Virus record (IMG/VR): IMGVR_UViG_3300036879_000022 | Location: 20,383 to 84,382 of that record | Length of the DNA: 64,000 bases | Source: a virus | Reading direction: 5' to 3' (one strand) | Part shown: positions 1 to 64,000 of the stretch, piece by piece | Layout: every line of letters starts with the position of its first letter | Numbering within the stretch: position 1 is the stretch's first letter | The notes under the pieces: generated by a model | Told to the model about the DNA's origin: nothing | The model's input: only the letters and a program-made list of their open reading frames with translations | The model's database searches: none | Position numbers and translations under genes: made by a program

Positions 1-2520
1 TACGATAGACATGATTGCCTCAAATTCCTGCACATTACAAGTGTCAATTACTGCCTCCGCGATGACCTCGTCATGGATCGACAAAAGCAAGTCAAACTCG
101 GGCATTTCGTCGATCCGGAGCATCGCTTCCGCGAGCAGATCACGCGACGATGCCTGATCATAATTCTCGACAAGCGAACCGCCGTGCGTTCCGCATCGCT
201 TCCACTGTTTAGTGTAGGTATCACGCCCCATGAATGACAGATGCGGCGAGACGAAGCTCTCCGGCGGATCGGGGAGTAGCTTCTTGTGCTGCTTCTCCGC
301 GAGCTTCTCCGCGTGCCAGCGCACTTGATGCTGCGGCACTTTCTTCTTGGCGGGGAAGTTGATCGCGCAGGGGCGTCCGCGCTCATTGAGCGCAGCGAAG
401 CGATACGTGACGCGCTGGCGAACTTGCGGATAGAGATAGGCGAGCAGTCGGCCGCTGGGCAGCCTGCAATGCAGGAAGTTGCCATCGTCGGACATGAAGT
501 AGCTGACAGCTCCGATGCCTGTGATTGGGTCGCCGCCGCAGAAGTGCTCGCCGCCTTCAACCACCGCTGCGATAGCCGCCCTCTCGCTGTCGCGCCAGAG
601 CATCGGGACTTCGGGGTATTTGTCTTTGCGATAGACCTTGACGACCATCTGACAGAACTCGTCTTCAAGCCAAATGCCTTCGTCGGCCCAGACCGTCGCT
701 TGGAACTTCTCCCATCCCATCGCGTAGCCGAGGCCGAGCACCGCCTTCTTACCGAGGTTGCGCTCAGTCTTGTCGGCCTTCGTGATCAGGCGCTTGTAGA
801 TGCCGCTCGCCATGTCGCAGTAAATATCTTTGCCCGGCGTGAACATCGCGAGCATGTCAGCGCAGCCCGAGAGCCACGCGAGCTTGCGCGCCTCGATCGC
901 ATTGAAGTCGGCCGCGTACAGCTCTTTGCCCGGGGATGCGATCAGCGCGCCACGGCAGGCCTTGGCGAGCATCACCATCGGCTCGCCCCACATCATCGTG
1001 ATCAGGTCGTGATCGAGATGCATGATATCGTTCCATGCATCGCCCATCTCGTCGAACCCGTCAGATGTCAGCTTCTTGTATCCGCCGCCGTAGCCGCGAA
1101 CGAAGTTGTGCGGCTGCACACCTTTGCCGGACCATCGGCCCGTGCGGTCAGCTCCGTTGTAGAGCATGATGTCGTGCAGGCGATCGTCGGGGCAGACGCT
1201 CTGGAGCATGCGCTTGTATTTGGCGACCGATGAGCGGTTGACCTCCATGCAGATGCGGAGCGCCCGTTCGACGTACTCGCCCTCCGGACCGAACGCATCC
1301 CACTTCTCTCGACTGGGCTCCAGAGCAGCCTCGCGTGCCTCGTCGCCGGCTTTCGTCGGGACGCCGTCGAGCGCGAAGCTGAGCGTGTCGGCCTTGGTAT
1401 CCTTCAGTGGCTCGCCGCCCAGCTCAGTTAGCTTGTCATTCGCCCAGCGCAGGAGCGCGGTGCGTTGCGAGCCCTTGAGCACGCGGTTGCCCGTCAGGGC
1501 GGCCAGCTCGCCATTGAGCCTCTTGGCCTCTTCGGCGGCATAGTCAAACGCGGTTTGCGCGGCCGGGATATCGAGCGCGACGCCCCGCAGGTTCATGCGG
1601 AAGTCCATGAGCCAATACTCACGCTCACGATCGGTCATCTCGGGGCAGAACTCCGAGAGACCGCGCTCGGCGCGCACGTCGCCTTTGCAGTATTCCCAGT
1701 TGCGGCGATGCTCAATTTCTTCTTCGCAGAACCGGATTTCATTCGGGTTGATCGGGGCGGGCGCGCGGAGTTCGTTGTCCGGCGGCTCCACGTCGGTATA
1801 GACCCACTCTTCTCGCCTGACCTGACGGAGATAGCCCTTCTTGACCAACCGATCATTGAGGGAGTTACGCGCGCTCGCCCACGGCTCTTTCGTTGCCGGG
1901 TAGAACGGGACGAGGTCTTCGAGAATGTCGCGAGCCTCTACATTGGTCAGAACTTTGTCAGGCTCCCAGTTCGCGAGCACTTCCCGTTCGAAGGCGCCCT
2001 TCAGGGTCTCGCCCTCGGCCTTCTTGCGTCGTCGAGCCATTGGCTTCGATAGCTTGTTGATGAGCCGCTTGCCGTCCGCCACCTTGTGATAGGGGAGACC
2101 GAGCGCGGTGATTGCGTCCTCCAGCCCCCGGGGCAAGGATAGGCACGACGCTTTCGCTGCCGAGCAGAACATCTGTTCGAGCTGGAGCTTGACATCAAAC
2201 ATGGGAAACTCGCGCGTGAGCGCTTCATTCCAGATGTTGAACTCGAAGCCGGCGTTGTGCGCTTCGACCGGCTCGCCGTCGCGGATGCGCTCGATTAGTT
2301 CATCGGGGCGAGGGTCCGCCTCGCACCACGTGGTATTGGTGACCGGGTCATAGTGGCCCCGGTGCCAGAGATGCACAGGACCATCGATCGGCTCTTCTGG
2401 GAATTGCCAGCACAGGCACAAGGCTTGCGTGCTCGTGTCGAGCGCGTAGCGCCGCTGACCCCACTTTAGGAGGTCGGCGACGCTTCGCGTTTCGAAGTCG
2501 ATCGTGATCGGCCTGATCAT
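1..2520 (-). CDS. polA: Family A DNA polymerase with N-terminal 3'-5' exonuclease (3' end beyond window)
   Basis: Manual translation from ATG 2520: MIRPITIDFETRS (ExoI), AHNAGFE (ExoII), TGRWSGKGVQPHN, ADFNAIEARKLAW (motif A), RNLGKKAVLGLGY (motif B, Leu at the 762-equivalent), SIHDEVI (motif C). All motifs lie in the frame that reaches position 1 without a terminal stop, which explains its absence from the ORF track. Confidence 0.95.
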   Translation of the reverse strand, partial: MIRPITIDFETRSVADLLKWGQRRYALDTSTQALCLCWQFPEEPIDGPVHLWHRGHYDPVTNTTWCEADPRPDELIERIRDGEPVEAHNAGFEFNIWNEALTREFPMFDVKLQLEQMFCSAAKASCLSLPRGLEDAITALGLPYHKVADGKRLINKLSKPMARRRKKAEGETLKGAFEREVLANWEPDKVLTNVEARDILEDLVPFYPATKEPWASARNSLNDRLVKKGYLRQVRREEWVYTDVEPPDNELRAPAPINPNEIRFCEEEIEHRRNWEYCKGDVRAERGLSEFCPEMTDREREYWLMDFRMNLRGVALDIPAAQTAFDYAAEEAKRLNGELAALTGNRVLKGSQRTALLRWANDKLTELGGEPLKDTKADTLSFALDGVPTKAGDEAREAALEPSREKWDAFGPEGEYVERALRICMEVNRSSVAKYKRMLQSVCPDDRLHDIMLYNGADRTGRWSGKGVQPHNFVRGYGGGYKKLTSDGFDEMGDAWNDIMHLDHDLITMMWGEPMVMLAKACRGALIASPGKELYAADFNAIEARKLAWLSGCADMLAMFTPGKDIYCDMASGIYKRLITKADKTERNLGKKAVLGLGYAMGWEKFQATVWADEGIWLEDEFCQMVVKVYRKDKYPEVPMLWRDSERAAIAAVVEGGEHFCGGDPITGIGAVSYFMSDDGNFLHCRLPSGRLLAYLYPQVRQRVTYRFAALNERGRPCAINFPAKKKVPQHQVRWHAEKLAEKQHKKLLPDPPESFVSPHLSFMGRDTYTKQWKRCGTHGGSLVENYDQASSRDLLAEAMLRIDEMPEFDLLLSIHDEVIAEAVIDTCNVQEFEAIMSIV

Positions 2521-2801
2521 GCGAGATTGGATGCTTCCGCGACGGTGCGCGTGAGCGTCGTCTCCAGATCGCCAGCACGGCTATGCCGCTGAGACTGGAC
2601 AACACGAAGAGAGGGCTGGAGAAATTCTCTGAGACAGCCCTTCAATACCTCCCGTGCGTCGAGCACGTTCTGATAATTGGCTTGTCGCTGAGCCATGAAC
2701 CTCGGCTCGGGGGAGGCTGAGATCACGGATGCGAGTACGAGGGCCTCGATCGCTTCCGTGACGAGTTCAATCTTGGTTTCGGTGACAGGATTTGAGGACA
2801 T
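2517..2801 (-). CDS. Hypothetical protein coupled to polA
   Basis: 94-aa ORF whose stop overlaps the polA start (ATGA). Confidence 0.7.
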   Translation of the reverse strand: MSSNPVTETKIELVTEAIEALVLASVISASPEPRFMAQRQANYQNVLDAREVLKGCLREFLQPSLRVVQSQRHSRAGDLETTLTRTVAEASNLA

Positions 2802-3032
2802 GATGCGCTTTCCAAATTGACGATGCAGACTTTAGAGACCTTGGCCGCGCCGTTGTCAAATGGTTGGGGCGCGACACCGTTTTGCGATATCGCGCCCCGG
2901 AAGGTGCAGAGGTCGGACGCACTAATCCCGGCGTTCATTAGAGTGCTGGGTGCACCTAAAGCGGGGGCGGTGTCATCGGGCTCAAGAATGGCCTCCTGAA
3001 AGCACCGCCCCCTAACAACCGCGCGTGGCCAG

Positions 3033-3671
3033 TTACGCGGTCGGATCGTCGTCGCCGACGCCGCCGAAGTCGTCGTCGTCATCGGACGTGAAGCCCTCGG
3101 CCGGATCATCGCCGAAGTCATCCTCGGCCGACGTGAAGCCTTCGAAGCTATCGTCATCGCCGAGCTTCTGGATGTTGCCCAGACCGATGGCCAGACCCTT
3201 GCCAATCTTGTCGAAGGCGTAGGGGTTGACCGAGGCGCGAGCCCAGCAGCCGGCGTAGAACTCTTCCGCGTTCTCGGATGTGATCGGGTTGCCCTTCACG
3301 TCGAGAATTTGGGGGCGCCGCTTCGAGTTGGCCATGGAGAAGAACACCATGTCCGGATCGCCGTAGCCCTGATAGGTCTTCTCGTCCCCCTTGTGGAACG
3401 GGATTTTGAAGGAGCGATCCTCCTTCATCTTCTTGATGTCCTTCTTGAAGAACTCCTGACAGACCTCGCCGAGCTTGGCGCGGATGGCCTGCCACTTCAG
3501 CTTGTCAGCCTCGGTGAACTCCTTGGGATAGAACAGACCCACGAGCGAATAGCGGAGCGTGCCGTCATTGTAGCTCGACTTCTCGAAGACTTGGGGAAAC
3601 GAGACCCGGAATTTCGGGGTCAGTAGGCGGGAGCCCTTTTTGCCGGGCGCAGCGGTAGCGTTGGATGCCAT
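3033..3671 (-). CDS. ssb: Phage ssDNA-binding protein, DUF2815 / T7 gp2.5-like
   Basis: RVSFPQVFE, EFYAGCWARASVNPYAF, GLGNIQKLGD and an acidic tail (SAEDDFGDD); lies between the DUF2800 and polA genes. Confidence 0.9.
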   Translation of the reverse strand: MASNATAAPGKKGSRLLTPKFRVSFPQVFEKSSYNDGTLRYSLVGLFYPKEFTEADKLKWQAIRAKLGEVCQEFFKKDIKKMKEDRSFKIPFHKGDEKTYQGYGDPDMVFFSMANSKRRPQILDVKGNPITSENAEEFYAGCWARASVNPYAFDKIGKGLAIGLGNIQKLGDDDSFEGFTSAEDDFGDDPAEGFTSDDDDDFGGVGDDDPTA

Positions 3672-3749
3672 GTCTTTGTCCTTTCGATTTGATGTGATGT
3701 GATAATTGGACTTGGCAGTTGCGGGGTTTAACGATTTGGTAACCATGTG

Positions 3750-3806
3750 TCAAGAGATAAAATGATGCCATCCAAAGAAAACGGTGGCCCCCAACATAGC
3801 ACCCGG
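3750..3806 (-). pseudogene. Duplicated 3' end of the PAP2 gene (PGAMLGATVFFGWHHFIS*)
   Basis: Matches the C-terminus PGAMLGSIVFFGWHYFIP* of 5067-5687; 19 identical nt CCCCAACATAGCACCCGGG in both copies. Confidence 0.85.
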
Positions 3807-3815
3807 GGATAACGC

Positions 3816-3840
3816 AAAAAGATGCCCGGCAGAGCCGGGC
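3816..3840 (-). terminator. Intrinsic terminator
   Basis: GCCCGGC-TCT-GCCGGGC followed by ATCTTTTT on the minus strand, after ORF 3862-4827. Confidence 0.65.
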
Positions 3841-3861
3841 GTCTATGACGGGTCGGGGAAT

Positions 3862-4827
3862 TTAAGCAGTCAAGGTCGGGGCCGGTAGGATCGGTTTTAC
3901 AGCCTTGGGGAAGAACCGCTTGCCCTCAACAGTGATGACGCCCTTATACTGGGCTACCGAGACCCCGGTCACAAGAGCGTTCCAGACCTTGACGCCGATT
4001 GCAAGACGGTCAATCGCCGAAATCTTCTTAGTCTTGTTCTTGCCGTTGGCCTCCGTCAGGCGCTCGCGGTAGAAAAGCACCGGATCACCCTTTTTGAGCC
4101 CAGCCCCCGTAGCCATCTGATCCGCCCAGACATCCGCCCAAGCCTTGTTGAGCTTGGCAAAGACATAGTAGAGCCCCGCCGCCTGTGACGGGGCCAAGTG
4201 CGAGATGGATTGCGACTTCACGACGGCAGCGATGAGGTTCGCCGGGTCCGCATCGTAAGCAGCCCTAACTACTTCGTTGTCCGCCGTGTAGCTCATCACC
4301 GACCACTGATTTTCAATGATGGTCGAGTTGCGGATCGCGCCAAAGACCAACGCGGCTGCGCGAGCCGGAGAGAGCCCTTCGATTTCGCAACCTTCGATCC
4401 CGACGATGTCGTTGCCGCGCCGAGTACGACCGCGACCCATAGTTGAGAAGGTCTCCCGATCAATGCCGTAGATAACGAAAGACATGAAAGGTGTTCCAGT
4501 TTCAACACTGGCGATACAGCGGTGCTGCCCGTCTAAAGTTTCGCCCTCGTCACTGATGATGATCGGCTCTCCGTTGACGCGCCACTTGTTCTCTGTAAGC
4601 TGGCGGCTGTAGTCGCGAACAGCACTCTTGTTGACGGGCCGGTTCTTAGTCATATGGTCGAGCAAGTCCTGTGCGCGCTCCGGTGAGATCAGTTCTACCC
4701 GCGCCAGATATGACTGTCGCCCGGTATGGACATGGCCCGTTGCGATGAGGGTATTGAGGCGATCAGATTTAGCTAACATAGCATTGTTCCTCGTGTTTGA
4801 TGGTTGGTATGGATTGGACTTGTTCAC
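3862..4827 (-). CDS. ParB/DGQHR-like N-terminal domain protein
   Basis: ISPERAQDLL..KNRPV..WRVNGEPII..LDGQHRC pattern. Confidence 0.75.
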   Translation of the reverse strand: MNKSNPYQPSNTRNNAMLAKSDRLNTLIATGHVHTGRQSYLARVELISPERAQDLLDHMTKNRPVNKSAVRDYSRQLTENKWRVNGEPIIISDEGETLDGQHRCIASVETGTPFMSFVIYGIDRETFSTMGRGRTRRGNDIVGIEGCEIEGLSPARAAALVFGAIRNSTIIENQWSVMSYTADNEVVRAAYDADPANLIAAVVKSQSISHLAPSQAAGLYYVFAKLNKAWADVWADQMATGAGLKKGDPVLFYRERLTEANGKNKTKKISAIDRLAIGVKVWNALVTGVSVAQYKGVITVEGKRFFPKAVKPILPAPTLTA

Positions 4828-4911
4828 ATGCCGTCGTCTGTATCAACGACCACGCGGATGCGAAAGTCAAGAGGCATTTGCCACATCTTAACGAGCACCC
4901 TCGAAATCCTC

Positions 4912-4926
4912 TTAATATCCGGTTAA
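4912..4926. promoter_or_regulatory. CtrA-like box TTAA-N7-TTAA
   Basis: TTAATATCCGGTTAA in the intergenic region upstream of 4827. Confidence 0.5.
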
Positions 4927-4944
4927 GACGAAAGAACAGCGATT

Positions 4945-5070
4945 TCAGATTTTCAGGGCCGTCAGAGCTTTAGGCGTTTTCCCGAGTTTCGTGACGTGAG
5001 TGCGCCACGTCCACTCGCCAGTCAGCGGGTCGTAGCGCAGGATCGATTTCAGATACGCTTGGGAGATCAT
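4945..5070 (-). pseudogene. Truncated HNH homing endonuclease N-terminus
   Basis: MISQAYLKSILRYDPLTGEWTW resembles the usual N-terminus of phage HNH/AP2 endonucleases; ends after 41 aa with no HNH motif. Confidence 0.6.
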
Positions 5071-5687
5071 GGGATGAAGTAGTGCCAGCCAAAGAAGACG
5101 ATAGACCCCAACATAGCACCCGGGATGATATCGACGCAATAATGCTGCTTGGTCTTGAGCGCGGACGTTGCGATGAGCAGCGGGAAGAGCGCGCAGACGT
5201 AGCCGGCGACCGGCCAGTTGGCGCCGATGGTCAGATCAACCATCATGGCGACGCTGACGTGCATGCTCGGCAGGCTGTTGCGGAGCTTGTCATAGCTCCA
5301 GACCATGTCGAGCATCCGCATTGACTTCGGATGCTCCACACGGGCATCGGAGACATGGAAGGCCGTGCGCCAGTGCCCGGGGATAGCGACCGGCCACGTG
5401 ACGAACATGAAGACCTGTATGGCCAGCAACGTCAGGAAGCATCCCACGGTGTAGGCATAGGCCTGCCACGTCGGCACGCTGAGCGCGGCAAGCAGGATCA
5501 TCGGATAGTAGAGCCCGGAATAAATCCAGACCCATCGCGGATCGAAGTTGATCCGCTGATCCCAGCCGGTCTCGAAGTAACGTGCGTCGAAGAACGTCTG
5601 GCGCTGCGCCCAGAAATAGAATTGGTACCCGCCGACGATCAAGACGACCGTGATGAAGAGTTCAAGAATTCGGTCGAATAGTTCCAT
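5067..5687 (-). CDS. PAP2-superfamily membrane phosphatase/phosphotransferase (AUR1/IPC-synthase-like)
   Basis: Several hydrophobic helices plus NSLPSMHV and KQHYCVDI catalytic motifs. Confidence 0.85.
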   Translation of the reverse strand: MELFDRILELFITVVLIVGGYQFYFWAQRQTFFDARYFETGWDQRINFDPRWVWIYSGLYYPMILLAALSVPTWQAYAYTVGCFLTLLAIQVFMFVTWPVAIPGHWRTAFHVSDARVEHPKSMRMLDMVWSYDKLRNSLPSMHVSVAMMVDLTIGANWPVAGYVCALFPLLIATSALKTKQHYCVDIIPGAMLGSIVFFGWHYFIP

Positions 5688-5844
5688 CGTCAAGCTCCCC
5701 TTTGGCAACGGCTTCCGCGCGCAGCCTCGCATGTATGATACCGACATTCGGGCCGGTTGGGTTTTTGATCCACTCTGCCGCCGCCTCGGTCATAAGCCGC
5801 ATCTCGACCCGGCGGCGCTCGCATCCTACGCACCGCTCCACGGC

Positions 5845-6477
5845 TCAGCCTCCTTGAGGGTGCCGAATGAGACAATAGACGGTGCCGACCTCGCCGCCGT
5901 GGACGGTCATGAAAACCCATGACACGTCAGTCGGATTGTCGAGATCGTCGTCGAGCTTGTTGACGAGTTCTGGCGGAACCGGGACTTCCGTTCCATTCGG
6001 GATGGCTTGTCGTGTCGTGCCGTCCGGATACGCCTTCGCGGAGCCGTCGCCGATCTTCGCGGTCCATGTCCCGTCCGCATTACGCCAATAGTCTTCGACC
6101 GGATAGGCATCGCCCTTGCCACAACACGAGCCGGGCATGTTCGGGCGCTGAAGGCGCTCAAACCATTTCGTTGTCGCGCTGTTCGGGTTGAAGCCGTGAT
6201 CCATTGCTGGAGCCGAGTGCGGCCAGAGAACCCAGAGCGCGAGGGCGAGGAAGCAAGCCCAGCCCACGAGCGAGCGCGCAGTGTTCGCGGTCGGGCTCGA
6301 CGGTGCTGGCCCGTCATAGGTCTCGATCAGGCGCGCATACGGATGACCGCGATCACGTCCGTCCGGGCATCCCGGATACTCGCACGTGAAAAAGCGGTTC
6401 TTGTCGCCGTTGCAGATCGGGCAGCGATACTCCTTGCGGGGCTCCGGATACGCCGGGCCGTGTTCATCCGTGCCCAT
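5845..6477 (-). CDS. Membrane-anchored Cys-containing hypothetical protein
   Basis: N-terminal CxxC/CxxxxC, a TM segment, then GSCCG and VYC. Confidence 0.65.
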   Translation of the reverse strand: MGTDEHGPAYPEPRKEYRCPICNGDKNRFFTCEYPGCPDGRDRGHPYARLIETYDGPAPSSPTANTARSLVGWACFLALALWVLWPHSAPAMDHGFNPNSATTKWFERLQRPNMPGSCCGKGDAYPVEDYWRNADGTWTAKIGDGSAKAYPDGTTRQAIPNGTEVPVPPELVNKLDDDLDNPTDVSWVFMTVHGGEVGTVYCLIRHPQGG

Positions 6478-6862
6478 GGGCGTCCTCGTTGATTGTGATC
6501 GGCGCCTTCTCGACGCCGCTCAGCGGCGGATTGTCCTTGAGCGAGAGCGGATCAAGGCCGCGCGCAAGACACTCTTCAACGCTGAGCCCGTCAAGCTCAT
6601 GCGGGACCGGCTTGACGACGTAGGCGCGCATCGCCGGCTGATTGGCGGTGCAGAGACCGATCTCGACAACGCCGCCCTCGTTGAGCATCTTGAGTTCGTG
6701 CTTGGTCGGCTTCCATGTGCTGATCAGCTCGACAACGTTGGCCTCGCCGAATGTTTCCGCGCGGACCTGTAGGTCACCGCACTCCCCGTCCATGGTTTTC
6801 GCATCCCAGTTCTCGGGCTTCGCGAATAGATGCGTGGCTCCACGCGTGACTGTCGGCTTCAT
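6464..6862 (-). CDS. Hypothetical protein
   Basis: 132 aa, overlaps neighbouring start/stop codons. Confidence 0.65.
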   Translation of the reverse strand: MKPTVTRGATHLFAKPENWDAKTMDGECGDLQVRAETFGEANVVELISTWKPTKHELKMLNEGGVVEIGLCTANQPAMRAYVVKPVPHELDGLSVEECLARGLDPLSLKDNPPLSGVEKAPITINEDAHGHG

Positions 6863-7158
6863 TTGGGGCTCCTATGACTTTTCTTCGGCCGCTTGTCATA
6901 CTCGACGGCCTTCAGTGCCTCGCCAACGAGATACCAAACATGGTGCTCATCGCTGGGGACTTGACTGACTTTTCCTTGCCGGTTTACGATGCGCTTGTCA
7001 AGGTCTTCTTTCTTCCGGCCGCGCAACGTTTTGACATCGTAGTTGTGAAGTCCGGCGGGCTCGCTCCCGTCATCGATATTGCTGATATGCATCCGAGCAA
7101 GCTCTTTGCTCCGGCTGGAATGGATCGCGCTGTCAAGGTAGACCGTCACGATGATCAT
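6859..7158 (-). CDS. Hypothetical protein
   Basis: Starts MIIVTVYL with ATGA coupling to the upstream ORF. Confidence 0.6.
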   Translation of the reverse strand: MIIVTVYLDSAIHSSRSKELARMHISNIDDGSEPAGLHNYDVKTLRGRKKEDLDKRIVNRQGKVSQVPSDEHHVWYLVGEALKAVEYDKRPKKSHRSPK

Positions 7159-7445
7159 CGCAGAACTCCCGCCGAGCTGTTGATGTATTGACACGGGCTG
7201 AGCCCGCTCGGTGACCGCTCGTACTTGAAGCGCGGCACTCCGTTCGCGACCTCCTGTACGAACCGAATGAGGCGCTGAGTGTAGATCGGCGCGAGCTGCG
7301 CATTTCCCCACGTGTAGTCCGTATAGACGACTACGGCGTGGCCTTCATCGTCTCGGGCCATGCCGATGATCGTGTAGAGGCCGCTCTTATAGTGCCTCCA
7401 CGCCTCGCCAGTCGCGGGCATCCGGAAGTCCTGTTGCACGGTCAA
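7155..7445 (-). CDS. DUF1653-family protein
   Basis: WRHYKSGLYTIIGMA..VVVY motif. Confidence 0.75.
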   Translation of the reverse strand: MTVQQDFRMPATGEAWRHYKSGLYTIIGMARDDEGHAVVVYTDYTWGNAQLAPIYTQRLIRFVQEVANGVPRFKYERSPSGLSPCQYINSSAGVLR

Positions 7446-8752
7446 AAGTCATCTCCATCGTCATCGTCATCGGCGAACTCGTTGACTGCATCGTCGAGCA
7501 CGCTTGTCGCCTCGCGCGGGTCGTAGCCGGGCGCGATCGTCAATTTCCCGTTCGGCATGAAGGCCAGCTCGCCAATGGCTTTCTTGACCCGCTTACGCTG
7601 ATCCTTGCCGACGCCGAGCTTCTCCAACTGCGCGGGCGTCTTGAGTTTGGGCTCAACATAGAGGTCTTCGACCGCGAGCCCGATGTAGTCGATATCCGGG
7701 CCAAGCTCTTCAGCCGACGCGGTCAGGCGCCGTTTCGTTTCCTCGGGATCGATCAGACGCCGCTTCGACTTCCCACGTACAAGCTTCCAGTCGCCCACGG
7801 CGTTGCCATTCTCAAGCTCACGCTGGATATCGCCCTTGATGTTGTTGCACCATGCTTCGATCACCGGAAGCCATTCGGCCTTGTGTGCCAGCTCCTTGGT
7901 GCTTGTCGGCAACGGCAGTTGAGCCGGCGGCTCGTCTTCCGTGAAGTCGGCCTGCGCCTCTTCAAGCAACATGCTGTCGAACTCGGTACAGCGGCGCTTG
8001 GCCGGGCACCATAGGCACCAATCGCCTGCACGCAGCGGCGCATTCGGCGCGTCCGTCGCGTCGGCCGCTTCCTTCATCCTGATCTCGTAGAGCTTCAGCT
8101 CATCGATCGAATAGCTCTCGGATCGGATGGTCCCTTCCTTGTGCGGGGCATGCGGTTGGGAGATCGTGACCGTGACGCCTTCGCAGTCGGGATGCTCATG
8201 CGCGGCAAGAACCGCGTACTGCTTGAGCTGATCGTTATCCTTCGCCTCGACGATGATGTAGCCGTTCTTGTGATCGACGATGTCGAGCCATCCGTAGGGC
8301 TCGGCAACGCGAACGTCGATCGACCCGCCGAAGCGATGGTCTAGCCACGAGCCGTCGAGATAGACCTCGGAGTAGACCTCCGGCGCGAAGCGGGCCGCCT
8401 TGATGCGGCCAACCTCGTCAATGGTTTGCTGCACGCCTTCGACCATCTTCTCATCGGCGACGAACATGAACCATCCCGGGCGCGCGTGCTCGGGATCGAG
8501 CGCAGGCTTGCCCGGGGGATAATACTCGGTCTCTTCGTCACCGTCCGCCTTCACGAGGAAGGTTGAGCCTGCGTACTCGCTGGCGTCTTCGGCTCCGGCG
8601 ATGATCATGATCTCGACGAGCTTGTGCGCGGCCGTGCCGAGCATCGCGGCTTGGCCTGTCGTTGAGCTTTCGTCGCCGATTAGGGCGATCGAGCCCGGAC
8701 AGTTCATCCATCGGTGCGACGCGGAGGGGGATAGCTTTGCGTGGCCGGCCAT
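7442..8752 (-). CDS. DUF2800 Cas4-like PD-(D/E)xK nuclease
   Basis: HAKLSPSASHRWMNCPGS, GTAAH, GGSID, IVDHKNG, QLKQYA, GDWCLWCPAKRRC, WKLVRGKS. Confidence 0.9.
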   Translation of the reverse strand: MAGHAKLSPSASHRWMNCPGSIALIGDESSTTGQAAMLGTAAHKLVEIMIIAGAEDASEYAGSTFLVKADGDEETEYYPPGKPALDPEHARPGWFMFVADEKMVEGVQQTIDEVGRIKAARFAPEVYSEVYLDGSWLDHRFGGSIDVRVAEPYGWLDIVDHKNGYIIVEAKDNDQLKQYAVLAAHEHPDCEGVTVTISQPHAPHKEGTIRSESYSIDELKLYEIRMKEAADATDAPNAPLRAGDWCLWCPAKRRCTEFDSMLLEEAQADFTEDEPPAQLPLPTSTKELAHKAEWLPVIEAWCNNIKGDIQRELENGNAVGDWKLVRGKSKRRLIDPEETKRRLTASAEELGPDIDYIGLAVEDLYVEPKLKTPAQLEKLGVGKDQRKRVKKAIGELAFMPNGKLTIAPGYDPREATSVLDDAVNEFADDDDDGDDF

Positions 8753-8772
8753 TTCGTTTCCTTCTAAAAAGT

Positions 8773-8930
8773 TGGCGCGCTGGGGAGGACCGGACCCTCC
8801 ATCCATACTCTACGTTTCGATTTCGTCTCGGCGTCCCGGCCACTTCCGTCAGGTCTCGCCTGATGGCGTTGTGTGGCGACGACTACTGACTACCTCGTAA
8901 AGTCGCTCTGTCTGTTTGAGCTACCAGCGC
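8773..8930 (-). ncRNA. 158-nt tRNA-like RNA (Arg-like frame) with an ~81-nt structured insert
   Basis: Acceptor GCGCTGG/CCAGCGC+GCCA, D stem GCTC/GAGC, T stem GGAGG/CCTCC; stem ACTTTACG/CGTAGAGT encloses 8815-8895. Confidence 0.75.
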
Positions 8931-8940
8931 AAATTTGGTT

Positions 8941-9015
8941 TGGAGGATCAGGCGGGTGCTTCCCCCACTCATACGAGTTTTGCAGACCCGCGCGTTCGTG
9001 TTTCGCCACCGACCC
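8941..9015 (-). tRNA. tRNA-Cys(GCA) with non-canonical T-loop
   Basis: GGGTCGG/CTGATCC acceptor, U73, encoded CCA, anticodon arm CGGGT-CTGCAAA-ACTCG, T arm GTGGG-GGAAGCA-CCCGC. Confidence 0.8.
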
Positions 9016-9018
9016 TAA

Positions 9019-9378
9019 TCAGGCAACCGTATAGGGGAACGTGATCGGCTTGCGGCCGACGCGAACGTCCCACGCCATCATGTCGTCCTTGAAGACGCAA
9101 CAGTAGCGCTTGTTGACCTTGATCTGATCGTCCTCGACGCCCTCGGGATGCTCCCACTCGTCATCCTCGCCAGTCAGTGGCGTAAGCGGCATGCCACGGG
9201 CGAGCGTCTCGAAGACCGCGAGCGTCTGCTCGGCGCCTCCGCCGGAGTGACCATAGGCCGTGAAGACCTCCATCAACGACGTGACTTGCACGGCGACATC
9301 GCCGTTGTATTCGGCGTCCGCGTCGAAGAGGCCGGCGGCGCGGAGTTCGCGCTTGGCGTGTTGGCTGAGCCTACTCAT
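9019..9378 (-). CDS. Phage hypothetical protein
   Basis: GHSGGGA..PLTPLTGEDDEW..NKRY pattern recalled from phage proteins; coupled to the upstream ORF. Confidence 0.65.
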   Translation of the reverse strand: MSRLSQHAKRELRAAGLFDADAEYNGDVAVQVTSLMEVFTAYGHSGGGAEQTLAVFETLARGMPLTPLTGEDDEWEHPEGVEDDQIKVNKRYCCVFKDDMMAWDVRVGRKPITFPYTVA

Positions 9379-9668
9379 TTTCGAAACCTCTTGATGATAC
9401 GACCCTTGAGGATACAACTGCGCAGCCGGGTCGCGACATGGCTACCGTCTTCGTCTTCCTTGTCTTCGTAGTCGCGCGCGATGTGCGCGACCGTCGTGAT
9501 CGTCTTCGGCGTGACCTCGACAACGAAACCGACAGTCTCGCAAATCGAAGGCGTCAGCGCCCCGACAATCTTCTCCTTGATGTCGAGCCATCCTTTACCG
9601 TCGTATGTGCAGTGGTCTTCCCACAACACGTAGACGAGATCGCCGACCTTCGGATCGAATTTAATCAT
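9375..9668 (-). CDS. Hypothetical protein
   Basis: LVYVLWED..CETVGFVV pattern, operonic position. Confidence 0.6.
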   Translation of the reverse strand: MIKFDPKVGDLVYVLWEDHCTYDGKGWLDIKEKIVGALTPSICETVGFVVEVTPKTITTVAHIARDYEDKEDEDGSHVATRLRSCILKGRIIKRFRK

Positions 9669-10254
9669 CAACCTTGGCCCCGTAAACGATGTCCACGCCC
9701 CGCTCGTTGCCTTCGACGCCGACCTTCACATTCATGTACTGACCAACCTTCGGCGCAGCGACCCCCAAGCGAATGGTTTCGGAGCCGTCATCCGAGGTCA
9801 CGACAGCTTCCGCGACGGCGCCCGCCGTCGAGACGTTGAATAGCACGACGCTCCAGCCGGGGGCAGGCGTGATCCTGACGTGGTCTTTGCTGATATGACG
9901 GACGGTTGCGGGGGCGGCAGTGAGGGTCATGACTGATCCATCGGCACGGGGAGAGGGTTCTGAGCTGCGATCTGGGCCATGCGCGCTTCGTGCTGCGCCA
10001 GCTTGATCTTCTCCTTGAGCCGGGCCTGCTTGCCCAGCATGTCCTTGATCGCCGGAGGATAGCTCTCGAAGCTGGCGTCGCCGATATGCGTCGAGACAGC
10101 ACGCCACCCGTAAGTTCGGTCGGGCTTGCGGTCCAACTGTTCGACATGGAAAATGAGGTTGAGGTCGTTCACGACGATGCGAAGTGCTCGGGTGGGGACT
10201 GCAACGGCGAGGACACGCCAGCCCTCGGGGCAAGCGTTGATGATCTTTCCTGCT

Positions 10255-10674
10255 TCAACTGCATCCATTGTGTTTGGCCCAGCGCGCGATATGGTGTTGG
10301 ATAGGTATACCGCGTTTGATGTCGTAGTCAATCCATCCGCAAAGGCGCATACGCACGCCCTTCATGATGTTCTTCGTTACGGGGAGGCCCTCATTGCGGA
10401 AGCAATGAAGCGCGAAACGCTCTGCCTCAAACTCTTCGCGATGTTTCGGAAGCTTGAGCTTGAAGTGGTCCTGCTTGACGTGTCCGACTTCGTGAAGGTA
10501 GAGAAATAGGCTGTCGTCGTCCTTGAGCGTAGGAACGGAAAGGGTGCGTTTGTTGCTATCGGCCTCTGCGCTTTCCCAAGTCCATCGGTGCTGGCTCTGT
10601 CGAACGCGCCAGCCTCGCGGCCTGTGCCGCTTGACGATCTCATTGATCCTCTCCTGCGACAGCTTGCGGCTCAT
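10255..10674 (-). CDS. ImmA/IrrE-like HExxH metallopeptidase domain protein
   Basis: LHEVGH followed by EEFEAERFA. Confidence 0.7.
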   Translation of the reverse strand: MSRKLSQERINEIVKRHRPRGWRVRQSQHRWTWESAEADSNKRTLSVPTLKDDDSLFLYLHEVGHVKQDHFKLKLPKHREEFEAERFALHCFRNEGLPVTKNIMKGVRMRLCGWIDYDIKRGIPIQHHIARWAKHNGCS

Positions 10675-10975
10675 CGGGTGGCTCCCATCGGACGACGACA
10701 ACGCCGGAGGTTCCAAACCTCGGGTCGCGTGACTTGTGCACGGTGACCGTCACGCCTGCATCCATCAATGGCGCCAACTCCGCCGCAAGACCGCGCGGAA
10801 GGTGCCCGAGTTTTTGATTGAAGATGTGGAGCGAGATAGCGTTGGGATCGTACTTGTTCGTGGGCTCCCGTTCAACTCGCAATTGCTGGCCGGGCCACAA
10901 TCTCGGGATATGGTTTCCTGCTCCCGGATAGAAGCTGGAACCCATTATGGACGCTTGTCTTTCTTGGAGGGCCAT
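10640..10975 (-). CDS. HIRAN domain protein
   Basis: LRVEREPTNKYDPNAI..KLGHLPR. Confidence 0.9.
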   Translation of the reverse strand: MALQERQASIMGSSFYPGAGNHIPRLWPGQQLRVEREPTNKYDPNAISLHIFNQKLGHLPRGLAAELAPLMDAGVTVTVHKSRDPRFGTSGVVVVRWEPPDEPQAVAGEDQ

Positions 10976-11568
10976 CAAAAATACCTCCGGATAGAGTTGG
11001 AGACGGCGGCGGAGACTTCCTCGGCGGTCGCCGGGCGCGGCATGGCGTCAACCCAGTGAGTTCCCCACGGCCAGAAGACGCGGGCGTGCTCAGTGTCGCC
11101 GGTCCGCTGATTGAGCGTGACGGAGCCATCCACGAACTTCGTCTCGTGGATTTCGTCGGCGCGCTGTCCGTAGACATCGCCGGGCTCGTACAGCTCTTCG
11201 TAGCGCGGCTCCAGCACGCAAGCACCATATGCAGACTTCTCCAGCCCGCCGCCCTCGCCGGTCTTGATCGTTGTGAATGCGTGCGTCGGCTCGAACGATG
11301 AGCCCGCGTGCCGCGTCATGTTGTATCGCTGATTGGCGAACTCGCCCGCGACGATGACCGACGTGAAGTCCCACGGATGATCATGGATGGTCGAAACATT
11401 GGGGACCGTGAAGTGATGGTCCCAGAGGTTGAGCCGATACATCTTGGGCGCGTTAGGCGGCCCGAAGTAGGTTCGCAGAAAACCAAAGCCTTGCACGGTC
11501 CAAGACCGGCGATCGTCCTGCATGATCGTAGCGACAAGCGGCTTGAGAAAAGTCAGATCGTTTTTCAT
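10975..11568 (-). CDS. Cupin-like hypothetical protein
   Basis: IHDHPWDFTSVIVAG with a later EIH. Confidence 0.6.
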   Translation of the reverse strand: MKNDLTFLKPLVATIMQDDRRSWTVQGFGFLRTYFGPPNAPKMYRLNLWDHHFTVPNVSTIHDHPWDFTSVIVAGEFANQRYNMTRHAGSSFEPTHAFTTIKTGEGGGLEKSAYGACVLEPRYEELYEPGDVYGQRADEIHETKFVDGSVTLNQRTGDTEHARVFWPWGTHWVDAMPRPATAEEVSAAVSNSIRRYF

Positions 11569-11630
11569 GATCGGTCTCGAAGAAAGTCGGGCGGCGCACC
11601 ATTGCGCCGCCCGGGACTTGGGTGCGCGGC

Positions 11631-12167
<537 letters not shown>

Positions 12168-12272
12168 GGGGGACAACTCCGGGTTGGATGGTCTCATTGA
12201 GACTAGATCGTTAACGATGATGGCTCATATCCCGAAAGCCGGGAGCCGTCAAGCGGGGTCAATGATTTATTT

Positions 12273-12524
12273 TCAATGTTCTCCGGTAGAAGTTAAATCG
12301 AACAACAGCCGGACGGCGCGGTTCAACATTCGCGTCTCGCGGTGAACCTTTGCGCGATAGCGTTCTTCCGTGAAGTGTTTTTGTTCGGGATGCGCCTTGA
12401 TGTAGGCGCGCTGACGGCGCGCAGTGCGGACAGCACTACACTTCGGAGAGCATGTCTTGGAGTTTCTGCGAGGCGCGAATGGCGCCTCGCAGATGATGCA
12501 CGACCTCACGCCGGGATGCCCCAC
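12273..12524 (-). CDS. Small zinc-finger protein
   Basis: CIIC..F..KTCSPKC; start codon uncertain. Confidence 0.5.
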   Translation of the reverse strand: MGHPGVRSCIICEAPFAPRRNSKTCSPKCSAVRTARRQRAYIKAHPEQKHFTEERYRAKVHRETRMLNRAVRLLFDLTSTGEH

Positions 12525-13120
12525 GTGGTCGTCGTCTCCAGCGGGACGGGCAACTGCACGTCCTTGAGACCCTCGACGTAGGCGAGGCCCTTCTCGGTCG
12601 CGCGATACGCCCAGCCCGGATGCGCGTTGCGCTGGGCATGCGTCGGCCGCTCGATCATCTCGTCAGCAAGCAACTGCTTGACGAACTTCGTGTAGGCCGG
12701 CGATGTGCGCTGAGCCTCGGGAGCGAACGGCGAGATGGTCGTCGCGAAGTGCAGCATCATCGCGATCTTCATCGGGGGCGTGCGGTAGCGTTTCGGGGGC
12801 GGGTCGAACGGGAGCAACATCCGCGCCAGTTCGGCCATCGTGTATGTTTCAGACATGGGAGTTCTCGTTGGTTGGGGTTGACGCGCGGACCATCGGCCTG
12901 TGACCGTTCCGGCGTAATTGATCCGCCAGTCCGTGAGGACAGCGGTCGCCTCTGCTTGTCGGAGAGCGGCCGTCCGGCGCACGTCAAGAGCCCGCTTGAT
13001 TTCGACCGGCTTTCCGGAGTAGCTTTTCCAGCATGCGGGATCGATTTCGTAGGCGATGGCTTTGACGTGCGGCGGGTATGGCATGGGTTCTCCGTTATTC
13101 CATTCTTGTTCATCTGTCAA
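12506..13120 (-). CDS. Hypothetical protein containing a PolA-like TGRWS motif
   Basis: 204-aa ORF heading the leftward operon; GTVTGRWSARQP. Confidence 0.55.
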   Translation of the reverse strand: MTDEQEWNNGEPMPYPPHVKAIAYEIDPACWKSYSGKPVEIKRALDVRRTAALRQAEATAVLTDWRINYAGTVTGRWSARQPQPTRTPMSETYTMAELARMLLPFDPPPKRYRTPPMKIAMMLHFATTISPFAPEAQRTSPAYTKFVKQLLADEMIERPTHAQRNAHPGWAYRATEKGLAYVEGLKDVQLPVPLETTTTWGIPA

Positions 13121-13276
13121 GTCGGGATTACAGCGTCATGTCGAGACCTCCTGAGCGTCTATGCGCTAGATGCAGCGTACACGAACTCGGAACGCTGTCA
13201 ACATCGTGGGGCTGGACATAGTTAACAAAAGGGTGTAGACGAGCCGACTGTCCCCGATCCGCGTGAGAACTTTCAC

Positions 13277-15631
13277 ATGATTTTTGATAGCTTGGCGCTC
13301 GCGCTCGCATACCTTGATCGGCATATGTATTCGCGATATCTTTTCCCGATCGCCGCAGGCAAAAAGTTTCCGCCGTGCCTCAAAGACAATCTCGACGGCA
13401 ACTGTTCGAACGACCCAAAGCAGATCATCGCGTGGGCCAAGCAGTTTCCCGGCTGCAACTGGGGCGTAGCGCACCGCAAGTCACGCTTGATGGTCGTGGA
13501 CGTTGACACCAACAAAGCCAAGGGTAAGGTCGGCGACGAAACATTCGCCTATCTCGACATGCTGTACGGCTGGCCCGAAACCGAGCGCACGGGGACGCCG
13601 TCCGGCGGCTGGCATTTGATCTACGAGGGCTGGGACGACGCAAACCATCCTGCGCACATCTTCGCGCTCGGCGAGAACGGCATCGGCAAAGATATTGATA
13701 GCCCGAACTACTCGCTGATCCCCGGGTGCCGCTTTGCTGACGGCACGAGCTACACCACGAATGACGCCGACGCCGTCGCGTGCCCGGAATGGATTTACGA
13801 CACCATCAAAAGCTCCAAGACCAAGTCGCGTATCACCGACGCGGGCGAGGTCGTTGTCGAGCTTGATCAGCAAGCGAACATCGATATCGCAATCGACTTT
13901 TTGCAGGATGATGCAGTCCCGGCCATCGAAGGGTCGGGCGGCGACTTCAATACCCTGAAGACCGCGATGTACCTCAAGGACCTCGGCATCTCGCCGACGC
14001 TGTCCGTCGATCTCTTGAACGAATACTACAATCCCCGCTGCGTGCCGCCGTGGGATCGCGATGATCTGGAGCGCAAGGTTGAGAACGCCTTCGCCTACTC
14101 CAGCCTCTCGAAGGCCGGCGGCAAAACCGCCGAGGCCGACTTCGCCGATGACGCGCCCGAGCCAATCACGCGGAAGGGCACCTACAATATCGAGACCAAG
14201 CAATACGAGTTCAAGCCCAGTGCCGATCCGGACACCGCCAAAGAGAACCGGGAAGCCGCGCGAAAGGGGGTCGCTGCTCTTACGCCAGAGCAACGAGAGC
14301 GATTTCTGAAGATGACCGAACTCATCAATGAGTGGGTATGGGTCGGTGGCCTCAAGCGGTTCATTGAAAAGGTAGACACCCGGCGTCTCTGGGACAAGGA
14401 AGCCTTCAACAGCCAGTACAACAACATTCTCGGCGAGAAGGCCACCAAAAATATCTCCGACGTTCTGCTCCGCAAAAAGAAAGGCACGATCGCCCGCTTC
14501 AAAGAGATCGCGTACAAGCCCGGGCTAGGGCAGAGGATCAGCGGCGAGGTCTTCAACGTCTATCTGCCCTCGGACGTGCTCCCGGTGGAGGGCGATGTCT
14601 CGTGGTGGGATGATCATCTCGAATACCTCTTCCCGATTGAAGAGGATCGCGTGATGGTCCTCAATTGGATGGCTTGGCTACTCCAGAACATGGCGACCAA
14701 GCCAAAGCACGCGTTGCTGATCCAAGGCGATGATCAGGGTACGGGCAAGAGTTTTCTTGTCGAGATGCTCGGCCGTATCCTCGGCCAGCGCAACGTCTCG
14801 AACATCAATCAGACCGATTTGCACGGCGACTTCAATGGATGGGCTCAGCACTCGAAGCTGCTCGTCATCGAAGAGCTGCGCGCGATCGATAAGACCGAGG
14901 TCGCCAACAAGCTGCATCCGTTGATCACGCAAGACATGATCAGCGTCAACGAAAAGAACCTGCCCCGGCGCGATGTTGAAAACTGTTTCGGTATCTTCGC
15001 GATGTCAAACCATGAGGCAGCCCTCAATCTCGACGACAAGGACCGGCGCTATCTCGTCATCAACACGAAGGCGACACCGCGTTACGGGAAGGGCTCGCCG
15101 GCCTCGGTCGCATACTATACCGACCTCTACGTCACGAAGCTCAATGACCCGGCGGCCGTCGCGGCCGTCGCATTCAAGCTCCAGAACTGGGACTACGGCG
15201 AGTACAGCGGCGCGGCAGCCGCGCCCGCTACGTCGGCCAAGACTTCGATGATCACGGCCGGTCAGAGCGATCTCGAACATTGGATGGATGAGAACCGCGA
15301 CAAATTCCCGTTGAATGGTCGGGTCGTCGCGGTCAGCGATATCATCTTGGTCTTGCCAAAACGTCTGGAGGGCCGAAGCCCGCGCCTGCATGCGTCCATC
15401 AAGGGCATCTTGATGCGGAGGTTCGGCGCCGAAGAGGTCGGACAGGCCACGCTCTCCGATGGCGAGCGTCCGCGTCTGTACGCGATCAACGGCAAAGCAG
15501 GTATCCTGAAGAACCTCTCGCCCAAGGCAATCGGCACGATCTACGAGACCGACAGGGCGAAGGCGGGCAAGGGCCAGCCTCTCGACGATGACGCGACCGA
15601 AGAGTTCGGCGAACCCAACAATATAGCTTGA
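13277..15631 (+). CDS. Bifunctional primase-polymerase fused to an SF3-type helicase
   Basis: CNWGV..VVDVD..TPSGGWHLIY (Prim-Pol); GDDQGTGKS Walker A, LLVIEE Walker B, AMSNH, DRRY. Confidence 0.92.
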   Translation: MIFDSLALALAYLDRHMYSRYLFPIAAGKKFPPCLKDNLDGNCSNDPKQIIAWAKQFPGCNWGVAHRKSRLMVVDVDTNKAKGKVGDETFAYLDMLYGWPETERTGTPSGGWHLIYEGWDDANHPAHIFALGENGIGKDIDSPNYSLIPGCRFADGTSYTTNDADAVACPEWIYDTIKSSKTKSRITDAGEVVVELDQQANIDIAIDFLQDDAVPAIEGSGGDFNTLKTAMYLKDLGISPTLSVDLLNEYYNPRCVPPWDRDDLERKVENAFAYSSLSKAGGKTAEADFADDAPEPITRKGTYNIETKQYEFKPSADPDTAKENREAARKGVAALTPEQRERFLKMTELINEWVWVGGLKRFIEKVDTRRLWDKEAFNSQYNNILGEKATKNISDVLLRKKKGTIARFKEIAYKPGLGQRISGEVFNVYLPSDVLPVEGDVSWWDDHLEYLFPIEEDRVMVLNWMAWLLQNMATKPKHALLIQGDDQGTGKSFLVEMLGRILGQRNVSNINQTDLHGDFNGWAQHSKLLVIEELRAIDKTEVANKLHPLITQDMISVNEKNLPRRDVENCFGIFAMSNHEAALNLDDKDRRYLVINTKATPRYGKGSPASVAYYTDLYVTKLNDPAAVAAVAFKLQNWDYGEYSGAAAAPATSAKTSMITAGQSDLEHWMDENRDKFPLNGRVVAVSDIILVLPKRLEGRSPRLHASIKGILMRRFGAEEVGQATLSDGERPRLYAINGKAGILKNLSPKAIGTIYETDRAKAGKGQPLDDDATEEFGEPNNIA

Positions 15632-15646
15632 AACAGGTAGCTGCCT

Positions 15647-16351
15647 ATGGTAGACGAAGTTCGCGACTGTAGCTCAATGTTAGAGCACCCCGGGTCCACT
15701 GGGGAAGATGGCGGTGCAATTCCGACCCGGTCGCTCCATATCAAACAAATCCCCGTTGCCCAAGCCCGTGCGTTCATCAAGATGTGGCACAGTCGTTTGC
15801 CCAATTGCGATGGGCCTTTCAAGATCGCGTTTGGGGCGTTCGATCAGGGCGGCTACCTCATGGCGGCTGCACTCTGGCATAACTGCTCAGCGCGAAACCT
15901 CCCGCAAGACTGGACTGAGTTGCGGCGCATGGCTGTCGCCAGCATGTACGCGCCACCGAATACGGCGTCCATCATGATCGGCCAAATGGTCAGATGGTTC
16001 AAGAGAGAAGGCAAAGCGACAACGCTCGTCTCTTATCAGGACCTCGGTGAAGGCGCCCCTAACTCAGTAGGGTTCGTCAAGCATACCGGCACGATCTACA
16101 AAGCAACTAATTGGACCCCGGTAGCGATCAGCCGTCCGCGTCTTCGAACCCGCACAGTAGCGGATCAAGATTGGGTCAAGAATGGTCGGAAGGTGTACCG
16201 CCGTAATGACAAAAACCTCACGCCGGAGGGGACGACCGACGCTATCGCATCCGCGAAAGTCCGTTGGCAGTACAGCTTGCGAGGCGAGAAGTTCACTGCC
16301 CTGACCCCGGAGCAGATCGAGGCCGCCCGAAGGATGAAGCCGACCAAATAG
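15647..16351 (+). CDS. mom: Mom-like GNAT-fold DNA adenine modification protein
   Basis: ARAFIKMWH, ELRRMAV..PPNTASIMI, LVSYQD, HTGTIYKATNW motifs typical of Mom-like proteins. Confidence 0.85.
   Translation: MVDEVRDCSSMLEHPGSTGEDGGAIPTRSLHIKQIPVAQARAFIKMWHSRLPNCDGPFKIAFGAFDQGGYLMAAALWHNCSARNLPQDWTELRRMAVASMYAPPNTASIMIGQMVRWFKREGKATTLVSYQDLGEGAPNSVGFVKHTGTIYKATNWTPVAISRPRLRTRTVADQDWVKNGRKVYRRNDKNLTPEGTTDAIASAKVRWQYSLRGEKFTALTPEQIEAARRMKPTK
15663..15738 (+). tRNA. tRNA-Gly(TCC)-like gene nested in the 5' coding region of the mom-like gene
   Basis: 76 nt: GCGACTG/CGGTCGC acceptor, U73+CCA, D stem GCTC/GAGC, anticodon arm CCCCG-GGTCCAC-TGGGG, T arm GGCGG-TGCAATT-CCG(A)CC. Confidence 0.85.
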
Positions 16352-16360
16352 TTAACATCC

Positions 16361-16415
16361 CGCCGGCGAAAAAGTCGCTCGCCGGCGAAAATAACGCTTG
16401 ACGCTCGCCGGCGAA
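16361..16415. repeat. Three palindromic CGCCGGCG boxes overlapping a TTGACG -35 element
   Basis: CGCCGGCGAA at 16361; CGCTCGCCGGCGAA at 16376 and 16402. Confidence 0.75.
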
Positions 16416-16489
16416 CGCGTGTATGGGTATTCTCATGAGGCAACCCCACGCCTACGTGGGACCCTCTCAAAAAGAGAAAGTCCCTCAAG

Positions 16490-17488
16490 ATGACAGTACG
16501 TGTTGTTCAGGCCAAGTGGTCTAAGAAACAGATGCTCGCCCTCCCGGAGTGGGAAGGTCAGCGCGATACCGACAAGCGGGTTGCGAAGTACCTCGCGCGC
16601 AAGGATTTTGATGCGACGAACGCAACCATCAAGACTGGATGGGCGACCGTGGTCGTAGGCGGCGAAGAGAGCCGGATTAACGGCAACACTCGCGCGCACG
16701 TCATGAACCATATGCCTCTCGACGAAGCCGAGATGACGGTACGGCGCAAGGACTTCGCCAAGCACTTCCCCGAAGAAGTGCTCGGCGACAAGTACATTTG
16801 CTCAACGAAGGAGGAAGCTCAGGAAATGTATAACAGCATTGACAACACTTCTTCGAGCAAGGGCGCAGCGGACAAGCTGACTTCTGCATTCAAGGCTTGC
16901 GGAGTTGGCGTGCGGTCGAAGATGTACAGGTCAGGGCGCGGTACGTCCGGTCTTGCTCTCGCATGGCGGGCGTTACTCGGTCAGGCTTCCAATTCCGCCT
17001 GTTGGCGGACCGAGACCATGGTCACTGAGTTCATTCATGAGCTTCGGCTTTTGGATAAGCTCATGTCCGACAATAACGTTCCGGCCAATAGCCGGGTCGT
17101 ATCCTATCCCGGCTTTCAGATGGCCGTGCTGCTCACGCTCTACCGCGCTCGTTTAACCCCGCACAAGCGGGGCGATGGCGAGAGCGTTGATGAGGTCTAC
17201 AAGTTCTGGGACACCGTCATCAAGTACGAAGGGGAGATTATCGTCGCCGGGAGCGATCTCGTGTCGAAGTCCCCCGTGATCAAGATGTGGACGATGGTCA
17301 ACGACGATGTTCTTGCTGCGTCCGACGACAAGACACAGTCGCGGGAGACGTGGTATGAGGTCGGAGCCAAGGCGCTCAGCCTCTTCTTGCGCCGCCGTGA
17401 GGCGTCAGTTGACAGGCCGTCCCATAAGAAGGTGGTTATCGAAACCTTCTTCCCCTGTCTCGTGGAAGCTCAGGCCGAAGCGGCCTGA
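16490..17488 (+). CDS. Hypothetical protein, possibly ParB/Srx-like N-terminus
   Basis: 332-aa ORF; QRDT..INGNTR loosely resembles the ParB DGxxR motif; hairpin at 17537-17564 follows. Confidence 0.7.
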   Translation: MTVRVVQAKWSKKQMLALPEWEGQRDTDKRVAKYLARKDFDATNATIKTGWATVVVGGEESRINGNTRAHVMNHMPLDEAEMTVRRKDFAKHFPEEVLGDKYICSTKEEAQEMYNSIDNTSSSKGAADKLTSAFKACGVGVRSKMYRSGRGTSGLALAWRALLGQASNSACWRTETMVTEFIHELRLLDKLMSDNNVPANSRVVSYPGFQMAVLLTLYRARLTPHKRGDGESVDEVYKFWDTVIKYEGEIIVAGSDLVSKSPVIKMWTMVNDDVLAASDDKTQSRETWYEVGAKALSLFLRRREASVDRPSHKKVVIETFFPCLVEAQAEAA

Positions 17489-17576
17489 TACCTACTCCTA
17501 CTCGGAGCCGGTCGCGAATGACCGAGTGGCTAAACAGCGCGCCGGGGTCTCCGCCTCGGCGCGCATCTTATTGTGC

Positions 17577-17605
17577 TTGACACCTTCCGTTCCCGTGCGT
17601 AGGCT
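17577..17605 (+). promoter_or_regulatory. Sigma70-type promoter
   Basis: TTGACA-17 nt-TAGGCT. Confidence 0.7.
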
Positions 17606-17611
17606 TCTCAC

Positions 17612-17808
17612 GTGCAGTGGCCGGAAGACGTAACCCCCGAAGTGTTCTAGACGCGGACAGGGGAACAGCCGGCGCCCCGCTAATCCCGAGGGCAAGACGT
17701 GTGACGAGAGACGCGGCGACCCGGTTGCTGATCAGATCGGACCTCTACGCACTCAATCACATTCATCGGGGGACGAACCAACGTTGCGGCCTCGCGAACC
17801 GCCTGCAC
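17612..17808 (+). ncRNA. Unassigned ~197-nt rod-like structured RNA (6S-like architecture)
   Basis: Nested pairings GTGCAG/CTGCAC, GGCCG/CGGCC, GACGT/ACGTT, CCCCCGA/TCGGGGG, CAGCCGG/CCGGTTG; begins at the predicted TSS. Confidence 0.6.
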
Positions 17809-17819
17809 ATTTCTCCCTC

Positions 17820-17848
17820 TTGACACGCCTCACACATCGGTCTAGTCT
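17820..17848 (+). promoter_or_regulatory. Sigma70-type promoter for tmRNA
   Basis: TTGACA-17 nt-TAGTCT. Confidence 0.7.
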
Positions 17849-17854
17849 TCGGGT

Positions 17855-18248
17855 GCGATCGATACAACGGACGAGGCTTTGGCCCTCACGTACCAAGGTG
17901 CGCAAAGAGGGATGGGTAGCGAGCGGTTGACCAATCGAGCGTGATGGTTCTGAATGTTGAGACGGACTGCGGTCAGACCCGGGGGCAGTACCCGGCGCCT
18001 CCACCACGAGCAGCGCGATGAGGCATGGATGCCTTGCACTAAATGTGCGTACACCCCTCGGGGAACACGCGCTGCTTCTGATGGGGGCGACACAGGATCG
18101 ATGGACGCTCGGAAAGTCTCGAAAGTGAACTCGGCGTGATCTGCCGCGATCGGATCAAACACCTAAATGACAACGACAACTTTGTCATGGATCAGCGCCT
18201 CGCGGCGTAACGTTCCGGGGTTGGTCGCCTAGCAACAGAAAGACCCCA
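17855..18248 (+). ncRNA. ssrA: Permuted two-piece tmRNA, alphaproteobacterial type; tag (A)DNDNFVMDQRLAA
   Basis: Acceptor piece ends GGGGCAGTACCCGGCGCCTCCACCA at 18006; hairpin intervening segment; coding piece starts GGGGGCGA at 18083 (G3-U70 pair); tag frame 18169-18210. Outer ends approximate. Confidence 0.93.
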
Positions 18249-18278
18249 GACGCCCTAGCCGCAAGGCTGGGGCGTTTT
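18249..18278 (+). terminator. Intrinsic terminator after tmRNA
   Basis: ACGCCCTAGCC-GCAA-GGCTGGGGCGT then TTT. Confidence 0.8.
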
Positions 18279-18325
18279 GCTTTATAGTGGGTTCATTCAA
18301 GCAGCCGTGGCCCGGTATCAACCCA

Positions 18326-18868
18326 TTAAAAGGGGATGTCTTCTGGGGGCGGCGTCTTGGACCGCGCTGGGCGGACCGGAGAACGCGCTGTACGCCTATT
18401 CTGGGAGGGGGTCGCCCATTCGAGGTTGTCCCGCCGGCAATTCAGGCTGTCGCCGTCGCCGTGGTCGCCCATGACGTGCTTTCCGCAGGGTGGGAGCTTC
18501 ATTGAGCGGACCAAGATTTCCTTGTGGAGATAGAGCTTGATCCGGCGCGGACCGGCATGGGTCGAGCGCGTCGCATACGCTTTGCGTTTGTGCCGGTCCC
18601 ACGTGATCTGCCACTTCCACTGAAGCGCCCACGCATAGTCCTCGAATGAGACCGTGGCGTAAATGCCTGCCTCAACGTCGAGCCAAATGCGGTGTTCAAT
18701 AGTAGTAGTGCGGAGGGAGGCATCCGACGCTGATGAAGCCGGGTCGGCCACTGGCTTCGATCCATCGCCATGCAATGGCGAGGCCACAACGATCGGCCGG
18801 GACTGTTCGCTCATAGCAAGGGGCTTCCCAGTCGGCGTGGTAGGTGAAGACATAGGCGTGCATGTCAC
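18326..18868 (-). CDS. HNH endonuclease
   Basis: LYLHKEI..GDHGDGDSLNCRRDNLEWATPSQN; ends EDIPF. Start uncertain. Confidence 0.85.
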   Translation of the reverse strand: MTCTPMSSPTTPTGKPLAMSEQSRPIVVASPLHGDGSKPVADPASSASDASLRTTTIEHRIWLDVEAGIYATVSFEDYAWALQWKWQITWDRHKRKAYATRSTHAGPRRIKLYLHKEILVRSMKLPPCGKHVMGDHGDGDSLNCRRDNLEWATPSQNRRTARSPVRPARSKTPPPEDIPF

Positions 18869-20700
18869 GCAACGCGGAAGAGGATGATATTGTCGGGGAG
18901 TTCTTCTCCCGGGTCGGGGTCACCGTCATCGAAGCCCTCTATCAACAGAACCATGCAAGCCAAAGTCTTGACCGCGAACGTGTCGCCGCCGATCGCGCGA
19001 CGCTCCAGCTCATTGACGTGAGCAACGATGTCTTGGCGGGTGCTCATTCCAGCGACTTGAGCCATTCTCTGGCCTCTTCGAGACTGATCTCGGTATGGCC
19101 GCGACTGGCGAGGAACCGACGCTGACGAGGCGTGGCCTCCATGTCAATATAGCGCAGCTTCTCGGGATCGTATCCGCGCAGGATTTCCACATCCTCGTCG
19201 CGCTCGACGATCATGAGTGTGCGCCGCGCGGCCGTGCTGGGATAGTCGAGATCAGTGATCGCGCGAGCGTAGCGGGCGCCTCGGCCGAGGCAGACGATGC
19301 GCTTGAGGTCACTCATTGCCGTTCTCCCTCCACGCCTTGACCTCGACCTCGGTCATCGGCCGCAGGTTTGTGAACGGGCTATCCTCGGTCAACTCCATCT
19401 TCGTGAGGATCGCCGCATCCTTCAGGTTGCCGAAGTTGGCGAGGTCCTTCTCCGCGACGACGGCCGACCACCCGCTGGACATCTCGCCCTCATCGCACGT
19501 GATCATGCGCTGGAGCGTGACGATGAAAAACTGTTCGGTATCAGGCATAGGCTTCTTTCTCCGTTTGGTCGGCTTGCAGCTCGCGCACTGGACCTTGCAC
19601 GTCGGGCCGTTGAACTCTTCGCTCTCGCACATGAAGTTAGCGGGCATGGCGCGCAACCCTCACGCTGATCCGGCGCCCGTGCTCCTTGCGGCTGCGGGCC
19701 GGCGGCATCTTCGCCAGATGACGAAGAGCCCTACGCTGTTTCTTGTTGAGCCTGATCATTTGATCCGATGAACCTCGTAGTCGGCTTCGCGGAGATAGAT
19801 GCGATAGACGTTGACGCCGTAGTTGATGCAGTTGTGGAATTGCTGCTCGCTCGTCATCATCGGCTCGCGGCGCATGTAGCCTTCGACCATCTTCTCGCCC
19901 CCGATCTGGGCAGGGAACGCAAGCTCGACCATGTCACTCTTGAACAGTTGATGACCGTCGATCGGGAGCTGTTCGCTCGCCATGAGCAGATAGGCGCGTT
20001 CGGCGTTGCTCACTTGACCACCCTCAAATCGGGAAACTTTATCTTGCGTCGGCAGTCCGGGCACGTTGTCCGGACATCGAAATGCGTGGTCTTGATCGGC
20101 TCGTCATAGTAGCCGCGCGACGTGTCGGTGTCGCTCAGCCGAATGCCGCACCGCGTATAGACAGAGCCGTGCTCCAGCAATGCCAACCGATGAACGTCAC
20201 ATCGTGCCATAGATGATCTTCCGGGGCGTTGCCTTGGCCGCTACGGACGCCGCCTGTCGTGCGGTCACCACGAGGGAGACACCGGTGCGCTCGGCCAGCG
20301 CACGCGCCAGAAGAGCCCGGGGAGTGGCTTTCCGACCGCTCGGGCCAGACCCGGAAGTCTTGCTGTTGCCGCCGCGCTTCTGCCAGACGAACCGGCGATG
20401 TTTCGTCATGCCATCACGCATCGGCTCCAGCCACGCCCCCTGACCGGCTACCTTCGGGCTGACACAAACTCCTGCACGTCCACGCATCACGATTTTCCTT
20501 TTGCTTTGAGCTTCGCCTTATAGCTCCGATCGAACAGCCGCGCAAGGTCTTGTTGAAGAGCATGCGTGTTCGCGTTGAACGTCGCCAGCCGGCAGTTATA
20601 GTCCCGGGTATAGATGCCGACCTTGCCATCTTCTCCCGTGCGAATTTCGTAGTTGGCCCAGCCGAATTTCTTGGGATACCCCATAGCATGTCCCTCATGA
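18865..20700 (-). other. Run of small coupled hypothetical ORFs (19044-19316, 19309-19656, 19756-20064 and others)
   Basis: Head-to-tail minus-strand ORFs with overlapping start/stop codons; no recognisable motifs. Confidence 0.55.
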
Positions 20701-20743
20701 GAACGGAGCCGGTCGCCCGGCTCCGCTACGCTAGAAGTTGATC

Positions 20744-21250
20744 TCAGTGATCGGCGGTGCCGACGATGAGCGGCTGGATGCGGAGCCGGATCGGCTGATC
20801 GCTGTAGAGGTACGATCCCTGACCCCACTGACGATAGACGCCGTCCGTGTTCCAGTAGTAGATGTATTCGCCCGACGAGCCCCACGTTCCTTCGTCGGAG
20901 GCTGCGGCCCGGGCGATGGTGTTCGTGCCACCGCCGCCCCAGCCTGACGAGGCGCGATCGGGCGGCGTAAGGCGCTTGCCGCCGCTCGTCACCTTACCCT
21001 TGACGCCTTCGTACAGGATCGGCTGGCCTGCCTGATTGAGCAGAACGATGAAGCCGAGCTTGCCCGGGTCCGCCGTCAACTGGAGGCGATGCTTGATATT
21101 GTCGATCTCGGCATTGTCCTCGAAGTTGATTGACTTGGCGGCCTCGGCCGCCTTGTTAGTCTGGACCTGCTTGTTGGTCGGCGGGTCCACATCGCAGCCG
21201 GCGAGCATCACGCACGCGAGGGCCGCAAAGATAGCAGAGATAGTCTTCAC
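20744..21250 (-). CDS. Putative lipoprotein
   Basis: Signal peptide with lipobox LAGC. Confidence 0.8.
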   Translation of the reverse strand: MKTISAIFAALACVMLAGCDVDPPTNKQVQTNKAAEAAKSINFEDNAEIDNIKHRLQLTADPGKLGFIVLLNQAGQPILYEGVKGKVTSGGKRLTPPDRASSGWGGGGTNTIARAAASDEGTWGSSGEYIYYWNTDGVYRQWGQGSYLYSDQPIRLRIQPLIVGTADH

Positions 21251-21678
21251 TCACATTCTCCTGAGTTGAGCTGATCGGGGAGGTCGTGCGACCGGAAGAT
21301 GCCCCGGTTCATCTTCTCGGAATTGGCATTGTACCGACGCGAGAGATCGCGGCAGGACTGCTGAATGGCCGCCATATCGATGCGGAGCCTGCTCTTCTCC
21401 TGAGCATCGGTCTCGGCGCCGAGCAAGCCCTTGAACTGCTTGACCTGAGCGACGCGCGCCAGATAGTTGCCGTTCGCGTCATGGAACCATTCGTAATTCG
21501 TGATGACGTTGTCGGCGTCGAGCGTCTTGTTGACGATGCGCCCGGGCTGCAAGATCAGACTGCCGATGCCGAGCGCGGAGCCCAGCACGAACAGCCCGAT
21601 GATGGTTGCGAAAAAGATTTTGGGGAGCGACCAATAGAAGTTGCCCTCCGCCTCGTGAACGTCTCTCCGATAGCTCAT
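21247..21678 (-). CDS. Single-TM membrane protein coupled to the lipoprotein gene
   Basis: N-terminal TM, NYEWF, coiled coil, YNA. Confidence 0.75.
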   Translation of the reverse strand: MSYRRDVHEAEGNFYWSLPKIFFATIIGLFVLGSALGIGSLILQPGRIVNKTLDADNVITNYEWFHDANGNYLARVAQVKQFKGLLGAETDAQEKSRLRIDMAAIQQSCRDLSRRYNANSEKMNRGIFRSHDLPDQLNSGECE

Positions 21679-22067
21679 CGCTTTCCTCCGATTAGTAATG
21701 GACCACGGCTTGCCTCATACGCGATGATCAGCCGTTCGACAATAGCCTGTAACGAGTACGCCTCAAATTCCGAGGACGGGGTTAATTCGCCCATCGCCTC
21801 CCGCATCTGGCGCCAGACATGGCTTCCCTCGTGGACAAGATAGCCCACGACCTTCCGCTTGGACTTGACGTGCTCCCCGACACAGACGAGCGTTGTGGAC
21901 ACGCCCTCACGATCTATGAAATGGATACTGCACGCGTCGTGATCCGGATAGGCCCGGTCAAGATGATATCGCTTGTCGGCCTCTCCCCACGCTCGCGCGC
22001 TGGGACAGAACGCGAAGTGATACGGAAGCCAATCGTCGCTGCACCAAACTAATTTGTGCTTGATCAC
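21675..22067 (-). CDS. HExxH-containing hypothetical protein
   Basis: LVHEGSH..SEFEAY. Confidence 0.65.
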   Translation of the reverse strand: MIKHKLVWCSDDWLPYHFAFCPSARAWGEADKRYHLDRAYPDHDACSIHFIDREGVSTTLVCVGEHVKSKRKVVGYLVHEGSHVWRQMREAMGELTPSSEFEAYSLQAIVERLIIAYEASRGPLLIGGKR

Positions 22068-22288
22068 ATCAAGTCCTCAAACTCATCCACCGGCTGAAGC
22101 TCATTGAACCGCTTGCGCTGATCTTCGATCTCGCTGGGGTACACTGGCGCGTTGATGCACCAAAGAAGAAACGCTTGCTCGGTGCCGACCTCAGACGACG
22201 CCGGCACCAATGCCTTAACGAGCCCAGCGCATCGCTCGCGCTCTTCCTCGATATAGTGCTGGATCGTGTGCTCGTAGACATAGCTCAT
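22064..22288 (-). CDS. Hypothetical protein ending EDLM
   Basis: 74 aa, coupled to both neighbours. Confidence 0.6.
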   Translation of the reverse strand: MSYVYEHTIQHYIEEERERCAGLVKALVPASSEVGTEQAFLLWCINAPVYPSEIEDQRKRFNELQPVDEFEDLM

Positions 22289-22772
22289 TTGCGTTTGGCC
22301 CGACGTTTATTCTCGGCGTCAAATGCGGCGTCGCACGCTTCTTTGCCTTGCTCCTTGACGAACCGAGTGAGCGCGAGCCGCGATGTGATGCGCTCCAACT
22401 GATCACGCGAGCCGACGCCGTCCACGAGTTTGTTGAACTTGCGGGCTTCCGCCGTGGTCAGCTTCTTGGGCGGCAGGAGGCTGTCGGCGCCGAGCTTCTT
22501 GACCTGAGCCTTGATGTTGAAGCGTGGGATCATTTGCCCCTCAAGATCAGATAGCACGCGGCCGTGATGAGCAACAGCCGCCATTCTCCGGTGGCTACCG
22601 CGCCGACGCAGGACACGACGAACGCGATGATAGCGAGTGAGCCGATGAGCATCATGTCAGAAGCACCTTTCGCTTTGCGTGACCGCGCACCAAACGTGCG
22701 CACTCCAGAACGGATTGATGGCCGTCGCTATAGCGAGTGCTGCGATGGCTGTCAACATGCCCAGTGCAAACC

Positions 22773-23498
22773 TCATAAAGCCCAGTGTCCCCAGACCTTA
22801 TGGGCCTGCACGATGCAATCGTAGACTGGGTCGTGTGGAACACCGTCGATCTTCATAGAGGGCGGGATGATCCGCGTCGGCGGCGTCTCACGGCAAAATG
22901 ACCGCATGTCGCGCGGTGCCTGATAGTGCCAAAGCTCGGGCTCATCCCGGTCGTTCGACTGGCCATAGGCGCCCATCTGCATGTTGAGGCCGACAAGATT
23001 AGACAAATCGAACTGTGTGCCATTGGCCCAGACGCGTGATGCGTTCCGACAGAAGTCCCGAACATCCTTGAGCGTGCCGGCCATTGAGCGCCGCTCGCCC
23101 ACGTATTCTGCCCAGTGCGCCCGCGCTTCCTTCGACTGCGCCATCCACCACTTCTGAGTGCTGGCACTGACTTCGCGTCCGAGGATGAGCTGTTGCTCGA
23201 TACTGGGGATGATCAGCTTGCGCTTACCGATGCGCAGACCCTCGATCGGCTCCGGCGTGAACTCGATCAGGCCGATCGACAGGATCAGCGCGTTGTTCGG
23301 GTGCAGCGACATGGTTTCGATATCGATCATCACGTGATCAAACAGCTCTTCCGTCAGGCCGCGATCAAATGCCTCGCGCTGCTCGGGCGTAGCGTCGCGG
23401 ATATACGCACACGATCCCGGGTCATTCTCCGCGCACTTGATCAGTGTAACGCCGACCGTGTCATCATCGATCACCGCGTCGTATTGGGTCGTCACCAT
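22773..23498 (-). CDS. DEDDh 3'-5' exonuclease, Rv2179c/DUF5051-like
   Basis: HVMIDIET, ILSIG, VWANGTQFD, RDMRS, HDPVYDC. Confidence 0.88.
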   Translation of the reverse strand: MVTTQYDAVIDDDTVGVTLIKCAENDPGSCAYIRDATPEQREAFDRGLTEELFDHVMIDIETMSLHPNNALILSIGLIEFTPEPIEGLRIGKRKLIIPSIEQQLILGREVSASTQKWWMAQSKEARAHWAEYVGERRSMAGTLKDVRDFCRNASRVWANGTQFDLSNLVGLNMQMGAYGQSNDRDEPELWHYQAPRDMRSFCRETPPTRIIPPSMKIDGVPHDPVYDCIVQAHKVWGHWAL

Positions 23499-23690
23499 GA
23501 CACACGCTCCAGAGTTGTAAGTTGGAAGGGATATTCGTTTGGCTTCATGTTGAGGTCGAACCAAATGCACCGGGCAAACTCGCCCTCGATTTTCTTGACG
23601 ACCATCTCTTGGTTGCAGCCGGACAGACGCACGACCGAGCCGTCGCGAACTTCATGAGATCGGGCCACGTAAGCCCCCCTATGGGTCCGG

Positions 23691-24116
23691 TCAGAAGGGA
23701 ATGTCATCGCCATTATCCACATATCCCGAGGCTTTGCGAGCCTCGGCTGCTTGATGGTTCTCAGCACGGCGCCGGGCGATTGCCATACTGTGCGGGAAGC
23801 CGAGCATTTCTTTGTCGGCCCCGACGTACTGGATCGTATACCCCTTGAGCGCGGCACTGACAAGCCATTTTCTCATGCGCTCTTTGTCGAGCATCTCGAC
23901 GCCGACGCGGTCCTTCTTGGCCCAGTCGAAGTGCAGGGGACAGGCGAGGTTCTTCGGCGGCCGGATATCATGATTGATCGCGAACCGGAAAGGCCTCTCA
24001 GTCAGCTCCAGACACTTCGCCGCGAGCAGTTCGGCGACGCGCCGATCGCTATAGGCCGGCGTGATCGCGAGGACTTGCTGATTGATCGACAGCTTGCTCG
24101 GCCCGTGCTCGCCCAT
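23691..24116 (-). CDS. Hypothetical protein with SSB-like DDIPF tail
   Basis: Ends GDDIPF*. Confidence 0.65.
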   Translation of the reverse strand: MGEHGPSKLSINQQVLAITPAYSDRRVAELLAAKCLELTERPFRFAINHDIRPPKNLACPLHFDWAKKDRVGVEMLDKERMRKWLVSAALKGYTIQYVGADKEMLGFPHSMAIARRRAENHQAAEARKASGYVDNGDDIPF

Positions 24117-24117
24117 T

Positions 24118-24588
24118 TTAGGTGATGCCCTTCTCGCACGCCTGCCACGACGCGCAGTCCGCTGGCTCAATGCAACGAGAACACGGGACCCACGCGTCCG
24201 GCTCCAGCCCGTGCGCAGCGCGGATCGCGTCGAGCCTCTCGGCTTCGTTCGTTGGGGCCGCGTGGACCCTGATCTGTTCGTTCGGATCGCGCTTCAATTC
24301 GCGCGGATCATATCCCTTGCGGATGCAATTGGCGACGACGCGGAACGCCTTGGCGACCTCTTCGAGTAAATGGGCGTTGTACTCCCACTTGGGCGCGACA
24401 TGCGTGGTCTTCTTGAACGGGGGCCAGATCGCCCGGGCAGTGAACGTGCCCTCCTTGCGAACACGATCGGCACTGACGATGCTGATATCCGCGCGCATTT
24501 CGCAGAGCAGCGCGCAACGTTCGGTCTCGTCGGCGCGATGCGCCCGCTCCATGGCATAGAGTTCGTCCTCGGATAAGTCGGCCATCAC
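24118..24588 (-). CDS. Hypothetical protein
   Basis: 156 aa with a C-terminal CxxC..C..C. Confidence 0.6.
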   Translation of the reverse strand: MMADLSEDELYAMERAHRADETERCALLCEMRADISIVSADRVRKEGTFTARAIWPPFKKTTHVAPKWEYNAHLLEEVAKAFRVVANCIRKGYDPRELKRDPNEQIRVHAAPTNEAERLDAIRAAHGLEPDAWVPCSRCIEPADCASWQACEKGIT

Positions 24589-25229
24589 CGCGCCCTCGCT
24601 TCATCCAATTCACGGTCCAATTCACGGTCTCGCTCACGCGCCGCTCGCCGAAACGTGTCAGCGCGCTTTTGCAGGTCCAAGGCCCGGACATGATGTCCAT
24701 CGCAGAGTTCGATCCCGGCCCGGCGCATCGCTTCGTCGGCGCCCGCGTCCAAAAGCTCGGGCGAAAACTGCTTGCTGATCGGGTCACTCATCTTCGTTGC
24801 ACTTTCCGTCTTTTCGCAGGCACGAACCGGTTGGCAGGAAATAGAAATCGTTGCCCAGTCGCACGTGACAGTCGCACGGCTCCAGTGGGATTGTATCCAT
24901 CCCCGAACGCTGCACCGTATCGGGCAGATGGATGATCGTTCCGTCCTGAGTGCGAAACTCACGCATTCCCTAATCCTCTGATTTGCAAGCTGCACAACGA
25001 AGATCGGATGACCCGCGCGCTACGATCGCCTCGAACCGCTGGAGCCAATCGCCCATGAAGTTTTGGTGCTGTCGAAACGCCCCTTCGATATTGTCCGCTG
25101 CGCGCAGCATCAGATCGGCCGAACCGCTGACGGTATCGCCTGCGCGCAGCATCAGATCAGCCGCGCTGGATATCGTGCGGCCGGCGCGGAGAACATCCTC
25201 GGCGCCCATCAATGTAACGTATTCGCCCA

Positions 25230-25607
25230 TCATGCACCCCCAAGGTATGAAACAAGCCGGCACTCATAGTGCTCCGGCTTGCTGGCGCGTGTCAAGCAGC
25301 TATCCCAAACTTTTCCGTCGCGCCAGACGACCCAATGCCAGTCGTAGCCGCCCTCGCACTCAGGAGGGATCACCTTGACGATCGCGCGCTCGGGTGGAAT
25401 GTCGTGCCAGCTCTTGACGCGGATCAGCTTTGGCTTCGTGATGTCGATCGCGGTTGCAACCTGTTTTGTCCGGGTGTTGAACCTGAGCCTGTTGTAGTGC
25501 GCGTTGCCCCATATGCGATGAGCGGCAGCTCTCCACGAGATGTCGAGCAGATTGGCCACGGCGCAGACGCCGCAGTCATGGAGCTTGGTGTTCTTGATCA
25601 TCCTCAT
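25230..25607 (-). CDS. C39/papain-like cysteine peptidase domain protein
   Basis: DCGVCAVA..HWVVW..VWDS (Cys-His-Asp order). Confidence 0.65.
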   Translation of the reverse strand: MRMIKNTKLHDCGVCAVANLLDISWRAAAHRIWGNAHYNRLRFNTRTKQVATAIDITKPKLIRVKSWHDIPPERAIVKVIPPECEGGYDWHWVVWRDGKVWDSCLTRASKPEHYECRLVSYLGGA

Positions 25608-26781
25608 GGGATATAGGCCTTCGCTACCCATGCGACGATCAGCAACACGAAAATCCCGCCGAAGATATATCCAAGGTAGTCCGGCTTCTCGACGCGCGGC
25701 TCCCAGCCCTCGCCCGTGGTCCCGCACATCTCTTCGGCCTCCCGGACAGTCCGGGCCTGTTGCGCATACCAGCCGTCAACGACATCGAACTTGCGGTATA
25801 GAACATTGGTGCACGTGTTGCCGTCGTCGCCTCCACGAGAAAACCATTTGCACTCGCGGCAGGGCTTCAATGTGTTGGTGTAGTCAGTCATTCGCAGCTT
25901 CATGGCATCCATCCCATCATGGTGTTGACCGCGCGCACAAACTCAGACCACTGATCCTGAGTGAGAAACTCGGTCGCGTCCTGATCCGATCCGAGGACGC
26001 TCAGCGCAATCTCGCCCACGTTGTTCGGCGTAGCCACAACGCACCGACGCTGATCGCAGCCCTCATCGTTCTCGTCATCAGGGTCGGTGAAGACTACAGC
26101 TTCGGTCATGACGTATGCTCCGTCCACCACTTGGCGAGCAGTCGGGCTTGCGCGCCGGTGCACATGACTTCATCGCAGCACGCACCCGTGCCGAACGTGC
26201 AACCAATCTGCTCGGCATAGCGATGCATCTCGTCGAACAGCTTAGCCTTAGCCTCCCGCCACTGTTGCTGGCGCAGCGCCTCCATATCAACGCGCATCGC
26301 CGGCCGACGAAAGTTTGGGTCAAACTTACGCATCTGCATGCCCCGGGCCGATGTATCGGATCGTGGTGCCATCAGGCAGAATGATGGGCGGCGGTGGATC
26401 GGTCGCAGCCAGCGCGGCGAGAGCCTTGATGTACGGCTCAGCACGCGTATGATATTCGTTTCGGAGCCTGTCAAGCTCCCGATACAGAAACTCACGCTGG
26501 CGCTCTTTATAGAAGCTCATCGGAAAAATCCATGCACCCAATCGAGGTAGTAGGGATAGCCGAGCATAATCCACGGCAGCACCAAGAACGTCACGACGAA
26601 ACCGCCGATCACCGCCAGCATCGCTTGCAGATAGCTCATCGGAAAGCCCTCTCCAGCTTCTCTAGCCGGTCCATGAGACCGACTGTTCCCTGTTTCATCA
26701 CGTACACTGCCGCGCTGTCCACGACGATCCAAGCCGCCATGATCGCGACGACCATCAGCAAGGACGCTAACAAGCTGCGTT

Positions 26782-27012
26782 TCATATTGCGGCTCCCAGC
26801 TCTCGAAGTGTGCGCTTCGCCAGCGCCATCACGTTGCGTTCTGCCCGATGATCGCTCGGGGTATTGCCGATCACGATGAAGCGAGACTTCTCCCGAAATA
26901 CGAAGTACACTTTCGGGTGCCGTCCACCGTGAACGACGTTGATTTGAGCGCCGACGCTTTCGGCTAGGTCGGCTAGGTATTGTTCGATCTCACGCGTCTT
27001 GCTGCTTGCCAT
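26782..27012 (-). CDS. HicA-like protein
   Basis: GGRHPKV..TPSDHRAERN. Confidence 0.6.
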   Translation of the reverse strand: MASSKTREIEQYLADLAESVGAQINVVHGGRHPKVYFVFREKSRFIVIGNTPSDHRAERNVMALAKRTLRELGAAI

Positions 27013-27747
27013 GTTGGCCTCCTGTCCCAGTGGCTTCGCATGCCGCCGGGGCAGTGTCTATCTAAAACCCTCGGGATGGTTAACCCTTCGGGTGATCGGC
27101 ATGCCGTATTGATTGAGCCACGCTTCTTTGGTGCCATTCGTCGGATTGATATAATAGCCCATGGTTCACTCCGTTGTCAGATAGGCCTCGACGGCCTCAA
27201 GAAGCTTCCTGTCTTTGTCCGGTTGCTCGCGCCCGACCGAATAGGCCAGCAACTCTTCGATCTGCTTCGCGAGCGAGGGCACGTCATCACGCTCTTCGAG
27301 AAGCCGGGTCACGTCTTTGACAAGGCCCTTCATCGTGGTCGGCTCGCACGTTGCGATGTGGCGCATGTCATTGCGGCCACTCATGCCGGCGTTGATCCCA
27401 TAGACCGTGTGATCCTTTTCGTTCCACGGCTGCTTGCACACATCGAAGTCGGCGCCGCCCTTCTTATTCTTGCCGGGCGAGATGACGTGGCCATGGCTCA
27501 TATACCACGGGCCGGGCGAGGTCGCCTCGGTGTTGGCCGCGATCGTCGCGATGACGCGCTTGATCCGGTTGATGGCACTTGTCTCAATCATTGTTTTGGT
27601 CCTCATCAATGAACACGGGCACGATCTGCCCTGTCCACGGGTTGCGTCTCGGGTCAAGAGGCCTCTCTTGGCTCCGGTCTTGTGTTGTTGGCCGAAGAGC
27701 CACGTCTCCCCTGACTTTCCAGTCCGGCCGATCTTTAGATTTTGGTT

Positions 27748-28572
27748 TCATTTGCGTCGCTTCTTGCTGCGCTGTTCCCAGTCCCGCTTCTTGGGACCGC
27801 GACCGTAGACCGCGTCCTCGGTTGTCTTTACCGTGAGGTCTCGAAGCGTGTCAAGCTCCATATGGCCGAGTGCACGCTGCTCCATCTGCGAATAGTCGAA
27901 ACGGTTAAGAACGTCAGACCTCATTTTGTAGTCCACCCAATGCGGATCGCCGTTCTTGTCGATCATCATTGCGTCGTGGCCAGCGCGCACGCGCTCGCGC
28001 TCGGCCGCCGTGAGCGGATACATGGGATCACCGCCCATGACCACGAGCACTTCGGCTTTCGAAACCATCGCAGCATAGGCACGCAATTGCTCTGTGCTTT
28101 TCGCCATCGCCGCCGTGTGCTCGGCAACGCTGTTATACATGCCGATGTGCGTGTCACCCACGATCAGCGTGTGCTTCGTCGGATCGCGGCCTGTCGCTGA
28201 ATAGGGTTCGTCCATCGCGTTCGTCTGTGCTCCCGGGTGCGGGTTGATGCGCTCGCGCCAGTTCGTTGCGAAGCTGTCGTCCCGATAGAAGCGAGCGAGC
28301 CAATACCGATCGTAGAAGCCGGAGCCCGGGTTGTTCTCGGTCAGGATTTTCTCTGGGGTAAGTGGTGACAGGCGCAGCGTCAGCGCATTGAGCGCCGCAT
28401 TGGTCAGCGGCTCATTGCCATTTTCCTTGATCGCCTCTTCGATCTGTTGATGGACCCACGTGCCAAAGTCCGCAGGGTTGGACATCTGATGGGTCGATCG
28501 GCTCTCGAAGTCGAGCGTGACCATCTTTTTGCGTTCGTTGTTCTTCGCAGCTCTGCGTCGTTTGTTGCTCAT
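27748..28572 (-). CDS. Mosaic hypothetical protein carrying PolA-like motif fragments
   Basis: VTLDFESRS and FDYSQMEQRALGHM; basic termini. Confidence 0.7.
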   Translation of the reverse strand: MSNKRRRAAKNNERKKMVTLDFESRSTHQMSNPADFGTWVHQQIEEAIKENGNEPLTNAALNALTLRLSPLTPEKILTENNPGSGFYDRYWLARFYRDDSFATNWRERINPHPGAQTNAMDEPYSATGRDPTKHTLIVGDTHIGMYNSVAEHTAAMAKSTEQLRAYAAMVSKAEVLVVMGGDPMYPLTAAERERVRAGHDAMMIDKNGDPHWVDYKMRSDVLNRFDYSQMEQRALGHMELDTLRDLTVKTTEDAVYGRGPKKRDWEQRSKKRRK

Positions 28573-28608
28573 CTGATATCCACGAGACCACTCTCGCGCT
28601 CCTTCATC

Positions 28609-29277
28609 TTAGTCATCGAAGTCAATCCCTGCGAAGCGAGCCGCGTCACCGACAGGCTTTGGTGTCGGAGGCTCTATAGGTTTTGCTGTTGGGAGGGTCC
28701 AACTCGGGTAACGGTCAACATCGAGCACCCTCCACGACGTGTCACTGAAGCGCGTGATCTCGGCCCGCACGCGGCGTGTCTGATCACACAGATAGACGCG
28801 TTGGTCGTTCGGATTGGCTTCCACGGACCAACGAGGGGGCATGACCTCGAAGATCATTCCAACGAGAGGCTGCTCGGTGATATACAGCGGACCGGTGGGG
28901 CCGCCGGTCGAGCCGGGGCTGTCGAGAGAGGCGTTGGCGACGCGGGCTGCATTTTGGGCCTTCCGGTGTTCGCGCTCGCACGTCGTGCACAGTTCGCCCT
29001 CATTGACCGGGTGACCGTTGCTGCAAAAGAGTGGCTGATTGACGCGGATCATGAACTGATTGGCGCTGCTGCTGCTGCCCCGGGCGTTCTGCATGAGCCG
29101 CGCCAGCTCGGCGACGGCGATGGCTTCCTCTTTTGTCACGTAGAGGACGGCGACCGATCGCAAGTTGGGCTCGCCGCTCAGTGGCGTCTTGGTCTCGTGA
29201 GTTTCGATCCTGCTCGTCTTCGGCGTTGCCACTTTATCATCCCATCCAGCCGCTCGGGCCATCGCATCGCTCAGCAT
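28609..29277 (-). CDS. Hypothetical protein
   Basis: 222 aa, CxxxH..CxxC; TTGACA upstream at 29311-29316. Confidence 0.65.
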   Translation of the reverse strand: MLSDAMARAAGWDDKVATPKTSRIETHETKTPLSGEPNLRSVAVLYVTKEEAIAVAELARLMQNARGSSSSANQFMIRVNQPLFCSNGHPVNEGELCTTCEREHRKAQNAARVANASLDSPGSTGGPTGPLYITEQPLVGMIFEVMPPRWSVEANPNDQRVYLCDQTRRVRAEITRFSDTSWRVLDVDRYPSWTLPTAKPIEPPTPKPVGDAARFAGIDFDD

Positions 29278-29312
29278 ATGTTTTCATCAATTGCACGCTC
29301 GCGAAGCCATTG

Positions 29313-29726
29313 TCAAGAGATGCGCGACCACGTGATGACGCCCTCGAAGTTGCCGAGCTGGGCGCGCTCGGCCTCGGTCAGCTCCAGCCGATCCATGATG
29401 GCATAGGGCGTCTCAGGGGCGTCCGTGGCAGCTCTCAGGTTGGCCGCAGTCGCAAGGTGGCCGGCAGCTTTTGTGGCTCTTTCGGTCTCGTACCCGGGCC
29501 GCCCGCGCCGGAGCAGACTGAGCACGTATTTCTCATTCTTGGTTGCCAGCTCTTCCACGGTAAGAGCCCGACGCGTCGGTGGCCCGGCGTCAACAACGGC
29601 TCGCTCTGCACGGGACAAGTACATTCGGTTGACCCGGCTAGGTCGGCCATTGAAAGGCTTGGTCATGCCCTGAGCGGCGGCAATCTCGGCATACGAGCGG
29701 ATGAGCGGTCGGCGAACTTGGGGCAC
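29313..29726 (-). CDS. Hypothetical protein, first leftward gene
   Basis: GTG start preceded by AAGGATGGA. Confidence 0.6.
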   Translation of the reverse strand: MPQVRRPLIRSYAEIAAAQGMTKPFNGRPSRVNRMYLSRAERAVVDAGPPTRRALTVEELATKNEKYVLSLLRRGRPGYETERATKAAGHLATAANLRAATDAPETPYAIMDRLELTEAERAQLGNFEGVITWSRIS

Positions 29727-30184
29727 TTTTCCATCCTTTTTGAGGGGTCATTTTCGCGGTGTTTGATGTGCGTTATCACAAGGCTCGGGCCGATGTCAAG
29801 TTGGGCGCTCTGGGACGGCTCGCCGGGGGATTGTTCAATGGTTTCAACGTTTGTCGCTGGGCGGCTACTCAGTGACGCACACTCAGAACTCAGTGGCCGC
29901 TGAAAGGTTTTCCATTTGTCAAATCAACAACTTGTCTTGTATTAACTCATCCACTCATTAGGTCTCATAAACTCCAGCTATAGAAGTCCATGTATCAGCC
30001 CCTCGGAAGAGCCCTATATATGCTGTATGTGGAAAGGCTGGTAAGGGAAATCATAACAGCACAGTAAGAGAGTGTCCGGTAAGTGCTTGATCAGTCAAGG
30101 CCTTTAGCGATGCTCAAATCGCGACCCAACCCTCAGGGGCCTATGGCTGCGCTGCCATACTGACCATGTCAAGCACTAGTTTAG

Positions 30185-30556
30185 ATTAACTGCCTCAATG
30201 GGCGCGTTAACCTTACCAGTTAACCTTAACTACGCGCATGCGTGGTTAACCTTAATTGTGCGCCATAATGGCACACCTTATCGCTTATTAACGTTAATAA
30301 TCAACCACTTAACCCCTGTATAGGGCACCCTTAACCCTACTAATTAAGGTTAACCCTCCCCTACGCGCGAGCACACAGGGTCAGGGGGGCTGTCAACCAC
30401 ACTATACTACCTATTGGTATTAACCTTAACTATTCAGGTTAACCGCAGCCTGCCTTGTAGGGTGCAGCCTATAGGCTATGTGGTATTAACCTTAACTATT
30501 AAGGTTAACGATCCCCTACGCGCGCGCGCAGCCACATGCGATGCATTAACCTTAAT
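30185..30556. repeat. AT-rich cluster of TTAACCTTAA repeats and palindromes at the strand-divergence point
   Basis: TTAACCTTAA at 30220, 30246, 30420, 30486, 30546; inverted copies at 30344, 30433 (1 mismatch), 30499. Confidence 0.85.
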
Positions 30557-30796
30557 AGTACACCATATCATGCAGTACAACCTGTGATCGCGTTGACCTA
30601 CCAAGGTTGGTGTGGTACCCTGCGCGCCGGGGAACTACGGGGTAGGCCCCAAATTTCGACGGATCGGCAGGATGCCTATGCCCCCTTGTGCATTCACACT
30701 TCCCCGATTTTGAGATTAAACCCGCCAGAAAAATAAAAATATCCCGGAGAAAAATTTAGGGTTGACACAATTCCGGTTTTCTACTAGACGACAAGC

Positions 30797-31399
30797 ATGG
30801 CACTCACGTTCAAAAATGATCCGGCTCGCACCGCCGCTCTCGCGGACAACCTGACCACGTATGTCGGGCGCCCGTGTCTCCGTTGCGAAACCGTCGAACG
30901 ATATACTTCGTCCGGGGCGTGCATCACATGCACAAAAGCCCGATCGACCCAACGTGGTGGCTCCGCACTGACGCGCTACAGGCCGAGCGAAGACAGCGCA
31001 CGCGGTGCCGCGCTCGCGGCTGAAGAGAAGACATACATCGGGCCGCCGTGTCGAACGTGCACAAGCACCGAACGATACACGTCGTCAGGCGGATGTGTCC
31101 ACTGCACGAAGGCCGCTGTCACTCAGCGCGGCGACGGCAGGCCCCGGCGAAAGTACGAGCACCACGAGAAGCACGGGCTCAGCGTTCCGCTGCAACCGGA
31201 AGACAGCAAGTGCGAATGCTGCGGCAAACCCGCGAAGCTCGTCATCGATCACGACCATAAGCTCGAAATTCTCGGCTTCCCGGGCAGCGAAACTTTCCGA
31301 GGATGGATTTGTTACGCTTGCAATGCAGGCATTGGTCGGCTAGGGGATGACATCGCGGGAGTGCAGCGCGCTCTCGACTACCTACGGAGACCACGATGA
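30797..31399 (+). CDS. Endonuclease VII domain protein with two N-terminal zinc-finger repeats
   Basis: CECCG..LVIDHDH..RGWICYACNAGIG..ALDYL; two TYxGxPCxxC..ERYTSSGxCxxC repeats. Confidence 0.88.
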   Translation: MALTFKNDPARTAALADNLTTYVGRPCLRCETVERYTSSGACITCTKARSTQRGGSALTRYRPSEDSARGAALAAEEKTYIGPPCRTCTSTERYTSSGGCVHCTKAAVTQRGDGRPRRKYEHHEKHGLSVPLQPEDSKCECCGKPAKLVIDHDHKLEILGFPGSETFRGWICYACNAGIGRLGDDIAGVQRALDYLRRPR

Positions 31400-34044
31400 C
31401 CGTTGCATGCGACGACCGCTATCACACCGAACTCAATTTCCAGCGCGAGGTTTTCGCGAGCCGCGTCCGCGCGAGCCTCGCTCGCGAGACGCATGTCATC
31501 GTCGGCGATCACACACCCGAGGTTCGCGACGAAGGGCTCTGGCCTGACGACGGTCTCGGCAACATGCGGCTCAGCGGCTCCGGCGCCCAAGTGCGCGCGA
31601 TGAACCGTTATCGTGGACAGGCGTTCAAGGATGGCCCGCGATGAGACCCGGTGACGAAGTCGAATGCATCAAGGACATGAGCCGCATCTGGCATCTGCGC
31701 AACGAACGGTTCTGGCATTGCGCGACCCCCGTCGTCGGCCGGCGCTACATCGTGCGCAACGTCTGTCCTGTGTCCCGGGACGTGCCGCGCATCCTTCTTG
31801 CGGGGCTCGTGAACCCGGTCGTGAAGTTCTACGCGCACGCATCCGGCGAGGCGTCGTTTCCGATGAAGCACTTTCACAAGATCACGACGACGACCGTCGA
31901 GACATGGCTTGAGAAGCCAACCGACGCGGACAGCGAGCAGTGGGATAATCGACGGGAGGGTCAACGCGTGAGCACAGTTTCGAAGTTCATGAGCATCGGC
32001 GACGACGACGATCAGTACGCGATGGTTGGCTACACCGGTTTTCACAAACCGATGGCGCCCATCGCAGCGGTCTCCGATGATTTCTTTTTGTGGCTCAAGA
32101 GCCACGCGCAGCCGAGCGCGTGCGAGTGGATGATCCCCGGAGCAAACCATGAGTAAACTCGAACGCGTCCTCATCTGGACATTCATCATCACGGGCATGG
32201 GCTGCAACGTCGTGCTCTACTACGCGATCTTCAAGATCGCAACCGGATGCACGTCATGATGCGCAAAACCATTTTCACTCTCAACGATCTCCGCGCCGCG
32301 TTCGACGGGACGTACCCGACGAAGCTGTCGGAAGAGCTGTACGATCGCGCCAAGGCCGAAGGCTACGAGATGGCTGGCTACGTGAGAGGCTGGCAGCGAA
32401 CCAACTACTTCTCCGGCGGCTGCGCGTCGCACGCGCCGGATCGCAGCAACCGCTATGTCGTGCCCGCCTCCGCAAGTCATGGACCACGCTAATGGCGGCG
32501 CTCTCCCTCACCCAGCGATACGCGCTCGAAGCGATGTACTGTTCGAACGGGATCGGATATGACGGGCAGCGGGATCGCACCATGATTGCTCTGCAACAGC
32601 GCGGGCTCGCTCGATTTCAGCGGCGTCACAAATACGGACGCGACTGTTGGCACCTGACCGAGGCTGGCACCGCCGAAGCCGCGAAGCGCGCAGCCCAACG
32701 GGCGCGACGCTTCACTAGAAGTGGATCACCCGGAGCAGATGATGTCCCATCGTGAAAAATCCCTGACGCCGTGGATCACCAACGAGACGCACGGCGATTT
32801 GCCGCCGGCACATTTCGACGGCACGCGCTGGAGCGACGACGATCCGAAGACCGACCGCGAGAAGCACGAATTCTGTCGGCGGCGGACCGGCGTCTGCGCG
32901 ACGTTCCTCTCGCCCTCGCTCTATGCGAAGGCCGAAAGCCTCGGATACGATATGCGCAATTTCGTAATCAACAAGTCAATCCCGGTCGTACTCAGCCCCG
33001 GCGAAATCTCGCTCGACAATGGCAAGACGTGGGAAATCTCGAAGCTCGCGCCGTCGCACGCGGTGCGCTGGGATGATTGCCGACCGGCCCCCAAGCTGTA
33101 CCCGCATGGCAAGGTTGGCCGCAAGCATATCAGCGAGAAAACGTGCGGCGACAAAGATGTCGTCTGCATGCCCGGGCTCGACGGCAAGTGCGTGGCGTGC
33201 TCCGATGACGATTGACGCTTACCACTACGAACAAACGGAGCGCTGGATCAGAGCGATGGCCCAGCGTATCGAGAACTGCCCGCATACCGAGATGTATAGC
33301 CTCCGGCCGAAGTCGCTGCGAATGAGCTGCAAGGATTGCTTTTTCACTCGCGCCATGACGGCCGAGGAAATCGAGAGGACAAAATGAAAACTTCCGAGGT
33401 AGCGCAGACCATCACGAACCCTCTGCTCAACCTGCGGAGCAGCGCGATCGTCGAGCACGAGCAGACGATGGTCGGCACCGAGACGATCCACCTGACAACA
33501 CGCGAGCCGTTCACCGAGGGCGGCCAGATCGACACGTTCAAGATCACCGTCACGAGGCAGCGATGACCGGTAAGTCGAAGTATGACTAGCTTCATGGAGC
33601 CATCGGACATCAAGCCCGGCGATCAGGTCGTTTCTCGCGTCCTAGTCGCGGGCCGAGCCCATACACCAACGATGGACGTTGTCAGTGTCACGGCAGGCTT
33701 CGCCACGTGCAGATGGATTGGCGTCGATCCGAGCCGCCTCTCTAAGGATGGCAAGGAAATAATTCTTCAGAGATACCCTGTCCCAAGGTTCAACATTTTC
33801 CACACGTCCGATTTGGTCGTCGTGGCTCGACAAGAAGGATTGAGATCGTGAGCGTCATTGACAAACAAATGCTGCGAGAGCTGGAGCGGCGCCTCGCCGA
33901 ACACGAAGCGGTCATCAAAGAGCTGTTCAACGTTTTCTCCGCCTATGGAGAGGGCGCGACGGTAGAGCATCGATACCTCGAAGGCACGGACATAACTCCG
34001 GATGCGCCGACGATCGCTGCTATCATTCGAAAAGGACCAAAATC

Positions 34045-34485
34045 ATGACCACCAAACCCCCGGGCGGCAGGCCCGTCAACGATAACCGCCAGATCGCGCT
34101 CCAGTACGGTCTCAAGACCTACGACGGCAGCCCGCACTCGAAGTGCGGCACCACGGAACGCTACGTCAGCGGCGGCGGATGTGTGCATTGTGCGCGCGTC
34201 ACCGCGACCGAGCAGCGTGACGCCCTGAAGTTCTTGAAGCAGCATGCGATCGACGAAGCGATTGCAGCGAAGCAAGCGGCGGACGGCGTTGATCCGGCGA
34301 GCATTAACGATGATTTTGGGATCATCTCGACGCCGTTCGGGACGCAAGGCGAGACCTTCGCGGAAGAGCCTGTTAACGATGACGCCGACAACCCCGACGA
34401 TCCGCTTGACAGTGCCGACGAAGATGGCTTAGAGATCGATGACGCTGAAGCCCGGAGACTGGCGGCGATCGAAGACCTTATGTGA
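34045..34485 (+). CDS. Zinc-finger protein with acidic tail
   Basis: TYDGSPHSKCGTTERYVSGGGCVHC, paralogous to the EndoVII N-terminal repeats; ends EDLM. Confidence 0.7.
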   Translation: MTTKPPGGRPVNDNRQIALQYGLKTYDGSPHSKCGTTERYVSGGGCVHCARVTATEQRDALKFLKQHAIDEAIAAKQAADGVDPASINDDFGIISTPFGTQGETFAEEPVNDDADNPDDPLDSADEDGLEIDDAEARRLAAIEDLM

Positions 34486-36236
34486 GAGCAATATGCCCCC
34501 CGAAAGCAGCACCAACTTCTATGGCCATCTTCTCGCGGACCCCGCGCGCAATCGCGATCTGATCGACTGCTACCTCAGCGGCCAGATTTCGGAGCGCCAG
34601 TGGATGAAACACCTTGACGCGGAGCCCGGCCTGCTTGACGCATGGGTGGATCGCAAGTATGTGGGTGGACCCCGGCTGACCGTGGAGCACGCCAAGCGCA
34701 CGATCAGCAAGCACCCCGCGCTCGCCGTGCCCTACGGCCGAGGCCTTCAGGAGAACACCATTCAGCTCGACGAGATCGCCGTGGCCCAGCGCAAACTTTC
34801 ACCGCGCCTCCCCACGATCGCGGAGGCCACCGAGCGCCGCACCGCGCTGCGCGAGACGATCATCGCGCGCACGCTGCTCGGGCTCACGGTCGGCGGCTTG
34901 ATCTATTCCGTCTGGGACCGCTCCGGCTTTGGCCTCGCCGGGGCCAGCTTCGTCGGCTTCGTCATCACGTGCTTCGTCGCTGGCAACCGCCGGCATGGGC
35001 GCAGCGGCGGCGGAGGGTTTCCCGGATGAGTGCGGTCATGGGAAGTGGTCCCCGAAACAAGGAAGAGACGCTCAACGAACTCAACGAGCGTCATCGGCGT
35101 CGTGTGCAGCTCATGCGGATGCAGGGCGACATCGATCGGCAGGAGAGACGCGTGCACATCATGTGGGCCGTCGCTGCTGTCCTCGGCGCCATCGCTCTCC
35201 TGCTGTTGGCCGTGTCGTGAGTGTCCCGCCGGAAGAGAAGTTCGAGATGACGCCGGATGAAAGGTTTGAGCTTGCCAAGCAGCTTCGGATTGCCACGCGC
35301 AACCGGCGGGTCAGCAAAGCGTTGCTGAAGCGCGCCGAACAGCGGCAGCTCAACTCCATCGGGTTTGGCGCGGTCGGAAGCGTGATCTTGATTGGCCTGT
35401 TAATGTGGGGAATGTTCTATGTCGCATTGGCGAGATAAAACGCGCGCACGGCGAAGGCTGGAGATCGTCCGGGTCGTCGTGTTCTTCGGCGTCTCCGTGA
35501 TCGTTATTGCCTTGATCACGTTCGGGGCACTGCGATGAAACCGGACTGCGATATCTGCCAAGGCACTGGCCATGTCCGCCTGATCCGGCACCGCGACAGC
35601 GGAGAAAGTTCGCGACGTTCGCGAGAGCCGCGAGAGCGCCCGGGATCGGTTTTCCGGTCTCGAACTGTTTCAGGATGATGGAGAGATGTCATGAGCCCGG
35701 CTACCGAAAATGTTTGCACGCTCGCTGTCACGGGCGCAACGATCGCTCTTGCACTTTGGTTCGGAGCTGGCGGCTGGAGCTTCGTTGCGCTGATCTTCCT
35801 CGGGAACTTGAACAAGCGAACGCACAGATGAGCCCGCCTCCGGATGGAAAACATGCCGCGCTTCAGGAGCAGCTCCGTCGTCTCGCGTCGCAGACACTCG
35901 ATGTGCTCGTGCCGTCCGACGATTTGATTATGCTGCTCGATTACATCCGTGAGCTTGAAGAGGCCGACTACCATTCGTGGGAAGCCCATATGGGAGAAGA
36001 TTTGTGACGCACGACATTATCGCGACGCGCATCATCGCCGCGCTCCACGCTGCGGAGGTTGATCTTGTCGGCTCGACCGTGCAGACGTTCAACGGCGAGG
36101 CTGGCACCTGCAAAGGCGTCCGGCTTGACGATCACCACGGACTGTGCTTTACAATCGATGATCCGCGCACGTCGCTCGATATGTACGTGCGCGACATGCG
36201 CCGCTGGTACCCCGTTTCAACAATTAGGATGAAGTC

Positions 36237-36743
36237 ATGAGTGAAGCGACTATCGTCATCCGTTTCATCGCCGAGAAGGGCTTCGTGCCGTGGGCCATCC
36301 GCGTGCAAGCGGGCGTCACGATGCCCATCACCCCGAACCATGTCGAGAGCGTTTCCCCGGATGGTCAGTGGTATTATGGCGAGCACATCTCAGGCGGCTT
36401 GCGCAAGCGCCCCAAGGGGTATGACAGCGCGACGTTGCTGCGCGAGTTCTTCGTCACGATCCCCTGCACTCAGGCGCAGGCCGATGCCTACTATGGCTAT
36501 CTCGAAGGCAAGGTCAACAATGAGCCGTATGACTGGCGGTCGATCGTCAGCTTCGTCATCCCGTCGTGGAATTTGCACAAAGTCGGCGAGCTGATCTGCT
36601 CGGCGATCACGGGCGCGGCCTTGCGCAAGAGCGAAGTTTTCCCGTGGCCACTGGCTGTCCCTTTCCATCATCTGTCGCCGCGTGATATCCTGCTCTTGCT
36701 GAGCGCAGTCGTGAAGGTCGATCATCCGGAGATGCCACTGTGA
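36237..36743 (+). CDS. Permuted papain-like (NlpC/P60, YiiX-type) enzyme
   Basis: NHVE precedes PYDW..LICSA (His before Cys). Confidence 0.7.
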   Translation: MSEATIVIRFIAEKGFVPWAIRVQAGVTMPITPNHVESVSPDGQWYYGEHISGGLRKRPKGYDSATLLREFFVTIPCTQAQADAYYGYLEGKVNNEPYDWRSIVSFVIPSWNLHKVGELICSAITGAALRKSEVFPWPLAVPFHHLSPRDILLLLSAVVKVDHPEMPL

Positions 36744-38684
36744 CCTCACTCCGCATCATCGTCTGTCTGCTTGTCGGTCTCAGCTTTCTGGCGGGGAATA
36801 TCGTCGGGTATAAGAGCGGCTGGGGTGATGGCGCCGGCTCCGCCCTCAACGACGTTGCTAAGGTCAAGGAAGAACACGACCGCATCATGCACAAGCTCGG
36901 CCTGTGCAAGTGGGCGCAAATCTGGGCCGAGGATACCCGGTGCAAGGCGGAGCGGCCATGATCACGATCGAGAAACCTGACCCTCACTGCATCGGATGGG
37001 TACGAGCAAGCGCCGCACTCTACGGCATGTCGCGTGATCACGATCTTGATGAGCCCGTTCTGTTGAGCGAGCCAGTCTTCTGTCGCGTGAGGCTCGGCGA
37101 GATGTCGGTCATCGCCGATCGCGAGATTGTATTGAAGGCGTGGTGCGCAGGGCACCATGTTGCGCTTCGCTTCACATTCAAGGACGGGAGCTTCTACGAG
37201 GTCGAAAGCGGCGAAATTTCCAGCATCCTCAACGGCCAGACAGCAACAGTGGACGTGACCCGTCCCACATTACGGGGCGCCCGGGGCATGTCATGAAGGT
37301 TCATCCGAACAACGATCCGATGCTTGACCGTTGCGAGGCCGCGTACCGCGCGGAGTACGAGCGATGGTGCGTGCGCCGTGTGCGCGCCGACGACAGCCAC
37401 AACTTCCATCTTGTCCGCAACGCGAGCCCAAACCGCGACCTCATCACCGATCAACAAGAGATCGTCAAGCTGGCCAAGCACGAGGCCGAGAGCTACAGCG
37501 ACGCGGAGAGTTGGCTCAACACCTATCGCGGACGCGCTGCGATGCGCGCCGCACTGGAGACGCTGAAATGATCATCTGCAAGCTTCCGCCCAAGCAGGGT
37601 ATCCGGTTCGCGTGGATGCCCGTGTGGACCGAGGATGGCAAGGTATGGCTTGAATGGGTCCACTTCCGCTACAACGATGTCGGGCTCGAAGGTAGCTACA
37701 CCTATCGCCGCTGGGTCCCAACGAAGGAATACGACGCGGGCAAGCGTGCGTGGGGCTCGACGTGTCCGAGCGTGACCGGCCGCGACGGAGCCGACTATGA
37801 GTGACGTGCTCGCACTCGCGGCCCGCGCCGCCGGCATGCTGGAGAATACCAGCGACAGCCTCGAAGACCTCGCCGAGCGCGACGCGCGGACTGCCGAGGT
37901 AGTTGACGACGCCGAGTTTTTGAAGTATCTCGACAGCATGGTCTTCTGTTGTGTCTCGTGCAATTGGTGGCATCGCCAGCGCGAGAACGCGACGCCGGAC
38001 GGCGCCGAGTGGGAATGTCAGGAGTGTCACGATGAGCGATAGCGCATATGAAGCGGAGGCCGCGCGCACGCACGCGGCCATGCTCAAGGCCCGTGATCCC
38101 GTGCCCAAGTCGTACCCGGCGCGCGACAAGGCATTCAGGGAATGGGCGGACAGTGCGATCAGCGCTGCGAACCCGCCGGAGCGTGCGTTCGCCAAGGCTA
38201 TATTCGTCGCCGGCTGGGACGCGCGCAAGCGTGCCCAGTACAGCGGCGACGCCAGTTAACCATTCGACCAACGAGGGCTAGACCATGTTCTTCGATCATG
38301 CTATCGGGTGGCTCGTGATTGGCACGTGCGCGCTGATCCTGATCAGCGTTATCGTTTCCGGCGCACGAGGGAAGTTCAAGTTATGACCGAGACCCAAGCG
38401 CGAACGTGGACCGTCTGCGCGCTGCCGTTTCTGATCCTCGCTGCGCGGAGTTTCGTGTTGTGGATTTGAACGACGCCATCCATACGGCGGAGTGCGGCGG
38501 CTTCATCCGCAACGATGATACCATGCGTCCCGGTTGGTCAATCCGCTGGGACGCCAAGGACAAGCTGCTCTACTTCTTCGACCCGCAAGGCGAGCGCAAG
38601 CACCGGGTTCAATTCAGCGACACGCACCGCATGTCGTTTCAATGGCGCACCACGATCGACGGCAACTAGGAAAGGAAATCGACA

Positions 38685-39656
38685 GTGACCCCCTTCGGTA
38701 TTTTTGGAGTGGCAGTTCTTGCGGTCCTCGTGATCGTGATCCTCGCGCTCACATTCTCGCCGCGACGCAAGCGTCGTCCCGGCGACGGCGAGATGGTCGA
38801 TCTCTGGGACGGTTCGCACTTAGACCGCTCTGGCCTTCCACGTCCCGGCTTCAACGCCAAGGGCGAGTATATTCCATTCCCGCCGCCCGCGTACTCCCCC
38901 GTCGCGCTCGACAAGATGCGCGATCGTTTCCGGGACGGCGGCCTCGCGCATTCAATCCCGCGTGCGGAGCCCCCGGCCGCTGCAAATGCCTATCACACGG
39001 CGAAGGGTCCGGTGCCGCCGAGCTTCGGCAAGCGCAAGCCCTCGATCTTCCTGACCCCGCGCCAGTTGGAGCGGGTCAACATTCAGCGCAAGCTTCAGGG
39101 GCGCCAGCCGCTCAACCGGCGGGGCTTCACCAACGCGGTCGCCCATGCGTGGGACCAACATGAGAGCACTCATCCCACGCGCCAGAGCCAGCCGGTCAAT
39201 ACCGGAGATTGGTTGACGTACCTCATCCTGTACGAATGCCTGTTCGATGACCACTCGACGGGCCGGACCTACGTCGATACCGGCCTGACGATCACCCCCG
39301 AGGCCCCCTACAACGGGCACGGGGGCGAGTTCGCCGGGGCGGGCGCATCCGGTGACTGGGCGAGCCCGACCGCATCCACGGCTGCGGCTGCGGCGGCTAT
39401 CGCGGCTGACGGGGGCGCGCCGTTCCCCGCCCCGCAATACACCGATGACAATGCGCCTGAGCGCGCCGTCGAGCCGGCCATCACCGGGAACGGCTACCAC
39501 TTCACCGACCCGGCGCCGTCAACTCCGAGCTATACACCGGACCCCGCGCCGTCAACTCCGAGCTATACGCCGGACCCGTCGCCCAGCTACTCGCCGGACC
39601 CGAGCCCGAGCTTCGACAGCGGCAGCTCGTCTTCGGGCGGCGGCGACGGCTCATGA
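38685..39656 (+). CDS. Membrane-anchored protein with GGEFAGAGASGDW motif and Pro/Ser/Tyr repeats
   Basis: N-terminal TM; tandem DPAPSTPSYTP repeats. Confidence 0.75.
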   Translation: MTPFGIFGVAVLAVLVIVILALTFSPRRKRRPGDGEMVDLWDGSHLDRSGLPRPGFNAKGEYIPFPPPAYSPVALDKMRDRFRDGGLAHSIPRAEPPAAANAYHTAKGPVPPSFGKRKPSIFLTPRQLERVNIQRKLQGRQPLNRRGFTNAVAHAWDQHESTHPTRQSQPVNTGDWLTYLILYECLFDDHSTGRTYVDTGLTITPEAPYNGHGGEFAGAGASGDWASPTASTAAAAAAIAADGGAPFPAPQYTDDNAPERAVEPAITGNGYHFTDPAPSTPSYTPDPAPSTPSYTPDPSPSYSPDPSPSFDSGSSSSGGGDGS

Positions 39657-40193
39657 GATGCCTCGACGCGAGCGATCGTGAAAAACTGCTTGACCTCATC
39701 GTGGAGGCCAAGTTAGTAGAGATCACCTACGCTCGCGTCGAAGACGGCTCGATCTATTGCACCATTCAACGAAGGAAGAACCCCCATGGCGACCTCAGCC
39801 GAACAACTGATCCTGCGCGGATTGAACCTCGTGATCCGGGCGAGCTTTTCACCGAATGATCCCGCTGGGCAGGCGAAGCACTTCGCCGCGCTGACGCAGG
39901 ACATCGGACCGTGGTTCAAGGACTACGCCGAAGAGATTGCGAAGCCCGCAGTCGATTGGAGTGTTGATTTCCAGGAGGCGACCGAAGACGGCGACCTGCA
40001 ACAGTGAACCCCTACAGGGTCACATGGGCGATCGAGCACACGCCTGACGGCTCCTATGTCGTCGAGCGCGAGACCGATCGCCCCGTGACCGTCTACGGCC
40101 CAATGCCCGCTGCTCTCGTGACCGCGTTCATTCGCGATCGGGAAGCAGTGATCCGAGAAGTTTTTCAGGCGCATCTTAACAGGAGTTTCCTTC

Positions 40194-40604
40194 ATGGCCA
40201 AAACCCGCCGCAAGAAGATTAACAAGTCCCCCAGCCGTCCGTATCGCAACGCCAAGGCGTTCATCGCCGACAGGGGCGACATGATCACCACGGCCGGCGT
40301 GCGCGGACGCACCAAGGTCGTGCGCGTGCGCGACGAAAACGACAAGCGCGTCACGTCGGTTCGGTCCGTCATGGTCGTGCCGCAAGTCGCGGCGAAGACC
40401 GGGAGAGCCCGCGACGCCGAGGGAGCCCCGACCAACAAGCCCCGGGGCATCTTCGTGGGGCGCTGGTACACTGGCATCGCGCGCAGCAAGGTCTACCCGA
40501 CGCACGGCGCGAAGCGCGGCGGCGTGGCACCCAAGCCCGCCGGGCTCATGGCGCGGGCTGCCAAGGCGGTCAAGCGCGTGGTCGTCCGGGACGGAGCCAA
40601 GTGA
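40194..40604 (+). CDS. Highly basic protein
   Basis: Arg/Lys-rich, 136 aa, AGGAG RBS. Confidence 0.7.
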   Translation: MAKTRRKKINKSPSRPYRNAKAFIADRGDMITTAGVRGRTKVVRVRDENDKRVTSVRSVMVVPQVAAKTGRARDAEGAPTNKPRGIFVGRWYTGIARSKVYPTHGAKRGGVAPKPAGLMARAAKAVKRVVVRDGAK

Positions 40605-41329
40605 TGCAGACGGCTATCGAAACCGAGTACCAGCGCCAGCGCATCATTGGCGTCGCTGACGCGATCCGTGGGCTACAGGCGTGTGGCGACGAGCGCCGCG
40701 CAATCCAGTTGCTCATTCTGAGATTTCCCGAGGCCGCGCGGTACGTGCCGATTGGCAGCCGCATCGGCGAGCCGAGGCTGACGCCGCGAGCCGCGATCTC
40801 ATATCGCGAGGGCACGGTCCACTACTGGCGCCCCGGCAATGATGGATACGCGGACAGCACATGGTTGGTACCGCAATGAATAGCGTTGACGCGAAGGGCA
40901 AGCCCCTCAAGATCGGCGACGAAGTCTATTGCTTCATCAAGGGCCATGGCAGCGAAGGGTGTTTTGGTTTCATCATCGGCGTGATGAGCTACGCGACAGA
41001 TGCGGATGACGAGGTTGTCTGCATCGCATCGGAGCAATACTCCGGCATGCCAGTGAACACCGCGCATCTCCAGCGCACGGGCGAGCACCGTCCGGACGTG
41101 GCGCGAGCGCGGCGCGAGCAGTATCTCATGCAAATCCCCGGCGCATTTAAGCCGGAATAGAACGTGGCGAAATTATGAAAAACGACCCCGCGAGTAGATC
41201 AGTGACGGAGCGCGAAGTCCTTATCCGAGTGACCGCCAGTTTGGCCGCTGCGATCTCGATACTGGAGCGCATACCGGGCGCACCGAAGGCCGTTGCATCG
41301 GACAAGATGTTCAAGCAGATGATCGTGGA

Positions 41330-41500
41330 CTATACGCGCTCGCTCAATGCAGCGCGGTCGCTGCTACGCGGAGCGGACTGATCTAATCCGACCCATGCGA
41401 GCCCGAGCTGTTGCTCAGCGGTGCGCTTGCGGACGTTCTCGAACGCCGCCCGCTGGAGCCTTGCAAGCTCCAGCGTGATCTCTTCGTGGATGTCAAACAT
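41330..41500 (-). CDS. Small protein homologous to the C-terminal cargo of 49190-49405
   Basis: MFDIHEEITLELARLQRAAFENVRKRTAEQQLGLAWVGL. Confidence 0.65.
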   Translation of the reverse strand: MFDIHEEITLELARLQRAAFENVRKRTAEQQLGLAWVGLDQSAPRSSDRAALSERV

Positions 41501-41504
41501 CGGA

Positions 41505-42629
41505 CTAGGCTTTCCGGTAAGAGTTGATGAGGCCGCCGACCGACGCCGCGTAGTACGCGACGTAGTCGCCCTCCGGCTGTTTCTCCGTGGCGGCGCAGAG
41601 CCGGTCGAATTTCCGGTTGGCCTCGTGCCGCGTGCAGTAGACGCTTTCGGTCGAATGCGCGAAGTGATTGCACACGACGAAGGTGAACATTTCATTTTCC
41701 ATTTTGCTTCTCCAGTGCTCTCACGATGGTCATGATCTCGACGGCGCGGCCCTGACAGTTGCCCAGCGTGCGCCGCCATTCGATGCCGAAGTGGTGCGTC
41801 AGGTATTTGTGCGCGTCGTGATCATAGACGCTGATGCCGAAGCCCGCGTCCGTGCTCTTGACGATGTCGAACTTGATGTTGCCGTGCTTGGCATGGTATT
41901 CGTACATCGGACGGCCCGAGTTATCCTCGCCGTCGTTCTCGCGCGTCCATTCCAGCCCGGCGACAACCTCCCATGCTTTCTTCGGCTTGCGCCGACAGAG
42001 AGCGGGGAAATTGTGTCTATGCACGGCCTCGGCAGACATGCTGCGAAACCGTTTGCCACATCGGCATGACAAGTCCATAGCTCAACCCTCCAGTGACGCT
42101 TTGCAGGCGGCCAGCGAGACGAATACTTCGCCGCCGAGCTTGTCGCCCTTGGGGTAGTAGCACCACCCGCCGGTCACAAGGTGGGGGACGCGGGCGCCCG
42201 TTAAATGCCTGATAGTGCCGACGCGACGGCCGGCGATGAAGACCTTGACTTCGGTGTAGGTCTCATAAGTGATCGTGCTCATGGTGTGCTCCGTTAGAAG
42301 TTTGCGCTGTCGTCGAACGAGAATGTCCGAACGTCCTGTGTTTCGTCACCATCCGCGAAGATGACAACGTCGCCTTCCGCCACTTCGTCAACCGCACGGC
42401 GGTCCCAGAAGCGATGGATAAAATCGGGTCGGCCCCATGTCTTGATCGCGTTCCAGTAGCGATCGTCCTTGAAGCCGACGAAGTGAAACGCACCGCGCTC
42501 TTCGTAGGGCGTGCCGCGCGTGACCTTCTGCCAAGCAGCGCGCGTCACGTAGAGCCCGCCATCGGCCCGGCGCTCGACGACGCCGCTGTCGATCAGGGAT
42601 TGATGCGGGTCTTCCCCGGGACCGTGCAT
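41505..42629 (-). other. Leftward mini-operon of four hypothetical ORFs (41505-41702, 41692-42078, 42082-42282, 42294-42629)
   Basis: Closely spaced ORFs with GGAG RBS. Confidence 0.65.
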
Positions 42630-42694
42630 AGCTCAGCTCCAGAGTTTGAGGCGGCGCCTGCGATAGCGGGCAACAGAGTTCGCTAGAGAAACTG

Positions 42695-42795
42695 TGGAGA
42701 GGTCGGAGGGTATCGAACCCTCTACGCCTGCGGGGCGTGTCCGATGTAGGCCTTGCATCCGCTTCCCGCGTTCCGGGGATGGGGCCGTCGATCTC
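42695..42795 (-). ncRNA. tRNA top-half mimic (acceptor + T arm + CCA, atypical lower half)
   Basis: GAGATCG/CGACCTC (1 mismatch)+TCCA; T arm GAGGG-TTCGATA-CCCTC; promoter TTGCAC-16-TATGTT at 42833-42806. Confidence 0.6.
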
Positions 42796-43855
42796 TTGTG
42801 TCCCCAACATACACGCTGCCCCCGGCCGTGCAAGGCAAACCGATGCTTATGGTTTACGAACCGTGAAGACCCTTGCAGAATAGGCGTTAGCGAAGCGTTA
42901 ACCACGGCGAGCGGTTTGACTTGCGAGCCGCGATGGCATGCGCTACATCGGTGGGTATAAGAGATGGAGCAAAGCAAGTGACCTACGAAGTGAGCATCAA
43001 GACCCAATACGCGCAGGCCGATAGCGTCTTTATCGAAGCGGCTACCGCGAAAGACGCGATATCGAAAGCCCGCCGGACCGCTCGTCTTGAAGGCTGGTTC
43101 TGTCTCCGCAATGACGGGCGTGTTACCTACACAGTGGTTAAGTGATGCATTTACGCACCGTCAACAACGTGTTCTCCGCCTCGAAGCTCCCGATCGAGCT
43201 TGTCAAGGGCAAGGACTATCTGTACCTCATCTTCGATGACGGCACGCGCTACGACACGCTGTCCATCATGGTGCCGAGGCTCAACGATCTCACGCTCGCG
43301 CAGTGGGTCGAAGAGGGAAAACAATTCGCCGCGAAAATGGAAAGCAAATGAGCAAGCGCAAAACGATCCAGATCGCCGACCTCAAGGCGAAGGCCAACAA
43401 GGTCTTCCGCGAAAGCGAAGATGATTATGCGGACGGTCGCCGGCACATCCAGAACTTCGTCGAGAACGTCTTGATGGAGGCCGATCAGTACAAGGGCTTC
43501 GGCTACCTGAGCAAGGACAAGGTCGCCCCGGGCAAGACGTTCGGGATCGAGTTCGTCGGCAATGAGCCTAAGTTTCATGACCATACCCGGATCGAGTTCT
43601 TTTAACCACGATCAACGGTTTGAATTGACCCGATGTCAGCGAACGGCTACATCGGGGAATGTCACCGAAAGACGACACCATGACCAAGAAGTTCAAAGTT
43701 CAAAAGTGCGTGGCCCTCGCCGGCAAACTGCCGAGCGGCGTTCGGGTCGGGCGCGTCTGGGAGACGATCGGCACCTATGGGCGCCGGGCCGTTGCCGAGC
43801 GCGTAGCGCAGAACCTTCGGCAGGACTTGCACGACAACGAAGTGAGGATTTCACA

Positions 43856-44149
43856 ATGAAACGTATCTTGCTCGCCGCTGTCGCGGCGACTGCACTGTCC
43901 GCTTCGGCGTCTGCCGGGGGGTTGCAGTTCAACTGCCGGTCCACGAGCTACTACGGCACCTACAACGGTGGCTGCTCGCTTGAGGACATCAAGGACCCGA
44001 AGAAGCTGACTGAGGAAGAGATCGCTGCGCTCAAGGTCGAAGACGACAAGTGGCTGGCGTTCTGCAAGCCGGTCAGGCAGCCCGACGATGAAGGTGTCAT
44101 CCGTTTGCGCTACGCGCACAAGGGATGTGAATTTGGCAGGAGCGAGTGA
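43856..44149 (+). CDS. Secreted Cys-containing protein
   Basis: Signal peptide MKRILLAAVAATALSASASA; FCKP..RYAHKGCEFG. Confidence 0.7.
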   Translation: MKRILLAAVAATALSASASAGGLQFNCRSTSYYGTYNGGCSLEDIKDPKKLTEEEIAALKVEDDKWLAFCKPVRQPDDEGVIRLRYAHKGCEFGRSE

Positions 44150-44870
44150 TGAACGTCCATCTTACACCGGACATGCTGATCAACCGGGCGCCCCATAAGC
44201 CGCTGTCGCCCTTCAAGGTACGACGGCGCGGAGCGAACGCGTTCTGGGATGCGGTCAAGCAGGACTATCCCAAATACGCCGATGCGCAAGAACGCGCCGA
44301 GCGCGAGCGGGATAAATTTGATCCGAGCTACCATGCGCCCAAGACTGCAAGGGTTCACGCGGGCGAGCAGATCACTGGCGCATTCATTCTGGGATGGAAA
44401 GACCGATGGACAAATACCTCGGCGAGGCCTACGAAGAGTTTTGGCAGAACTATTACCCGGAGCAGCACAATGGCTGACCTTCTCAAAGACGGCGCCCGCA
44501 AGCCGCGTATCCTCGGCGGCACATGCTACACCGCCAACAACTACGACCGCAACGAAGTCACCGAACGCGGCGTCATGCCCGGGATGTGCTATGACCTCAC
44601 GATCAGCGGCAACACGAGCTACACCGCTCGCCTGACCGAGGTCGAGATGCTGCGCACCATGCAGGAGTGGTTGACGCGCTACAACGCGCATCAGGATCAA
44701 AAGCGGAGGCATGCCCGTGTCTCCGCTTGAGGGCATCCCGGAGTACCTGAAAATTCCGCAGGACGAACGCAAGGCCGCGTGGGAGAAATTCCGCGCGGAT
44801 CGGAAAGCTCTACCACCGGAAGCGCCGCCGGCTATCAGGCGCATCACCGATCTGCCCGGAGCAAAGCACC

Positions 44871-45251
44871 ATGACGACCCCGACGCTTGAAGATACCATC
44901 CGCAGTCTCGCTGCCCGAGGGGAGATTTCGCATATCTCGCTTACCCCATCGCAGGGGGGCAGGATGTGGCGCGCATCGTTCACGATGTGCTCGCACTTTG
45001 GCGTCAGCTTCGCCGAGGACAAGGACCCGGTCGAAGCGCTCATGCTCGCGTTCACGAGCGCGAAGCTCAAGAAGCCTCGGGCCACGCTCAACCTGAAACC
45101 GGAGCCTGAGCCGGCTGACGCGAGCGACACCAACGATGCGGATGGACCCGCCCCGGGAAACCCGATCGCGCCGCTGGCCAATGTTGATGGCGGCGTCACG
45201 ATCGACTGGAGCACGGGGCAGGCGATCGACCCCCTCAGCGACTTGATGTAG
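44871..45251 (+). CDS. Hypothetical protein ending SDLM
   Basis: 126 aa with GGAG RBS. Confidence 0.65.
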   Translation: MTTPTLEDTIRSLAARGEISHISLTPSQGGRMWRASFTMCSHFGVSFAEDKDPVEALMLAFTSAKLKKPRATLNLKPEPEPADASDTNDADGPAPGNPIAPLANVDGGVTIDWSTGQAIDPLSDLM

Positions 45252-45258
45252 TCGGGGG

Positions 45259-45298
45259 CTAATTCCCAGTTGTCTCCGGGAACGTTGCGCGCTAAGTT
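45259..45298 (+). promoter_or_regulatory. Promoter with conserved CTAATTCCCAGTTGTC element
   Basis: TTGTCT-17-TAAGTT; identical 16-mer at 50335. Confidence 0.7.
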
Positions 45299-45329
45299 CA
45301 ACGCCCAATCGCCACCCGGAGACACGCCC

Positions 45330-45578
45330 ATGGCCCGCCTCAAAGCCAAGACCCGCAACAAGCTCCCCGCCTCGAAGTTCGGCCTGCCCGGTGCCAAGGG
45401 CAAAGGCAAAGCCAAGGGCAAATACCCGATGCCCGACAAGGCCCATGCGGAGGACGCCGAGGGCCGGGCGACCCAGATGGTCGCGAAGGGCAAGCTGTCT
45501 CCCGAGCAGGCCTCGAAGATCAAGCACAAAGCTGAAGCGGTCCTCGGCAAGCACGACTGCAAGTATCACAACTGTTGA
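45330..45578 (+). CDS. DUF6582-like small basic protein
   Basis: RNKLPASKFGLP..KYPMPDKAHA..A..RA.Q pattern. Confidence 0.7.
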   Translation: MARLKAKTRNKLPASKFGLPGAKGKGKAKGKYPMPDKAHAEDAEGRATQMVAKGKLSPEQASKIKHKAEAVLGKHDCKYHNC

Positions 45579-45590
45579 TCGGAACGCGCC

Positions 45591-46085
45591 ATGGCAAAAG
45601 ACGCCCTCGGACACGGTAGCGAAGGACGCGGCGCGCATGCGGGCGCGGTCGCGCGTGTTGGCTTGCAGAACCCGAACCACCCGATATACAACACGGCGCA
45701 GAAGATGCGCGGCTACAATGGCCCGATCTCGCCGCTCACTGCCGACTACAGCACTGGCGGCAGGATGCTGCGGGATCGCACGAGCGGCATGACGAAGGAT
45801 GAGCACATGGCTGCGGGCGATCAACACGCCCAACAGTCGGGAGCACTTCGCGCGGCCCACGGTGGTGCTGTTGATACGGCGATGCGTGGCCTTCAGGGGC
45901 GCGACCCCGGCCCGCTGATCTCCGGCATCGTCTCGGACAAGTTCTCGGCCAGCGACAAGGGCAAGCTGCGGGACTTGGCTGTCGGCTCCGGCAAACACAC
46001 GAGCGCAGCGTTCGCGCACTACGCCGCCGCTGGAATGCGGATCGGCACCGCACGCACGCGGTTTCACTCAGTAAGGGGTACGTGA
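45591..46085 (+). CDS. KDALGHGS-leader protein 1
   Basis: MAKDALGHGSEG. Confidence 0.85.
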   Translation: MAKDALGHGSEGRGAHAGAVARVGLQNPNHPIYNTAQKMRGYNGPISPLTADYSTGGRMLRDRTSGMTKDEHMAAGDQHAQQSGALRAAHGGAVDTAMRGLQGRDPGPLISGIVSDKFSASDKGKLRDLAVGSGKHTSAAFAHYAAAGMRIGTARTRFHSVRGT

Positions 46086-46086
46086 C

Positions 46087-46458
46087 ATGAAGGACGCACT
46101 CGGACACGGATCGAACGATCGCGGCGGCGCAGGCCTCCACTCGGCTGGCGTGCAAGCGACGCCCCAGCTTCAGCGCCGGCACTTCGAAGCCATCGCAGCC
46201 GATCTGAAGGCGCAGGCTCCAAAGTCGTGGGGCGACAACAGCTCCAAGGCGAACTCGGACGCGAACGGCGCACACATGGCCAAAGTCAATGATGTCGCGG
46301 ACAAGCTCGCGATGACCAACCCGGGCTTCCGCCGAGATTTCTTCGTCAAGGCGGCGACGCCGGGCGGCGCGTACAATAACAAATCGCGCGAGCGATCGGC
46401 GACGAAACCGGGCTTCGCGTCGAAAGTGAGCAGGGCGAAGAAATTCGCAGGGATGTGA
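46087..46458 (+). CDS. KDALGHGS-leader protein 2
   Basis: MKDALGHGSND. Confidence 0.85.
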   Translation: MKDALGHGSNDRGGAGLHSAGVQATPQLQRRHFEAIAADLKAQAPKSWGDNSSKANSDANGAHMAKVNDVADKLAMTNPGFRRDFFVKAATPGGAYNNKSRERSATKPGFASKVSRAKKFAGM

Positions 46459-46461
46459 GCC

Positions 46462-46782
46462 ATGAAGGACGCACTCGGACACGGAAGTAACGGCGTCGGC
46501 GCGCAGCTTCGGCAGCGGATCGATGCGGATCGGCATATGTTCGGCGGACCCCGTCCGACGCTCCTGCGCGACAACACGTCGAACGCGCAGGCCGCGCGAT
46601 CTCTCATGGGCAGCTTGAAGTCCACCATGGTCCCCGTGCACGACAGCATGGCCGGCCGCGCATCGAACCCGACCTCGCAACGCGGGCCGACTGATCTGGG
46701 CAACCGGATCAAGTCCGCTGTAGGGCGCGGATCGAACTCGGAAGATCGCGCGGCGTTCGCCGCATGGAACGGACTGAAATGA
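46462..46782 (+). CDS. KDALGHGS-leader protein 3 with PVHDSM motif
   Basis: MKDALGHGSNG; AARSLMGSLKSTMVPVHDSM. Confidence 0.85.
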   Translation: MKDALGHGSNGVGAQLRQRIDADRHMFGGPRPTLLRDNTSNAQAARSLMGSLKSTMVPVHDSMAGRASNPTSQRGPTDLGNRIKSAVGRGSNSEDRAAFAAWNGLK

Positions 46783-46961
46783 AACGGCACAAGCGGGTCA
46801 CGAACAAAGACGCGGCGAGAGAGCTTTCGAGCGGCTACGGCCCGGCCCCGGTTCACCCCGCAATGGTTTCCATGGCGACGGTCTACGCGGCGGACAAGGA
46901 CCCGGCTGCAAACGCAACGGATGCATCGGATGACACGGACGACCAAGGCGGAAGTGACTGA
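46779..46961 (+). CDS. Array protein with PVH motif only
   Basis: DAARELSSGYGPAPVHPAM. Confidence 0.7.
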   Translation: MKRHKRVTNKDAARELSSGYGPAPVHPAMVSMATVYAADKDPAANATDASDDTDDQGGSD

Positions 46962-47112
46962 TCAGGACGTGAAGGTCCATCTCGCGCTCGGCGGCGGCAA
47001 ATCTCACGAGGCGCCGATCCATCCTGCGATGATCGGCAAAGGGCAGAACAAACTCGAAGTCGGCTCAACTCTGGGCTATGGCATCGGATCAGCGATAGGA
47101 GCGGGCACATGA
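46954..47112 (+). CDS. Array protein with PIH motif only
   Basis: GTG start; LALGGGKSHEAPIHPAM. Confidence 0.65.
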   Translation: MTDQDVKVHLALGGGKSHEAPIHPAMIGKGQNKLEVGSTLGYGIGSAIGAGT

Positions 47113-47582
47113 AAGACGCACTCGGACACGGAAGCAACGGCGGCTGGGGCCAGCATCCCGCCACCGGAAAGCTGAAGACCGCTTCGAAGTATCAGTCGTT
47201 CAACGGACGCATGGACGCCGTCGTCCGGACCGAGCGTATGCCAGCCGGACATCTCTGGCAGCATGGAAATCAGTATGGCTACGCCAACAGCGTGGCCGAC
47301 GCCAAGGCGACCGTCGAGAGCCGCGTTGCCGACGAAGACCGATACAAGACGCACGAGCCGGTCACCACGTCACAGTTCGACGGACCGCGCGAGCGGTCGG
47401 GGCTGGGCAACGCGACGCACAACGAGAACGGTCACGCATGGGGATCGCCCGAGGCGCTGAAAGACTTCAAGGACAAATACAACCGGGGCCGTGCCGAGGG
47501 CAACGCGAAGAACCGGGCAGAAGGCAAAGCGTTCCGCAGTGCCAAGGGCGAGATCAACCGTCTCCGCAAGCAGGGGAAGTGA
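47109..47582 (+). CDS. KDALGHGS-leader protein 4
   Basis: MKDALGHGSNG; SQFDGPRERSGLG. Confidence 0.85.
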   Translation: MKDALGHGSNGGWGQHPATGKLKTASKYQSFNGRMDAVVRTERMPAGHLWQHGNQYGYANSVADAKATVESRVADEDRYKTHEPVTTSQFDGPRERSGLGNATHNENGHAWGSPEALKDFKDKYNRGRAEGNAKNRAEGKAFRSAKGEINRLRKQGK

Positions 47583-47583
47583 C

Positions 47584-48009
47584 ATGGCGAAAGACGCAAA
47601 AGGCCACGGGTCCAACAGCCACGACTATAGCGGCGTCAAGACCTATCCAGCTATCACAGGCTTCGAAGGTCTCCGCAAGTCGCTCAATCTGGACGCTCTT
47701 CAAGCGGGCGGTCAGCCGGTCTCTGGCAACGCCAACGCAGCTCACGAGCTTTCGAGCGGCGGTCCGAAGTCGGTAGCGTCTCCGGTCCATGACAGCATGG
47801 TCGGCGCGAACGTGTCGCAGTTCGACGGACCGCGCGAGCGGTCGGGGCTGGGCGCGCACGACCAAGCGGTCAAGGATTTCAAAGAGGGTCGGATGACGCA
47901 CGGCGACATCCCGCCTCGGACCCCGTCCGAGCGAAACGTCAAGGCTCTCAATGAGAGCACGGGCTACCGCATTCGCAACGGCACCCTTCGCGGCAAACCC
48001 GGGAAATAA
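47584..48009 (+). CDS. KDAKGHGS-leader protein 5 with PVHDSM motif
   Basis: MAKDAKGHGSN; AAHELSSGGPKSVASPVHDSM; SQFDGPRERSGLG. Confidence 0.85.
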   Translation: MAKDAKGHGSNSHDYSGVKTYPAITGFEGLRKSLNLDALQAGGQPVSGNANAAHELSSGGPKSVASPVHDSMVGANVSQFDGPRERSGLGAHDQAVKDFKEGRMTHGDIPPRTPSERNVKALNESTGYRIRNGTLRGKPGK

Positions 48010-48022
48010 CGGAGCAAGTGAC

Positions 48023-48514
48023 ATGAAAGACGCAAAAGGTCACGGCAGCAATGAGCGCGGCGGCACCAAGCCGAACGCAAAGGGCATGCGGCTCATCAAG
48101 ACCCATGTGCTCGGGCCGCACTCAGCGAAGGTCTACAACAATCCCGAGTGGGGCGAGAAGGTCGTGCAGACGTTCCGCAACGGCGTCTATCAGTCGAAGA
48201 ACGACTAGCACACCGACGATCTCGCGGACGCGCATGCGACCGCGCAATCGCAGTTGAAGCGCTGGGACGATCAAGATGGCGGCGGTGGCATGATGGGGGC
48301 CATGAAGGCCAAGCTTTCCGACGATATCGCCGCCGGCCGCATGCTGAGCAGCGGCGGCCCGAAGTCGGCGGCGGTTCCGATCCACGACAGCATGCAATCC
48401 GCGTCTCGCGCGTTCTCGGACAAGAATAACGAAAAGTGGGGCTCGTATGCTAACGTCGGGAACGCAAAGGCGAATGACGCCGTGTTCGGTTCCGGACGGC
48501 ACAAGCTCACGTAG
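48023..48514 (+). pseudogene. KDAKGHGS-leader protein 6 interrupted by an in-frame TAG (48206-48208)
   Basis: MKDAKGHGSN..SKND*HTDD.. continues in the same frame to LSSGGPKSAAVPIHDSM. Confidence 0.75.
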
Positions 48515-48526
48515 GGGCAGCACGAG

Positions 48527-48781
48527 ATGAAAAACGTTCGCGGTACATCGGGGACGAACCGGCTCGCTGACGAGGGGGCGCGCGGCTTTGTGACGGCTCC
48601 CGGAGTGCGCGGCTTCGCCACGTCCACACAGAACACCGACGCGGCCAACGAGCTGGCCAGCGGCCCGAAGTCGCGCATGGTACCGGTTCACGACAGCATG
48701 AGCGGCTACAACGGCGTGCCGGTCCCGAGCGATAACATTCAGGACATGGCGCGGCAGCGCGGATATCAGGCGGCATCATAA
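48527..48781 (+). CDS. Array protein with PVHDSM motif
   Basis: DAANELASGPKSRMVPVHDSM. Confidence 0.8.
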   Translation: MKNVRGTSGTNRLADEGARGFVTAPGVRGFATSTQNTDAANELASGPKSRMVPVHDSMSGYNGVPVPSDNIQDMARQRGYQAAS

Positions 48782-49002
48782 TGGCACCAATGCAACGGAT
48801 TTCCAAGCCGACCCACTCGGTCGGGGTCACGATCGCCGTCCCGCATACGCGGTTCGCGCCGACGCCGAATATGTCGCCGCTGGAGATCGCGTTCCGGAAG
48901 GGACAAGAGGCTAAGCGCCTCGGCCGTCCGGCGGAGAGCCCGCACACGGACAATGAAGTGGGCGAGCTTGCAAAAGAATGGGAACGGGGATATGGGTCAT
49001 GA
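48781..49002 (+). CDS. Hypothetical protein
   Basis: AFRKGQEA..SPH..EWERGY; coupled to neighbours. Confidence 0.65.
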   Translation: MAPMQRISKPTHSVGVTIAVPHTRFAPTPNMSPLEIAFRKGQEAKRLGRPAESPHTDNEVGELAKEWERGYGS

Positions 49003-49193
49003 ACATGATTTGGGTAACAGCGCCGAACGGGGTCAGGTTCGAGATCGACCCCGAGAAGATCAGCGTCCTTGAGCCGGCTCAGCCGGGCATGTACGCGCCG
49101 GGAGCGAAGGCGGTTTTTCGCGTCGATGGCGAGATGCATGCAGTCAAAGAAACCGTCGCTCAAATCGACACCATGCGTGGGGCGGGAAAATGA
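48999..49193 (+). CDS. FlbD-like small protein
   Basis: IWVTAPNG..IDPEKI..VKETVAQI resembles the FlbD family pattern. Confidence 0.55.
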   Translation: MNMIWVTAPNGVRFEIDPEKISVLEPAQPGMYAPGAKAVFRVDGEMHAVKETVAQIDTMRGAGK

Positions 49194-49405
49194 AGGACGC
49201 TCTGGGGCACGGGAGCGTGAGCAATGCGGACGCGGCGAATGCGCTTGCGAGCGGCGCGAAGTCGGCGATCGTTCCAGTCCATGCTAGTATGAGCGAGGAC
49301 ACTGCACTCGAAATATCGCGGCTCGAACGCCGCGCGTATGAGAACGTTAGACGGAAAGCAGCTTCGCAACAGTTGGGCGAAGCGTGGAAGGGGCTAGGTC
49401 AATGA
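49190..49405 (+). CDS. KDALGHGS-leader protein 7 (leader + PVH motif + cargo)
   Basis: MKDALGHGSVSNADAANALASGAKSAIVPVHASM, then a homolog of 41330-41500. Confidence 0.85.
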   Translation: MKDALGHGSVSNADAANALASGAKSAIVPVHASMSEDTALEISRLERRAYENVRRKAASQQLGEAWKGLGQ

Positions 49406-49656
49406 AGGACGCTCTGGGACACGGCAGCAACCCGCAAGGCTTGATGGTCGCGCACCAAACGGGAGTGCGTAAGGCGATCGGCTTCAAGGTCGAGAAGCAT
49501 CTCGCGTTCTCCGGCAGAACGGCCGCCGGCCAGCGCAACCTCGCGACCGGCAACGTCTGGGGCAAGGTCGCTGGCGGCAAGCGGCGCGCGGTCGCGGAGA
49601 AGATCGCGATGGGCGCGCGAATTGACAACCCGAACTCAAGGATCAGGATCAGATGA
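49402..49656 (+). CDS. KDALGHGS-leader protein 8
   Basis: MKDALGHGSNP. Confidence 0.85.
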   Translation: MKDALGHGSNPQGLMVAHQTGVRKAIGFKVEKHLAFSGRTAAGQRNLATGNVWGKVAGGKRRAVAEKIAMGARIDNPNSRIRIR

Positions 49657-50108
49657 AAGACGCACTCGGACACGGAAGCAACGGCCTGCACGCGGGCGGC
49701 GTCAACAAGATCGGCAATCTCCCGGTCCACCCGAACGAGCTGCGCACGATCCAGAAGAACCCATGGGGCGCGAGCGTGAAGCCGCAGACCGGTGTCTCGC
49801 CGACGACCGGGTACATGGTTTCGATACAGGGCCGCACTCAGAGCCCGACCTCGGCGGCGCTCGCCGGTCCGCAGGGTGCGAGCATCATTCGCGACTACGC
49901 GCGCAACAACTCCGATCTGTTGCAGAAGCCTGACATGCACATCGGGAGCCGGGCCGACGAAACCGGTCGCACGCATCTCGACGTGTCGCAGAACATCCCT
50001 GATCGCGCGACTGCTGTCCAAGAGGGGCGTCGTCGCAATCAACAGGGTATCTGGGATGTTGCCCGCAAGAAGTTCATCGGCACGGGCGGCACGGGAGACG
50101 CGGCATGA
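49653..50108 (+). CDS. KDALGHGS-leader protein 9
   Basis: MKDALGHGSNG. Confidence 0.85.
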   Translation: MKDALGHGSNGLHAGGVNKIGNLPVHPNELRTIQKNPWGASVKPQTGVSPTTGYMVSIQGRTQSPTSAALAGPQGASIIRDYARNNSDLLQKPDMHIGSRADETGRTHLDVSQNIPDRATAVQEGRRRNQQGIWDVARKKFIGTGGTGDAA

Positions 50109-50338
50109 TCAGTGCAACGAAGAGCCACGTGAAGTGGGATCGCGGCAATCGGAGTGTGACCGATGACGAAGCTGCTGACGTTCTTGCAAATGGCCATCCG
50201 AAGAGTGGTCCGCCGAGTTTTCCTGAGCCCGCTAAAGTTCTGCCGGGCGCGCCGGGCGCTGGCGCGGCTCCGGGCGCGAACGGCCCGCCTACGACAGGCG
50301 CGTCGGTAGGTCCGGGCGGGCCATTGGGTTCGATCTAA
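50105..50338 (+). CDS. Array protein with degenerate second motif
   Basis: VTDDEAADVLANGHPKS. Confidence 0.7.
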   Translation: MISATKSHVKWDRGNRSVTDDEAADVLANGHPKSGPPSFPEPAKVLPGAPGAGAAPGANGPPTTGASVGPGGPLGSI

Positions 50339-50374
50339 TTCCCAGTTGTCCCGGAGAAGCTCTCCGCGTATGCT
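50335..50374 (+). promoter_or_regulatory. Promoter with conserved CTAATTCCCAGTTGTC element
   Basis: TTGTCC-17-TATGCT. Confidence 0.7.
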
Positions 50375-50410
50375 TGCGAAGAAATTCCAACTATCGCAAG
50401 GATTATGCAC

Positions 50411-50779
50411 ATGGCACTTCGTGGCTCAGGCGTTGTAGCAAAGACCATCGATCCCCCGATGCAGGATCGCATCTCCAACAGCCCCGTCGATCCGCGCGCT
50501 GGCGCCGCCAAGCGGACCCAGACCAAGTTTCCGGTCAAGCCGGGCATGACCGATATGGTCAAGGGCTCCGTGTCATCGTTCGCCGGCCCGAAGAACCCGG
50601 GCGTCGGCCCGGATGCCTCCAGCTCCAATCCGCTTGACCCGTCGCCGACCGACAAGATTTTGCGTCGGCAGCCGCAGGAGATCAAGTCCTCGTGGGGCAT
50701 GGTGGACGCCAACGGTCAGTCGGTCAATGGCAACCTCGGCAAGGCCATCCTCGACGAAGCCGGCCGCCTCGGCCGCTAA
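50411..50779 (+). CDS. Hypothetical low-complexity protein
   Basis: ORF directly downstream of the promoter. Confidence 0.7.
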   Translation: MALRGSGVVAKTIDPPMQDRISNSPVDPRAGAAKRTQTKFPVKPGMTDMVKGSVSSFAGPKNPGVGPDASSSNPLDPSPTDKILRRQPQEIKSSWGMVDANGQSVNGNLGKAILDEAGRLGR

Positions 50780-50935
50780 CCCATGCCAACCCCCGCATGC
50801 TCGTGGCAAACCTTCTGCGGCTTCTTTCTCGCCGCATTCGGGGCCGCGACAGGTTGGGGGATGGGCCTCTTCGTTGTGGCCCAAGTCACGCGAGCCATCG
50901 TGCGGCTGTTCGGCCTAACCTGAAAAGAGACGACC

Positions 50936-51220
50936 ATGGCGATTGATGTAGTCGGAAGCAAAATGAAGTCGGACAATGGCTATGGCCAGAACGGCTATAG
51001 TGGAAGTTCGAGCGATCTCCCCGGCCAGCACACTACCTCCGGCTTTCTGCCGCAGGCCACTGTGCCAGCCGACTGGGGCCAGACGCGCCCCATGTCCGCC
51101 GAGCAGAAGGTGCCGACCACGAAGGGCATGCGCTCGCGTAGTGGCGAAGGCGGAGTGATCCCGGCCGCCAATACCCGGCGTGCGGCCAAGCCCGCGCCCA
51201 ATCGTTCGTTCCAACGGTAA
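50936..51220 (+). CDS. Hypothetical low-complexity protein
   Basis: 94 aa, NGYGQNGY. Confidence 0.65.
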   Translation: MAIDVVGSKMKSDNGYGQNGYSGSSSDLPGQHTTSGFLPQATVPADWGQTRPMSAEQKVPTTKGMRSRSGEGGVIPAANTRRAAKPAPNRSFQR

Positions 51221-51277
51221 CCCTTCCGGGGCGCTACGCGCCTCGGTTTCAACAGTCCCGACCATGGAGAGCCCAAA

Positions 51278-51589
51278 GTGTTGAAACTCGCATCGCTGTC
51301 CCTCGCTGCGCTTCTCTCCGTCGCTTCCCCCGTCCTCGCCAAGCCCCCGATCGCTGCGCCGCCCACGGCGAAGTGCATCGCACCGACCAAGTTTCCAGAC
51401 GCCATCCGCGTCGAAGGCGCCGCTCTCGTCAAGCTCCGAGAGATCGCTCGCGGGCTCCCGGATCAAGTCGATCTCGTGCTTCTGCTCAAGACCGCTCCCG
51501 TCGCCGTCGCCTTCGTCAACGGCTGCGCGGTCGGCTTCGGGCAGCTCGCTCCCCTCGGGCTGAAACCCGCCGATGATGGAGCGATCTGA
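51278..51589 (+). CDS. Secreted hypothetical protein
   Basis: Signal peptide, two Cys, GGAG RBS. Confidence 0.65.
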   Translation: MLKLASLSLAALLSVASPVLAKPPIAAPPTAKCIAPTKFPDAIRVEGAALVKLREIARGLPDQVDLVLLLKTAPVAVAFVNGCAVGFGQLAPLGLKPADDGAI

Positions 51590-51739
51590 GATGGCCGAGA
51601 AAAATAACACGTGCGCTCCGTCGAGTTACGAGAAGCGCCTCCAGCGGCAGCTCGCGGGTATCGAGAAGCATCTGGAAAATTTCCCGAATGACAAGCTGAG
51701 CCAGATGCGCGCAGCTACAATCCGATCGGAGCTATCAAA

Positions 51740-52006
51740 ATGAGTTGGTCGATCTCAAAAATGGGGCTCTCGAAGCCCGTCCTCGCCGCGATCAAGAAAG
51801 AGCGCGCCACTACGGAGATGAGCGAGCCCGAACAGCTCGTCAGAGACCTCGTCGTCGGCGCGATCAAGCTCGCGCTCCGCGACATGCCGGATGATATGCC
51901 GGTCGAGATTTCCGCAAGCGGAAGTCAGTCCGATGTCGGCGACGGTACGTCAGTGAATTCGTTCACGGTCACCGTCACGCCGAAGTGGGGCTTCCTGAGC
52001 AAGTGA
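51740..52006 (+). CDS. Hypothetical protein
   Basis: MSWS..ISASGS; GGAG RBS. Confidence 0.7.
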   Translation: MSWSISKMGLSKPVLAAIKKERATTEMSEPEQLVRDLVVGAIKLALRDMPDDMPVEISASGSQSDVGDGTSVNSFTVTVTPKWGFLSK

Positions 52007-52121
52007 TACAGAACCTCGGATGTAGCTGAGCTGCACCCGACGTTTCGTATCAGAATTACGCGAGCGCGCATGTGCGCCTCCCATCGGCTGGGCCGATGCA
52101 CGACTATTGGAGGATATCCGC

Positions 52122-52946
52122 ATGAGCGGCATTGATGACACCGATCTCGCTGATCTTCTCGGCCCCGATCCACTCGGTGCCGAAGCCGAAGAAATTCTAG
52201 TTGATGTGACCCCGCCGAAATCGCGTCCCATGGGCGCAGCGAGCCGAGGCGTCCTAGAACGATCGCGCAGCTACCCCGTCAACGCTGCCGCCCGAGCAAG
52301 GCTCCCTGACCGCCTCAGCCGTCTGCTCAAGAACATCTCTGAAATCCCGATCGCAACGGACGCCGCGCGCCGCGCCGGCATTAGCCTGTCCCAGCTCAAG
52401 TATATGCTGCAAAAATCCAAGGAGGGTCGCTCCGGGGACGGGTATGACGTGGCCCTTCCGGAAGGCGAAGATAACGGCACCCCCGATAACACCGAACGGT
52501 TTCACGTCGTGTGGGAAGATGCGATGAGTGAAGGCCTCGGCAAAGCAGAGACGGCCGCGTGGGCTCTCGGGGTCGGCTTCAACGAAATCCAAGCTCACAA
52601 GGGTCGTGTCCAATACCGAATTGACCCGGAGAAGTACGATCTGTTCGTTCTGCTCGGCGACCCCATTGACGAGCGCAACCCGAGCCTATGGCTTCGCGAT
52701 GAAGTTGGGGCTCCAGTCCCCGAGACAATCTTCAAGCAGGACCCGGATATGCTCCGGTGGCTGCTCGAAAACCGCAAGCCGAAGGAATATGGCAAGCGAG
52801 CTGCTCTCGATCTGAATGTTACGGGCGGTGTTCTCGTGGTCGGTATGAAGGCGGCTACGTCGGAAGAGCTAAACGAAATCGAAACCGAATATCGCAAGGT
52901 CGGTCGTCCCGCCGTCACGTTCGAAGAGAGCGACGGGGACGTGTAA
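52122..52946 (+). CDS. terS: Probable terminase small subunit
   Basis: AARRAGIS HTH-like segment, DMLRWLLENRKPKEYG; coupled to terL. Confidence 0.7.
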   Translation: MSGIDDTDLADLLGPDPLGAEAEEILVDVTPPKSRPMGAASRGVLERSRSYPVNAAARARLPDRLSRLLKNISEIPIATDAARRAGISLSQLKYMLQKSKEGRSGDGYDVALPEGEDNGTPDNTERFHVVWEDAMSEGLGKAETAAWALGVGFNEIQAHKGRVQYRIDPEKYDLFVLLGDPIDERNPSLWLRDEVGAPVPETIFKQDPDMLRWLLENRKPKEYGKRAALDLNVTGGVLVVGMKAATSEELNEIETEYRKVGRPAVTFEESDGDV

Positions 52947-54535
52947 TGGGTTTTCCTTGCGTAGCAAAATTTGTCCAAGATAGGAATGGGGCTTACGTCC
53001 CATACTATCTTGACGACGACAATGTACTCAGGGCCGCGATTTGGTGCCCGCAACCGGGTTCGCAGGAGTTCTTTCTGGCGGACCCGACGATGGAAGTTCT
53101 CTACGAGGGCACGCGCGGCCCCGGCAAAACTGACGCGCTCATCATGGACTTCTGTCAGGATGTTGGCAAGGGCTGGGGCGCGGAGTGGAAGGGCATTCTG
53201 TTTCGACAATCGCATCCGCAGTTGCGCGACATCATTGAGAAGTCGAAGAAATGGATCAAGCGCATTTGGCCGGATGCGATCTACAACGAAGTCAAGACGA
53301 TGTGGGAGTGGCGGACAGGCGAGCGCCTGTACTTTGCCCACTTCAATGTCCGAAGCGACTATGACAACTATCACGGCCACGCTTATCCGTGGATTGGTTG
53401 GGAAGAGTTGACGAACTGGCCGAGCCCGGACTGCTATATCAGCATGTTCTCGTGCTCGCGTTCGACGATCAAAGGGATGCCGCGCAAGGTGCGCGCGACG
53501 ACGAACCCCTATGGCGTCGGGCATAACTGGGTCAAGGCACGTTGGCGGCTGCCGATCAACGGCGAGACGATCAACGGCCGCAAGCCGACAGTCGGTCCGC
53601 TCATTCAGGATAGCGTTGATGCGGCGGGTAACAAAGAGCCGCCGCGCCGCGCCATCCACGGCTACCTCGACGAGAACGTGCTGTTGCTGCATGCCGACCC
53701 CGAGTACAAGAACAAGATTAAAGCGGCAGCCCGGAACGCATCCGAACTCGCGGCGTGGATGGATGGCTCGTGGGACATCGTCGCGGGCGGCATGTTCGAC
53801 GACATCTGGTATGAGCACAAAGACGCGATCGTCATGCCCCCATTCGACGTGCCGCCGGGATGGAAAATTTATCGGGCCTATGACCACGGCTCATCGAAGC
53901 CGTTCTCGGTTGGCTGGTACGCCGCCAGCGATGGCACCGATCTGAAGCTACGCGATGGGCGCACGCGCGCGACCGTGCGCGGCGACCTCTTCCGTATCCA
54001 CGAATGGTACGGCTGGCGTGGTCAGCCGAACGAAGGCGCTCGATTGTTGGTCCCGGATATCGCGAGGGGCATCATTGAGCGCGAGATCAAATGGGGCCTC
54101 CGTGATCCGCAGGGCACGTGGACCCGCGTGAGCCGGGGGCCAGCCGATAGTTCGATCTTCGACGCCGATCAGAAGGCGACGACCGTGTCGATCGCCGACG
54201 ACTTCGAGAAGCCGGTTACAATCAACGGGATCAAGTTCAAGGGTATTTTCTGGGAGCGCGCTGACAAGGGTCCGGGCTCCCGCGAGCAAGGATGGGAGCA
54301 AATCCGCAAGCGGCTCAAGGCGACCAAACGTCCGCCCGGCGGCTTCCGGGAGACCCCCGGGCTGTTCATCACGACGGACTGCCCGCAATGGCTCCGGTGC
54401 GTGCCTGTGCTTCCACGGGACGAAACCGAAATCGATGACGTAGACGACGACGCGGAAGATCATAACGGCGATGAAACTCGGTACATGCTCCGCCACGAGA
54501 TCAGGACAACACGGTCGGGCCGCGTGGCGGCCTGA
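52946..54535 (+). CDS. terL: Terminase large subunit
   Basis: PQPGSQ, YEGTRGPGKT Walker A, IGWEELT Walker B, ATTNPYG, YDHGSSKP, EDHNGDETRY. Confidence 0.95.
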   Translation: MGFPCVAKFVQDRNGAYVPYYLDDDNVLRAAIWCPQPGSQEFFLADPTMEVLYEGTRGPGKTDALIMDFCQDVGKGWGAEWKGILFRQSHPQLRDIIEKSKKWIKRIWPDAIYNEVKTMWEWRTGERLYFAHFNVRSDYDNYHGHAYPWIGWEELTNWPSPDCYISMFSCSRSTIKGMPRKVRATTNPYGVGHNWVKARWRLPINGETINGRKPTVGPLIQDSVDAAGNKEPPRRAIHGYLDENVLLLHADPEYKNKIKAAARNASELAAWMDGSWDIVAGGMFDDIWYEHKDAIVMPPFDVPPGWKIYRAYDHGSSKPFSVGWYAASDGTDLKLRDGRTRATVRGDLFRIHEWYGWRGQPNEGARLLVPDIARGIIEREIKWGLRDPQGTWTRVSRGPADSSIFDADQKATTVSIADDFEKPVTINGIKFKGIFWERADKGPGSREQGWEQIRKRLKATKRPPGGFRETPGLFITTDCPQWLRCVPVLPRDETEIDDVDDDAEDHNGDETRYMLRHEIRTTRSGRVAA

Positions 54536-54609
54536 AATTTCCAGTGTCAAGGACATTGACAGAATATGGTTAATAGGCTAGAGAGCCTAGCCCCCGGAAG
54601 GATTTTCAC

Positions 54610-56301
54610 ATGGCACTTCCCGACAAGCACCCCGAGTACGTAGAGAGGCTGGGCGAATGGCTCCAGCTTTCGGACACCTATCAGGGCGAGCGCGCCGTCA
54701 AGTCGAAGCGGCTTGACTACCTGCCCGCGACCGAGGGAATGGTGCAGGACGGGATGACCACGCCCAGCTCCCCGGGCTGGCGCGACTACGAAGCGTACTT
54801 GATGCGCGCCTACTTCCACGACGTTGTCAAGGAAGCTGTCAAAGCCATGGTTGGCATCATGCACAACAAGCCCGCCGTGATCACGCTGCCCCCGCGCCTC
54901 GCCGGCATGATCGACCGGGCGACGATCCAAGGCGAAGGGCTCCAGATGTTGCTCCGCCGGATCAACGTCTCGCAACTCCTGTACGGCCGCTGCGGTCTTC
55001 TCGCGGACGCGCCGCAGGGCGTCGATATCGACAAGGCCACTCCCTACCTGTCCTTCTACGAGCCGATGCGGATCATCAACTGGGACGCCGGGCGCCTCAA
55101 TGAGGGCCGCAACGAACTCGACCTCGTCGTGCTCGACGAAAGCGGCTTCCGCCGTGAGGGCTTCACGTGGAAGACCGAACGCAAGTATCGCGTGCTGACG
55201 CGCGGCGGCCCGGAGAGCCTTGAGAGCGGCTGGGAACGACCGCCGGAGGGCTCGCCGTATTGCGTGGCCGTGAAGGTCAACGACAGCTCCATGCCCGTCA
55301 TGGAGGACTTCATTCAGCCGTCGATCGGTGGGCGCACGCTCCCGGCGGTTCCGTTCGTCTTCATCGGCGCCAACGATCTCGTACCCGAGCCCGAAGTGTC
55401 CCCGCTTCTCGGCCTGTCGAACCTCGCGCTCGCAATCTATCGAGCCGAGGCCGACTACAGGCAAACGCTGTTCACGCAGGGACAGGCCACGCTCGTCATC
55501 ATCAACGGCAACGTTGACGATGCGGCTCCCGACAAACTGCGCACCGGCTACAAAGGCGTTATCGATCTGCGCATGGGCGGCGACGCGAAGTATATCGGCG
55601 TGCCCGCCGCCGGGCTCGGCGAAATGCGTCAGTCGCTCAAGAGTGATATCGATGCCGCCGCTCTGGCGGGCATCGCGTTCTTGGACGTAGGCAACGCGCG
55701 CGGCGAGAGCGGCGAAGCTCTGCGCATCCGCGTCGCGGCGCGCACGACCACGATTTCATCCGTCGCTCAGTGCGCCGGCAAAGGGCTTGAGCAAGCACTC
55801 CGGTATTGTGCTGCTTGGGTTGGAGAAGACCCGAACGAAGTCTCGGTCAAGCCGACCACCGACTTCGCCGATCAGACTGTCGCTGGCGCCGCGCTGCTCG
55901 CGTTCATGCAGGCCAAGCAGCTTGGATTGCCCTTGTCGCTCCGTTCGATGCATCGCATGATGCAGATGAACGACATGACGGAGATGGATTTTGCGCAAGA
56001 GAACGCACAAATCGAAGAGGAAGCCGCTTCCATGCTGGGCTCTATGGTGGGTTGGGGCCAGTCGGCCAGCGTCACCGATGATACTTTCTTGGATGACAGC
56101 GTTGATCCGGTTCCCGGTCCGCCGTCAGAAGGCGGCACAACTCCGCCCTCTGCGACCGTTCCGCCGCTTGACCCCGCCCCGCCCATCCCGCCAAATTCGA
56201 ATGTGCCGATCGTCCCGACCGCTCGCGCAAAGGGCCACACCCGGGGATCGCCGGTCCCACTGAAGCGTAAGGTCGGCAAGAAGGGCGCGTCCGCTAAATG
56301 A
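54610..56301 (+). CDS. Portal protein (DUF4055-type)
   Basis: HPEY, YLP, YLMRA, IINW, PFVFIG, ESGEALRIR; follows terL. Confidence 0.9.
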   Translation: MALPDKHPEYVERLGEWLQLSDTYQGERAVKSKRLDYLPATEGMVQDGMTTPSSPGWRDYEAYLMRAYFHDVVKEAVKAMVGIMHNKPAVITLPPRLAGMIDRATIQGEGLQMLLRRINVSQLLYGRCGLLADAPQGVDIDKATPYLSFYEPMRIINWDAGRLNEGRNELDLVVLDESGFRREGFTWKTERKYRVLTRGGPESLESGWERPPEGSPYCVAVKVNDSSMPVMEDFIQPSIGGRTLPAVPFVFIGANDLVPEPEVSPLLGLSNLALAIYRAEADYRQTLFTQGQATLVIINGNVDDAAPDKLRTGYKGVIDLRMGGDAKYIGVPAAGLGEMRQSLKSDIDAAALAGIAFLDVGNARGESGEALRIRVAARTTTISSVAQCAGKGLEQALRYCAAWVGEDPNEVSVKPTTDFADQTVAGAALLAFMQAKQLGLPLSLRSMHRMMQMNDMTEMDFAQENAQIEEEAASMLGSMVGWGQSASVTDDTFLDDSVDPVPGPPSEGGTTPPSATVPPLDPAPPIPPNSNVPIVPTARAKGHTRGSPVPLKRKVGKKGASAK

Positions 56302-58712
56302 CCTTCGACCCAAACGAAGAGCGGGACCCGCATGGGCGGTGGACGCGTGGCGGCAACGACACGGGCGAGATCGCGAAAGTGATCGACCCGCGTGTTGTTG
56401 ACGTGAGCGGCGACGACTGGAACAGGAAGACGGCGGAGCGGCTCGAAAAAGAGTACGCCGATGTACGGCCGGAGATTGACAAGATCGCGACCGAGGGCGT
56501 CGAAAAGCACGCGGGCGTTGCGCTCGGAGCCGAGCCCGAGGAAGAGGACGAAGACGCGCCTGTCGTTCCAGAGACATGGAGCGACTTGTCGGGCTCGCAA
56601 CAGGAAGAGGCTGAGCAGAGCTATATCGATAACCACATCGATCAGGAAAAAGAATACGCTGTCTCCAATTGGCAGGAGAACGGCGAAGCCCTTGTGGAGG
56701 CCAAGCATGCTCTCGCTAACGATGACGACTTCAAGAGTGAGTTCCTGAGCGAGTTTCTCGCTGACCGCGAAGCGAACGATGAGGCACGCATCCCTTTCAG
56801 TGCCGGCGATCTCGCGGGCGCGATCCATATTGAGGCGGGTGACGAACACAACGACGATCCGGCGATCACATTCGACGACAAATATCTGGACAAGCCGGAC
56901 AATTTCGCCCACGAAGGGCAGATGAGCTTCCCCGGGATTGAGCCGCAAAACCCGGCGGATTTCCTCACGCCTAAAATGCGCGAAGAGATCACAAATGCGC
57001 TGCTCGAAAAGTTTGAGGAAGAGGCCAAGTCCAAAGCGGAAAATATCGATCCGCCCGACTACCTCAATGAAGAGGCTCAGACCAACGTGCAGGAAGCATG
57101 GGGGAGTATGAGCGATGAGGACCAATTTGAATACGCAAAGGACCACGTTGACAGCCTCAAAGAGCAACTGGAAGAGCCTGCCAAAGTCGCGCGCACCCCG
57201 ACGATTGACCTTGCATGGCCTGAGAAATTCGATCCGCTTAACCTGACCTCGGGTCGCGACTACATGCGGACGCAGGCACTCGCGAAGTACATCGCCGACA
57301 AGCGCGGAGCGCAGTTGATCACTCAGCGTACCGATGCGGGCCTCATCGGGCGCAAGGGGAGGCTTGACACTCCGGCGGTTATCTCAGCTAGGGCCGTGCT
57401 CAACGATCCGAACTCCAATCCGGGGAACGTGGAGAGCGCCAAGAAAATTATCGCCGACTTCGAAAACGTGTCGGGTGGCTGGAAGCCCCGCGACAAGTTC
57501 CTCGGGTCGGATGCTGACTACGAAAAGCTCTATGGGACCGGCGGCGTCGGCGCGAAGAAAGATGCGGCGTGGACCGAGCGCATGATGAAAGAGCTTCAAC
57601 AGGTGGATTTCAAGCTTTGGTCCGGATGGAAGGGCAGCTCGACGAACGCGGAAGGCAGGCTGTTGCAGGTAGCGGCATCCGACGAACTCGGCGGCCGTAT
57701 CCGCGACGCGCGCCCGCCCAAATGGAAAGACCCGGCGAACGATCCTCCGGAAGTGGTGCTCGCGAAATCCGTCGTGGGCAATCCGAACTCTACGGCCGAG
57801 GACACGGGAAACCATAACCTCGTCATCGCCGCGTACAAGGATGGGGCGCCGCCGGCTATCTTGAAGGCCATGTCGGACGCCGCGCAGGGCCACAAGACGC
57901 CTGAGACGGACAAGATGATCATGGACTATCTCTCCAGTTCGACCGGGGCCAAAGAACGCGCCAAGGCCCCGAACTTGGACGCGGAGAGCTTTAACGGCGG
58001 CTACATCCGCCTGCCCAAAGTGGTCATCGAAAAGAACGGCGCGGCCTCGACGACGGTCAGCCGAGACGTGGCCAATGGTTGGAATGGCACGTCGAACAAC
58101 GCGCCCGAGGGGATCAACAAGAAAGAGAGCATCGAATACGCGAACCACGCCTACGCGGCGATCGGCGGCTACGAAGGCGTCAAGGCGGCGCTCCGTGCGA
58201 AGTGGGAGACGACGCAATACCTGCTCGACAAGGCCGACATCCCGGTTGTGCAGGCGTATCGCGGCATCACGTATGCGCACAAGCTCCCGGGCGCTGCGAA
58301 CGTGGGCGACTTCAACCCGCCCGCGTCCGGGATTGTTAAAGAGAGTGGCAGTCAACAAAGCGTCAATCTCGCGGAGATGCCGGTCGGGGCGAGCGTTAAG
58401 ATTTCATCGGGAAAGACCATCACTAAAGTCAGTGCCGAAGACTTGCCATCTGGATACGCGAAGGGCACGGGCAAATGGACTTATGCGGAGCCCAAGGAAA
58501 CACAGTCACGCATCGTGTTGCGCGCGGAAGTACCGCGCACCGCTGTCGTGTCTGTGCCCGCCTATGGCGTCAACGTCAAGAGCGAGCAGGAAGTGGTCGT
58601 CGTCGGCACCGGCTGGAAAGGCTGGGACGCTTGGTCCGGCCGCGCGCCCAGTTTCGAGGAAGTCCCGATGCACGCGCCGGCTCCGGCAGCCCCGAAGAAC
58701 CCGCAATCATGA
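56298..58712 (+). CDS. Putative virion-associated effector with ADP-ribosyltransferase-like C-terminal domain
   Basis: N-terminal FDPNEERDPHGRWT, acidic region, ART-like motifs STT, YRG and EQEVVV. Confidence 0.7.
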   Translation: MTFDPNEERDPHGRWTRGGNDTGEIAKVIDPRVVDVSGDDWNRKTAERLEKEYADVRPEIDKIATEGVEKHAGVALGAEPEEEDEDAPVVPETWSDLSGSQQEEAEQSYIDNHIDQEKEYAVSNWQENGEALVEAKHALANDDDFKSEFLSEFLADREANDEARIPFSAGDLAGAIHIEAGDEHNDDPAITFDDKYLDKPDNFAHEGQMSFPGIEPQNPADFLTPKMREEITNALLEKFEEEAKSKAENIDPPDYLNEEAQTNVQEAWGSMSDEDQFEYAKDHVDSLKEQLEEPAKVARTPTIDLAWPEKFDPLNLTSGRDYMRTQALAKYIADKRGAQLITQRTDAGLIGRKGRLDTPAVISARAVLNDPNSNPGNVESAKKIIADFENVSGGWKPRDKFLGSDADYEKLYGTGGVGAKKDAAWTERMMKELQQVDFKLWSGWKGSSTNAEGRLLQVAASDELGGRIRDARPPKWKDPANDPPEVVLAKSVVGNPNSTAEDTGNHNLVIAAYKDGAPPAILKAMSDAAQGHKTPETDKMIMDYLSSSTGAKERAKAPNLDAESFNGGYIRLPKVVIEKNGAASTTVSRDVANGWNGTSNNAPEGINKKESIEYANHAYAAIGGYEGVKAALRAKWETTQYLLDKADIPVVQAYRGITYAHKLPGAANVGDFNPPASGIVKESGSQQSVNLAEMPVGASVKISSGKTITKVSAEDLPSGYAKGTGKWTYAEPKETQSRIVLRAEVPRTAVVSVPAYGVNVKSEQEVVVVGTGWKGWDAWSGRAPSFEEVPMHAPAPAAPKNPQS

Positions 58713-59146
58713 AAATCGATCTCAACAATCTCCCGGGCAAGCCCAGCCCCCTCGGCGACCCCCATTGGCTTTCGGGCTCGGGCAGGGTTGACCGCAAGGG
58801 TATCCATGAGCGCTACAAGGCGGCGCATCTCGCGGAGATCAAGGCGCGTCCGCGCAAGCCCGCGCGCCCGGAGACAACCGCCAAGCTTGAGGCCATGTCG
58901 GCGCGCGTCAAGAAGACCGAACAGGCGAAGCTGGTCAGGGTTTGGAATACCGCGATCGGGATCATTGACCGCACGGAGCCCCGGCTCCGCGACCTCATTG
59001 AGCGTGAGCTGATCGACGTGGCGGGCATCGATCATACGCGTGTCGGGGACGCGATGCAGGCGACCGAGGACCTCATGAAGCTGATCCGCCCCGTTCGAAC
59101 CAAGGCAATCAAGAAGGCCTTCCGATATCTGCGGGAGCATCTGTGA
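58709..59146 (+). CDS. Hypothetical protein, possibly a minor head protein fragment
   Basis: Coupled ORF; helical IIDRTEPRLRDLI segment. Confidence 0.6.
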   Translation: MKIDLNNLPGKPSPLGDPHWLSGSGRVDRKGIHERYKAAHLAEIKARPRKPARPETTAKLEAMSARVKKTEQAKLVRVWNTAIGIIDRTEPRLRDLIERELIDVAGIDHTRVGDAMQATEDLMKLIRPVRTKAIKKAFRYLREHL

Positions 59147-60168
59147 TGGCGTATGATCCGAACGAACAGCGCGACCCGAAAGGTCAGTGGTCGGCCAGCG
59201 CGGGCGGCTTCGGCGCCCATTCCGAAGGGCCGTACATGGCCGTGGAGAAACCGGAGAACGCAGAGAAGGCGAACACGGTCGCCAAGATCGCTGCTCAGGT
59301 CGCGAAGAAACTCGATTTTGACCCGACCGGGATCAACATCTCGGATGAGAGCAAGACCTTCGAGTTGAACGGAAAGACGATGCCCTACGCTGGATGGGCG
59401 ACAGTTCCACCGGAGCCAACGCTGACGACTAACCCGGATGGGTCGAAACAGGTCATCGGAGGCGGGATCGGCACCGTGACGTTGTTCACGCCGCACGTCG
59501 GGAATGACCCGGCCGGGATCGCTGGCGTCACGGCGCACGAAATCGCGCATCAAAAGTTCAACGCCCTTCTGAGCGACAAGGCGGTCGATCAGCTCAAGAT
59601 GGCGCAAGACCCGGACTACGGCAAAGACACGCAATGGATCACATACGACAGTACCAACCCTGAGCATGTACGGATGAGCGTGAACGGGGCTATGGTTTCG
59701 TCACCGCAACCGGACGGGACCCAGAAAATCCGAGAGCCGGGCTTCATGAAGCCGGACGGCACGCTCAATGAGCCCTACGCGAGTAAGTATCCCGCGTATC
59801 AGCTCTACACGAAAGCGATGATGCCGATGGTCGCGGACTTCGCAAAGTCGGACGGCGTGTCCGACTACAGCAAAGAGTATTGGCAGGGCGTGCAGACGCC
59901 GAAAGTCGTAGAGTATGTGAAGGACGCCAACACGGGCGAGAAGGGCACGTATACGACGGCCTCCATCCCGCACCTGAGCGCGTTCCACGAAACCCTCGCG
60001 GAGATCGCGCGGCTCAAGTACGCGGGCCAGCCGGTCTACCATAGGAAACTCGGCGAGGTCGAAGGCAAACCGGTTTACTTTGCGCAGGGCACGAAAGGCG
60101 TCAAGCCGGCGTGGAGCACCCTCTACAAGGCGATCAATGAGAATTGGAAACGGCGGAACGGCAAATGA
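59146..60168 (+). CDS. Putative virion-associated zincin metallopeptidase
   Basis: N-terminal YDPNEQRDPKGQWS; AHEIAH, GVSDYS, HETLAE. Confidence 0.75.
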   Translation: MAYDPNEQRDPKGQWSASAGGFGAHSEGPYMAVEKPENAEKANTVAKIAAQVAKKLDFDPTGINISDESKTFELNGKTMPYAGWATVPPEPTLTTNPDGSKQVIGGGIGTVTLFTPHVGNDPAGIAGVTAHEIAHQKFNALLSDKAVDQLKMAQDPDYGKDTQWITYDSTNPEHVRMSVNGAMVSSPQPDGTQKIREPGFMKPDGTLNEPYASKYPAYQLYTKAMMPMVADFAKSDGVSDYSKEYWQGVQTPKVVEYVKDANTGEKGTYTTASIPHLSAFHETLAEIARLKYAGQPVYHRKLGEVEGKPVYFAQGTKGVKPAWSTLYKAINENWKRRNGK

Positions 60169-60557
60169 TCGAACGTCAGACCATAGACGGGCGTAACGCG
60201 ACCATCGCGTACATCACGGATAAGTTTGCGCCCGCGACCGCGAGCACTGCGCACTACGTGAAGGTATCGTTCGATGACGGCGAGACGCTGTTTCTGAAGT
60301 CCGACCCTCCGAAGGCGAAGGGCCTGCAAATCCTCGGCGCCTCGCTGGCGCAATGGGCCGCGACTTTCGCAGCGGCCGACGAGCACCGTATTGAAACGGC
60401 AATCCGAACTGGATTGCTCAGCGGATTTGAGAACACCGAAGTCGCGAGAGCGGTCGTCGGCAGTCAGCGCCTCGCGGGCGTAGACGGCGTCACCGAGATC
60501 ACGCGACGACAGATCATCCAGCTTGCGCGCGTCACGCTCAAGAGAAAATCCGCATGA
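60165..60557 (+). CDS. Protein containing a MuF/minor-head-like fragment
   Basis: RIETAIRTGLLSG..EVARAVVG..DGVTEITRR; lacks the Cys/His MuF C-terminus. Confidence 0.55.
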   Translation: MIERQTIDGRNATIAYITDKFAPATASTAHYVKVSFDDGETLFLKSDPPKAKGLQILGASLAQWAATFAAADEHRIETAIRTGLLSGFENTEVARAVVGSQRLAGVDGVTEITRRQIIQLARVTLKRKSA

Positions 60558-60604
60558 GCGGTGTTTCAGTGGATGTCCACTGAGGCCTACACGGAGGACT
60601 TACT

Positions 60605-61453
60605 ATGTTGAAGACAATCTACGACACGGCCGAGGAAATTCCGGAGGGCTATGCCGCTCTCTACACGGAGCGGAACGGCAAATGGGAGTTGACCGGCGTC
60701 ACGGGTGTCAAGACCCAAGCCGACATCGATCGCGTACAGGCCGCGCTCGTGAAGGAGCGCAACGACCACAAGGCGGTCAAGACCGCGTTCGCGCCGTTCG
60801 AAGGGCTCGATCCCGAGGTCATCCACGCGCAGGCGACCGAGCTGGAGGAAACCAAGGCCCAGCTCGCCGCCGTCAAGAAGGATGGCACGATCGACGAGAC
60901 CAAGCTGGAGCCGATCATCACGGCCCGGCTCAAGCAGATCACCGCTCCGATGGATCGTGATCGGCTCGCTCTTGAGCGCCGGCTCGAAGCGCAGCAAAAG
61001 CTCGTGGCCGAAAAGGATGGCGAGGTCTTGAGCCTGAAGACCGCCATCACCACGGGCAACGTCGAGCGCGCCATCCGTGACGCAGCCGGCGAAGCCAAGA
61101 TCGTTTCGACCGCGATCTCGGATGCTGTCTTGCAGGGCAGCCGCGTGTTCGAGGCGACCGAGGATGGCCGCGTCATCACCAAGGATGTCCCCGGGGTTAC
61201 GCCGGGCTTGAACCCGCGTGAATGGTTCAAGGACATGCAGGAGAAGTCCCCGCATTGGTGGCCGGCGTCAGTCGGCGGCGGATCGAAGGGTGGCTCCGGC
61301 CCGGCCGGACGGGCGAATAACCCGTGGTCGCGCGAAGCTTGGAACCTGACCAAGCAGGGCGTCTACCTCAAGGAGTACGGCGAGGACAAGGCCAAGGTTC
61401 TGGCGGAAAGCGTCGGCTCGCACATCGGCGCGACCAAGCCGGCAGCGGCCTGA
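60605..61453 (+). CDS. Capsid scaffolding protein
   Basis: EIPEGYAALYTERNGKW, ALVKERNDHK coiled coil, PHWWP..GGG, NPW..WNLTKQG. Confidence 0.85.
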   Translation: MLKTIYDTAEEIPEGYAALYTERNGKWELTGVTGVKTQADIDRVQAALVKERNDHKAVKTAFAPFEGLDPEVIHAQATELEETKAQLAAVKKDGTIDETKLEPIITARLKQITAPMDRDRLALERRLEAQQKLVAEKDGEVLSLKTAITTGNVERAIRDAAGEAKIVSTAISDAVLQGSRVFEATEDGRVITKDVPGVTPGLNPREWFKDMQEKSPHWWPASVGGGSKGGSGPAGRANNPWSREAWNLTKQGVYLKEYGEDKAKVLAESVGSHIGATKPAAA

Positions 61454-61483
61454 GCCCTTCGCTAACTGCCAGTTGAGTACGAG

Positions 61484-61517
61484 AGCGCGTCCGCCTAAAA
61501 TGGCGGACGCGCTTTTT
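61484..61517 (+). terminator. Intrinsic terminator
   Basis: AGCGCGTCCGCC-TAAAAT-GGCGGACGCGCT-TTTT. Confidence 0.85.
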
Positions 61518-61555
61518 CCGTGCCCCGCAGGGGCATCGGCTTGCAAGGACTTCCC

Positions 61556-61930
61556 ATGATCTTGTCTCGCACATACGCGTCGCGAAAGGAAATTCCGCAA
61601 GGCGCAGAAGCCCTCTATACGCCGACCGGCAACCTATTCATCCTGAACGGGGCGAAGCACGACATCGTCGCGGATAATCCGTGGGAAGGCGACAACTGGA
61701 ATTTGACCGAGCAGGGGCGCTTCATCTCGCAATACGGGCTCGTGATCGCGGCTGCATTTGCGAAGATCGCCGGCACCAAGATCGGCGGCCTGAAGCCTCG
61801 CGCGGCGTATCAGCCGTCTCTCAAGGTCCTGATCCAGAAGCGCGATGTCACGACCAACATCTATCAGACCGGAGGCGGCGGCGGTGGGACCGATGACGCG
61901 CTCGTGGCTGGCCTCGTAACGAAGACCTGA
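61556..61930 (+). CDS. Internally deleted scaffold paralogue
   Basis: [11 protein letters not shown] joined almost directly to NPW..WNLTEQG..IGGLKP. Confidence 0.75.
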
Positions 61931-61932
61931 CC

Positions 61933-64000
<2,068 letters not shown>

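What the first reader, a model, noticed from the sequence alone, without database searches (positions are those of the whole stretch)
15647..16351. A complete tRNA-Gly is nested in the reading frame of a Mom-like DNA-modifying enzyme
Seen: 15663-15738 is a 76-nt cloverleaf with Gly identity elements (G1-C72, C2-G71, G3-C70, TCC anticodon, U73, CCA) but G33 instead of U33, no D-loop GG and a bulged T stem. It is read in frame as RDCSSMLEHPGSTGEDGGAIPTRSLH. The Mom-like domain starts right after the CCA with no start codon before its first helix, so translation appears to begin upstream of or inside the tRNA. Established: Mu Mom is a GNAT-fold enzyme making N6-carbamoylmethyladenine, a glycinamide adduct, and staphylococcal Fem transferases use non-proteinogenic tRNA-Gly. 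From memory and unverified, Mom has been reported to use Gly-tRNA-Gly as donor. Inference: one transcript yields either the enzyme or its dedicated ribosome-avoiding donor tRNA, because excising the tRNA removes the mRNA start. This would couple co-substrate supply to limiting a toxic enzyme, directly downstream of the primase.
Basis: partly seen in the sequence, partly recalled or inferred. Interest (0 to 1): 0.92.

Follow-up and report, generated by a model that had tools for sequence, protein, structure and literature searches.

The report
Glycine-tRNA look-alike inside Mom gene
Codons 6-31 of this peat phage's Mom gene, whose enzyme family takes glycine from charged glycine-tRNA to disguise DNA, also spell a conserved but deformed glycine-tRNA look-alike that is most likely the enzyme's private glycine carrier, though nobody has tested this.

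Summary
ARAGORN calls one tRNA in the 64-kb window, tRNA-Gly(tcc) at 15663-15738. It lies in frame inside the 234-codon Mom-family ORF 15647-16351. The Pfam Mom match begins at the tRNA's 3' end.

It is not chance. A covariance model finds the same 76-nt element at the 5' end of the Mom gene in 67 of 80 related viral loci. 97.4% of cells are paired, and 16 of 21 pairs show compensatory changes.

The GlyRS determinants are kept. A bulge inside the T stem is present in all 53 distinct copies. The anticodon loop is mostly abnormal: 8 nt in 39 copies, and G33 here.

In 57 of 58 distinct loci the ORF is open through the element, and 53 have a start codon 1-18 nt upstream of it. Free-standing copies lie just downstream of two distant Mom genes.

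Mom is known to use Gly-tRNAGly (Silva 2026). The best reading is a dedicated, non-decoding glycine carrier co-encoded with its enzyme. Excision, charging and use are untested.

An embedded tRNA-Gly-like locus in mom homologues was printed in 2011, with no function given. This scan has reported the same thing on at least 12 other genomes.

The parts
13277..15631 (+). Upstream primase-polymerase gene (784 aa). Its stop codon lies 15 nt before the Mom start.
   Evidence: ORF. Pfam Prim-Pol PF09250 and DUF5906 PF19263. PHROG DNA primase families.
15647..15649 (+). Most likely start codon (ATG) of the Mom-like gene, 15 nt upstream of tRNA position 1.
   Evidence: It is the first start codon after the in-frame stop (ORF opens at -21, ATG at -15). 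A start at -18..-1 is present in 53 of 58 distinct related loci. The closest relative, L090, has no ATG in its D loop and starts upstream.
15647..16351 (+). Mom-family GNAT gene (234 codons), with the tRNA-like element in codons 6-31.
   Evidence: Pfam PF25680 at 42.9 bits. phrog_1384. Profile match to Mu Mom structure 8bv8.
15663..15738 (+). 76-nt tRNA-Gly-like element. Acceptor 15663-15669 / 15728-15734. D arm 15672-15686. Anticodon arm 15688-15704. T arm 15710-15727. U73 at 15735. CCA at 15736-15738.
   Evidence: ARAGORN. Rfam 27.3 bits. Model R1 75.4 bits, though this copy was in the seed. Cloverleaf minimum-energy fold.
15677..15679 (+). In-frame ATG inside the D loop. This alternative start was used by the source's gene caller (224-aa P0001).
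   Evidence: It is not conserved in L090. It is the only available start in L064.
15693..15699 (+). Anticodon loop GGTCCAC: G32, G33 (no U33), UCC at 15695-15697, A37, C38. G32 and C38 can pair.
   Evidence: Sequence. The fold pairs 32 with 38. The whole anticodon arm is identical in L090.
15725..15725 (+). Bulged A between T-stem pairs 51-63 and 50-64.
   Evidence: Present in 53 of 53 distinct family rows (A in 51, G in 2). The flanking pairs covary.
15734..16144 (+). Mom domain as matched by Pfam (residues 30-166). H48, R94, S108, D132 and Y151 align with Mu Mom H58, R111, S124, D149 and Y159.
   Evidence: The Mu numbering was inferred from the 8bv8 chain index plus 9.

Best explanation
The 76 nt at 15663-15738 are a dedicated, non-decoding tRNA-Gly-like RNA. 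It belongs to the Mom enzyme and is encoded inside the first 31 codons of that enzyme's own gene.

Shown here:
- It is an RNA under structural selection.
- It keeps the determinants that bacterial GlyRS reads: G1:C72, C2:G71, C35, C36 and U73, plus an encoded CCA.
- It carries a family-wide bulge inside the three T-stem pairs that set EF-Tu affinity.
- It has an abnormal anticodon loop: G33 with a pairable G32:C38 here, and an 8-nt loop in most relatives.
- It is physically tied to Mom genes in several arrangements.
- The Mom ORF starts just upstream and is read through it.

Inferred:
- Some transcripts are cut by RNase P and 3'-end enzymes, releasing the RNA.
- Host GlyRS charges it.
- Because EF-Tu and the ribosome handle it poorly, the Gly-RNA stays available to Mom.
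- Mom transfers the glycine to N6 of adenine in phage DNA, as shown for Mu Mom with host tRNAGly.
- Uncut transcripts are translated from ATG 15647 into Mom carrying a passenger N-terminal leader.
- Any one transcript therefore yields either the enzyme or the carrier.
For: Structure under selection:
- The element is present at the Mom 5' end in the window and in 67 of 80 related viral loci, at 62-97 bits. Ordinary tRNAs score 26-56 bits with the same model.
- 97.4% of cells are paired, 16 of 21 pairs carry double changes, and 0 of 500 shuffles reach this. Slid controls give 35-52% paired.
- The closest relative, L090 (61% amino-acid identity), has an identical anticodon arm and a compensatory change from A4-U69 to G4-C69.
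- Nucleotide entropy in the element (0.62/0.81/1.03 by codon position) is below that of the Mom domain (1.13/0.93/1.68).

Glycine identity:
- Pairs 1-72, 2-71 and 3-70 are near-invariant.
- 'CC' occurs in 53 of 53 anticodon loops and TCC in 52 of 53.
- The 3' end is U73 plus CCA in 42 of 53.
- These are the published GlyRS determinants (PMC10464925, abstract and passages).

Non-decoding features:
- The T-stem bulge is present in 53 of 53. It lies among pairs 49-65, 50-64 and 51-63, which set EF-Tu affinity (PMC7826273, discussion passages).
- The anticodon loop is 8 nt in 39 of 53, and U33 is missing in the window and in L013.
- D-loop GG and the T-loop TTC motif are kept or lost together: 31 keep both, 20 lose both, and 2 are mixed.
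- The Rfam score is 27.3 bits, against 49-63 bits for this phage's nine ordinary tRNAs, which lie in an array elsewhere.

Link to Mom regardless of arrangement:
- It is embedded in one frame in 68 of 68 loci.
- It is embedded in a different frame in L153 and L154, and carries an in-frame stop in L142.
- It is free-standing just after the Mom ORF in L117 and L124.

Chemistry:
- Mu Mom transfers glycine from Gly-tRNAGly and probably reads the acceptor end (PMC13219725).
- The window's Mom keeps the residues that align with Mu H58, R111, S124, D149 and Y159.
Against: - Nothing here shows excision, charging, use by Mom or avoidance of EF-Tu.
- Mu Mom accepts all three E. coli isoacceptors, so a private tRNA is not needed for the chemistry.
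- 13 of 80 relatives lack the element: 10 are decayed and 3 have none. Three cultured phages with distant Mom genes have none within 1.5 kb.
- The GlyRS docking model has the beta subunit touching the T stem. The bulge could therefore also hurt charging.
- The ORF is kept open through the element, with 0 stops in 51 distinct copies against 46 and 42 in the other two frames. Third codon positions vary most (331 of 20000 permutations). The peptide or the intact mRNA may therefore matter too.
- 12 of 53 copies have a normal-looking 7-nt loop with U33.
- This phage's tRNA array has no tRNA-Gly, which leaves room for a decoding role.
Confidence: 0.6

Rival explanations
1. A cis-acting tRNA mimic only. 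The cloverleaf stays in the mRNA and controls translation of mom. For example, it may bind Mom or GlyRS, or simply fold over the start region, as the thrS operator mimics tRNAThr. It is never released or charged.
For: - The start codon lies 1-18 nt upstream in 53 of 58 distinct loci. By inference, the folded acceptor and D arms sit inside the footprint of an initiating ribosome.
- The frame is kept open in 57 of 58.
- Mom is thought to read the acceptor end of tRNAGly, so it could bind its own message.
Against: - Free-standing copies lie downstream of the Mom ORF in L117 and L124.
- The element is embedded in another frame in L153 and L154, and sits upstream with an in-frame stop in L142.
- C35 and C36, which GlyRS reads but Mom does not need, are kept in 53 of 53 copies.
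- The 3' ends vary (TTCA, TTCG, TTTC, TCGA) as in real tRNA genes that rely on CCA addition.
Confidence: 0.15
2. An ordinary phage tRNA-Gly(UCC) used in translation. It merely overlaps the start of mom because the genome is compact.
For: - ARAGORN calls it tRNA-Gly(tcc).
- The GlyRS identity set is complete.
- The phage's nine-tRNA array has no tRNA-Gly.
- 12 of 53 family members have a 7-nt loop with U33.
Against: - G33, and a pairable G32:C38, in this copy and in L090.
- The T-stem bulge is present in 53 of 53 copies, and the loop is 8 nt in 39 of 53.
- The Rfam score is below the gathering cut-off, while the phage's own tRNAs score 49-63 bits.
- The element is strictly linked to Mom genes across contigs binned with many phyla.
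- It sits on the opposite strand, about 28 kb from the tRNA array.
Confidence: 0.07
3. Another trans-acting role for a tRNA-shaped RNA. For example, it could be a decoy or substitute against host tRNA-targeting defences, or a frameshift-suppressor tRNA (8-nt anticodon loop). The link to Mom would be incidental.
For: - 8-nt anticodon loops are the hallmark of frameshift-suppressor tRNAs. This point is recalled, not checked here.
- Phages do carry tRNAs for reasons other than codon use. This is general knowledge.
Against: - The link to Mom holds in every arrangement seen.
- The window's own copy has a 7-nt loop.
- No other partner gene recurs. I did not survey neighbouring genes systematically.
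Confidence: 0.05
4. A functionless relic of a captured tRNA gene that now serves only as coding sequence.
For: In 10 of 80 relatives the structure has decayed while the N-terminal extension is still an open frame.
Against: - Compensatory changes occur in 16 of 21 pairs.
- The element is more conserved than the enzyme's own first and second codon positions.
- It lies on both deep branches of the Mom tree.
Confidence: 0.02

Closest known systems
76-bp tRNA-Gly-like 'pseudo-tRNA' embedded in the first 150 bp of the mom homologue of Dehalococcoides ssrA genomic islands (McMurdie et al. 2011, BMC Genomics, PMC3146451; passages read)
   Same: - A 76-nt tRNA-Gly-like cloverleaf sits inside the 5' coding part of a Mom homologue and is conserved in 16 islands.
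- The anticodon is given as 'DCC'.
- L153, from a Chloroflexi-labelled MAG, fits that description and keeps the bulged T arm.
   Different: - That paper gave no function. Mom was then thought to act by methylation.
- In L153 and L154 the RNA is read in a different frame and the Mom clade is different.
- I did not examine a Dehalococcoides genome itself.
- The paper's Figure S1 is a supplement, which I could not open.
Phage Mu Mom with host Gly-tRNAGly (Silva et al. 2026, Nat Commun, PMC13219725; preprint 10.1101/2023.03.24.534169)
   Same: - Same Pfam family.
- The residues that align with Mu H58, R111, S124, D149 and Y159 are conserved.
- Glycine from charged tRNAGly is the established donor.
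   Different: - Mu has no tRNA of its own and uses any host isoacceptor.
- Term searches of both texts found no mention of a tRNA encoded with mom homologues. Their supplements were not seen.
- Mu R151 has no aligned equivalent here.
Non-proteogenic tRNAGly isoacceptors of Staphylococcus aureus, glycine donors for FemXAB/FmhB (Rietmeyer et al. 2020/21, NAR, PMC7826273; abstract and passages)
   Same: - It works the same way: a tRNAGly charged by the normal GlyRS but diverted from EF-Tu to a GNAT-fold transferase.
- The changes are in the T stem and in the D and T loops.
   Different: - It is not a member of that lineage, which is restricted to staphylococci.
- There, EF-Tu is avoided through weak A-U pairs at 49-65, 50-64 and 51-63. 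Here the pairs are G-C with a bulged A.
- The acceptor molecule here is DNA, not peptidoglycan precursor.
- The gene here is viral and lies inside the enzyme's ORF.
tRNA-mimic translational operators, for example thrS mRNA bound by ThrRS (recalled, not checked here)
   Same: A tRNA-shaped fold lies next to a start codon in the mRNA of a protein that binds that tRNA.
   Different: - Those operators mimic only the anticodon arm.
- They have no acceptor stem, CCA or full cloverleaf.
- They never occur as free-standing copies.

Membership tests
Mom family (PF25680), tRNA-dependent DNA glycyltransferase | Pfam PF25680 match above the gathering score | tested here: met
   42.9 bits against a cut-off of 27.1, E 5.6e-11, residues 30-166. 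Also phrog_1384 at 8.5e-17.
Mom family (PF25680), tRNA-dependent DNA glycyltransferase | Residues shown essential or important in Mu Mom: H58, R111, S124, D149, R151, Y159 | tested here: inconclusive
   H48, R94, S108, D132 and Y151 align with H58, R111, S124, D149 and Y159, and are invariant in A1. Mu R151 aligns with a non-conserved column (G134 here). The match to 8bv8 is weak (23 bits, E 4e-4).
Mom family (PF25680), tRNA-dependent DNA glycyltransferase | HTH-like insertion needed for activity, and N6-adenine glycylation of dsDNA | not testable with these tools
Enzyme activity needs bench work.
Bacterial tRNA-Gly (GlyRS substrate) | Determinants G1:C72, C2:G71, C35, C36 and U73 (PMC10464925) | tested here: met
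   All are present in the window. They are near-invariant in the family. Actual charging was not tested.
Bacterial tRNA-Gly (canonical decoding tRNA) | Rfam tRNA score at or above the gathering score, U33, D-loop G18G19 with T-loop T54-Psi55-C56, and a regular 5-bp T stem | tested here: not met
   27.3 bits, below 29. G33, D loop AATGTTA and T loop TGCAATT. Bulged A15725.
   75.4 bits with R1, though this copy was a seed member. The relative L090, not in the seed, scores 69.6 bits. The bulge is present in 53 of 53 copies. The element is embedded in frame, as in 68 of 68.
Staphylococcal non-proteogenic tRNAGly | Weak T-stem pairs A49-U65, U50-A64 and A51-U63, in a lineage restricted to staphylococci | tested here: not met
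   The T stem here is G-C rich with a bulge. It resembles that family in how it works, not by descent.

The most novel reading that the evidence does not exclude
One stretch of 76 nt has two readers. The ribosome reads it as the N-terminal leader of Mom. RNase P and GlyRS read it as a private glycine carrier that evades EF-Tu. Each mom transcript is thus committed either to enzyme or to co-substrate. Folding of the tRNA over the initiation region, and cleavage 15 nt after the start codon, would set the ratio. This would be a self-contained enzyme-plus-donor cassette, able to move between phages of many bacterial phyla.
Probability: 0.35. Interest if true: 0.92.

Novelty: new variant of a known kind. 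Interest (0 to 1): 0.8.

Why it matters
If the reading is right, phages carry a tRNA whose job is DNA chemistry, not translation. That would be a viral counterpart of the staphylococcal cell-wall tRNAGly. It is packed inside the gene of the enzyme that spends it.

It would matter in five ways:
- It would explain a 'pseudo-tRNA' that has sat unexplained in print since 2011.
- It would give the newly established tRNA-dependent Mom reaction a natural dedicated co-substrate to test.
- It would offer a rare, deeply conserved case of RNA-gene and protein-gene dual coding in one frame.
- It would provide a natural experiment on which tRNA features GlyRS, EF-Tu, RNase P and Mom each need.
- Practically, gene callers mis-start these mom genes (the source called 224 aa from the D-loop ATG), and tRNA finders miss most copies: ARAGORN called 25 of the 67 that the model found.

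Tried and rejected
- RNA evidence: the look-up of sequencing runs listed 20 peat or permafrost runs kept as contigs. No RNA holder was listed. I did not use read laying, because contigs of DNA runs cannot show RNA ends.
I can say nothing about whether the leader is disordered.
- Shine-Dalgarno enrichment upstream of the conserved start: 21 of 53 against 18.4 in shuffles, not significant. I dropped it as evidence.
- Fused forms in which the element would lie between two domains: the 'longer' searches gave none with the single protein. With A1 they gave only P0042, a 522-aa nuclease-Mom fusion with no trace of the element. The fusions reported by earlier notes of this scan remain unverified by me.
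- Cultured phages:
  - No blastn match to the window stretch or to a typical element.
  - tblastn found 7 records, all below 60% identity.
  - Three of them, L156-L158, have no R1 match with filters off.
- Model R1 is not specific below about 57 bits, because ordinary tRNAs reach 56 bits. I therefore judged hits at 40-57 bits (L117, L124, L142, L145, L153, L154) by eye and by folding. I counted L094, L101 and L133 as ordinary tRNAs or chance.
- Integration-site relic (phage att site in a tRNA): rejected. The whole cloverleaf is present, always inside or beside mom, with covariation.
- A rare ATC start right after the CCA (15740) cannot be excluded in this window. It has no counterpart in L090.
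- Another first-reader note claimed deviant tRNAs at 8773-9015. Rfam found nothing at E up to 1 in 8600-9150, and ARAGORN called none there. I did not pursue it.
- A recount gives 25 of 80.
- A1 used 29 of the 40 non-self hits (P0002-P0030).
- In one search, 2 of the 70 aligned rows were not family members (a tRNA-Met in L037 and a 15.8-bit hit in the window). I removed them only.
Full report
WHAT IS THERE.

The window is part of an 84,382-base IMG/VR virus record. DNA near-identical to it occurs in peat and permafrost metagenome assemblies.

ARAGORN finds one tRNA in the whole window, tRNA-Gly(tcc) at 15663-15738 on the + strand. The Rfam tRNA model matches the same place at 27.3 bits. This is just below its gathering score of 29, with E 0.003 in the 1.1 kb searched. 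The minimum-energy fold of the 76 nt is a cloverleaf: -31.6 kcal/mol, 83% of the ensemble, z -2.49.

The sequence shows these features:
- G1-C72, C2-G71 and G3-C70, U73, and an encoded CCA.
- Anticodon loop GGTCCAC, that is G32, G33, UCC, A37 and C38.
- A D loop without GG.
- T loop TGCAATT.
- A T stem GGCGG/CCG-A-CC with a bulged A at 15725.

The element lies wholly inside ORF 15647-16351 (234 codons), as codons 6-31. The ORF is a Mom-family GNAT: Pfam PF25680 at 42.9 bits against a cut-off of 27.1, and phrog_1384. The Pfam match starts at residue 30, which is profile position 2. The enzyme domain therefore begins at the tRNA's 3' end.

The next in-frame ATG/GTG/TTG after the CCA is M46 at 15782, two residues before the invariant H48. 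The gene follows a Prim-Pol/DUF5906 primase after a 15-nt gap.

IT IS A FAMILY FEATURE, NOT AN ACCIDENT.

In an alignment of the window's protein with 29 database relatives, about half the rows carry an N-terminal extension. By my reading that is 14 of 30, including the five closest relatives at 47-62% identity. The conserved letters of that extension are the in-frame translation of a tRNA D arm, anticodon arm and T arm.

I fetched 80 related viral loci, the best 80 of 143 relatives found. ARAGORN called a tRNA at the 5' end of the Mom match in 25 of the 80. Of these, 9 were called tRNA-Gly, 1 was called tRNA-Trp, and 15 were called 'tRNA-???' with a two-letter anticodon.

A covariance model was built from 13 of these copies with a bulged T stem. 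It found a full-length 76-77-nt match at that place in the window and in 67 of 80 loci, at 61.9-96.6 bits. As a control, the same model gives 26-41.5 bits to this phage's own ordinary tRNAs and up to 56 bits to the tRNAs of a bacterial MAG.

On the alignment of matches:
- 97.4% of cells form standard pairs.
- 16 of 21 pairs show changes on both sides.
- None of 500 shuffles reaches the observed values.
- Sliding the partners gives 35-52% paired.
- Caveats: the alignment was fitted to the model, and 2 of its 70 rows were not family members.

The closest relative with DNA in hand is L090, at 61% protein identity and not in the seed. Its anticodon arm is identical, including G32 and G33. It has a compensatory change from A4-U69 to G4-C69. 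Its flanks are much more diverged.

WHAT IS CONSERVED AND WHAT IS DEFORMED.

These counts are over the 53 distinct aligned copies:
- The T-stem bulge is in all 53 (A in 51, G in 2), and the pairs on both sides of it covary.
- The anticodon loop always contains CC, and contains TCC in 52.
- The 3' end is U73 plus CCA in 42. It is TTCA, ACCA, TTCG, TTTC or TCGA in the other 11.
- The anticodon loop is 8 nt in 39 (equally, a 6-bp stem with a 6-nt loop), 7 nt with U33 in 12, and 7 nt without U33 in 2 (the window and L013).
- D-loop GG and a TTC-type T loop go together: 31 copies have both, 20 have neither (the window among them), and only 2 are mixed. The elbow contact is therefore kept or given up as a unit.

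The conserved set G1:C72, C2:G71, C35, C36 and U73 is exactly the determinant set of bacterial GlyRS (PMC10464925, abstract and passages). The bulge sits among pairs 49-65, 50-64 and 51-63. Those pairs almost alone set the affinity of EF-Tu for a tRNA body, and they are weakened in the staphylococcal cell-wall tRNAGly (PMC7826273).

This phage also has nine ordinary tRNAs: Asn, Ile, Ala, Met, Phe, Thr, Gln, Trp and Pro. They score 49-63 bits in Rfam and lie in one array about 28 kb away on the other strand. None is a tRNA-Gly.

IS IT TRANSLATED?

In all 68 copies, the codon phase of the long downstream ORF (155 codons or more) relative to the element is the same. Among 58 distinct loci:
- The frame is open through the element in 57.
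- A start codon lies 1-18 nt upstream of position 1 in 53 (ATG in 49).
- 15 have no ATG/GTG/TTG in the 45 nt after the CCA.

L014 has only one candidate start before the ELRRMA motif, an ATG at -12. L064 starts at an ATG in its D loop. None of 51 distinct 76-nt copies has a stop in the Mom frame, against 46 and 42 of 51 in the other two frames.

The 13 loci without the element have no match even with filters off. Ten of them keep an N-terminal extension of similar length, with peptide remnants of the translated tRNA. Three have short N-termini (the sorting is my own reading).

On a FastTree of 71 distinct Mom domains, the element lies on both deep branches. At least four changes of state are needed. 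The window's nearest viral relatives, L002-L004, are the three that lack it.

I conclude that the gene starts upstream of the element, at ATG 15647 in this window. L090 lacks the D-loop ATG that the source's gene caller used for the 224-aa P0001. A Shine-Dalgarno test was not significant.

RNA OR PEPTIDE?

The constraint is mainly on the RNA.
- The element is more conserved, with entropy 0.62/0.81/1.03 by codon position, than the enzyme domain at 1.13/0.93/1.68.
- Compensatory stem changes alter the peptide freely.
- In L153 and L154, from another Mom clade in MAGs labelled Chloroflexi and Armatimonadota, the same kind of bulged element is embedded but read in a different frame. In L142 it carries an in-frame stop, and the ORF starts downstream of that stop.

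A weak excess of third-position variation (331 of 20000 permutations) leaves room for some selection on the peptide as well.

LINK TO MOM IN TRANS.

Two distant, AT-rich Mom loci carry a bulged tRNA-Gly-like cloverleaf as a free-standing gene right after the Mom ORF.
- In L117 the Mom ORF is 335-904, the element is 910-983 and the next ORF starts at 995.
- In L124 the Mom ORF is 335-952, the element is 938-1012 and the next ORF starts at 1029.
- The anticodon-loop motifs are TCC and ACC. Both loci fold as bulged cloverleaves.
- These are only two loci, at R1 scores of 50 and 42 bits that ordinary tRNAs can also reach. This rests on my inspection of them.

Among 22 loci from species-representative genomes, 14 have the element at 63 bits or more. 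Four more, at 40-57 bits, keep the bulged T arm by eye. All 22 are MAG contigs. Their labels include Planctomycetota, Bacteroidota, Verrucomicrobiota, Actinomycetota, Pseudomonadota, Chloroflexi, Armatimonadota and a candidate-phylum bacterium.

WHAT IT MOST LIKELY DOES.

Silva et al. (Nat Commun 2026, PMC13219725; abstract and sections 10, 13 in part and 14 read) showed four things:
- Mu Mom transfers glycine from Gly-tRNAGly to N6 of adenine in dsDNA.
- All three E. coli isoacceptors work.
- Gly-tRNAAla does not work.
- Recognition probably centres on the acceptor end.

The window's enzyme keeps the residues that align with Mu H58, R111, S124, D149 and Y159, though not R151. Put together, the most economical reading is a dedicated glycine carrier. 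It would be charged by host GlyRS. The T-stem bulge and abnormal anticodon loop would keep it away from EF-Tu and the ribosome. Mom would use it.

Because the start codon lies 15 nt upstream, RNase P cleavage would decapitate the message. Each transcript would then give either carrier or enzyme. All these steps after the sequence facts are inference. I put the carrier reading at 0.6.

The main rival, at 0.15, is a cis-acting mimic that is never released. The free-standing copies, the frame change and the conserved GlyRS anticodon determinants speak against it. The two roles could also coexist.

Several facts argue that the element is an accessory rather than a necessity:
- It has been lost repeatedly.
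- It is absent from Mu and from three cultured phages.
- Mu Mom needs no private tRNA.

Mu Mom tolerates loss of its first 10 residues, and its residues 11-19 are unstructured.

WHAT IS KNOWN.

McMurdie et al. 2011 (PMC3146451, passages) reported a conserved 76-bp tRNA-Gly-like 'pseudo-tRNA' embedded in the first 150 bp of the mom homologue. They found it in 16 Dehalococcoides ssrA islands and one marine fosmid, and proposed no function.

My full-text searches were:
- 'Mom' + 'glycyl-tRNA' + 'bacteriophage Mu'.
- 'momylation'.
- 'Mom-like' + 'tRNA'.
- 'Mom' / 'tRNA-like' / 'glycyl' / 'DNA hypermodification'.

Term look-ups in both Silva texts and these searches found no paper that joins the two facts. 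Supplements were closed and may hold more.

This scan has already reported the same arrangement on at least 12 other genomes, and once more on this same stretch. Those notes led me to the 2011 paper, which I then read myself.

VERDICT.

- It is a new variant of a known kind: a non-ribosomal tRNAGly donor, here viral, serving DNA modification, and nested in frame in its enzyme's gene.
- Interest is 0.8.

Noticed in passing
window 17886-18250 (+): A full-length alphaproteobacterial-type (two-piece, permuted) tmRNA gene: Rfam alpha_tmRNA at 120.7 bits against a cut-off of 50. It lies about 1.5 kb downstream of the Mom gene. It hints at an alphaproteobacterial host. It also echoes the ssrA-linked islands in which the embedded tRNA was first described.
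   Followed up: partly
G000:C1:7377-8220 (- strand; outside the window, about 12 kb before its start): An array of nine canonical tRNAs (Asn, Ile, Ala, Met, Phe, Thr, Gln, Trp, Pro; 49-63 bits in Rfam). None is a tRNA-Gly.
   Followed up: partly
window 16361-16415 (+): Three exact copies of a 10-nt motif (CGCCGGCGAA) within 55 nt, between the Mom stop and the next gene at 16490. They are the only three copies in the window. The window-wide count is not significant on its own (0.98 expected; 9 of 100 shuffles reach 3). The clustering suggests an operator or promoter region.
   Followed up: partly
L066, L070, L072, L077, L020, L007, L011, L012, L015, L016 (5' ends of their Mom ORFs): The element has decayed as an RNA, with no model match even with filters off. 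The N-terminal extension is still an open frame, and it keeps peptide remnants of the translated tRNA.
   Followed up: partly
L153:1443-1519 and L154:354-430: In a different Mom clade (MAGs labelled Chloroflexi and Armatimonadota) a bulged tRNA-Gly-like element is embedded near the 5' end but is read in another frame. L153 has a GCC-type anticodon motif, which fits the published 'DCC'.
   Followed up: partly
L117:910-983 and L124:938-1012: Free-standing bulged tRNA-Gly-like genes lie immediately downstream of distant, AT-rich Mom genes. L124 has an ACC anticodon.
   Followed up: partly
Alignment A3 (53 distinct copies): D-loop GG and the T-loop TTC motif are kept or lost together (31 keep both, 20 lose both, 2 mixed). 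All 13 copies with G at T-loop position 55 lack GG. This is a tertiary-contact covariation.
   Followed up: yes
P0042 (522 aa, metagenome protein): A fusion of a long N-terminal region with a C-terminal Mom domain, with no trace of the tRNA-coded peptide. The jumbo-phage paper (PMC7824862, passage) describes restriction-endonuclease-fold fusions to Mom.
   Followed up: no
window 8600-9150: Another first-reader note describes deviant tRNA-like RNAs here. Rfam finds nothing at E up to 1, and ARAGORN calls nothing.
   Followed up: partly
window 16040-16081 (residues 133-146 of the Mom ORF): A roughly 10-residue insertion between the SYQD motif and the HTGTIY motif, relative to most relatives. It is shared only with P0002.
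   Followed up: no

Follow-up and report, generated by a model that had tools for sequence, protein, structure and literature searches.

Leader-tagged and leaderless members of two small-protein families in the genome of a peat-soil siphophage

We analyzed a window of 64,000 nucleotides (positions 20,383 to 84,382 of IMG/VR record IMGVR_UViG_3300036879_000022; all coordinates are those of the window) from a peat-soil phage with a siphovirus-like genome and a portal and scaffold of the Chi/Nipunavirus type. The best portal matches were Roseobacter phage RDJL3 and Nipunavirus-type Pseudomonas phages, and the scaffold matched 9g-like phages; on these affinities, descent from T4-like phages was rejected. 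The genome is incomplete, and this contig lacks the major capsid gene. Upstream of the terminase (52757) and portal (54610) genes, the plus strand carries an array (45591..50108) of nine leader-bearing genes together with leaderless genes that have a PVH box. One array gene and a gene of the minus strand encode related small proteins.

The minus-strand member is a bare (leaderless) gene of 56 aa (41330..41500; ATG at 41500, stop codon at 41330-41332), the last gene of a minus-strand island that spans 41330-42629. Alignment and the family consensus placed its conserved 38-residue core at residues 4-41 (41378..41491, minus strand), followed by a 15-residue tail that is not conserved. In the AlphaFold2 model, residues 4-30 form one helix (block pLDDT 94-99), and the tail is of low confidence. 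A convergent neighbor of 68 aa (41175..41381, plus strand), with a homolog equally placed in relative G003, overlaps the unconserved tail by 52 nt at its 3′ end. The upstream neighbor of 65 aa (41505..41702, minus strand) is syntenic with the bare gene in relatives; in G003 and G008, its homologs immediately precede the module gene. Among 14 related records searched, six (G002, G003, G005, G007, G008, and G011) hold one bare copy each, and the neighborhood is kept in five of them; the copy in the sixth is degenerate. Substitutions across seven copies numbered 207, 163, and 351 at codon positions 1, 2, and 3, respectively. Far from being a doubtful orphan, the ORF is a conserved, resident, vertically inherited gene in its bare form.

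The array member (49190..49405, plus strand; 71 aa) starts with an ATG that overlaps the stop codon of the gene before it. Pattern and motif scans assigned residues 1-9 (49190..49216) to the leader MKDALGHGS. Residues 13-34 (49226..49291) form a PVH box, which shares 77% identity across 22 residues with that of 48527-48781, and residues 34-71 (49289..49402), all on the plus strand, form the module shared with the bare gene. The final Met of the PVH box falls at the family start in the alignment; from that position on, the cargo is a complete family member, with the frame intact and every strongly conserved family position kept. The predicted helix spans residues 30-65 (block pLDDT 86-98), and residues 1-30 have block pLDDT values of 62-68 (AlphaFold2). 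The leader and the PVH box make up a 33-residue cassette, to which the 49.2-kb family member is fused at its start position.

The original prediction began from a match at 19 of 30 positions between the free ORF and the C terminus of the tagged ORF, and this match was confirmed, with both 30-residue strings present. In a single BLASTP comparison, the 56-aa protein and the C-terminal half of the 71-aa protein aligned without gaps over 38 residues (21/38 identities, 29/38 positives, E 6e-15), and the E value was 1e-7 against the 1674 six-frame, stop-to-stop frames of at least 30 aa in the whole 84,382-bp record. The DNA of the two cores, which lie on opposite strands (bare minus, tagged plus), is 56% identical and differs at 22 of 33 third codon positions; the similarity is therefore one of proteins, and no DNA repeat is involved. 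Both ORFs are very short, and a long minus-strand frame (41330-41779) overlaps another gene, features that would be expected if the similarity arose by chance or if one ORF were no gene. The BLASTP score, the family described below, the synteny, and the excess of third-position substitutions rule this out, leaving it a negligible probability. We conclude that the two ORFs are real genes and belong to the same unnamed family of very small phage proteins.

A profile of the 38-residue module had 87 matches at E ≤ 1e-3 among 1.84 billion representatives, 15 of them at E ≤ 1e-10; both window ORFs were used to build the profile and match it by construction, and the 85 further representatives are independent. 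The 87 proteins are 36-115 aa long, and in 78 the module lies at most 7 residues from the N terminus. Among the nine with longer N termini, a leader or PVH box occurs only in P0001, which is the tagged protein in a variant form; the other 86 representatives have no leader. The consensus (94 rows) covers approximately 38 residues that start acidic and include a long helix and a QQLGEAW-type cap, and the protein is a single helix of approximately 27 residues capped by the conserved QQLGEAW turn. Free-standing proteins of approximately 50-60 aa with an N-terminal module are exemplified by 41330-41500, whereas 49190-49405 departs from this plan by its leader and PVH extension. Pfam matched neither the two proteins of the pair nor any leader protein of the window, and both the module and the commonest leader cargo are absent from all cultured phages in a collection of 50,697 records. 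These results define a widespread, unannotated small-protein family of 87 clusters; that its members bind a host factor is a guess.

The leader, KDA(L/K)GHG, is present in nine plus-strand ORFs (45591-49675); the tagged family-1 gene thus has it in common with eight other genes beside the DNA-packaging genes. A six-frame scan of the whole record limited the peptide motif to these nine ORFs. With up to 2 mismatches allowed, the leader pattern matched 11 times against 0.25 expected by chance, and the two matches outside the array have 2 mismatches each and lie on the minus strand. The nine proteins are otherwise unrelated and, as in systems of the capsid-targeting sequence (CTS) type, carry the conserved peptide at their N termini. 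The PVH motif occurs in seven ORFs. The fetched loci contain 88 distinct leader proteins with diverse cargo, and 25 of the 86 that are at least 40 aa long have a PVH box. This box of approximately 20 residues varies in position and resembles a docking motif more than a cleavage site. In 14 further loci, the leader directly follows M, MA, or MP in 22 of 25 occurrences. Its codons vary synonymously across 79 distinct starts, with Ser encoded as both AGY and TCN. The array occupies a fixed slot just upstream of, and on the same strand as, the TerL, portal, and scaffold genes; the same flanking genes (relatives of 45270 and/or 50405) bound it in 21 of 28 fetched loci, and its content is hypervariable. 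One gene of the array is broken by a stop codon.

The next gene of the array repeats the arrangement with a second family. This tagged gene of 84 aa (49402..49656, plus strand) immediately follows the tagged family-1 gene and is related (22/56 identical residues, E 2e-11) to a bare gene of 66 aa (43659..43859, plus strand; GC3 0.76-0.77). The second family is present as a single copy in all five of five relatives: tagged in three (G002, G003, and G008, with the variant MKDPLGHGS) and bare in two (G005 and G007). Since some phages have its single copy with the tag and others without, the protein's core function does not require the tag. Taken together, a first family that is mostly bare and once tagged, a second such pair, and the synonymous variation of the leader codons identify the leader as a portable N-terminal module acting at the peptide level. 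The proposal that KDALGHGS and PVH are portable tags fused to independent cargo is upheld insofar as it describes a portable N-terminal cassette on an otherwise free-standing protein: the junction falls at the family start, the module is within 7 residues of the N terminus in 78/87 members, only 1/87 has a leader, and a second pair exists. We are highly confident of this architecture, that is, a resident bare gene, a tagged second member in the array, and a second family arranged likewise.

The two family-1 proteins are not, as had been supposed, the same peptide. They are 55% identical, their synonymous sites are saturated, and they fall into separate clades (support 0.90 and 0.93) of a tree built on a short alignment of 38 columns. 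The tagged copy is closer to P0011 (24/36) and P0015 (24/37) than to its own bare copy (21/38), and the bare copy matches P0002 at 33/38 positions; a recent duplication of the resident gene was rejected on these grounds. The 49.2-kb gene is a second member of the family that diverged anciently and probably came from another phage lineage; its GC3 (0.64, against 0.74 for the bare gene) likewise points to a separate origin. Bare and tagged forms do coexist in one genome, as expected of a natural control pair, but the identity, saturation, and clades indicate that the pair differs in more than the tag.

The tagged form was found only in the present genome (G000) and its ~99%-identical relative G001, which holds both forms. 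In the database variant P0001, the leader reads GQGS, with Gln in place of the conserved His. The restriction to one phage lineage and this variant fit a fusion that is young or weakly constrained. The tagged gene could even be a functionless by-product of recombination, in which a foreign copy landed in frame behind a minimal leader-PVH stub: it is the sole leader-bearing member among 87, it was found in two genomes only, its GC3 (0.64) is below that of its neighbors, the same array contains the stop-broken gene, and a variant with the changed His exists. Such an origin is improbable given the intact frame, the exact junction, and the retained conserved positions, and the database lists the same protein (P0088) for 26 contigs. 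The adjacent second-family gene is also tagged likewise, in a lineage conserved in three other phages.

As the best explanation overall, with a probability of roughly 0.4, we propose that this architecture serves virion loading. The leader would be a peptide address by which otherwise unrelated small proteins, most of them basic, are drawn into the particle during assembly, and these proteins would then enter the host together with the DNA. The loading step itself, proposed by analogy, is tentative. Circumstantial evidence for it comes from the array slot, the cargo, the basic charge, and the precedents of T4 and P1. All nine leader proteins are basic (pI 8.2-11.9), although basic charge and proximity to head genes are common among small phage genes with a variety of roles. 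For the cargo of 49653-50108, similarity (30-35% identity, E ~1e-6) was found to part of gp45, the 1415-residue internal virion protein of Syn5, and to the P60 counterpart. An ART-PolyVal domain was detected by Pfam above cut-off in two of ten leader proteins scanned, both from relatives; the accessible text of the study defining this domain class assigns it to proteins injected with phage DNA (PMC5512222).

A short linear signal with no role in the virion would share several of these properties. The leader might act as an N-terminal degron, as a site recognized by a chaperone or protease, or as a peptide that docks to a host factor, in which case tagged and bare proteins would differ in lifetime, timing, or intracellular target and not in packaging. 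Like any such motif, the leader is conserved at the peptide level, predicted with low confidence, and portable; the PVH box adds another long linear motif whose position varies, as would befit a docking motif; the single-copy second family is tagged or bare depending on the phage, with the tag dispensable for core function; and no prohead protease was found in four relatives. We consider this reading rather unlikely, since every multi-gene array seen lies in the fixed slot, next to packaging and head genes that belong to a single portal/scaffold clade, the ART-PolyVal and podovirus internal-virion-protein cargos are both tied in the literature to injected proteins, and no link was found to a known degron or host-binding motif. 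The literature searched contained no mention of the string KDALGHGS. Against virion loading, the co-occurrence of the array with this portal/scaffold type may simply reflect common descent.

The same co-occurrence with one structural-gene clade would suit a leader that plugs interchangeable small proteins into a common phage-encoded hub, either on the particle exterior or on a modifying enzyme, with the cargo displayed or modified instead of being carried inside and injected; other phages dock diverse bodies externally by shared N-terminal peptides. The cargos here (an ADP-ribosyltransferase, basic peptides, and very small single helices) do not look like binding heads, and no hub gene was identified, leaving this arrangement little credence.

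To our knowledge, capsid-targeting tags are known experimentally only from T4 and P1. Encapsulin cargo-loading peptides are likewise short, conserved, and terminal and dock diverse cargo inside an HK97-fold shell, but they are usually C-terminal and bacterial, not viral. According to the accessible text of one report, T4 internal proteins have only a capsid-targeting sequence in common (PMC3012670). The likeness lies in a short, conserved N-terminal peptide common to diverse small proteins, and in T4, adding the tag loads foreign proteins. Our system differs in its siphovirus-like genome, in having nine tagged genes in one fixed array, and in the lack of a detected prohead protease in relatives. 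For the PVH box, we know of no T4 counterpart. The Pfam prohead-protease families S78, ClpP, and S77 were above cut-off in none of four relatives, three of them at least 90% complete (a sub-threshold S77 match, E 0.008, was seen in G005), so that the clip-after-loading half of the T4 system is without an enzyme here.

By analogy, T4 Alt and its paralogs ModA and ModB are the closest precedent for packaged and expressed versions of one kind of protein: Alt travels in the head and is injected, and ModA and ModB are synthesized soon after infection. The tagged version here would similarly be delivered ready-made at time zero and the bare version made after infection. Those proteins are enzymes of known activity, whereas ours is a 38-residue helix whose packaging and timing are only inferred. 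The bare second-family gene is on the same strand as the array and only 1.7 kb upstream of it, so that the two forms may not differ as early and late genes; a search of 39500-52800 revealed no promoter-like sites.

In P1, the first 30 residues of DarB (a stretch of <30 residues) suffice to direct a heterologous reporter to the capsid; the accessible text of that report mentions no signal cleavage, and the Dar proteins have no common consensus (PMC9024508); here, one nine-residue consensus is found on dozens of cargos. Polyvalent proteins (Iyer et al. 2017) also combine effector domains predicted to be injected with a location beside portal and terminase genes, and their ART-PolyVal domain recurs on the two leader-tagged proteins of relatives. 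Their domains are strung into a giant polypeptide, whereas the array consists of separate small genes, each with its own tag.

In its fullest form, our proposal, which we regard as possible but somewhat doubtful, is that a clade of soil and peat siphophages uses MKD(A/P)(L/K)GHGS to load a fast-changing set of small effectors without proteolytic clipping and that this phage has recently enrolled two of its ordinary small proteins, which would reach the host as injected and as expressed doses. The present finding adds natural evidence that the tag is separable from its cargo, with both forms of both families in one genome, and turns the question of the tag into a clean comparison of tagged and bare proteins. 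Dozens of unrelated cargos sharing one nine-residue consensus tag in uncultured siphophages would add a new, very compact case to the known examples of capsid targeting. If virion loading is correct, the two natural tagged/bare pairs would make tag function directly testable, and the leader would constitute a minimal, sequence-defined protein-delivery tag for siphoviruses.

The bare ORF, on the minus strand at 41330-41500 (56 aa; ATG at 41500, stop at 41330-41332), and the tagged ORF, on the plus strand at 49190-49405 (71 aa), were originally predicted to match at 19 of 30 positions, over the C-terminus of the latter, and this count is correct. BLASTP aligned the two proteins with 21/38 identities (E 6e-15), and E was 1e-7 when the search covered the record's full set of 1674 frames. 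At the DNA level, the cores share just 56% identity, and 22 of 33 third codon positions differ; this rules out a DNA inverted repeat between the opposite-strand ORFs and indicates that their likeness is maintained at the protein level. Since the two proteins are 55%-identical, long-separated relatives, the description of them as the same peptide was too strong. The tagged/bare pair itself is confirmed, and it is extended by the comparisons that follow.

A profile of the 38-residue module that the pair shares (family 1) was searched against 1.84 billion representative proteins. It matched 87 of them at E <= 1e-3 (15 at E <= 1e-10), all between 36 and 115 aa, and the module starts no more than seven residues from the N-terminus in 78. 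The nine representatives with longer N-termini include the tagged protein itself (P0001); the others look like over-extended start calls. Every source name in ten family-1 clusters that we looked up was "hypothetical", with one exception: the P0017 cluster includes a 287-aa "ABC transporter permease", which we regard as an oddity of the clustering. Of 14 related virus records with the leader (N-terminal MKDALGHGS), six (G002, G003, G005, G007, G008, and G011) have exactly one copy of the module. All six copies are bare, that of G011 being degenerate, and five lie in a neighborhood like that of the window, where the bare gene is convergent with a block that opens with a conserved basic protein whose N-terminus reads MAKTRR. 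In G003 and G008, a small gene whose product has a conserved YYCASVGG motif directly precedes the bare gene. Across seven copies, substitutions number 207, 163, and 351 at codon positions 1, 2, and 3, respectively. Conservation in the bare protein extends as far as the GL that follows the Trp. The window's copy has a further, unconserved tail of 15 residues, whose coding sequence runs into the 3′ end of the convergent gene at 41175-41381. AlphaFold2, run with an 82-row alignment, predicts one helix at residues 4-30 (block pLDDT 94-99), which leads into a short turn where the conserved cap lies and then into a low-confidence tail. The bare ORF is a genuine gene.

Pfam and PHROGs searches with both members of the pair and the window's leader proteins returned no significant family, a Pfam search with the neighbors of the bare gene returned nothing, and the ESM Atlas held no usable look-alike. 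The bare gene belongs to an island of five small minus-strand genes (41330-42629) between plus-strand blocks. Another gene of the island, 42294-42629 (111 aa), has relatives on 11 further viral contigs (61-81% identity across its C-terminal portion) and no Pfam match.

In the tagged protein, the leader occupies residues 1-9 and is followed by a short linker, by the second motif, or PVH box, at about residues 13-34, and by a complete family-1 module at residues 34-71, which ends immediately past the conserved core. When the family is aligned, the final Met of the PVH box sits at the family's own start position; the tagged gene thus has the form of a clean fusion of a cassette with a whole protein. 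AlphaFold2 gave residues 1-30 a block pLDDT of 62-68 and modeled the module as a confident helix. The identical protein is known from 26 contigs of up to 106,846 bp, and the related record G001 (24 kb, ~99% identical) has both the bare and the tagged gene. A word-index homolog search with the 71-aa protein recovered the query alone among proteins of similar length and no match among longer ones.

The tagged module is no more similar to the bare copy of its own genome (21/38) than to bare members elsewhere (24/36 and 24/37), and the window's bare copy is matched at 33/38 by a near twin outside this genome. A FastTree phylogeny placed the bare copy in an 18-member clade with the orthologs of G002, G003, G005, and G008 (support 0.93) and the tagged copy in a different, 11-member clade (support 0.90), a split that is only suggestive because the alignment spans just 38 columns. 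GC3 is lower in the tagged gene (0.64) than in the bare gene (0.74), and the neighbors of the tagged gene also have higher values. From the module identities, the clade split, and GC3, we conclude that the tagged gene is probably an old or foreign member of the family that the array at 45591-50108 has captured, and not a recent duplicate of the resident bare gene.

A comparison of all leader cargos with all frames of the record revealed a second tagged/bare pair. The next gene of the array, 49402-49656 (84 aa), matches a bare ORF at 43659-43859 (66 aa) at 22 of 56 positions (E 2e-11). A profile of this family 2 found it in five relatives, with one copy each: it is bare in G005 and G007 and tagged, with the variant leader MKDPLGHGS (Pro for Ala), in G002, G003, and G008 (loci L055, L052, and L053, respectively). 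The whole records of three large relatives contain no tagged/bare cargo pair outside the array, whereas the window's genome has two. The tagged/bare phenomenon is therefore real; this genome shows it twice, and among the relatives it is unusual.

The KDA(L/K)GHG leader begins nine plus-strand ORFs from 45591 to 49656, and the PVH motif is present in seven ORFs. Searching IMG/VR for the leader with a degenerate DNA pattern yielded 28 stretches, and a second pattern yielded 37; these stretches encode 88 distinct leader proteins, whose bodies are very diverse. Among 79 distinct leader starts, there is synonymous variation at every codon, with Ser encoded as both AGY and TCN, and conservation upstream is limited to a GGAG resembling a ribosome-binding site, which points to selection on the peptide. 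At 14 new loci, the leader motif is N-terminal in 22 of 25 occurrences and follows a probable GTG start in one; the other two, the same sequence at L074 and L078, lie 16 residues past the first Met, where a short helix-like stretch precedes the motif. Variants prefixed with MP- and MA- are common. A single MKDALGHG start on helix-hairpin-helix proteins of 246-258 aa (G012-G014) is not part of the leader system, because the motif has no Ser and a related scaffold and portal are absent. Of the 86 distinct leader proteins with 40 aa or more, 25 contain the PVH box; it begins anywhere from position 27 to 119, and in each case another 24-101 residues come after it. Three plus-strand ORFs of the array (46764-46961, 46921-47112, and 48527-48781) have the box without a leader, so it is a separate module that also occurs alone. 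These comparative data lend good support to the architectural half of the original prediction, namely that the leader and PVH motifs are portable tags fused to independent cargo.

One array gene is interrupted in the window. The plus-strand ORFs 48023-48208 and 48254-48514 correspond to a single 163-aa leader-plus-PVH gene in the near-identical G001, which a TAG stop (48206-48208) splits here. In two RNA libraries, contigs have T rather than G at 48208, which restores Tyr, and the record thus holds a nonsense allele or an assembly error.

The window is the final 64 kb of an 84,382-bp record of a tailed-phage genome. Genes for DNA polymerase, primase, and exonuclease lie on one side, and those for the terminase large subunit (52757-54535), portal (54610-56301), an 804-aa head-associated protein, and scaffolding protein (60605-61453) on the other. 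The portal's closest cultured relatives, at ~45% identity, are Roseobacter phage RDJL3, PhiJL001, and Nipunavirus-type Pseudomonas phages, and the scaffold resembles that of 9g-like phages. At the DNA level, the region, array included, has no match in cultured phages, and neither has the bare ORF or the cargo of the 46087 ORF. The array has the same slot in 21 of the first 28 loci: relatives of 44871/45270 lie on one side and those of 50405/52107 on the other, and TerL, portal, and scaffold follow downstream on the same strand. The flanking genes 44871-45251 and 45270-45578 (+) are conserved in most loci; the latter, immediately upstream of the array, matches PHROG 16160 (E 2.5e-18). Downstream of the scaffold are a 136-aa ORF and an ORF of >689 aa (61933-63999, plus strand, running off the contig) with collagen-like Gly-rich repeats and matches to tail-fiber PHROGs, an order that recurs in L001. 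No major capsid gene was recognizable within the window, and Pfam Phage_capsid found nothing in four relatives. Scans of 39500-52800 gave no promoter-like sites and terminator-like sites at chance level only.

RNA evidence came from short Logan contigs of four peat metatranscriptome runs, libraries that may contain DNA and in which gaps prove nothing. An adapter-flanked contig of 168 nt (run X2, depth 18.9) has a 136-nt insert at 41339-41474, inside the bare gene, and others cover several pieces of the array; DNA carry-over is possible for all of them. None covers 49190-49405, a gap that is uninformative. These contigs therefore allow no conclusion on transcription of either gene.

By a reasonable analogy, the leader may load proteins into the virion. 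The slot beside packaging and head genes points this way, as does the Pfam domain ART-PolyVal, found above cut-off on two of 10 scanned leader proteins of relatives, both of them stand-alone proteins (L022:9538-9990 in G002, E 9e-14; L020:12496-12933, E 1.5e-9), and assigned by its describers to proteins injected with phage DNA (PMC5512222, in excerpt). Other leader proteins of relatives have an HExxH-like motif by eye and no Pfam match. The cargo of 49653-50108 (residues 39-147), the commonest among leader proteins with 16 matching, also points to virion loading: it resembles an internal stretch of gp45, an internal virion protein of 1415 aa in Synechococcus phage Syn5, and its P60 counterpart (30-35% identity, E about 1e-6). 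All nine leader proteins are basic, which is a further pointer in this direction. Formal precedents for the leader are the T4 capsid-targeting sequence (PMC3012670, in excerpt) and the N-terminal signal of P1 DarB (PMC9024508, in excerpt), and T4 Alt versus ModA and ModB is a precedent for paired versions (PMC2988021; also PMC5512222, in excerpt). Two observations count against a full T4-like model: searches of four relatives for S78, ClpP-type, and S77 proteases gave none above cut-off, and the PVH box looks too long and too variably placed for a simple cleavage site. A complex prediction for the scaffold with the tagged 71-aa protein scored 0.00 without controls, which is evidence neither way on binding. 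This analysis contributes natural pairs of tagged and bare genes to the biology of these phages, and it defines the two cargo families.

What the first reader, a model, noticed from the sequence alone, without database searches (positions are those of the whole stretch)
45591..50338. Array of small genes sharing an M(A)KDA(L/K)GHGS leader and shuffled motifs: candidate tag-and-package system
Seen: nine ORFs (45591, 46087, 46462, 47109, 47584, 48023, 49190, 49402, 49653) start with this leader and then diverge. A second motif, roughly AAxxLxSGxKSxxxP(V/I)HxSM, occurs in about eight ORFs with or without the leader. A third, (A/L)HxxGV-like, follows the leader in four. A 36-nt identical block (QFDGPRERSGLG) is shared by two neighbours. 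Genes are tightly coupled and lie just upstream of the terminase. Established: T4 internal proteins share a short N-terminal capsid-targeting sequence ahead of variable anti-defence cargo. Inference: a leader-addressed repertoire of virion-packaged or co-assembling small proteins, with near-identical leader DNA acting as a recombination handle. KDxxGH also echoes the RDxxG(R/Q)W leaders downstream of the portal.
Basis: partly seen in the sequence, partly recalled or inferred. Interest (0 to 1): 0.88.

Follow-up and report, generated by a model that had tools for sequence, protein, structure and literature searches.

The report
Shared leader peptide on phage cargo genes
An uncultured peat-soil phage carries a row of nine small, otherwise unrelated genes that all begin with the same nine-residue peptide, and the same peptide marks the joints between modules of giant multi-enzyme phage proteins, so it is probably a handling tag for proteins carried in the virus head, though this is untested.

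Summary
Nine + strand genes between 45591 and 50108 start with M(A)KDA(L/K)GHGS. That is 9 pattern matches against none in 100 shuffles.

The peptide is under selection, not the DNA. All synonymous codons occur, including six Ser codons, across 212 gene starts.

The array is a hypervariable cassette of 1-11 genes. It sits at a fixed place ahead of the terminase and portal genes in 58 IMG/VR contigs of related 94-127 kb phages of soil Alphaproteobacteria.

Cargos fall into 97 families. They include ART-PolyVal and exotoxin-type ADP-ribosyltransferases. One folded domain is shared with the Syn5 internal virion protein gp45.

The new finding is that the same motif occurs internally and repeatedly at module junctions of 244-1590 aa multi-module (polyvalent-like) phage proteins. 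In two homologous proteins it aligns with the RDxxGRW motif.

Best reading (about 0.5): a protease-independent address or handling tag for virion-borne cargo, with the array acting as an unbundled polyvalent protein. Packaging itself is not shown. No prohead protease was found, and the complex predictor was unavailable.

The scan has reported analogous leader tags on other phage DNA.

The parts
45330..45578 (+). Conserved upstream flank gene (82 aa from the ATG at 45330; basic)
   Evidence: phrog_16160, E 2.5e-18. tblastn finds it directly upstream of the array in relatives; all 20 loci that hold both flank genes have the leaders between them. Start taken from orthologues.
45591..46085 (+). 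Leader gene 1 (164 aa; MAKDALGHGS, then AHAGAV)
   Evidence: Its cargo family has 3 members. No Pfam or PHROG hit.
46087..46458 (+). Leader gene 2 (123 aa; leader, LHSAGV, then a conserved RRHFE...TNPGFRRDFF core)
   Evidence: 14-member family, alignment A6. A 53-aa insertion allele begins right after the leader in L071 and in two peat DNA runs.
46462..46782 (+). Leader gene 3 (106 aa; leader plus motif 2)
46764..47112 (+). Two overlapping leaderless small ORFs (65 and 63 aa), each with a motif-2-like PxHPAM site
   Evidence: The same sites occur in L071 and L050. Coding status is not shown.
47109..47582 (+). Leader gene 4 (157 aa; holds the first copy of the shared 36-nt block)
   Evidence: Its C-terminal module recurs on other cargos.
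47584..48009 (+). Leader gene 5 (141 aa; MAKDAKGHGS, motif 2, second copy of the 36-nt block)
   Evidence: The ESM Atlas model has mean pLDDT 0.37, so it is probably disordered.
48023..48514 (+). Leader gene 6: one 163-aa gene with motif 2, cut in this record by TAG at 48206-48208
   Evidence: L071 reads TAT. T is read at 48208 in 3 of 3 covering runs.
48527..48781 (+). Leaderless ORF with motif 2 (84 aa)
48781..49193 (+). Two small leaderless ORFs inside the array (73 aa, RMF-like; 71 aa)
   Evidence: Pfam RMF E 2.4e-4 at 21.5 bits, below the 27.9 cut-off; FlbD E 0.017.
49190..49405 (+). Leader gene 7 (71 aa; leader directly followed by motif 2)
49402..49656 (+). Leader gene 8 (84 aa; leader, AHQTGV; net charge +12)
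49653..50108 (+). Leader gene 9 (151 aa): the conserved last member of the array, with a disordered leader and a folded alpha/beta domain
   Evidence: 22-sequence alignment A1. AF2 mean pLDDT 86.1, with residues 1-18 below 50. 21 BFVD matches at E<=1e-3, several inside 767-1102 aa phage proteins. tblastn to Syn5, P60 and S-CBP42 'internal virion protein', E down to 9e-7.
50105..50338 (+). Leaderless ORF with a degenerate motif 2 (77 aa)
50405..50779 (+). Conserved downstream flank gene (124 aa)
   Evidence: tblastn hits downstream of the array in relatives, 35-100% identity. No family hit.
47369..47408 (+). Shared block QFDGPRERSGLG; the second copy is at 47814-47853
   Evidence: 40 nt at 98%. 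A database protein, P0003, joins genes 4 and 5 exactly here; this may be an assembly artefact.
56298..58712 (+). Post-portal 804-aa protein that starts with the sister leader ..DPNEERDPHGRW
   Evidence: The same leader starts post-portal proteins in 10 relatives' loci.
59143..60168 (+). Second protein with the sister leader (..DPNEQRDPKGQW), 341 aa

Best explanation
WHAT IS SHOWN. The nine genes are real members of a large, unnamed family of small, basic, Cys-free phage proteins. Each consists of an invariant, disordered N-terminal header (M/MA-KDAxGHGS, usually followed by [NDE]x[RH]GG and often AHxxG[VI]) and a freely exchangeable cargo. The cargo is either a disordered segment carrying short motifs or a small folded or enzymatic domain.

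The genes form a hypervariable cassette array at a fixed place in a clade of 94-127 kb phages of soil and peat Alphaproteobacteria. The order is: conserved 82-aa gene, array, conserved 124-aa gene, small genes, terminase, portal, proteins with an RDxxGxW header, scaffold.

The same header stands at the junctions between modules of multi-module (polyvalent-like) phage proteins. There it is interchangeable with the RDxxGRW header.

WHAT IS INFERRED. The array is an 'unbundled' polyvalent protein, with each module encoded as its own gene but keeping the module header. The header is an address or handling tag. Through it a conserved partner in the assembling head (scaffold, capsid interior or portal) takes the modules into the procapsid. 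They would then travel in the virion and enter the host with the DNA.

In this clade the tag would work without a prohead protease. The cargo set turns over by recombination at the header and at other shared short motifs.
For: THE HEADER IS A SELECTED PEPTIDE AT THE EXTREME N-TERMINUS.
- 9 of 9 in the window.
- In 75 IMG/VR loci plus the window there are 222 unique proteins: 208 directly after M or MA, and the other 14 after M plus one residue or a V/L (GTG/TTG-type) start.
- All synonymous codons are used at every invariant residue, including 6 Ser codons.
- A purine-rich RBS-like tract lies upstream.

CARGO IS DIVERSE AND MOSAIC.
- 215 unique cargos fall into 97 families, 71 of them singletons.
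- Modules recur at different positions.

SYNTENY IS FIXED WHILE COPY NUMBER VARIES FROM 1 TO 11.
- (7-11 copies in five 90-100% complete genomes; reversed-pattern control 0).

CARGO TYPES ARE THOSE OF VIRION-BORNE EFFECTORS.
- PF18760 ART-PolyVal scores above its gathering cut-off in 3 of 10 relatives' cargos tested and in P0073.
- PF03496 ADP-ribosyl exotoxin in P0021.
- HEIGH zincin-like and ParB_N-like cargos, both below cut-off.
- The window's gene 9 domain matches Syn5 gp45, P60 and S-CBP42 'internal virion protein'. It also matches domains inside 767-1102 aa phage proteins in BFVD.

THE HEADER ALSO MARKS INTERNAL JUNCTIONS.
- A profile search of 1.84 billion representatives gives 473 hits at E<=1e-3.
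- Of the best 150, 136 have a single N-terminal copy. Nine proteins of 244-1590 aa carry 2-4 internal copies, each after a hydrophobic-x-K-x context.
- One of these directly follows a Peptidase_S78_2 (XkdF) domain.
- One is encoded two genes upstream of a 1600-aa protein with MuF-type minor-head matches.

EQUIVALENCE WITH RDxxGRW.
- In the BLASTP alignment of homologues P0099 and P0122, KDAKGHGS aligns with RDEHGRWR.
- RDxxGxW starts the post-portal proteins here and in 10 relatives' loci.

OTHER POINTS.
- Disordered leader: pLDDT below 50 for residues 1-18 in front of a confident fold.
- The proteins are basic (median pI 9.9) and Cys-free: 4 of 213 contain Cys.
- Precedent: T-even internal proteins are diverse defence proteins that share only a capsid targeting sequence (PMC3012670, passages of section 6 read).
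Against: - No experiment or computation here shows packaging, binding or ejection.
- The complex predictor was unavailable, so no partner was tested.
- None of the window's own nine cargos has a Pfam family, and only weak PHROG matches appear. Only gene 9 has a link to a virion protein, at 30-35% identity.
- The array lies outside the portal-to-capsid block. It is flanked by genes of unknown function.
- No prohead protease and no full MuF domain was found in this record or four 90-100% complete relatives. The T4 mechanism (tag removed by gp21) therefore cannot simply be transferred.
- The internal junction position fits a processing site as well as a docking tag.
- The contexts of most long junction-bearing proteins are unknown.
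- Contigs in metatranscriptome libraries cover parts of the array, but they do not prove transcription and say nothing about timing.
Confidence: 0.5

Rival explanations
1. The header is only a proteolytic processing signal. Multi-module proteins are cut at the junction to free the modules, and the stand-alone genes keep the motif as a relic or as a site for removal of a short propeptide. On this reading it carries no targeting role.
For: - The motif sits at module boundaries, 2-4 times per protein, after a conserved hydrophobic-x-K-x context.
- In P0008 the first copy directly follows a Peptidase_S78_2 domain.
- The M-A-KDA variant of stand-alone genes (37 of 222) mirrors the K-A-KDA junctions.
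- Zincin-like HEIGH cargos exist in relatives' arrays.
Against: - A cleavage site at residue 1-2 of a stand-alone protein has nothing to release. Yet the header is invariant in 208 or more N-terminal cases under peptide-level selection.
- No S78, S78_2, ClpP or S77 protease scored above cut-off in five genomes of the clade.
Confidence: 0.15
2. The proteins are cytoplasmic host-takeover or anti-defence proteins that are not packaged. The header would be a short linear motif that docks all of them on one host or phage hub, such as a chaperone, a protease adaptor, the polymerase or the ribosome.
For: - The proteins are small, basic and often disordered, and carry several short His-containing motifs: the header, AHxxG[VI] and motif 2.
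- The array is flanked by genes of unknown function rather than known structural genes.
- An RMF-like ORF lies inside the array.
Against: - The header recurs inside proteins encoded next to MuF-type giant proteins and on ART-PolyVal domains.
- It is interchangeable with the header of the post-portal proteins.
- The array lies on the same strand as the terminase and portal genes, and the consensus scan found only one weak + strand terminator-like site, after the array at 50801-50820.
Confidence: 0.2
3. This is an ordinary tandem paralogue family. The N-terminus would be kept by descent, gene conversion or translation-start constraints, and the leader DNA would mainly serve as a recombination handle.
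For: - The genes are tandem and tightly coupled.
- Two leader pairs share 24 and 33 identical nt.
- An indel allele starts at the last base of a leader.
- The P0003 chimera joins at the 36-nt block.
- Assembly unitigs break at these repeats.
Against: - Cargos are unrelated: 59 single-linkage components at E<=1e-5. They include different enzyme folds.
- Synonymous sites in the header are free.
- The same peptide works internally in long proteins, where translation-start effects cannot apply.
- P0003 may be an assembly artefact at a repeat longer than the assembler's word.
Confidence: 0.08

Closest known systems
T4 capsid targeting sequence (CTS) on internal proteins IPI-III and Alt
   Same: A short N-terminal peptide is the only thing shared by a diverse, fast-evolving set of small, basic, head-internal proteins, and it suffices to load them (PMC3012670, section 6 passages). 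Here too there is an invariant short N-terminal peptide, unrelated basic cargos, hypervariable gene content, and ADP-ribosyltransferases among the cargos.
   Different: - The T4 tag is removed by the prohead protease gp21. No prohead protease family was found in this clade.
- The phage type differs: the portal is related to those of the RDJL, PaMx25 and Chi groups.
- The header here also occurs internally at module junctions.
- Sequence likeness to the T4 CTS was not tested.
- Packaging is unproven here.
Polyvalent proteins of phages and conjugative elements (Iyer et al. 2017, PMC5512222; passages read)
   Same: - The domain repertoire overlaps: ART-PolyVal PF18760, zincin-like and ParB-like domains.
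- Both are associated with portal-terminase phages and MuF-type proteins.
- Injection with the DNA is predicted for polyvalent proteins.
- The header marks junctions in multi-module proteins of 244-1590 aa.
   Different: - The window's proteins are single modules encoded as separate genes.
- The shared junction or header peptide was not found in that paper by my term search ('leader', 'N-terminal motif' and 'short motif' each occur 0 times). Its supplementary files were not seen.
MuF polymorphic toxins of temperate phages (Jamet et al. 2017, PMC5576092; search listing and abstract only)
   Same: A constant N-terminal head-associated part is joined to a variable C-terminal toxin or effector, encoded near the portal.
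   Different: The constant part here is a 9-14 residue peptide, not a MuF domain. No MuF domain scored above cut-off in five genomes of the clade.
Internal virion (core/ejection) protein gp45 of cyanophage Syn5 and relatives
   Same: The folded domain of window gene 9 matches residues about 414-517 of the 1415-aa gp45, and also P60 and S-CBP42 proteins annotated 'internal virion protein'.
   Different: Only one domain is shared, at 27-35% identity. gp45 belongs to a T7-like podovirus, and no header was seen there.

Membership tests
T4-type CTS-addressed internal proteins | A short N-terminal peptide shared by otherwise unrelated head-internal proteins | tested here: met
   9 of 9 window genes; 208 of 222 unique relatives directly after M or MA. 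Cargos fall into 97 families.
T4-type CTS-addressed internal proteins | Tag removed by a prohead protease (T4 gp21, Peptidase_S77) | tested here: not met
   PF03420, PF04586, PF14550 and PF00574 each score above cut-off in 0 of 5 records (the own record plus four 90-100% complete relatives). Cleavage itself cannot be tested here.
T4-type CTS-addressed internal proteins | Proteins present inside the virion | not testable with these tools
   No cultured member and no proteome exists. The only link is homology of one cargo to the Syn5 gp45 internal virion protein.
Polyvalent proteins (Iyer et al. 2017) | Two or more disparate domains in one polypeptide | tested here: not met
   The window's nine proteins are 61-164 aa single modules. 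The feature is met only by header-bearing relatives such as P0005, P0028, P0099 and P0122.
Polyvalent proteins (Iyer et al. 2017) | Characteristic domain repertoire (for example ART-PolyVal) | tested here: inconclusive
   PF18760 scores above cut-off in relatives' header proteins: L067, L030, L057 and P0073. None of the window's own nine has a Pfam hit.
MuF polymorphic toxins | N-terminal MuF (PF04233) domain | tested here: not met
   No Pfam hit in the nine proteins. PF04233 scores above cut-off in 0 of 5 genomes. One 15.4-bit fragment lies inside a header gene of G001.
RiPP precursor arrays (conserved leader, variable core) | Short Cys/Ser/Thr-rich cores with adjacent modifying or export enzymes | tested here: not met
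   Cargos are 50-190 aa and Cys occurs in only 4 of 213. Some cargos fold into domains or are enzymes. No modifying enzyme was found among the neighbours.

The most novel reading that the evidence does not exclude
KDAxGHGS and RDxxGRW may be two dialects of one general, protease-independent 'module header' code, [KR]-D-x-x-G-[HRQ]-[GW]-[ST]. On this reading, many uncultured tailed phages use the code to load any protein module into the capsid interior and to eject it. The module may be encoded alone or strung together in giant polyvalent proteins. Phage effector arsenals could then be read directly from sequence, and foreign cargo could be addressed to such capsids by a 9-14 residue tag.
Probability: 0.3. 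Interest if true: 0.85.

Novelty: new variant of a known kind. Interest (0 to 1): 0.7.

Why it matters
If the header is a loading tag, three things follow.
- It gives a sequence-level handle for listing virion-delivered effectors in uncultured phages. These effectors could be anti-defence proteins, ADP-ribosyltransferases or peptidases.
- It explains how giant polyvalent proteins and arrays of small genes are two packagings of the same arsenal.
- It offers a very short, protease-independent tag for putting foreign proteins into capsids.

It also makes a long-standing question testable: how scaffold-only phages choose their internal proteins.

Even if packaging fails, a nine-residue peptide kept invariant on at least 97 unrelated cargo families, and hit in 473 representatives of clusters at 50% identity, is an undescribed short linear motif with a conserved partner still to be found.

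Tried and rejected
FAMILY SEARCHES ON THE WINDOW'S PROTEINS. Pfam and PHROG scans of the nine leader proteins plus ORF 48254 gave no usable family. The best results were ALN at E 0.078 and phrog_7884 at E 3.6e-4 on the cargo of ORF 48023.

SEARCHES AGAINST CULTURED PHAGES.
- blastn of the whole array found nothing.
- tblastn of the 71-aa gene 7 found nothing even at E 10.
- tblastn of P0122 found nothing.
- tblastn of P0008 matched only through its protease domain.

HOMOLOGUE SEARCHES.
- The word-indexed search with gene 5 gave only 4 hits among 25 candidates.
- The 'longer' search with alignment A1 gave 2 proteins. Both carry DUF7178, which is of unknown function.

FOLD OF GENE 9.
- Foldseek against the PDB gave no match at E<=1e-3.
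- VIA-align wide gave a best Z of 3.9, with none at Z 5 or above.
- The profile search against PDB sequences gave a best E of 0.48.
- These results do not show that the fold is new.

ESM ATLAS. Gene 5 gave no usable feature hit.

CONTEXT OF THE LONG JUNCTION-BEARING PROTEINS.
- The search for related loci in viral contigs found no relative of P0008 or P0122.
- Cluster look-up gave no informative names, only one 'hypothetical protein'.

PROMOTERS AND TERMINATORS. The scan was no better than shuffles.

LITERATURE.
- The search 'GHGS' plus 'phage' returned 173 papers. None of the 15 listed concerned the motif.
- Six spellings of RDxxGRW-type motifs returned 0 papers.
- These searches cover only the held library. 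Supplementary files were not opened.

GENOME-CONTIG SCAN. It gave 12 loci, about the number expected by chance on my own estimate. Only 7 carry true family members, all of them Alphaproteobacteria or Hyphomicrobiales MAGs.

CONSIDERED AND DROPPED.
- RiPP precursors: see Membership tests.
- Secretion signal: none of 213 proteins has a hydrophobic stretch.
- First-step-transfer genes at genome ends: the arrays lie mid-genome in the two genomes with terminal repeats.

READS AND CONTIGS.
- A joint 48673 to 49568 rests on one 117-nt contig with a 30-nt side, so I do not use it.
- Parts of the array without RNA-library contigs say nothing.
- P0003, the chimera at the 36-nt block, may be an assembly artefact and is not counted as proof of recombination.

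Full report
1. WHAT IS THERE

The window is bases 20383-84382 of an 84,382-bp IMG/VR virus record, linear and about 80% complete. From about 30.8 kb to the window's end nearly all long ORFs are on the + strand.

The late part holds these genes:
- a 279-aa gene at 52107-52946;
- the large terminase, inside 52757-54535 (phrog_979);
- the portal at 54610-56301 (DUF4055, phrog_145 at E 1e-102);
- an 804-aa and a 341-aa protein;
- a scaffold at 60605-61453 (phrog_206);
- a collagen-like fibre gene.

The portal is 45-47% identical to portals of Roseobacter phages of the RDJL group, phiJL001, and Pseudomonas and Xanthomonas siphophages of the PaMx25/NP1 type.

Between 45591 and 50338 lie nine genes that begin M(A)KDA(L/K)GHGS, with about seven leaderless small ORFs among them. 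Gaps between neighbours range from -41 to +45 nt.

- A six-frame search finds KDA.GHGS nine times. All nine are at N-termini, on one strand and inside the array.
- The degenerate DNA pattern gives 9 matches, against 0 in each of 100 shuffles.
- Motif 2 occurs in seven frames, plus a degenerate eighth copy. (A/L)HxxGV follows the leader in four genes.
- The QFDGPRERSGLG block is a 40-nt repeat at 98%.
- One correction: ORFs 48023 and 48254 are one gene, cut by TAG at 48206-48208. The near-identical contig L071 has TAT, and three of three runs that cover the site read T.

3. THE PEPTIDE IS SELECTED, NOT THE DNA

In 212 distinct gene starts from the window and related loci, every invariant residue uses all its synonymous codons:
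- Lys: AAA 129, AAG 83.
- Ala: four codons.
- Both Gly positions: four codons each.
- Ser: AGC 136, AGT 31, TCC 21, TCG 11, TCA 7, TCT 4.

A purine-rich tract lies 6-13 nt before the start codons. These are translated genes under purifying selection on a peptide.

4. THE FAMILY AND ITS ARRAY ARE WIDESPREAD IN ONE PHAGE CLADE

- An exact scan of IMG/VR with ATG plus the leader pattern returned 75 loci. By my count of the listing they come from 58 contigs, with up to 10 matches per locus.
- Six-frame search of these loci plus the window gives 266 hits and 222 unique proteins. Of these, 208 follow M or MA directly; the other 14 follow M plus one residue or a V/L start codon.
- Lengths run mostly from 60 to 205 aa, with a median of 127.
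- The extended consensus is MKDA[KL]GHGS[NDE]x[RH]GG.
- AHxxG[VI] follows within 45 residues in 60 of 161 non-redundant proteins.
- The proteins are Ala/Gly/Ser/Arg/Lys/Pro-rich. Only 4 of 213 contain Cys, and the median pI is 9.9.

tblastn with the window's proteins shows one gene order:
1. the homologue of 44871;
2. the homologue of 45270;
3. the array;
4. the homologue of 50405;
5. small genes;
6. the 279-aa gene;
7. the terminase;
8. the portal;
9. one or two variable proteins;
10. the scaffold.

Terminase identity to the window across these loci ranges from 49 to 100%.

All 20 loci that hold both flank genes have the leader genes between them. L039 and L065 carry one or two more just beyond the downstream flank.

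Five 90-100% complete genomes of 94-127 kb, two of them with direct terminal repeats, have 7-11 leader genes. All lie on one strand and mostly in one array. The reversed control pattern gave 0.

True members in GTDB genomes (7 of 12 loci) are all in Hyphomicrobiales or other Alphaproteobacteria MAGs. Some sit on contigs of 0.4-2 Mb, which suggests prophages.

The array DNA is held by peat and permafrost metagenome runs, 14 of them with at least half of its sampled words. Contigs from two metatranscriptome libraries match parts of it, which hints at transcription but does not prove it.

5. CARGO IS VARIABLE, MOSAIC AND PARTLY ENZYMATIC

- Cargos after residue 14 form 59 single-linkage components at E<=1e-5. 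When 60% coverage is required they form 97 families, 71 of them singletons.
- Array content differs between relatives. A few families recur in a loose order. The family of window gene 9 is usually the last gene.
- Short modules move between proteins. Examples are the C-terminal module of gene 4, the central module of gene 3, and an SYLDPNDPR piece that sits after the leader in some members of the gene-2 family and at the C-terminus in others.
- Motif 2 occurs at 61 unique sites in the loci, 40 of them in leader-bearing ORFs.
- Between the window and L071, gene 2 differs by a 53-aa insertion placed directly after the leader. Two peat DNA runs carry that allele, and the difference begins at 46112, the last base of the leader pattern.

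Among ten relatives' cargos that I chose because they looked enzyme-like:
- three match PF18760 ART-PolyVal above its gathering cut-off (34.1, 49.0 and 39.2 bits against 31.2);
- one matches ParB_N below cut-off;
- one has a HEIGH zincin motif.

Two further header proteins from the global search are an ADP-ribosyl exotoxin type (PF03496, 47.8 bits) and another ART-PolyVal.

Window gene 9 folds confidently. Mean pLDDT is 86.1 and residues 20-148 are mostly above 90. The header, residues 1-18, is below 50.

The gene 9 domain has no clear solved relative. It has 21 BFVD matches at E<=1e-3. Several are domains inside 767-1102 aa phage proteins, one named as a zeta-toxin-domain protein and one as XkdF-like.

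By tblastn the same domain matches the 'internal virion protein' of Syn5, P60 and S-CBP42, at E 9e-7 to 8e-3. In Syn5 the protein is gp45, 1415 aa.

Gene 5 is probably disordered: the Atlas model has mean pLDDT 0.37.

6. THE HEADER IS ALSO A MODULE JUNCTION

A profile of the first 40 residues (alignment A2: 117 sequences, all from the window or the IMG/VR loci) was run against 1.84 billion representatives. It found 473 proteins at E<=1e-3.

Of the best 150:
- 136 carry one strict motif within the first 3 residues;
- 3 carry it after an internal Met, which is probably a mis-called start;
- 2 lack the strict motif, one of them an unrelated repeat protein;
- 9 are proteins of 244-1590 aa with 2-4 internal copies.

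In these nine the motif always follows a short hydrophobic-x-K-x context and precedes a new module.

P0008 has a Peptidase_S78_2 (XkdF) domain at residues 56-174 (57.2 bits). The first copy of the motif follows directly at residue 181.

P0099 lies on a 197-kb metagenome contig. It sits two genes upstream of a 1600-aa protein with MuF-type minor-head matches. Two neighbouring smaller genes also carry internal copies of the motif.

7. EQUIVALENCE WITH THE SECOND LEADER

The two post-portal proteins of the window begin ..DPNE(E/Q)RDP(H/K)G(R/Q)W. The same header starts post-portal proteins with cargos of 45-796 aa in 10 relatives' loci.

In the BLASTP alignment of homologues P0099 and P0122 (E 4e-59), KDAKGHGS of one aligns with RDEHGRWR of the other, after the shared ..LAKAIV.. 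segment. The two headers therefore occupy the same structural slot.

8. NO PROTEASE AND NO FULL MuF

In the complete relative G005 the head module contains:
- the portal;
- a 329-aa protein;
- a 113-aa MuF-like fragment;
- the scaffold;
- a 154-aa gene;
- a fibre gene;
- a 147-aa virion protein;
- the major head protein (phrog_247);
- an adaptor.

No protease appears among the ten genes scanned.

Six-frame searches with PF14550, PF04586, PF00574, PF03420 and PF04233 scored nothing above cut-off in the window's record or in four 90-100% complete relatives.

9. READING

Shown:
- a selected, disordered header peptide on interchangeable cargos;
- a conserved, hypervariable array;
- the same header at junctions of multi-module proteins;
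- interchangeability with the header of the post-portal proteins;
- cargo types known from proteins that are predicted or annotated to travel in virions.

Inferred: the header addresses or handles modules as virion cargo. The closest precedent is the T4 capsid targeting sequence, the only feature shared by the diverse T-even internal proteins (PMC3012670). The closest architectural relatives are polyvalent proteins (PMC5512222). The differences are the absence of a prohead protease, the internal use of the tag, and the phage lineage.

Confidence:
- virion-cargo reading: about 0.5;
- cytoplasmic hub-binding motif: 0.2;
- pure processing site: 0.15;
- plain paralogy or a DNA-level handle: 0.08.

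10. PRIOR NOTES OF THE SCAN

Notes on this genome pointed to the RDxxGxW proteins (e1-6129127). I tested that only through the relatives' N-termini and the P0099/P0122 alignment.

Follow-up reports on other phage DNA describe analogous leader or junction tags. They include a glycine/histidine-rich one said to separate the domains of giant effector proteins (e1-5908166, e1-5908153). I could not see their sequences, so I cannot say whether it is the same motif.

Noticed in passing
window 48206-48208: An amber codon (TAG) cuts leader gene 6. L071 and three of three covering runs read TAT, so this record's allele is a minority variant or an assembly or sequencing error.
   Followed up: yes
window 48781-49002: A 73-aa ORF inside the array resembles ribosome modulation factor (Pfam RMF E 2.4e-4, 21.5 bits, below the 27.9 cut-off).
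   Followed up: partly
window 48978-49193: A 71-aa ORF with a weak FlbD-like N-terminus (E 0.017). It has no leader and is acidic, unlike its neighbours.
   Followed up: no
window 45330-45578: The conserved 82-aa basic gene directly upstream of nearly every array (phrog_16160). Its fixed position makes it a candidate partner or regulator of the array.
   Followed up: partly
window 51278-51589: A 103-aa ORF with a signal-peptide-like N-terminus lies between the array and the terminase genes. It is conserved in some relatives (43-98% identity by tblastn).
   Followed up: no
window 55990-56301: The portal has a roughly 100-residue C-terminal extension that does not align with cultured relatives (their matches end at residue 461). 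It is Pro-rich with a basic end that includes KGHTRGSPVP.
   Followed up: no
L071:2476-3003, L032, L062, L058 (alignment A6): A mobile SYLDPNDPR piece moves between the N- and C-terminal sides of the gene-2 family. It resembles the first half of the RDxxGxW header (..DPNE.RD..).
   Followed up: no
L007:3997-4410: In one relative a KDALGHGS-header gene (138 aa) sits immediately after the portal gene, where other relatives have RDxxGxW-header proteins.
   Followed up: partly
G001:C1:66527-66730 (minus strand): A weak MuF-like fragment (PF04233, 15.4 bits, below cut-off) lies inside a header gene of the array of a complete 127-kb relative.
   Followed up: no
window 47109-47141, 47379-47402, 47824-47847, 49656-49682: Contigs from public DNA runs break at the 33-nt leader shared by genes 4 and 9 and at the 36-nt block. 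Short-read assemblies of such arrays, including chimeras like P0003, should therefore be read with care.
   Followed up: partly
P0028 (1380 aa, from the representative search): This protein has four junctions spelled DAKDPLGHGSE, a Pro variant of the header. By eye it also has an R-S-E-type ADP-ribosyltransferase-like stretch; Pfam found no family.
   Followed up: no
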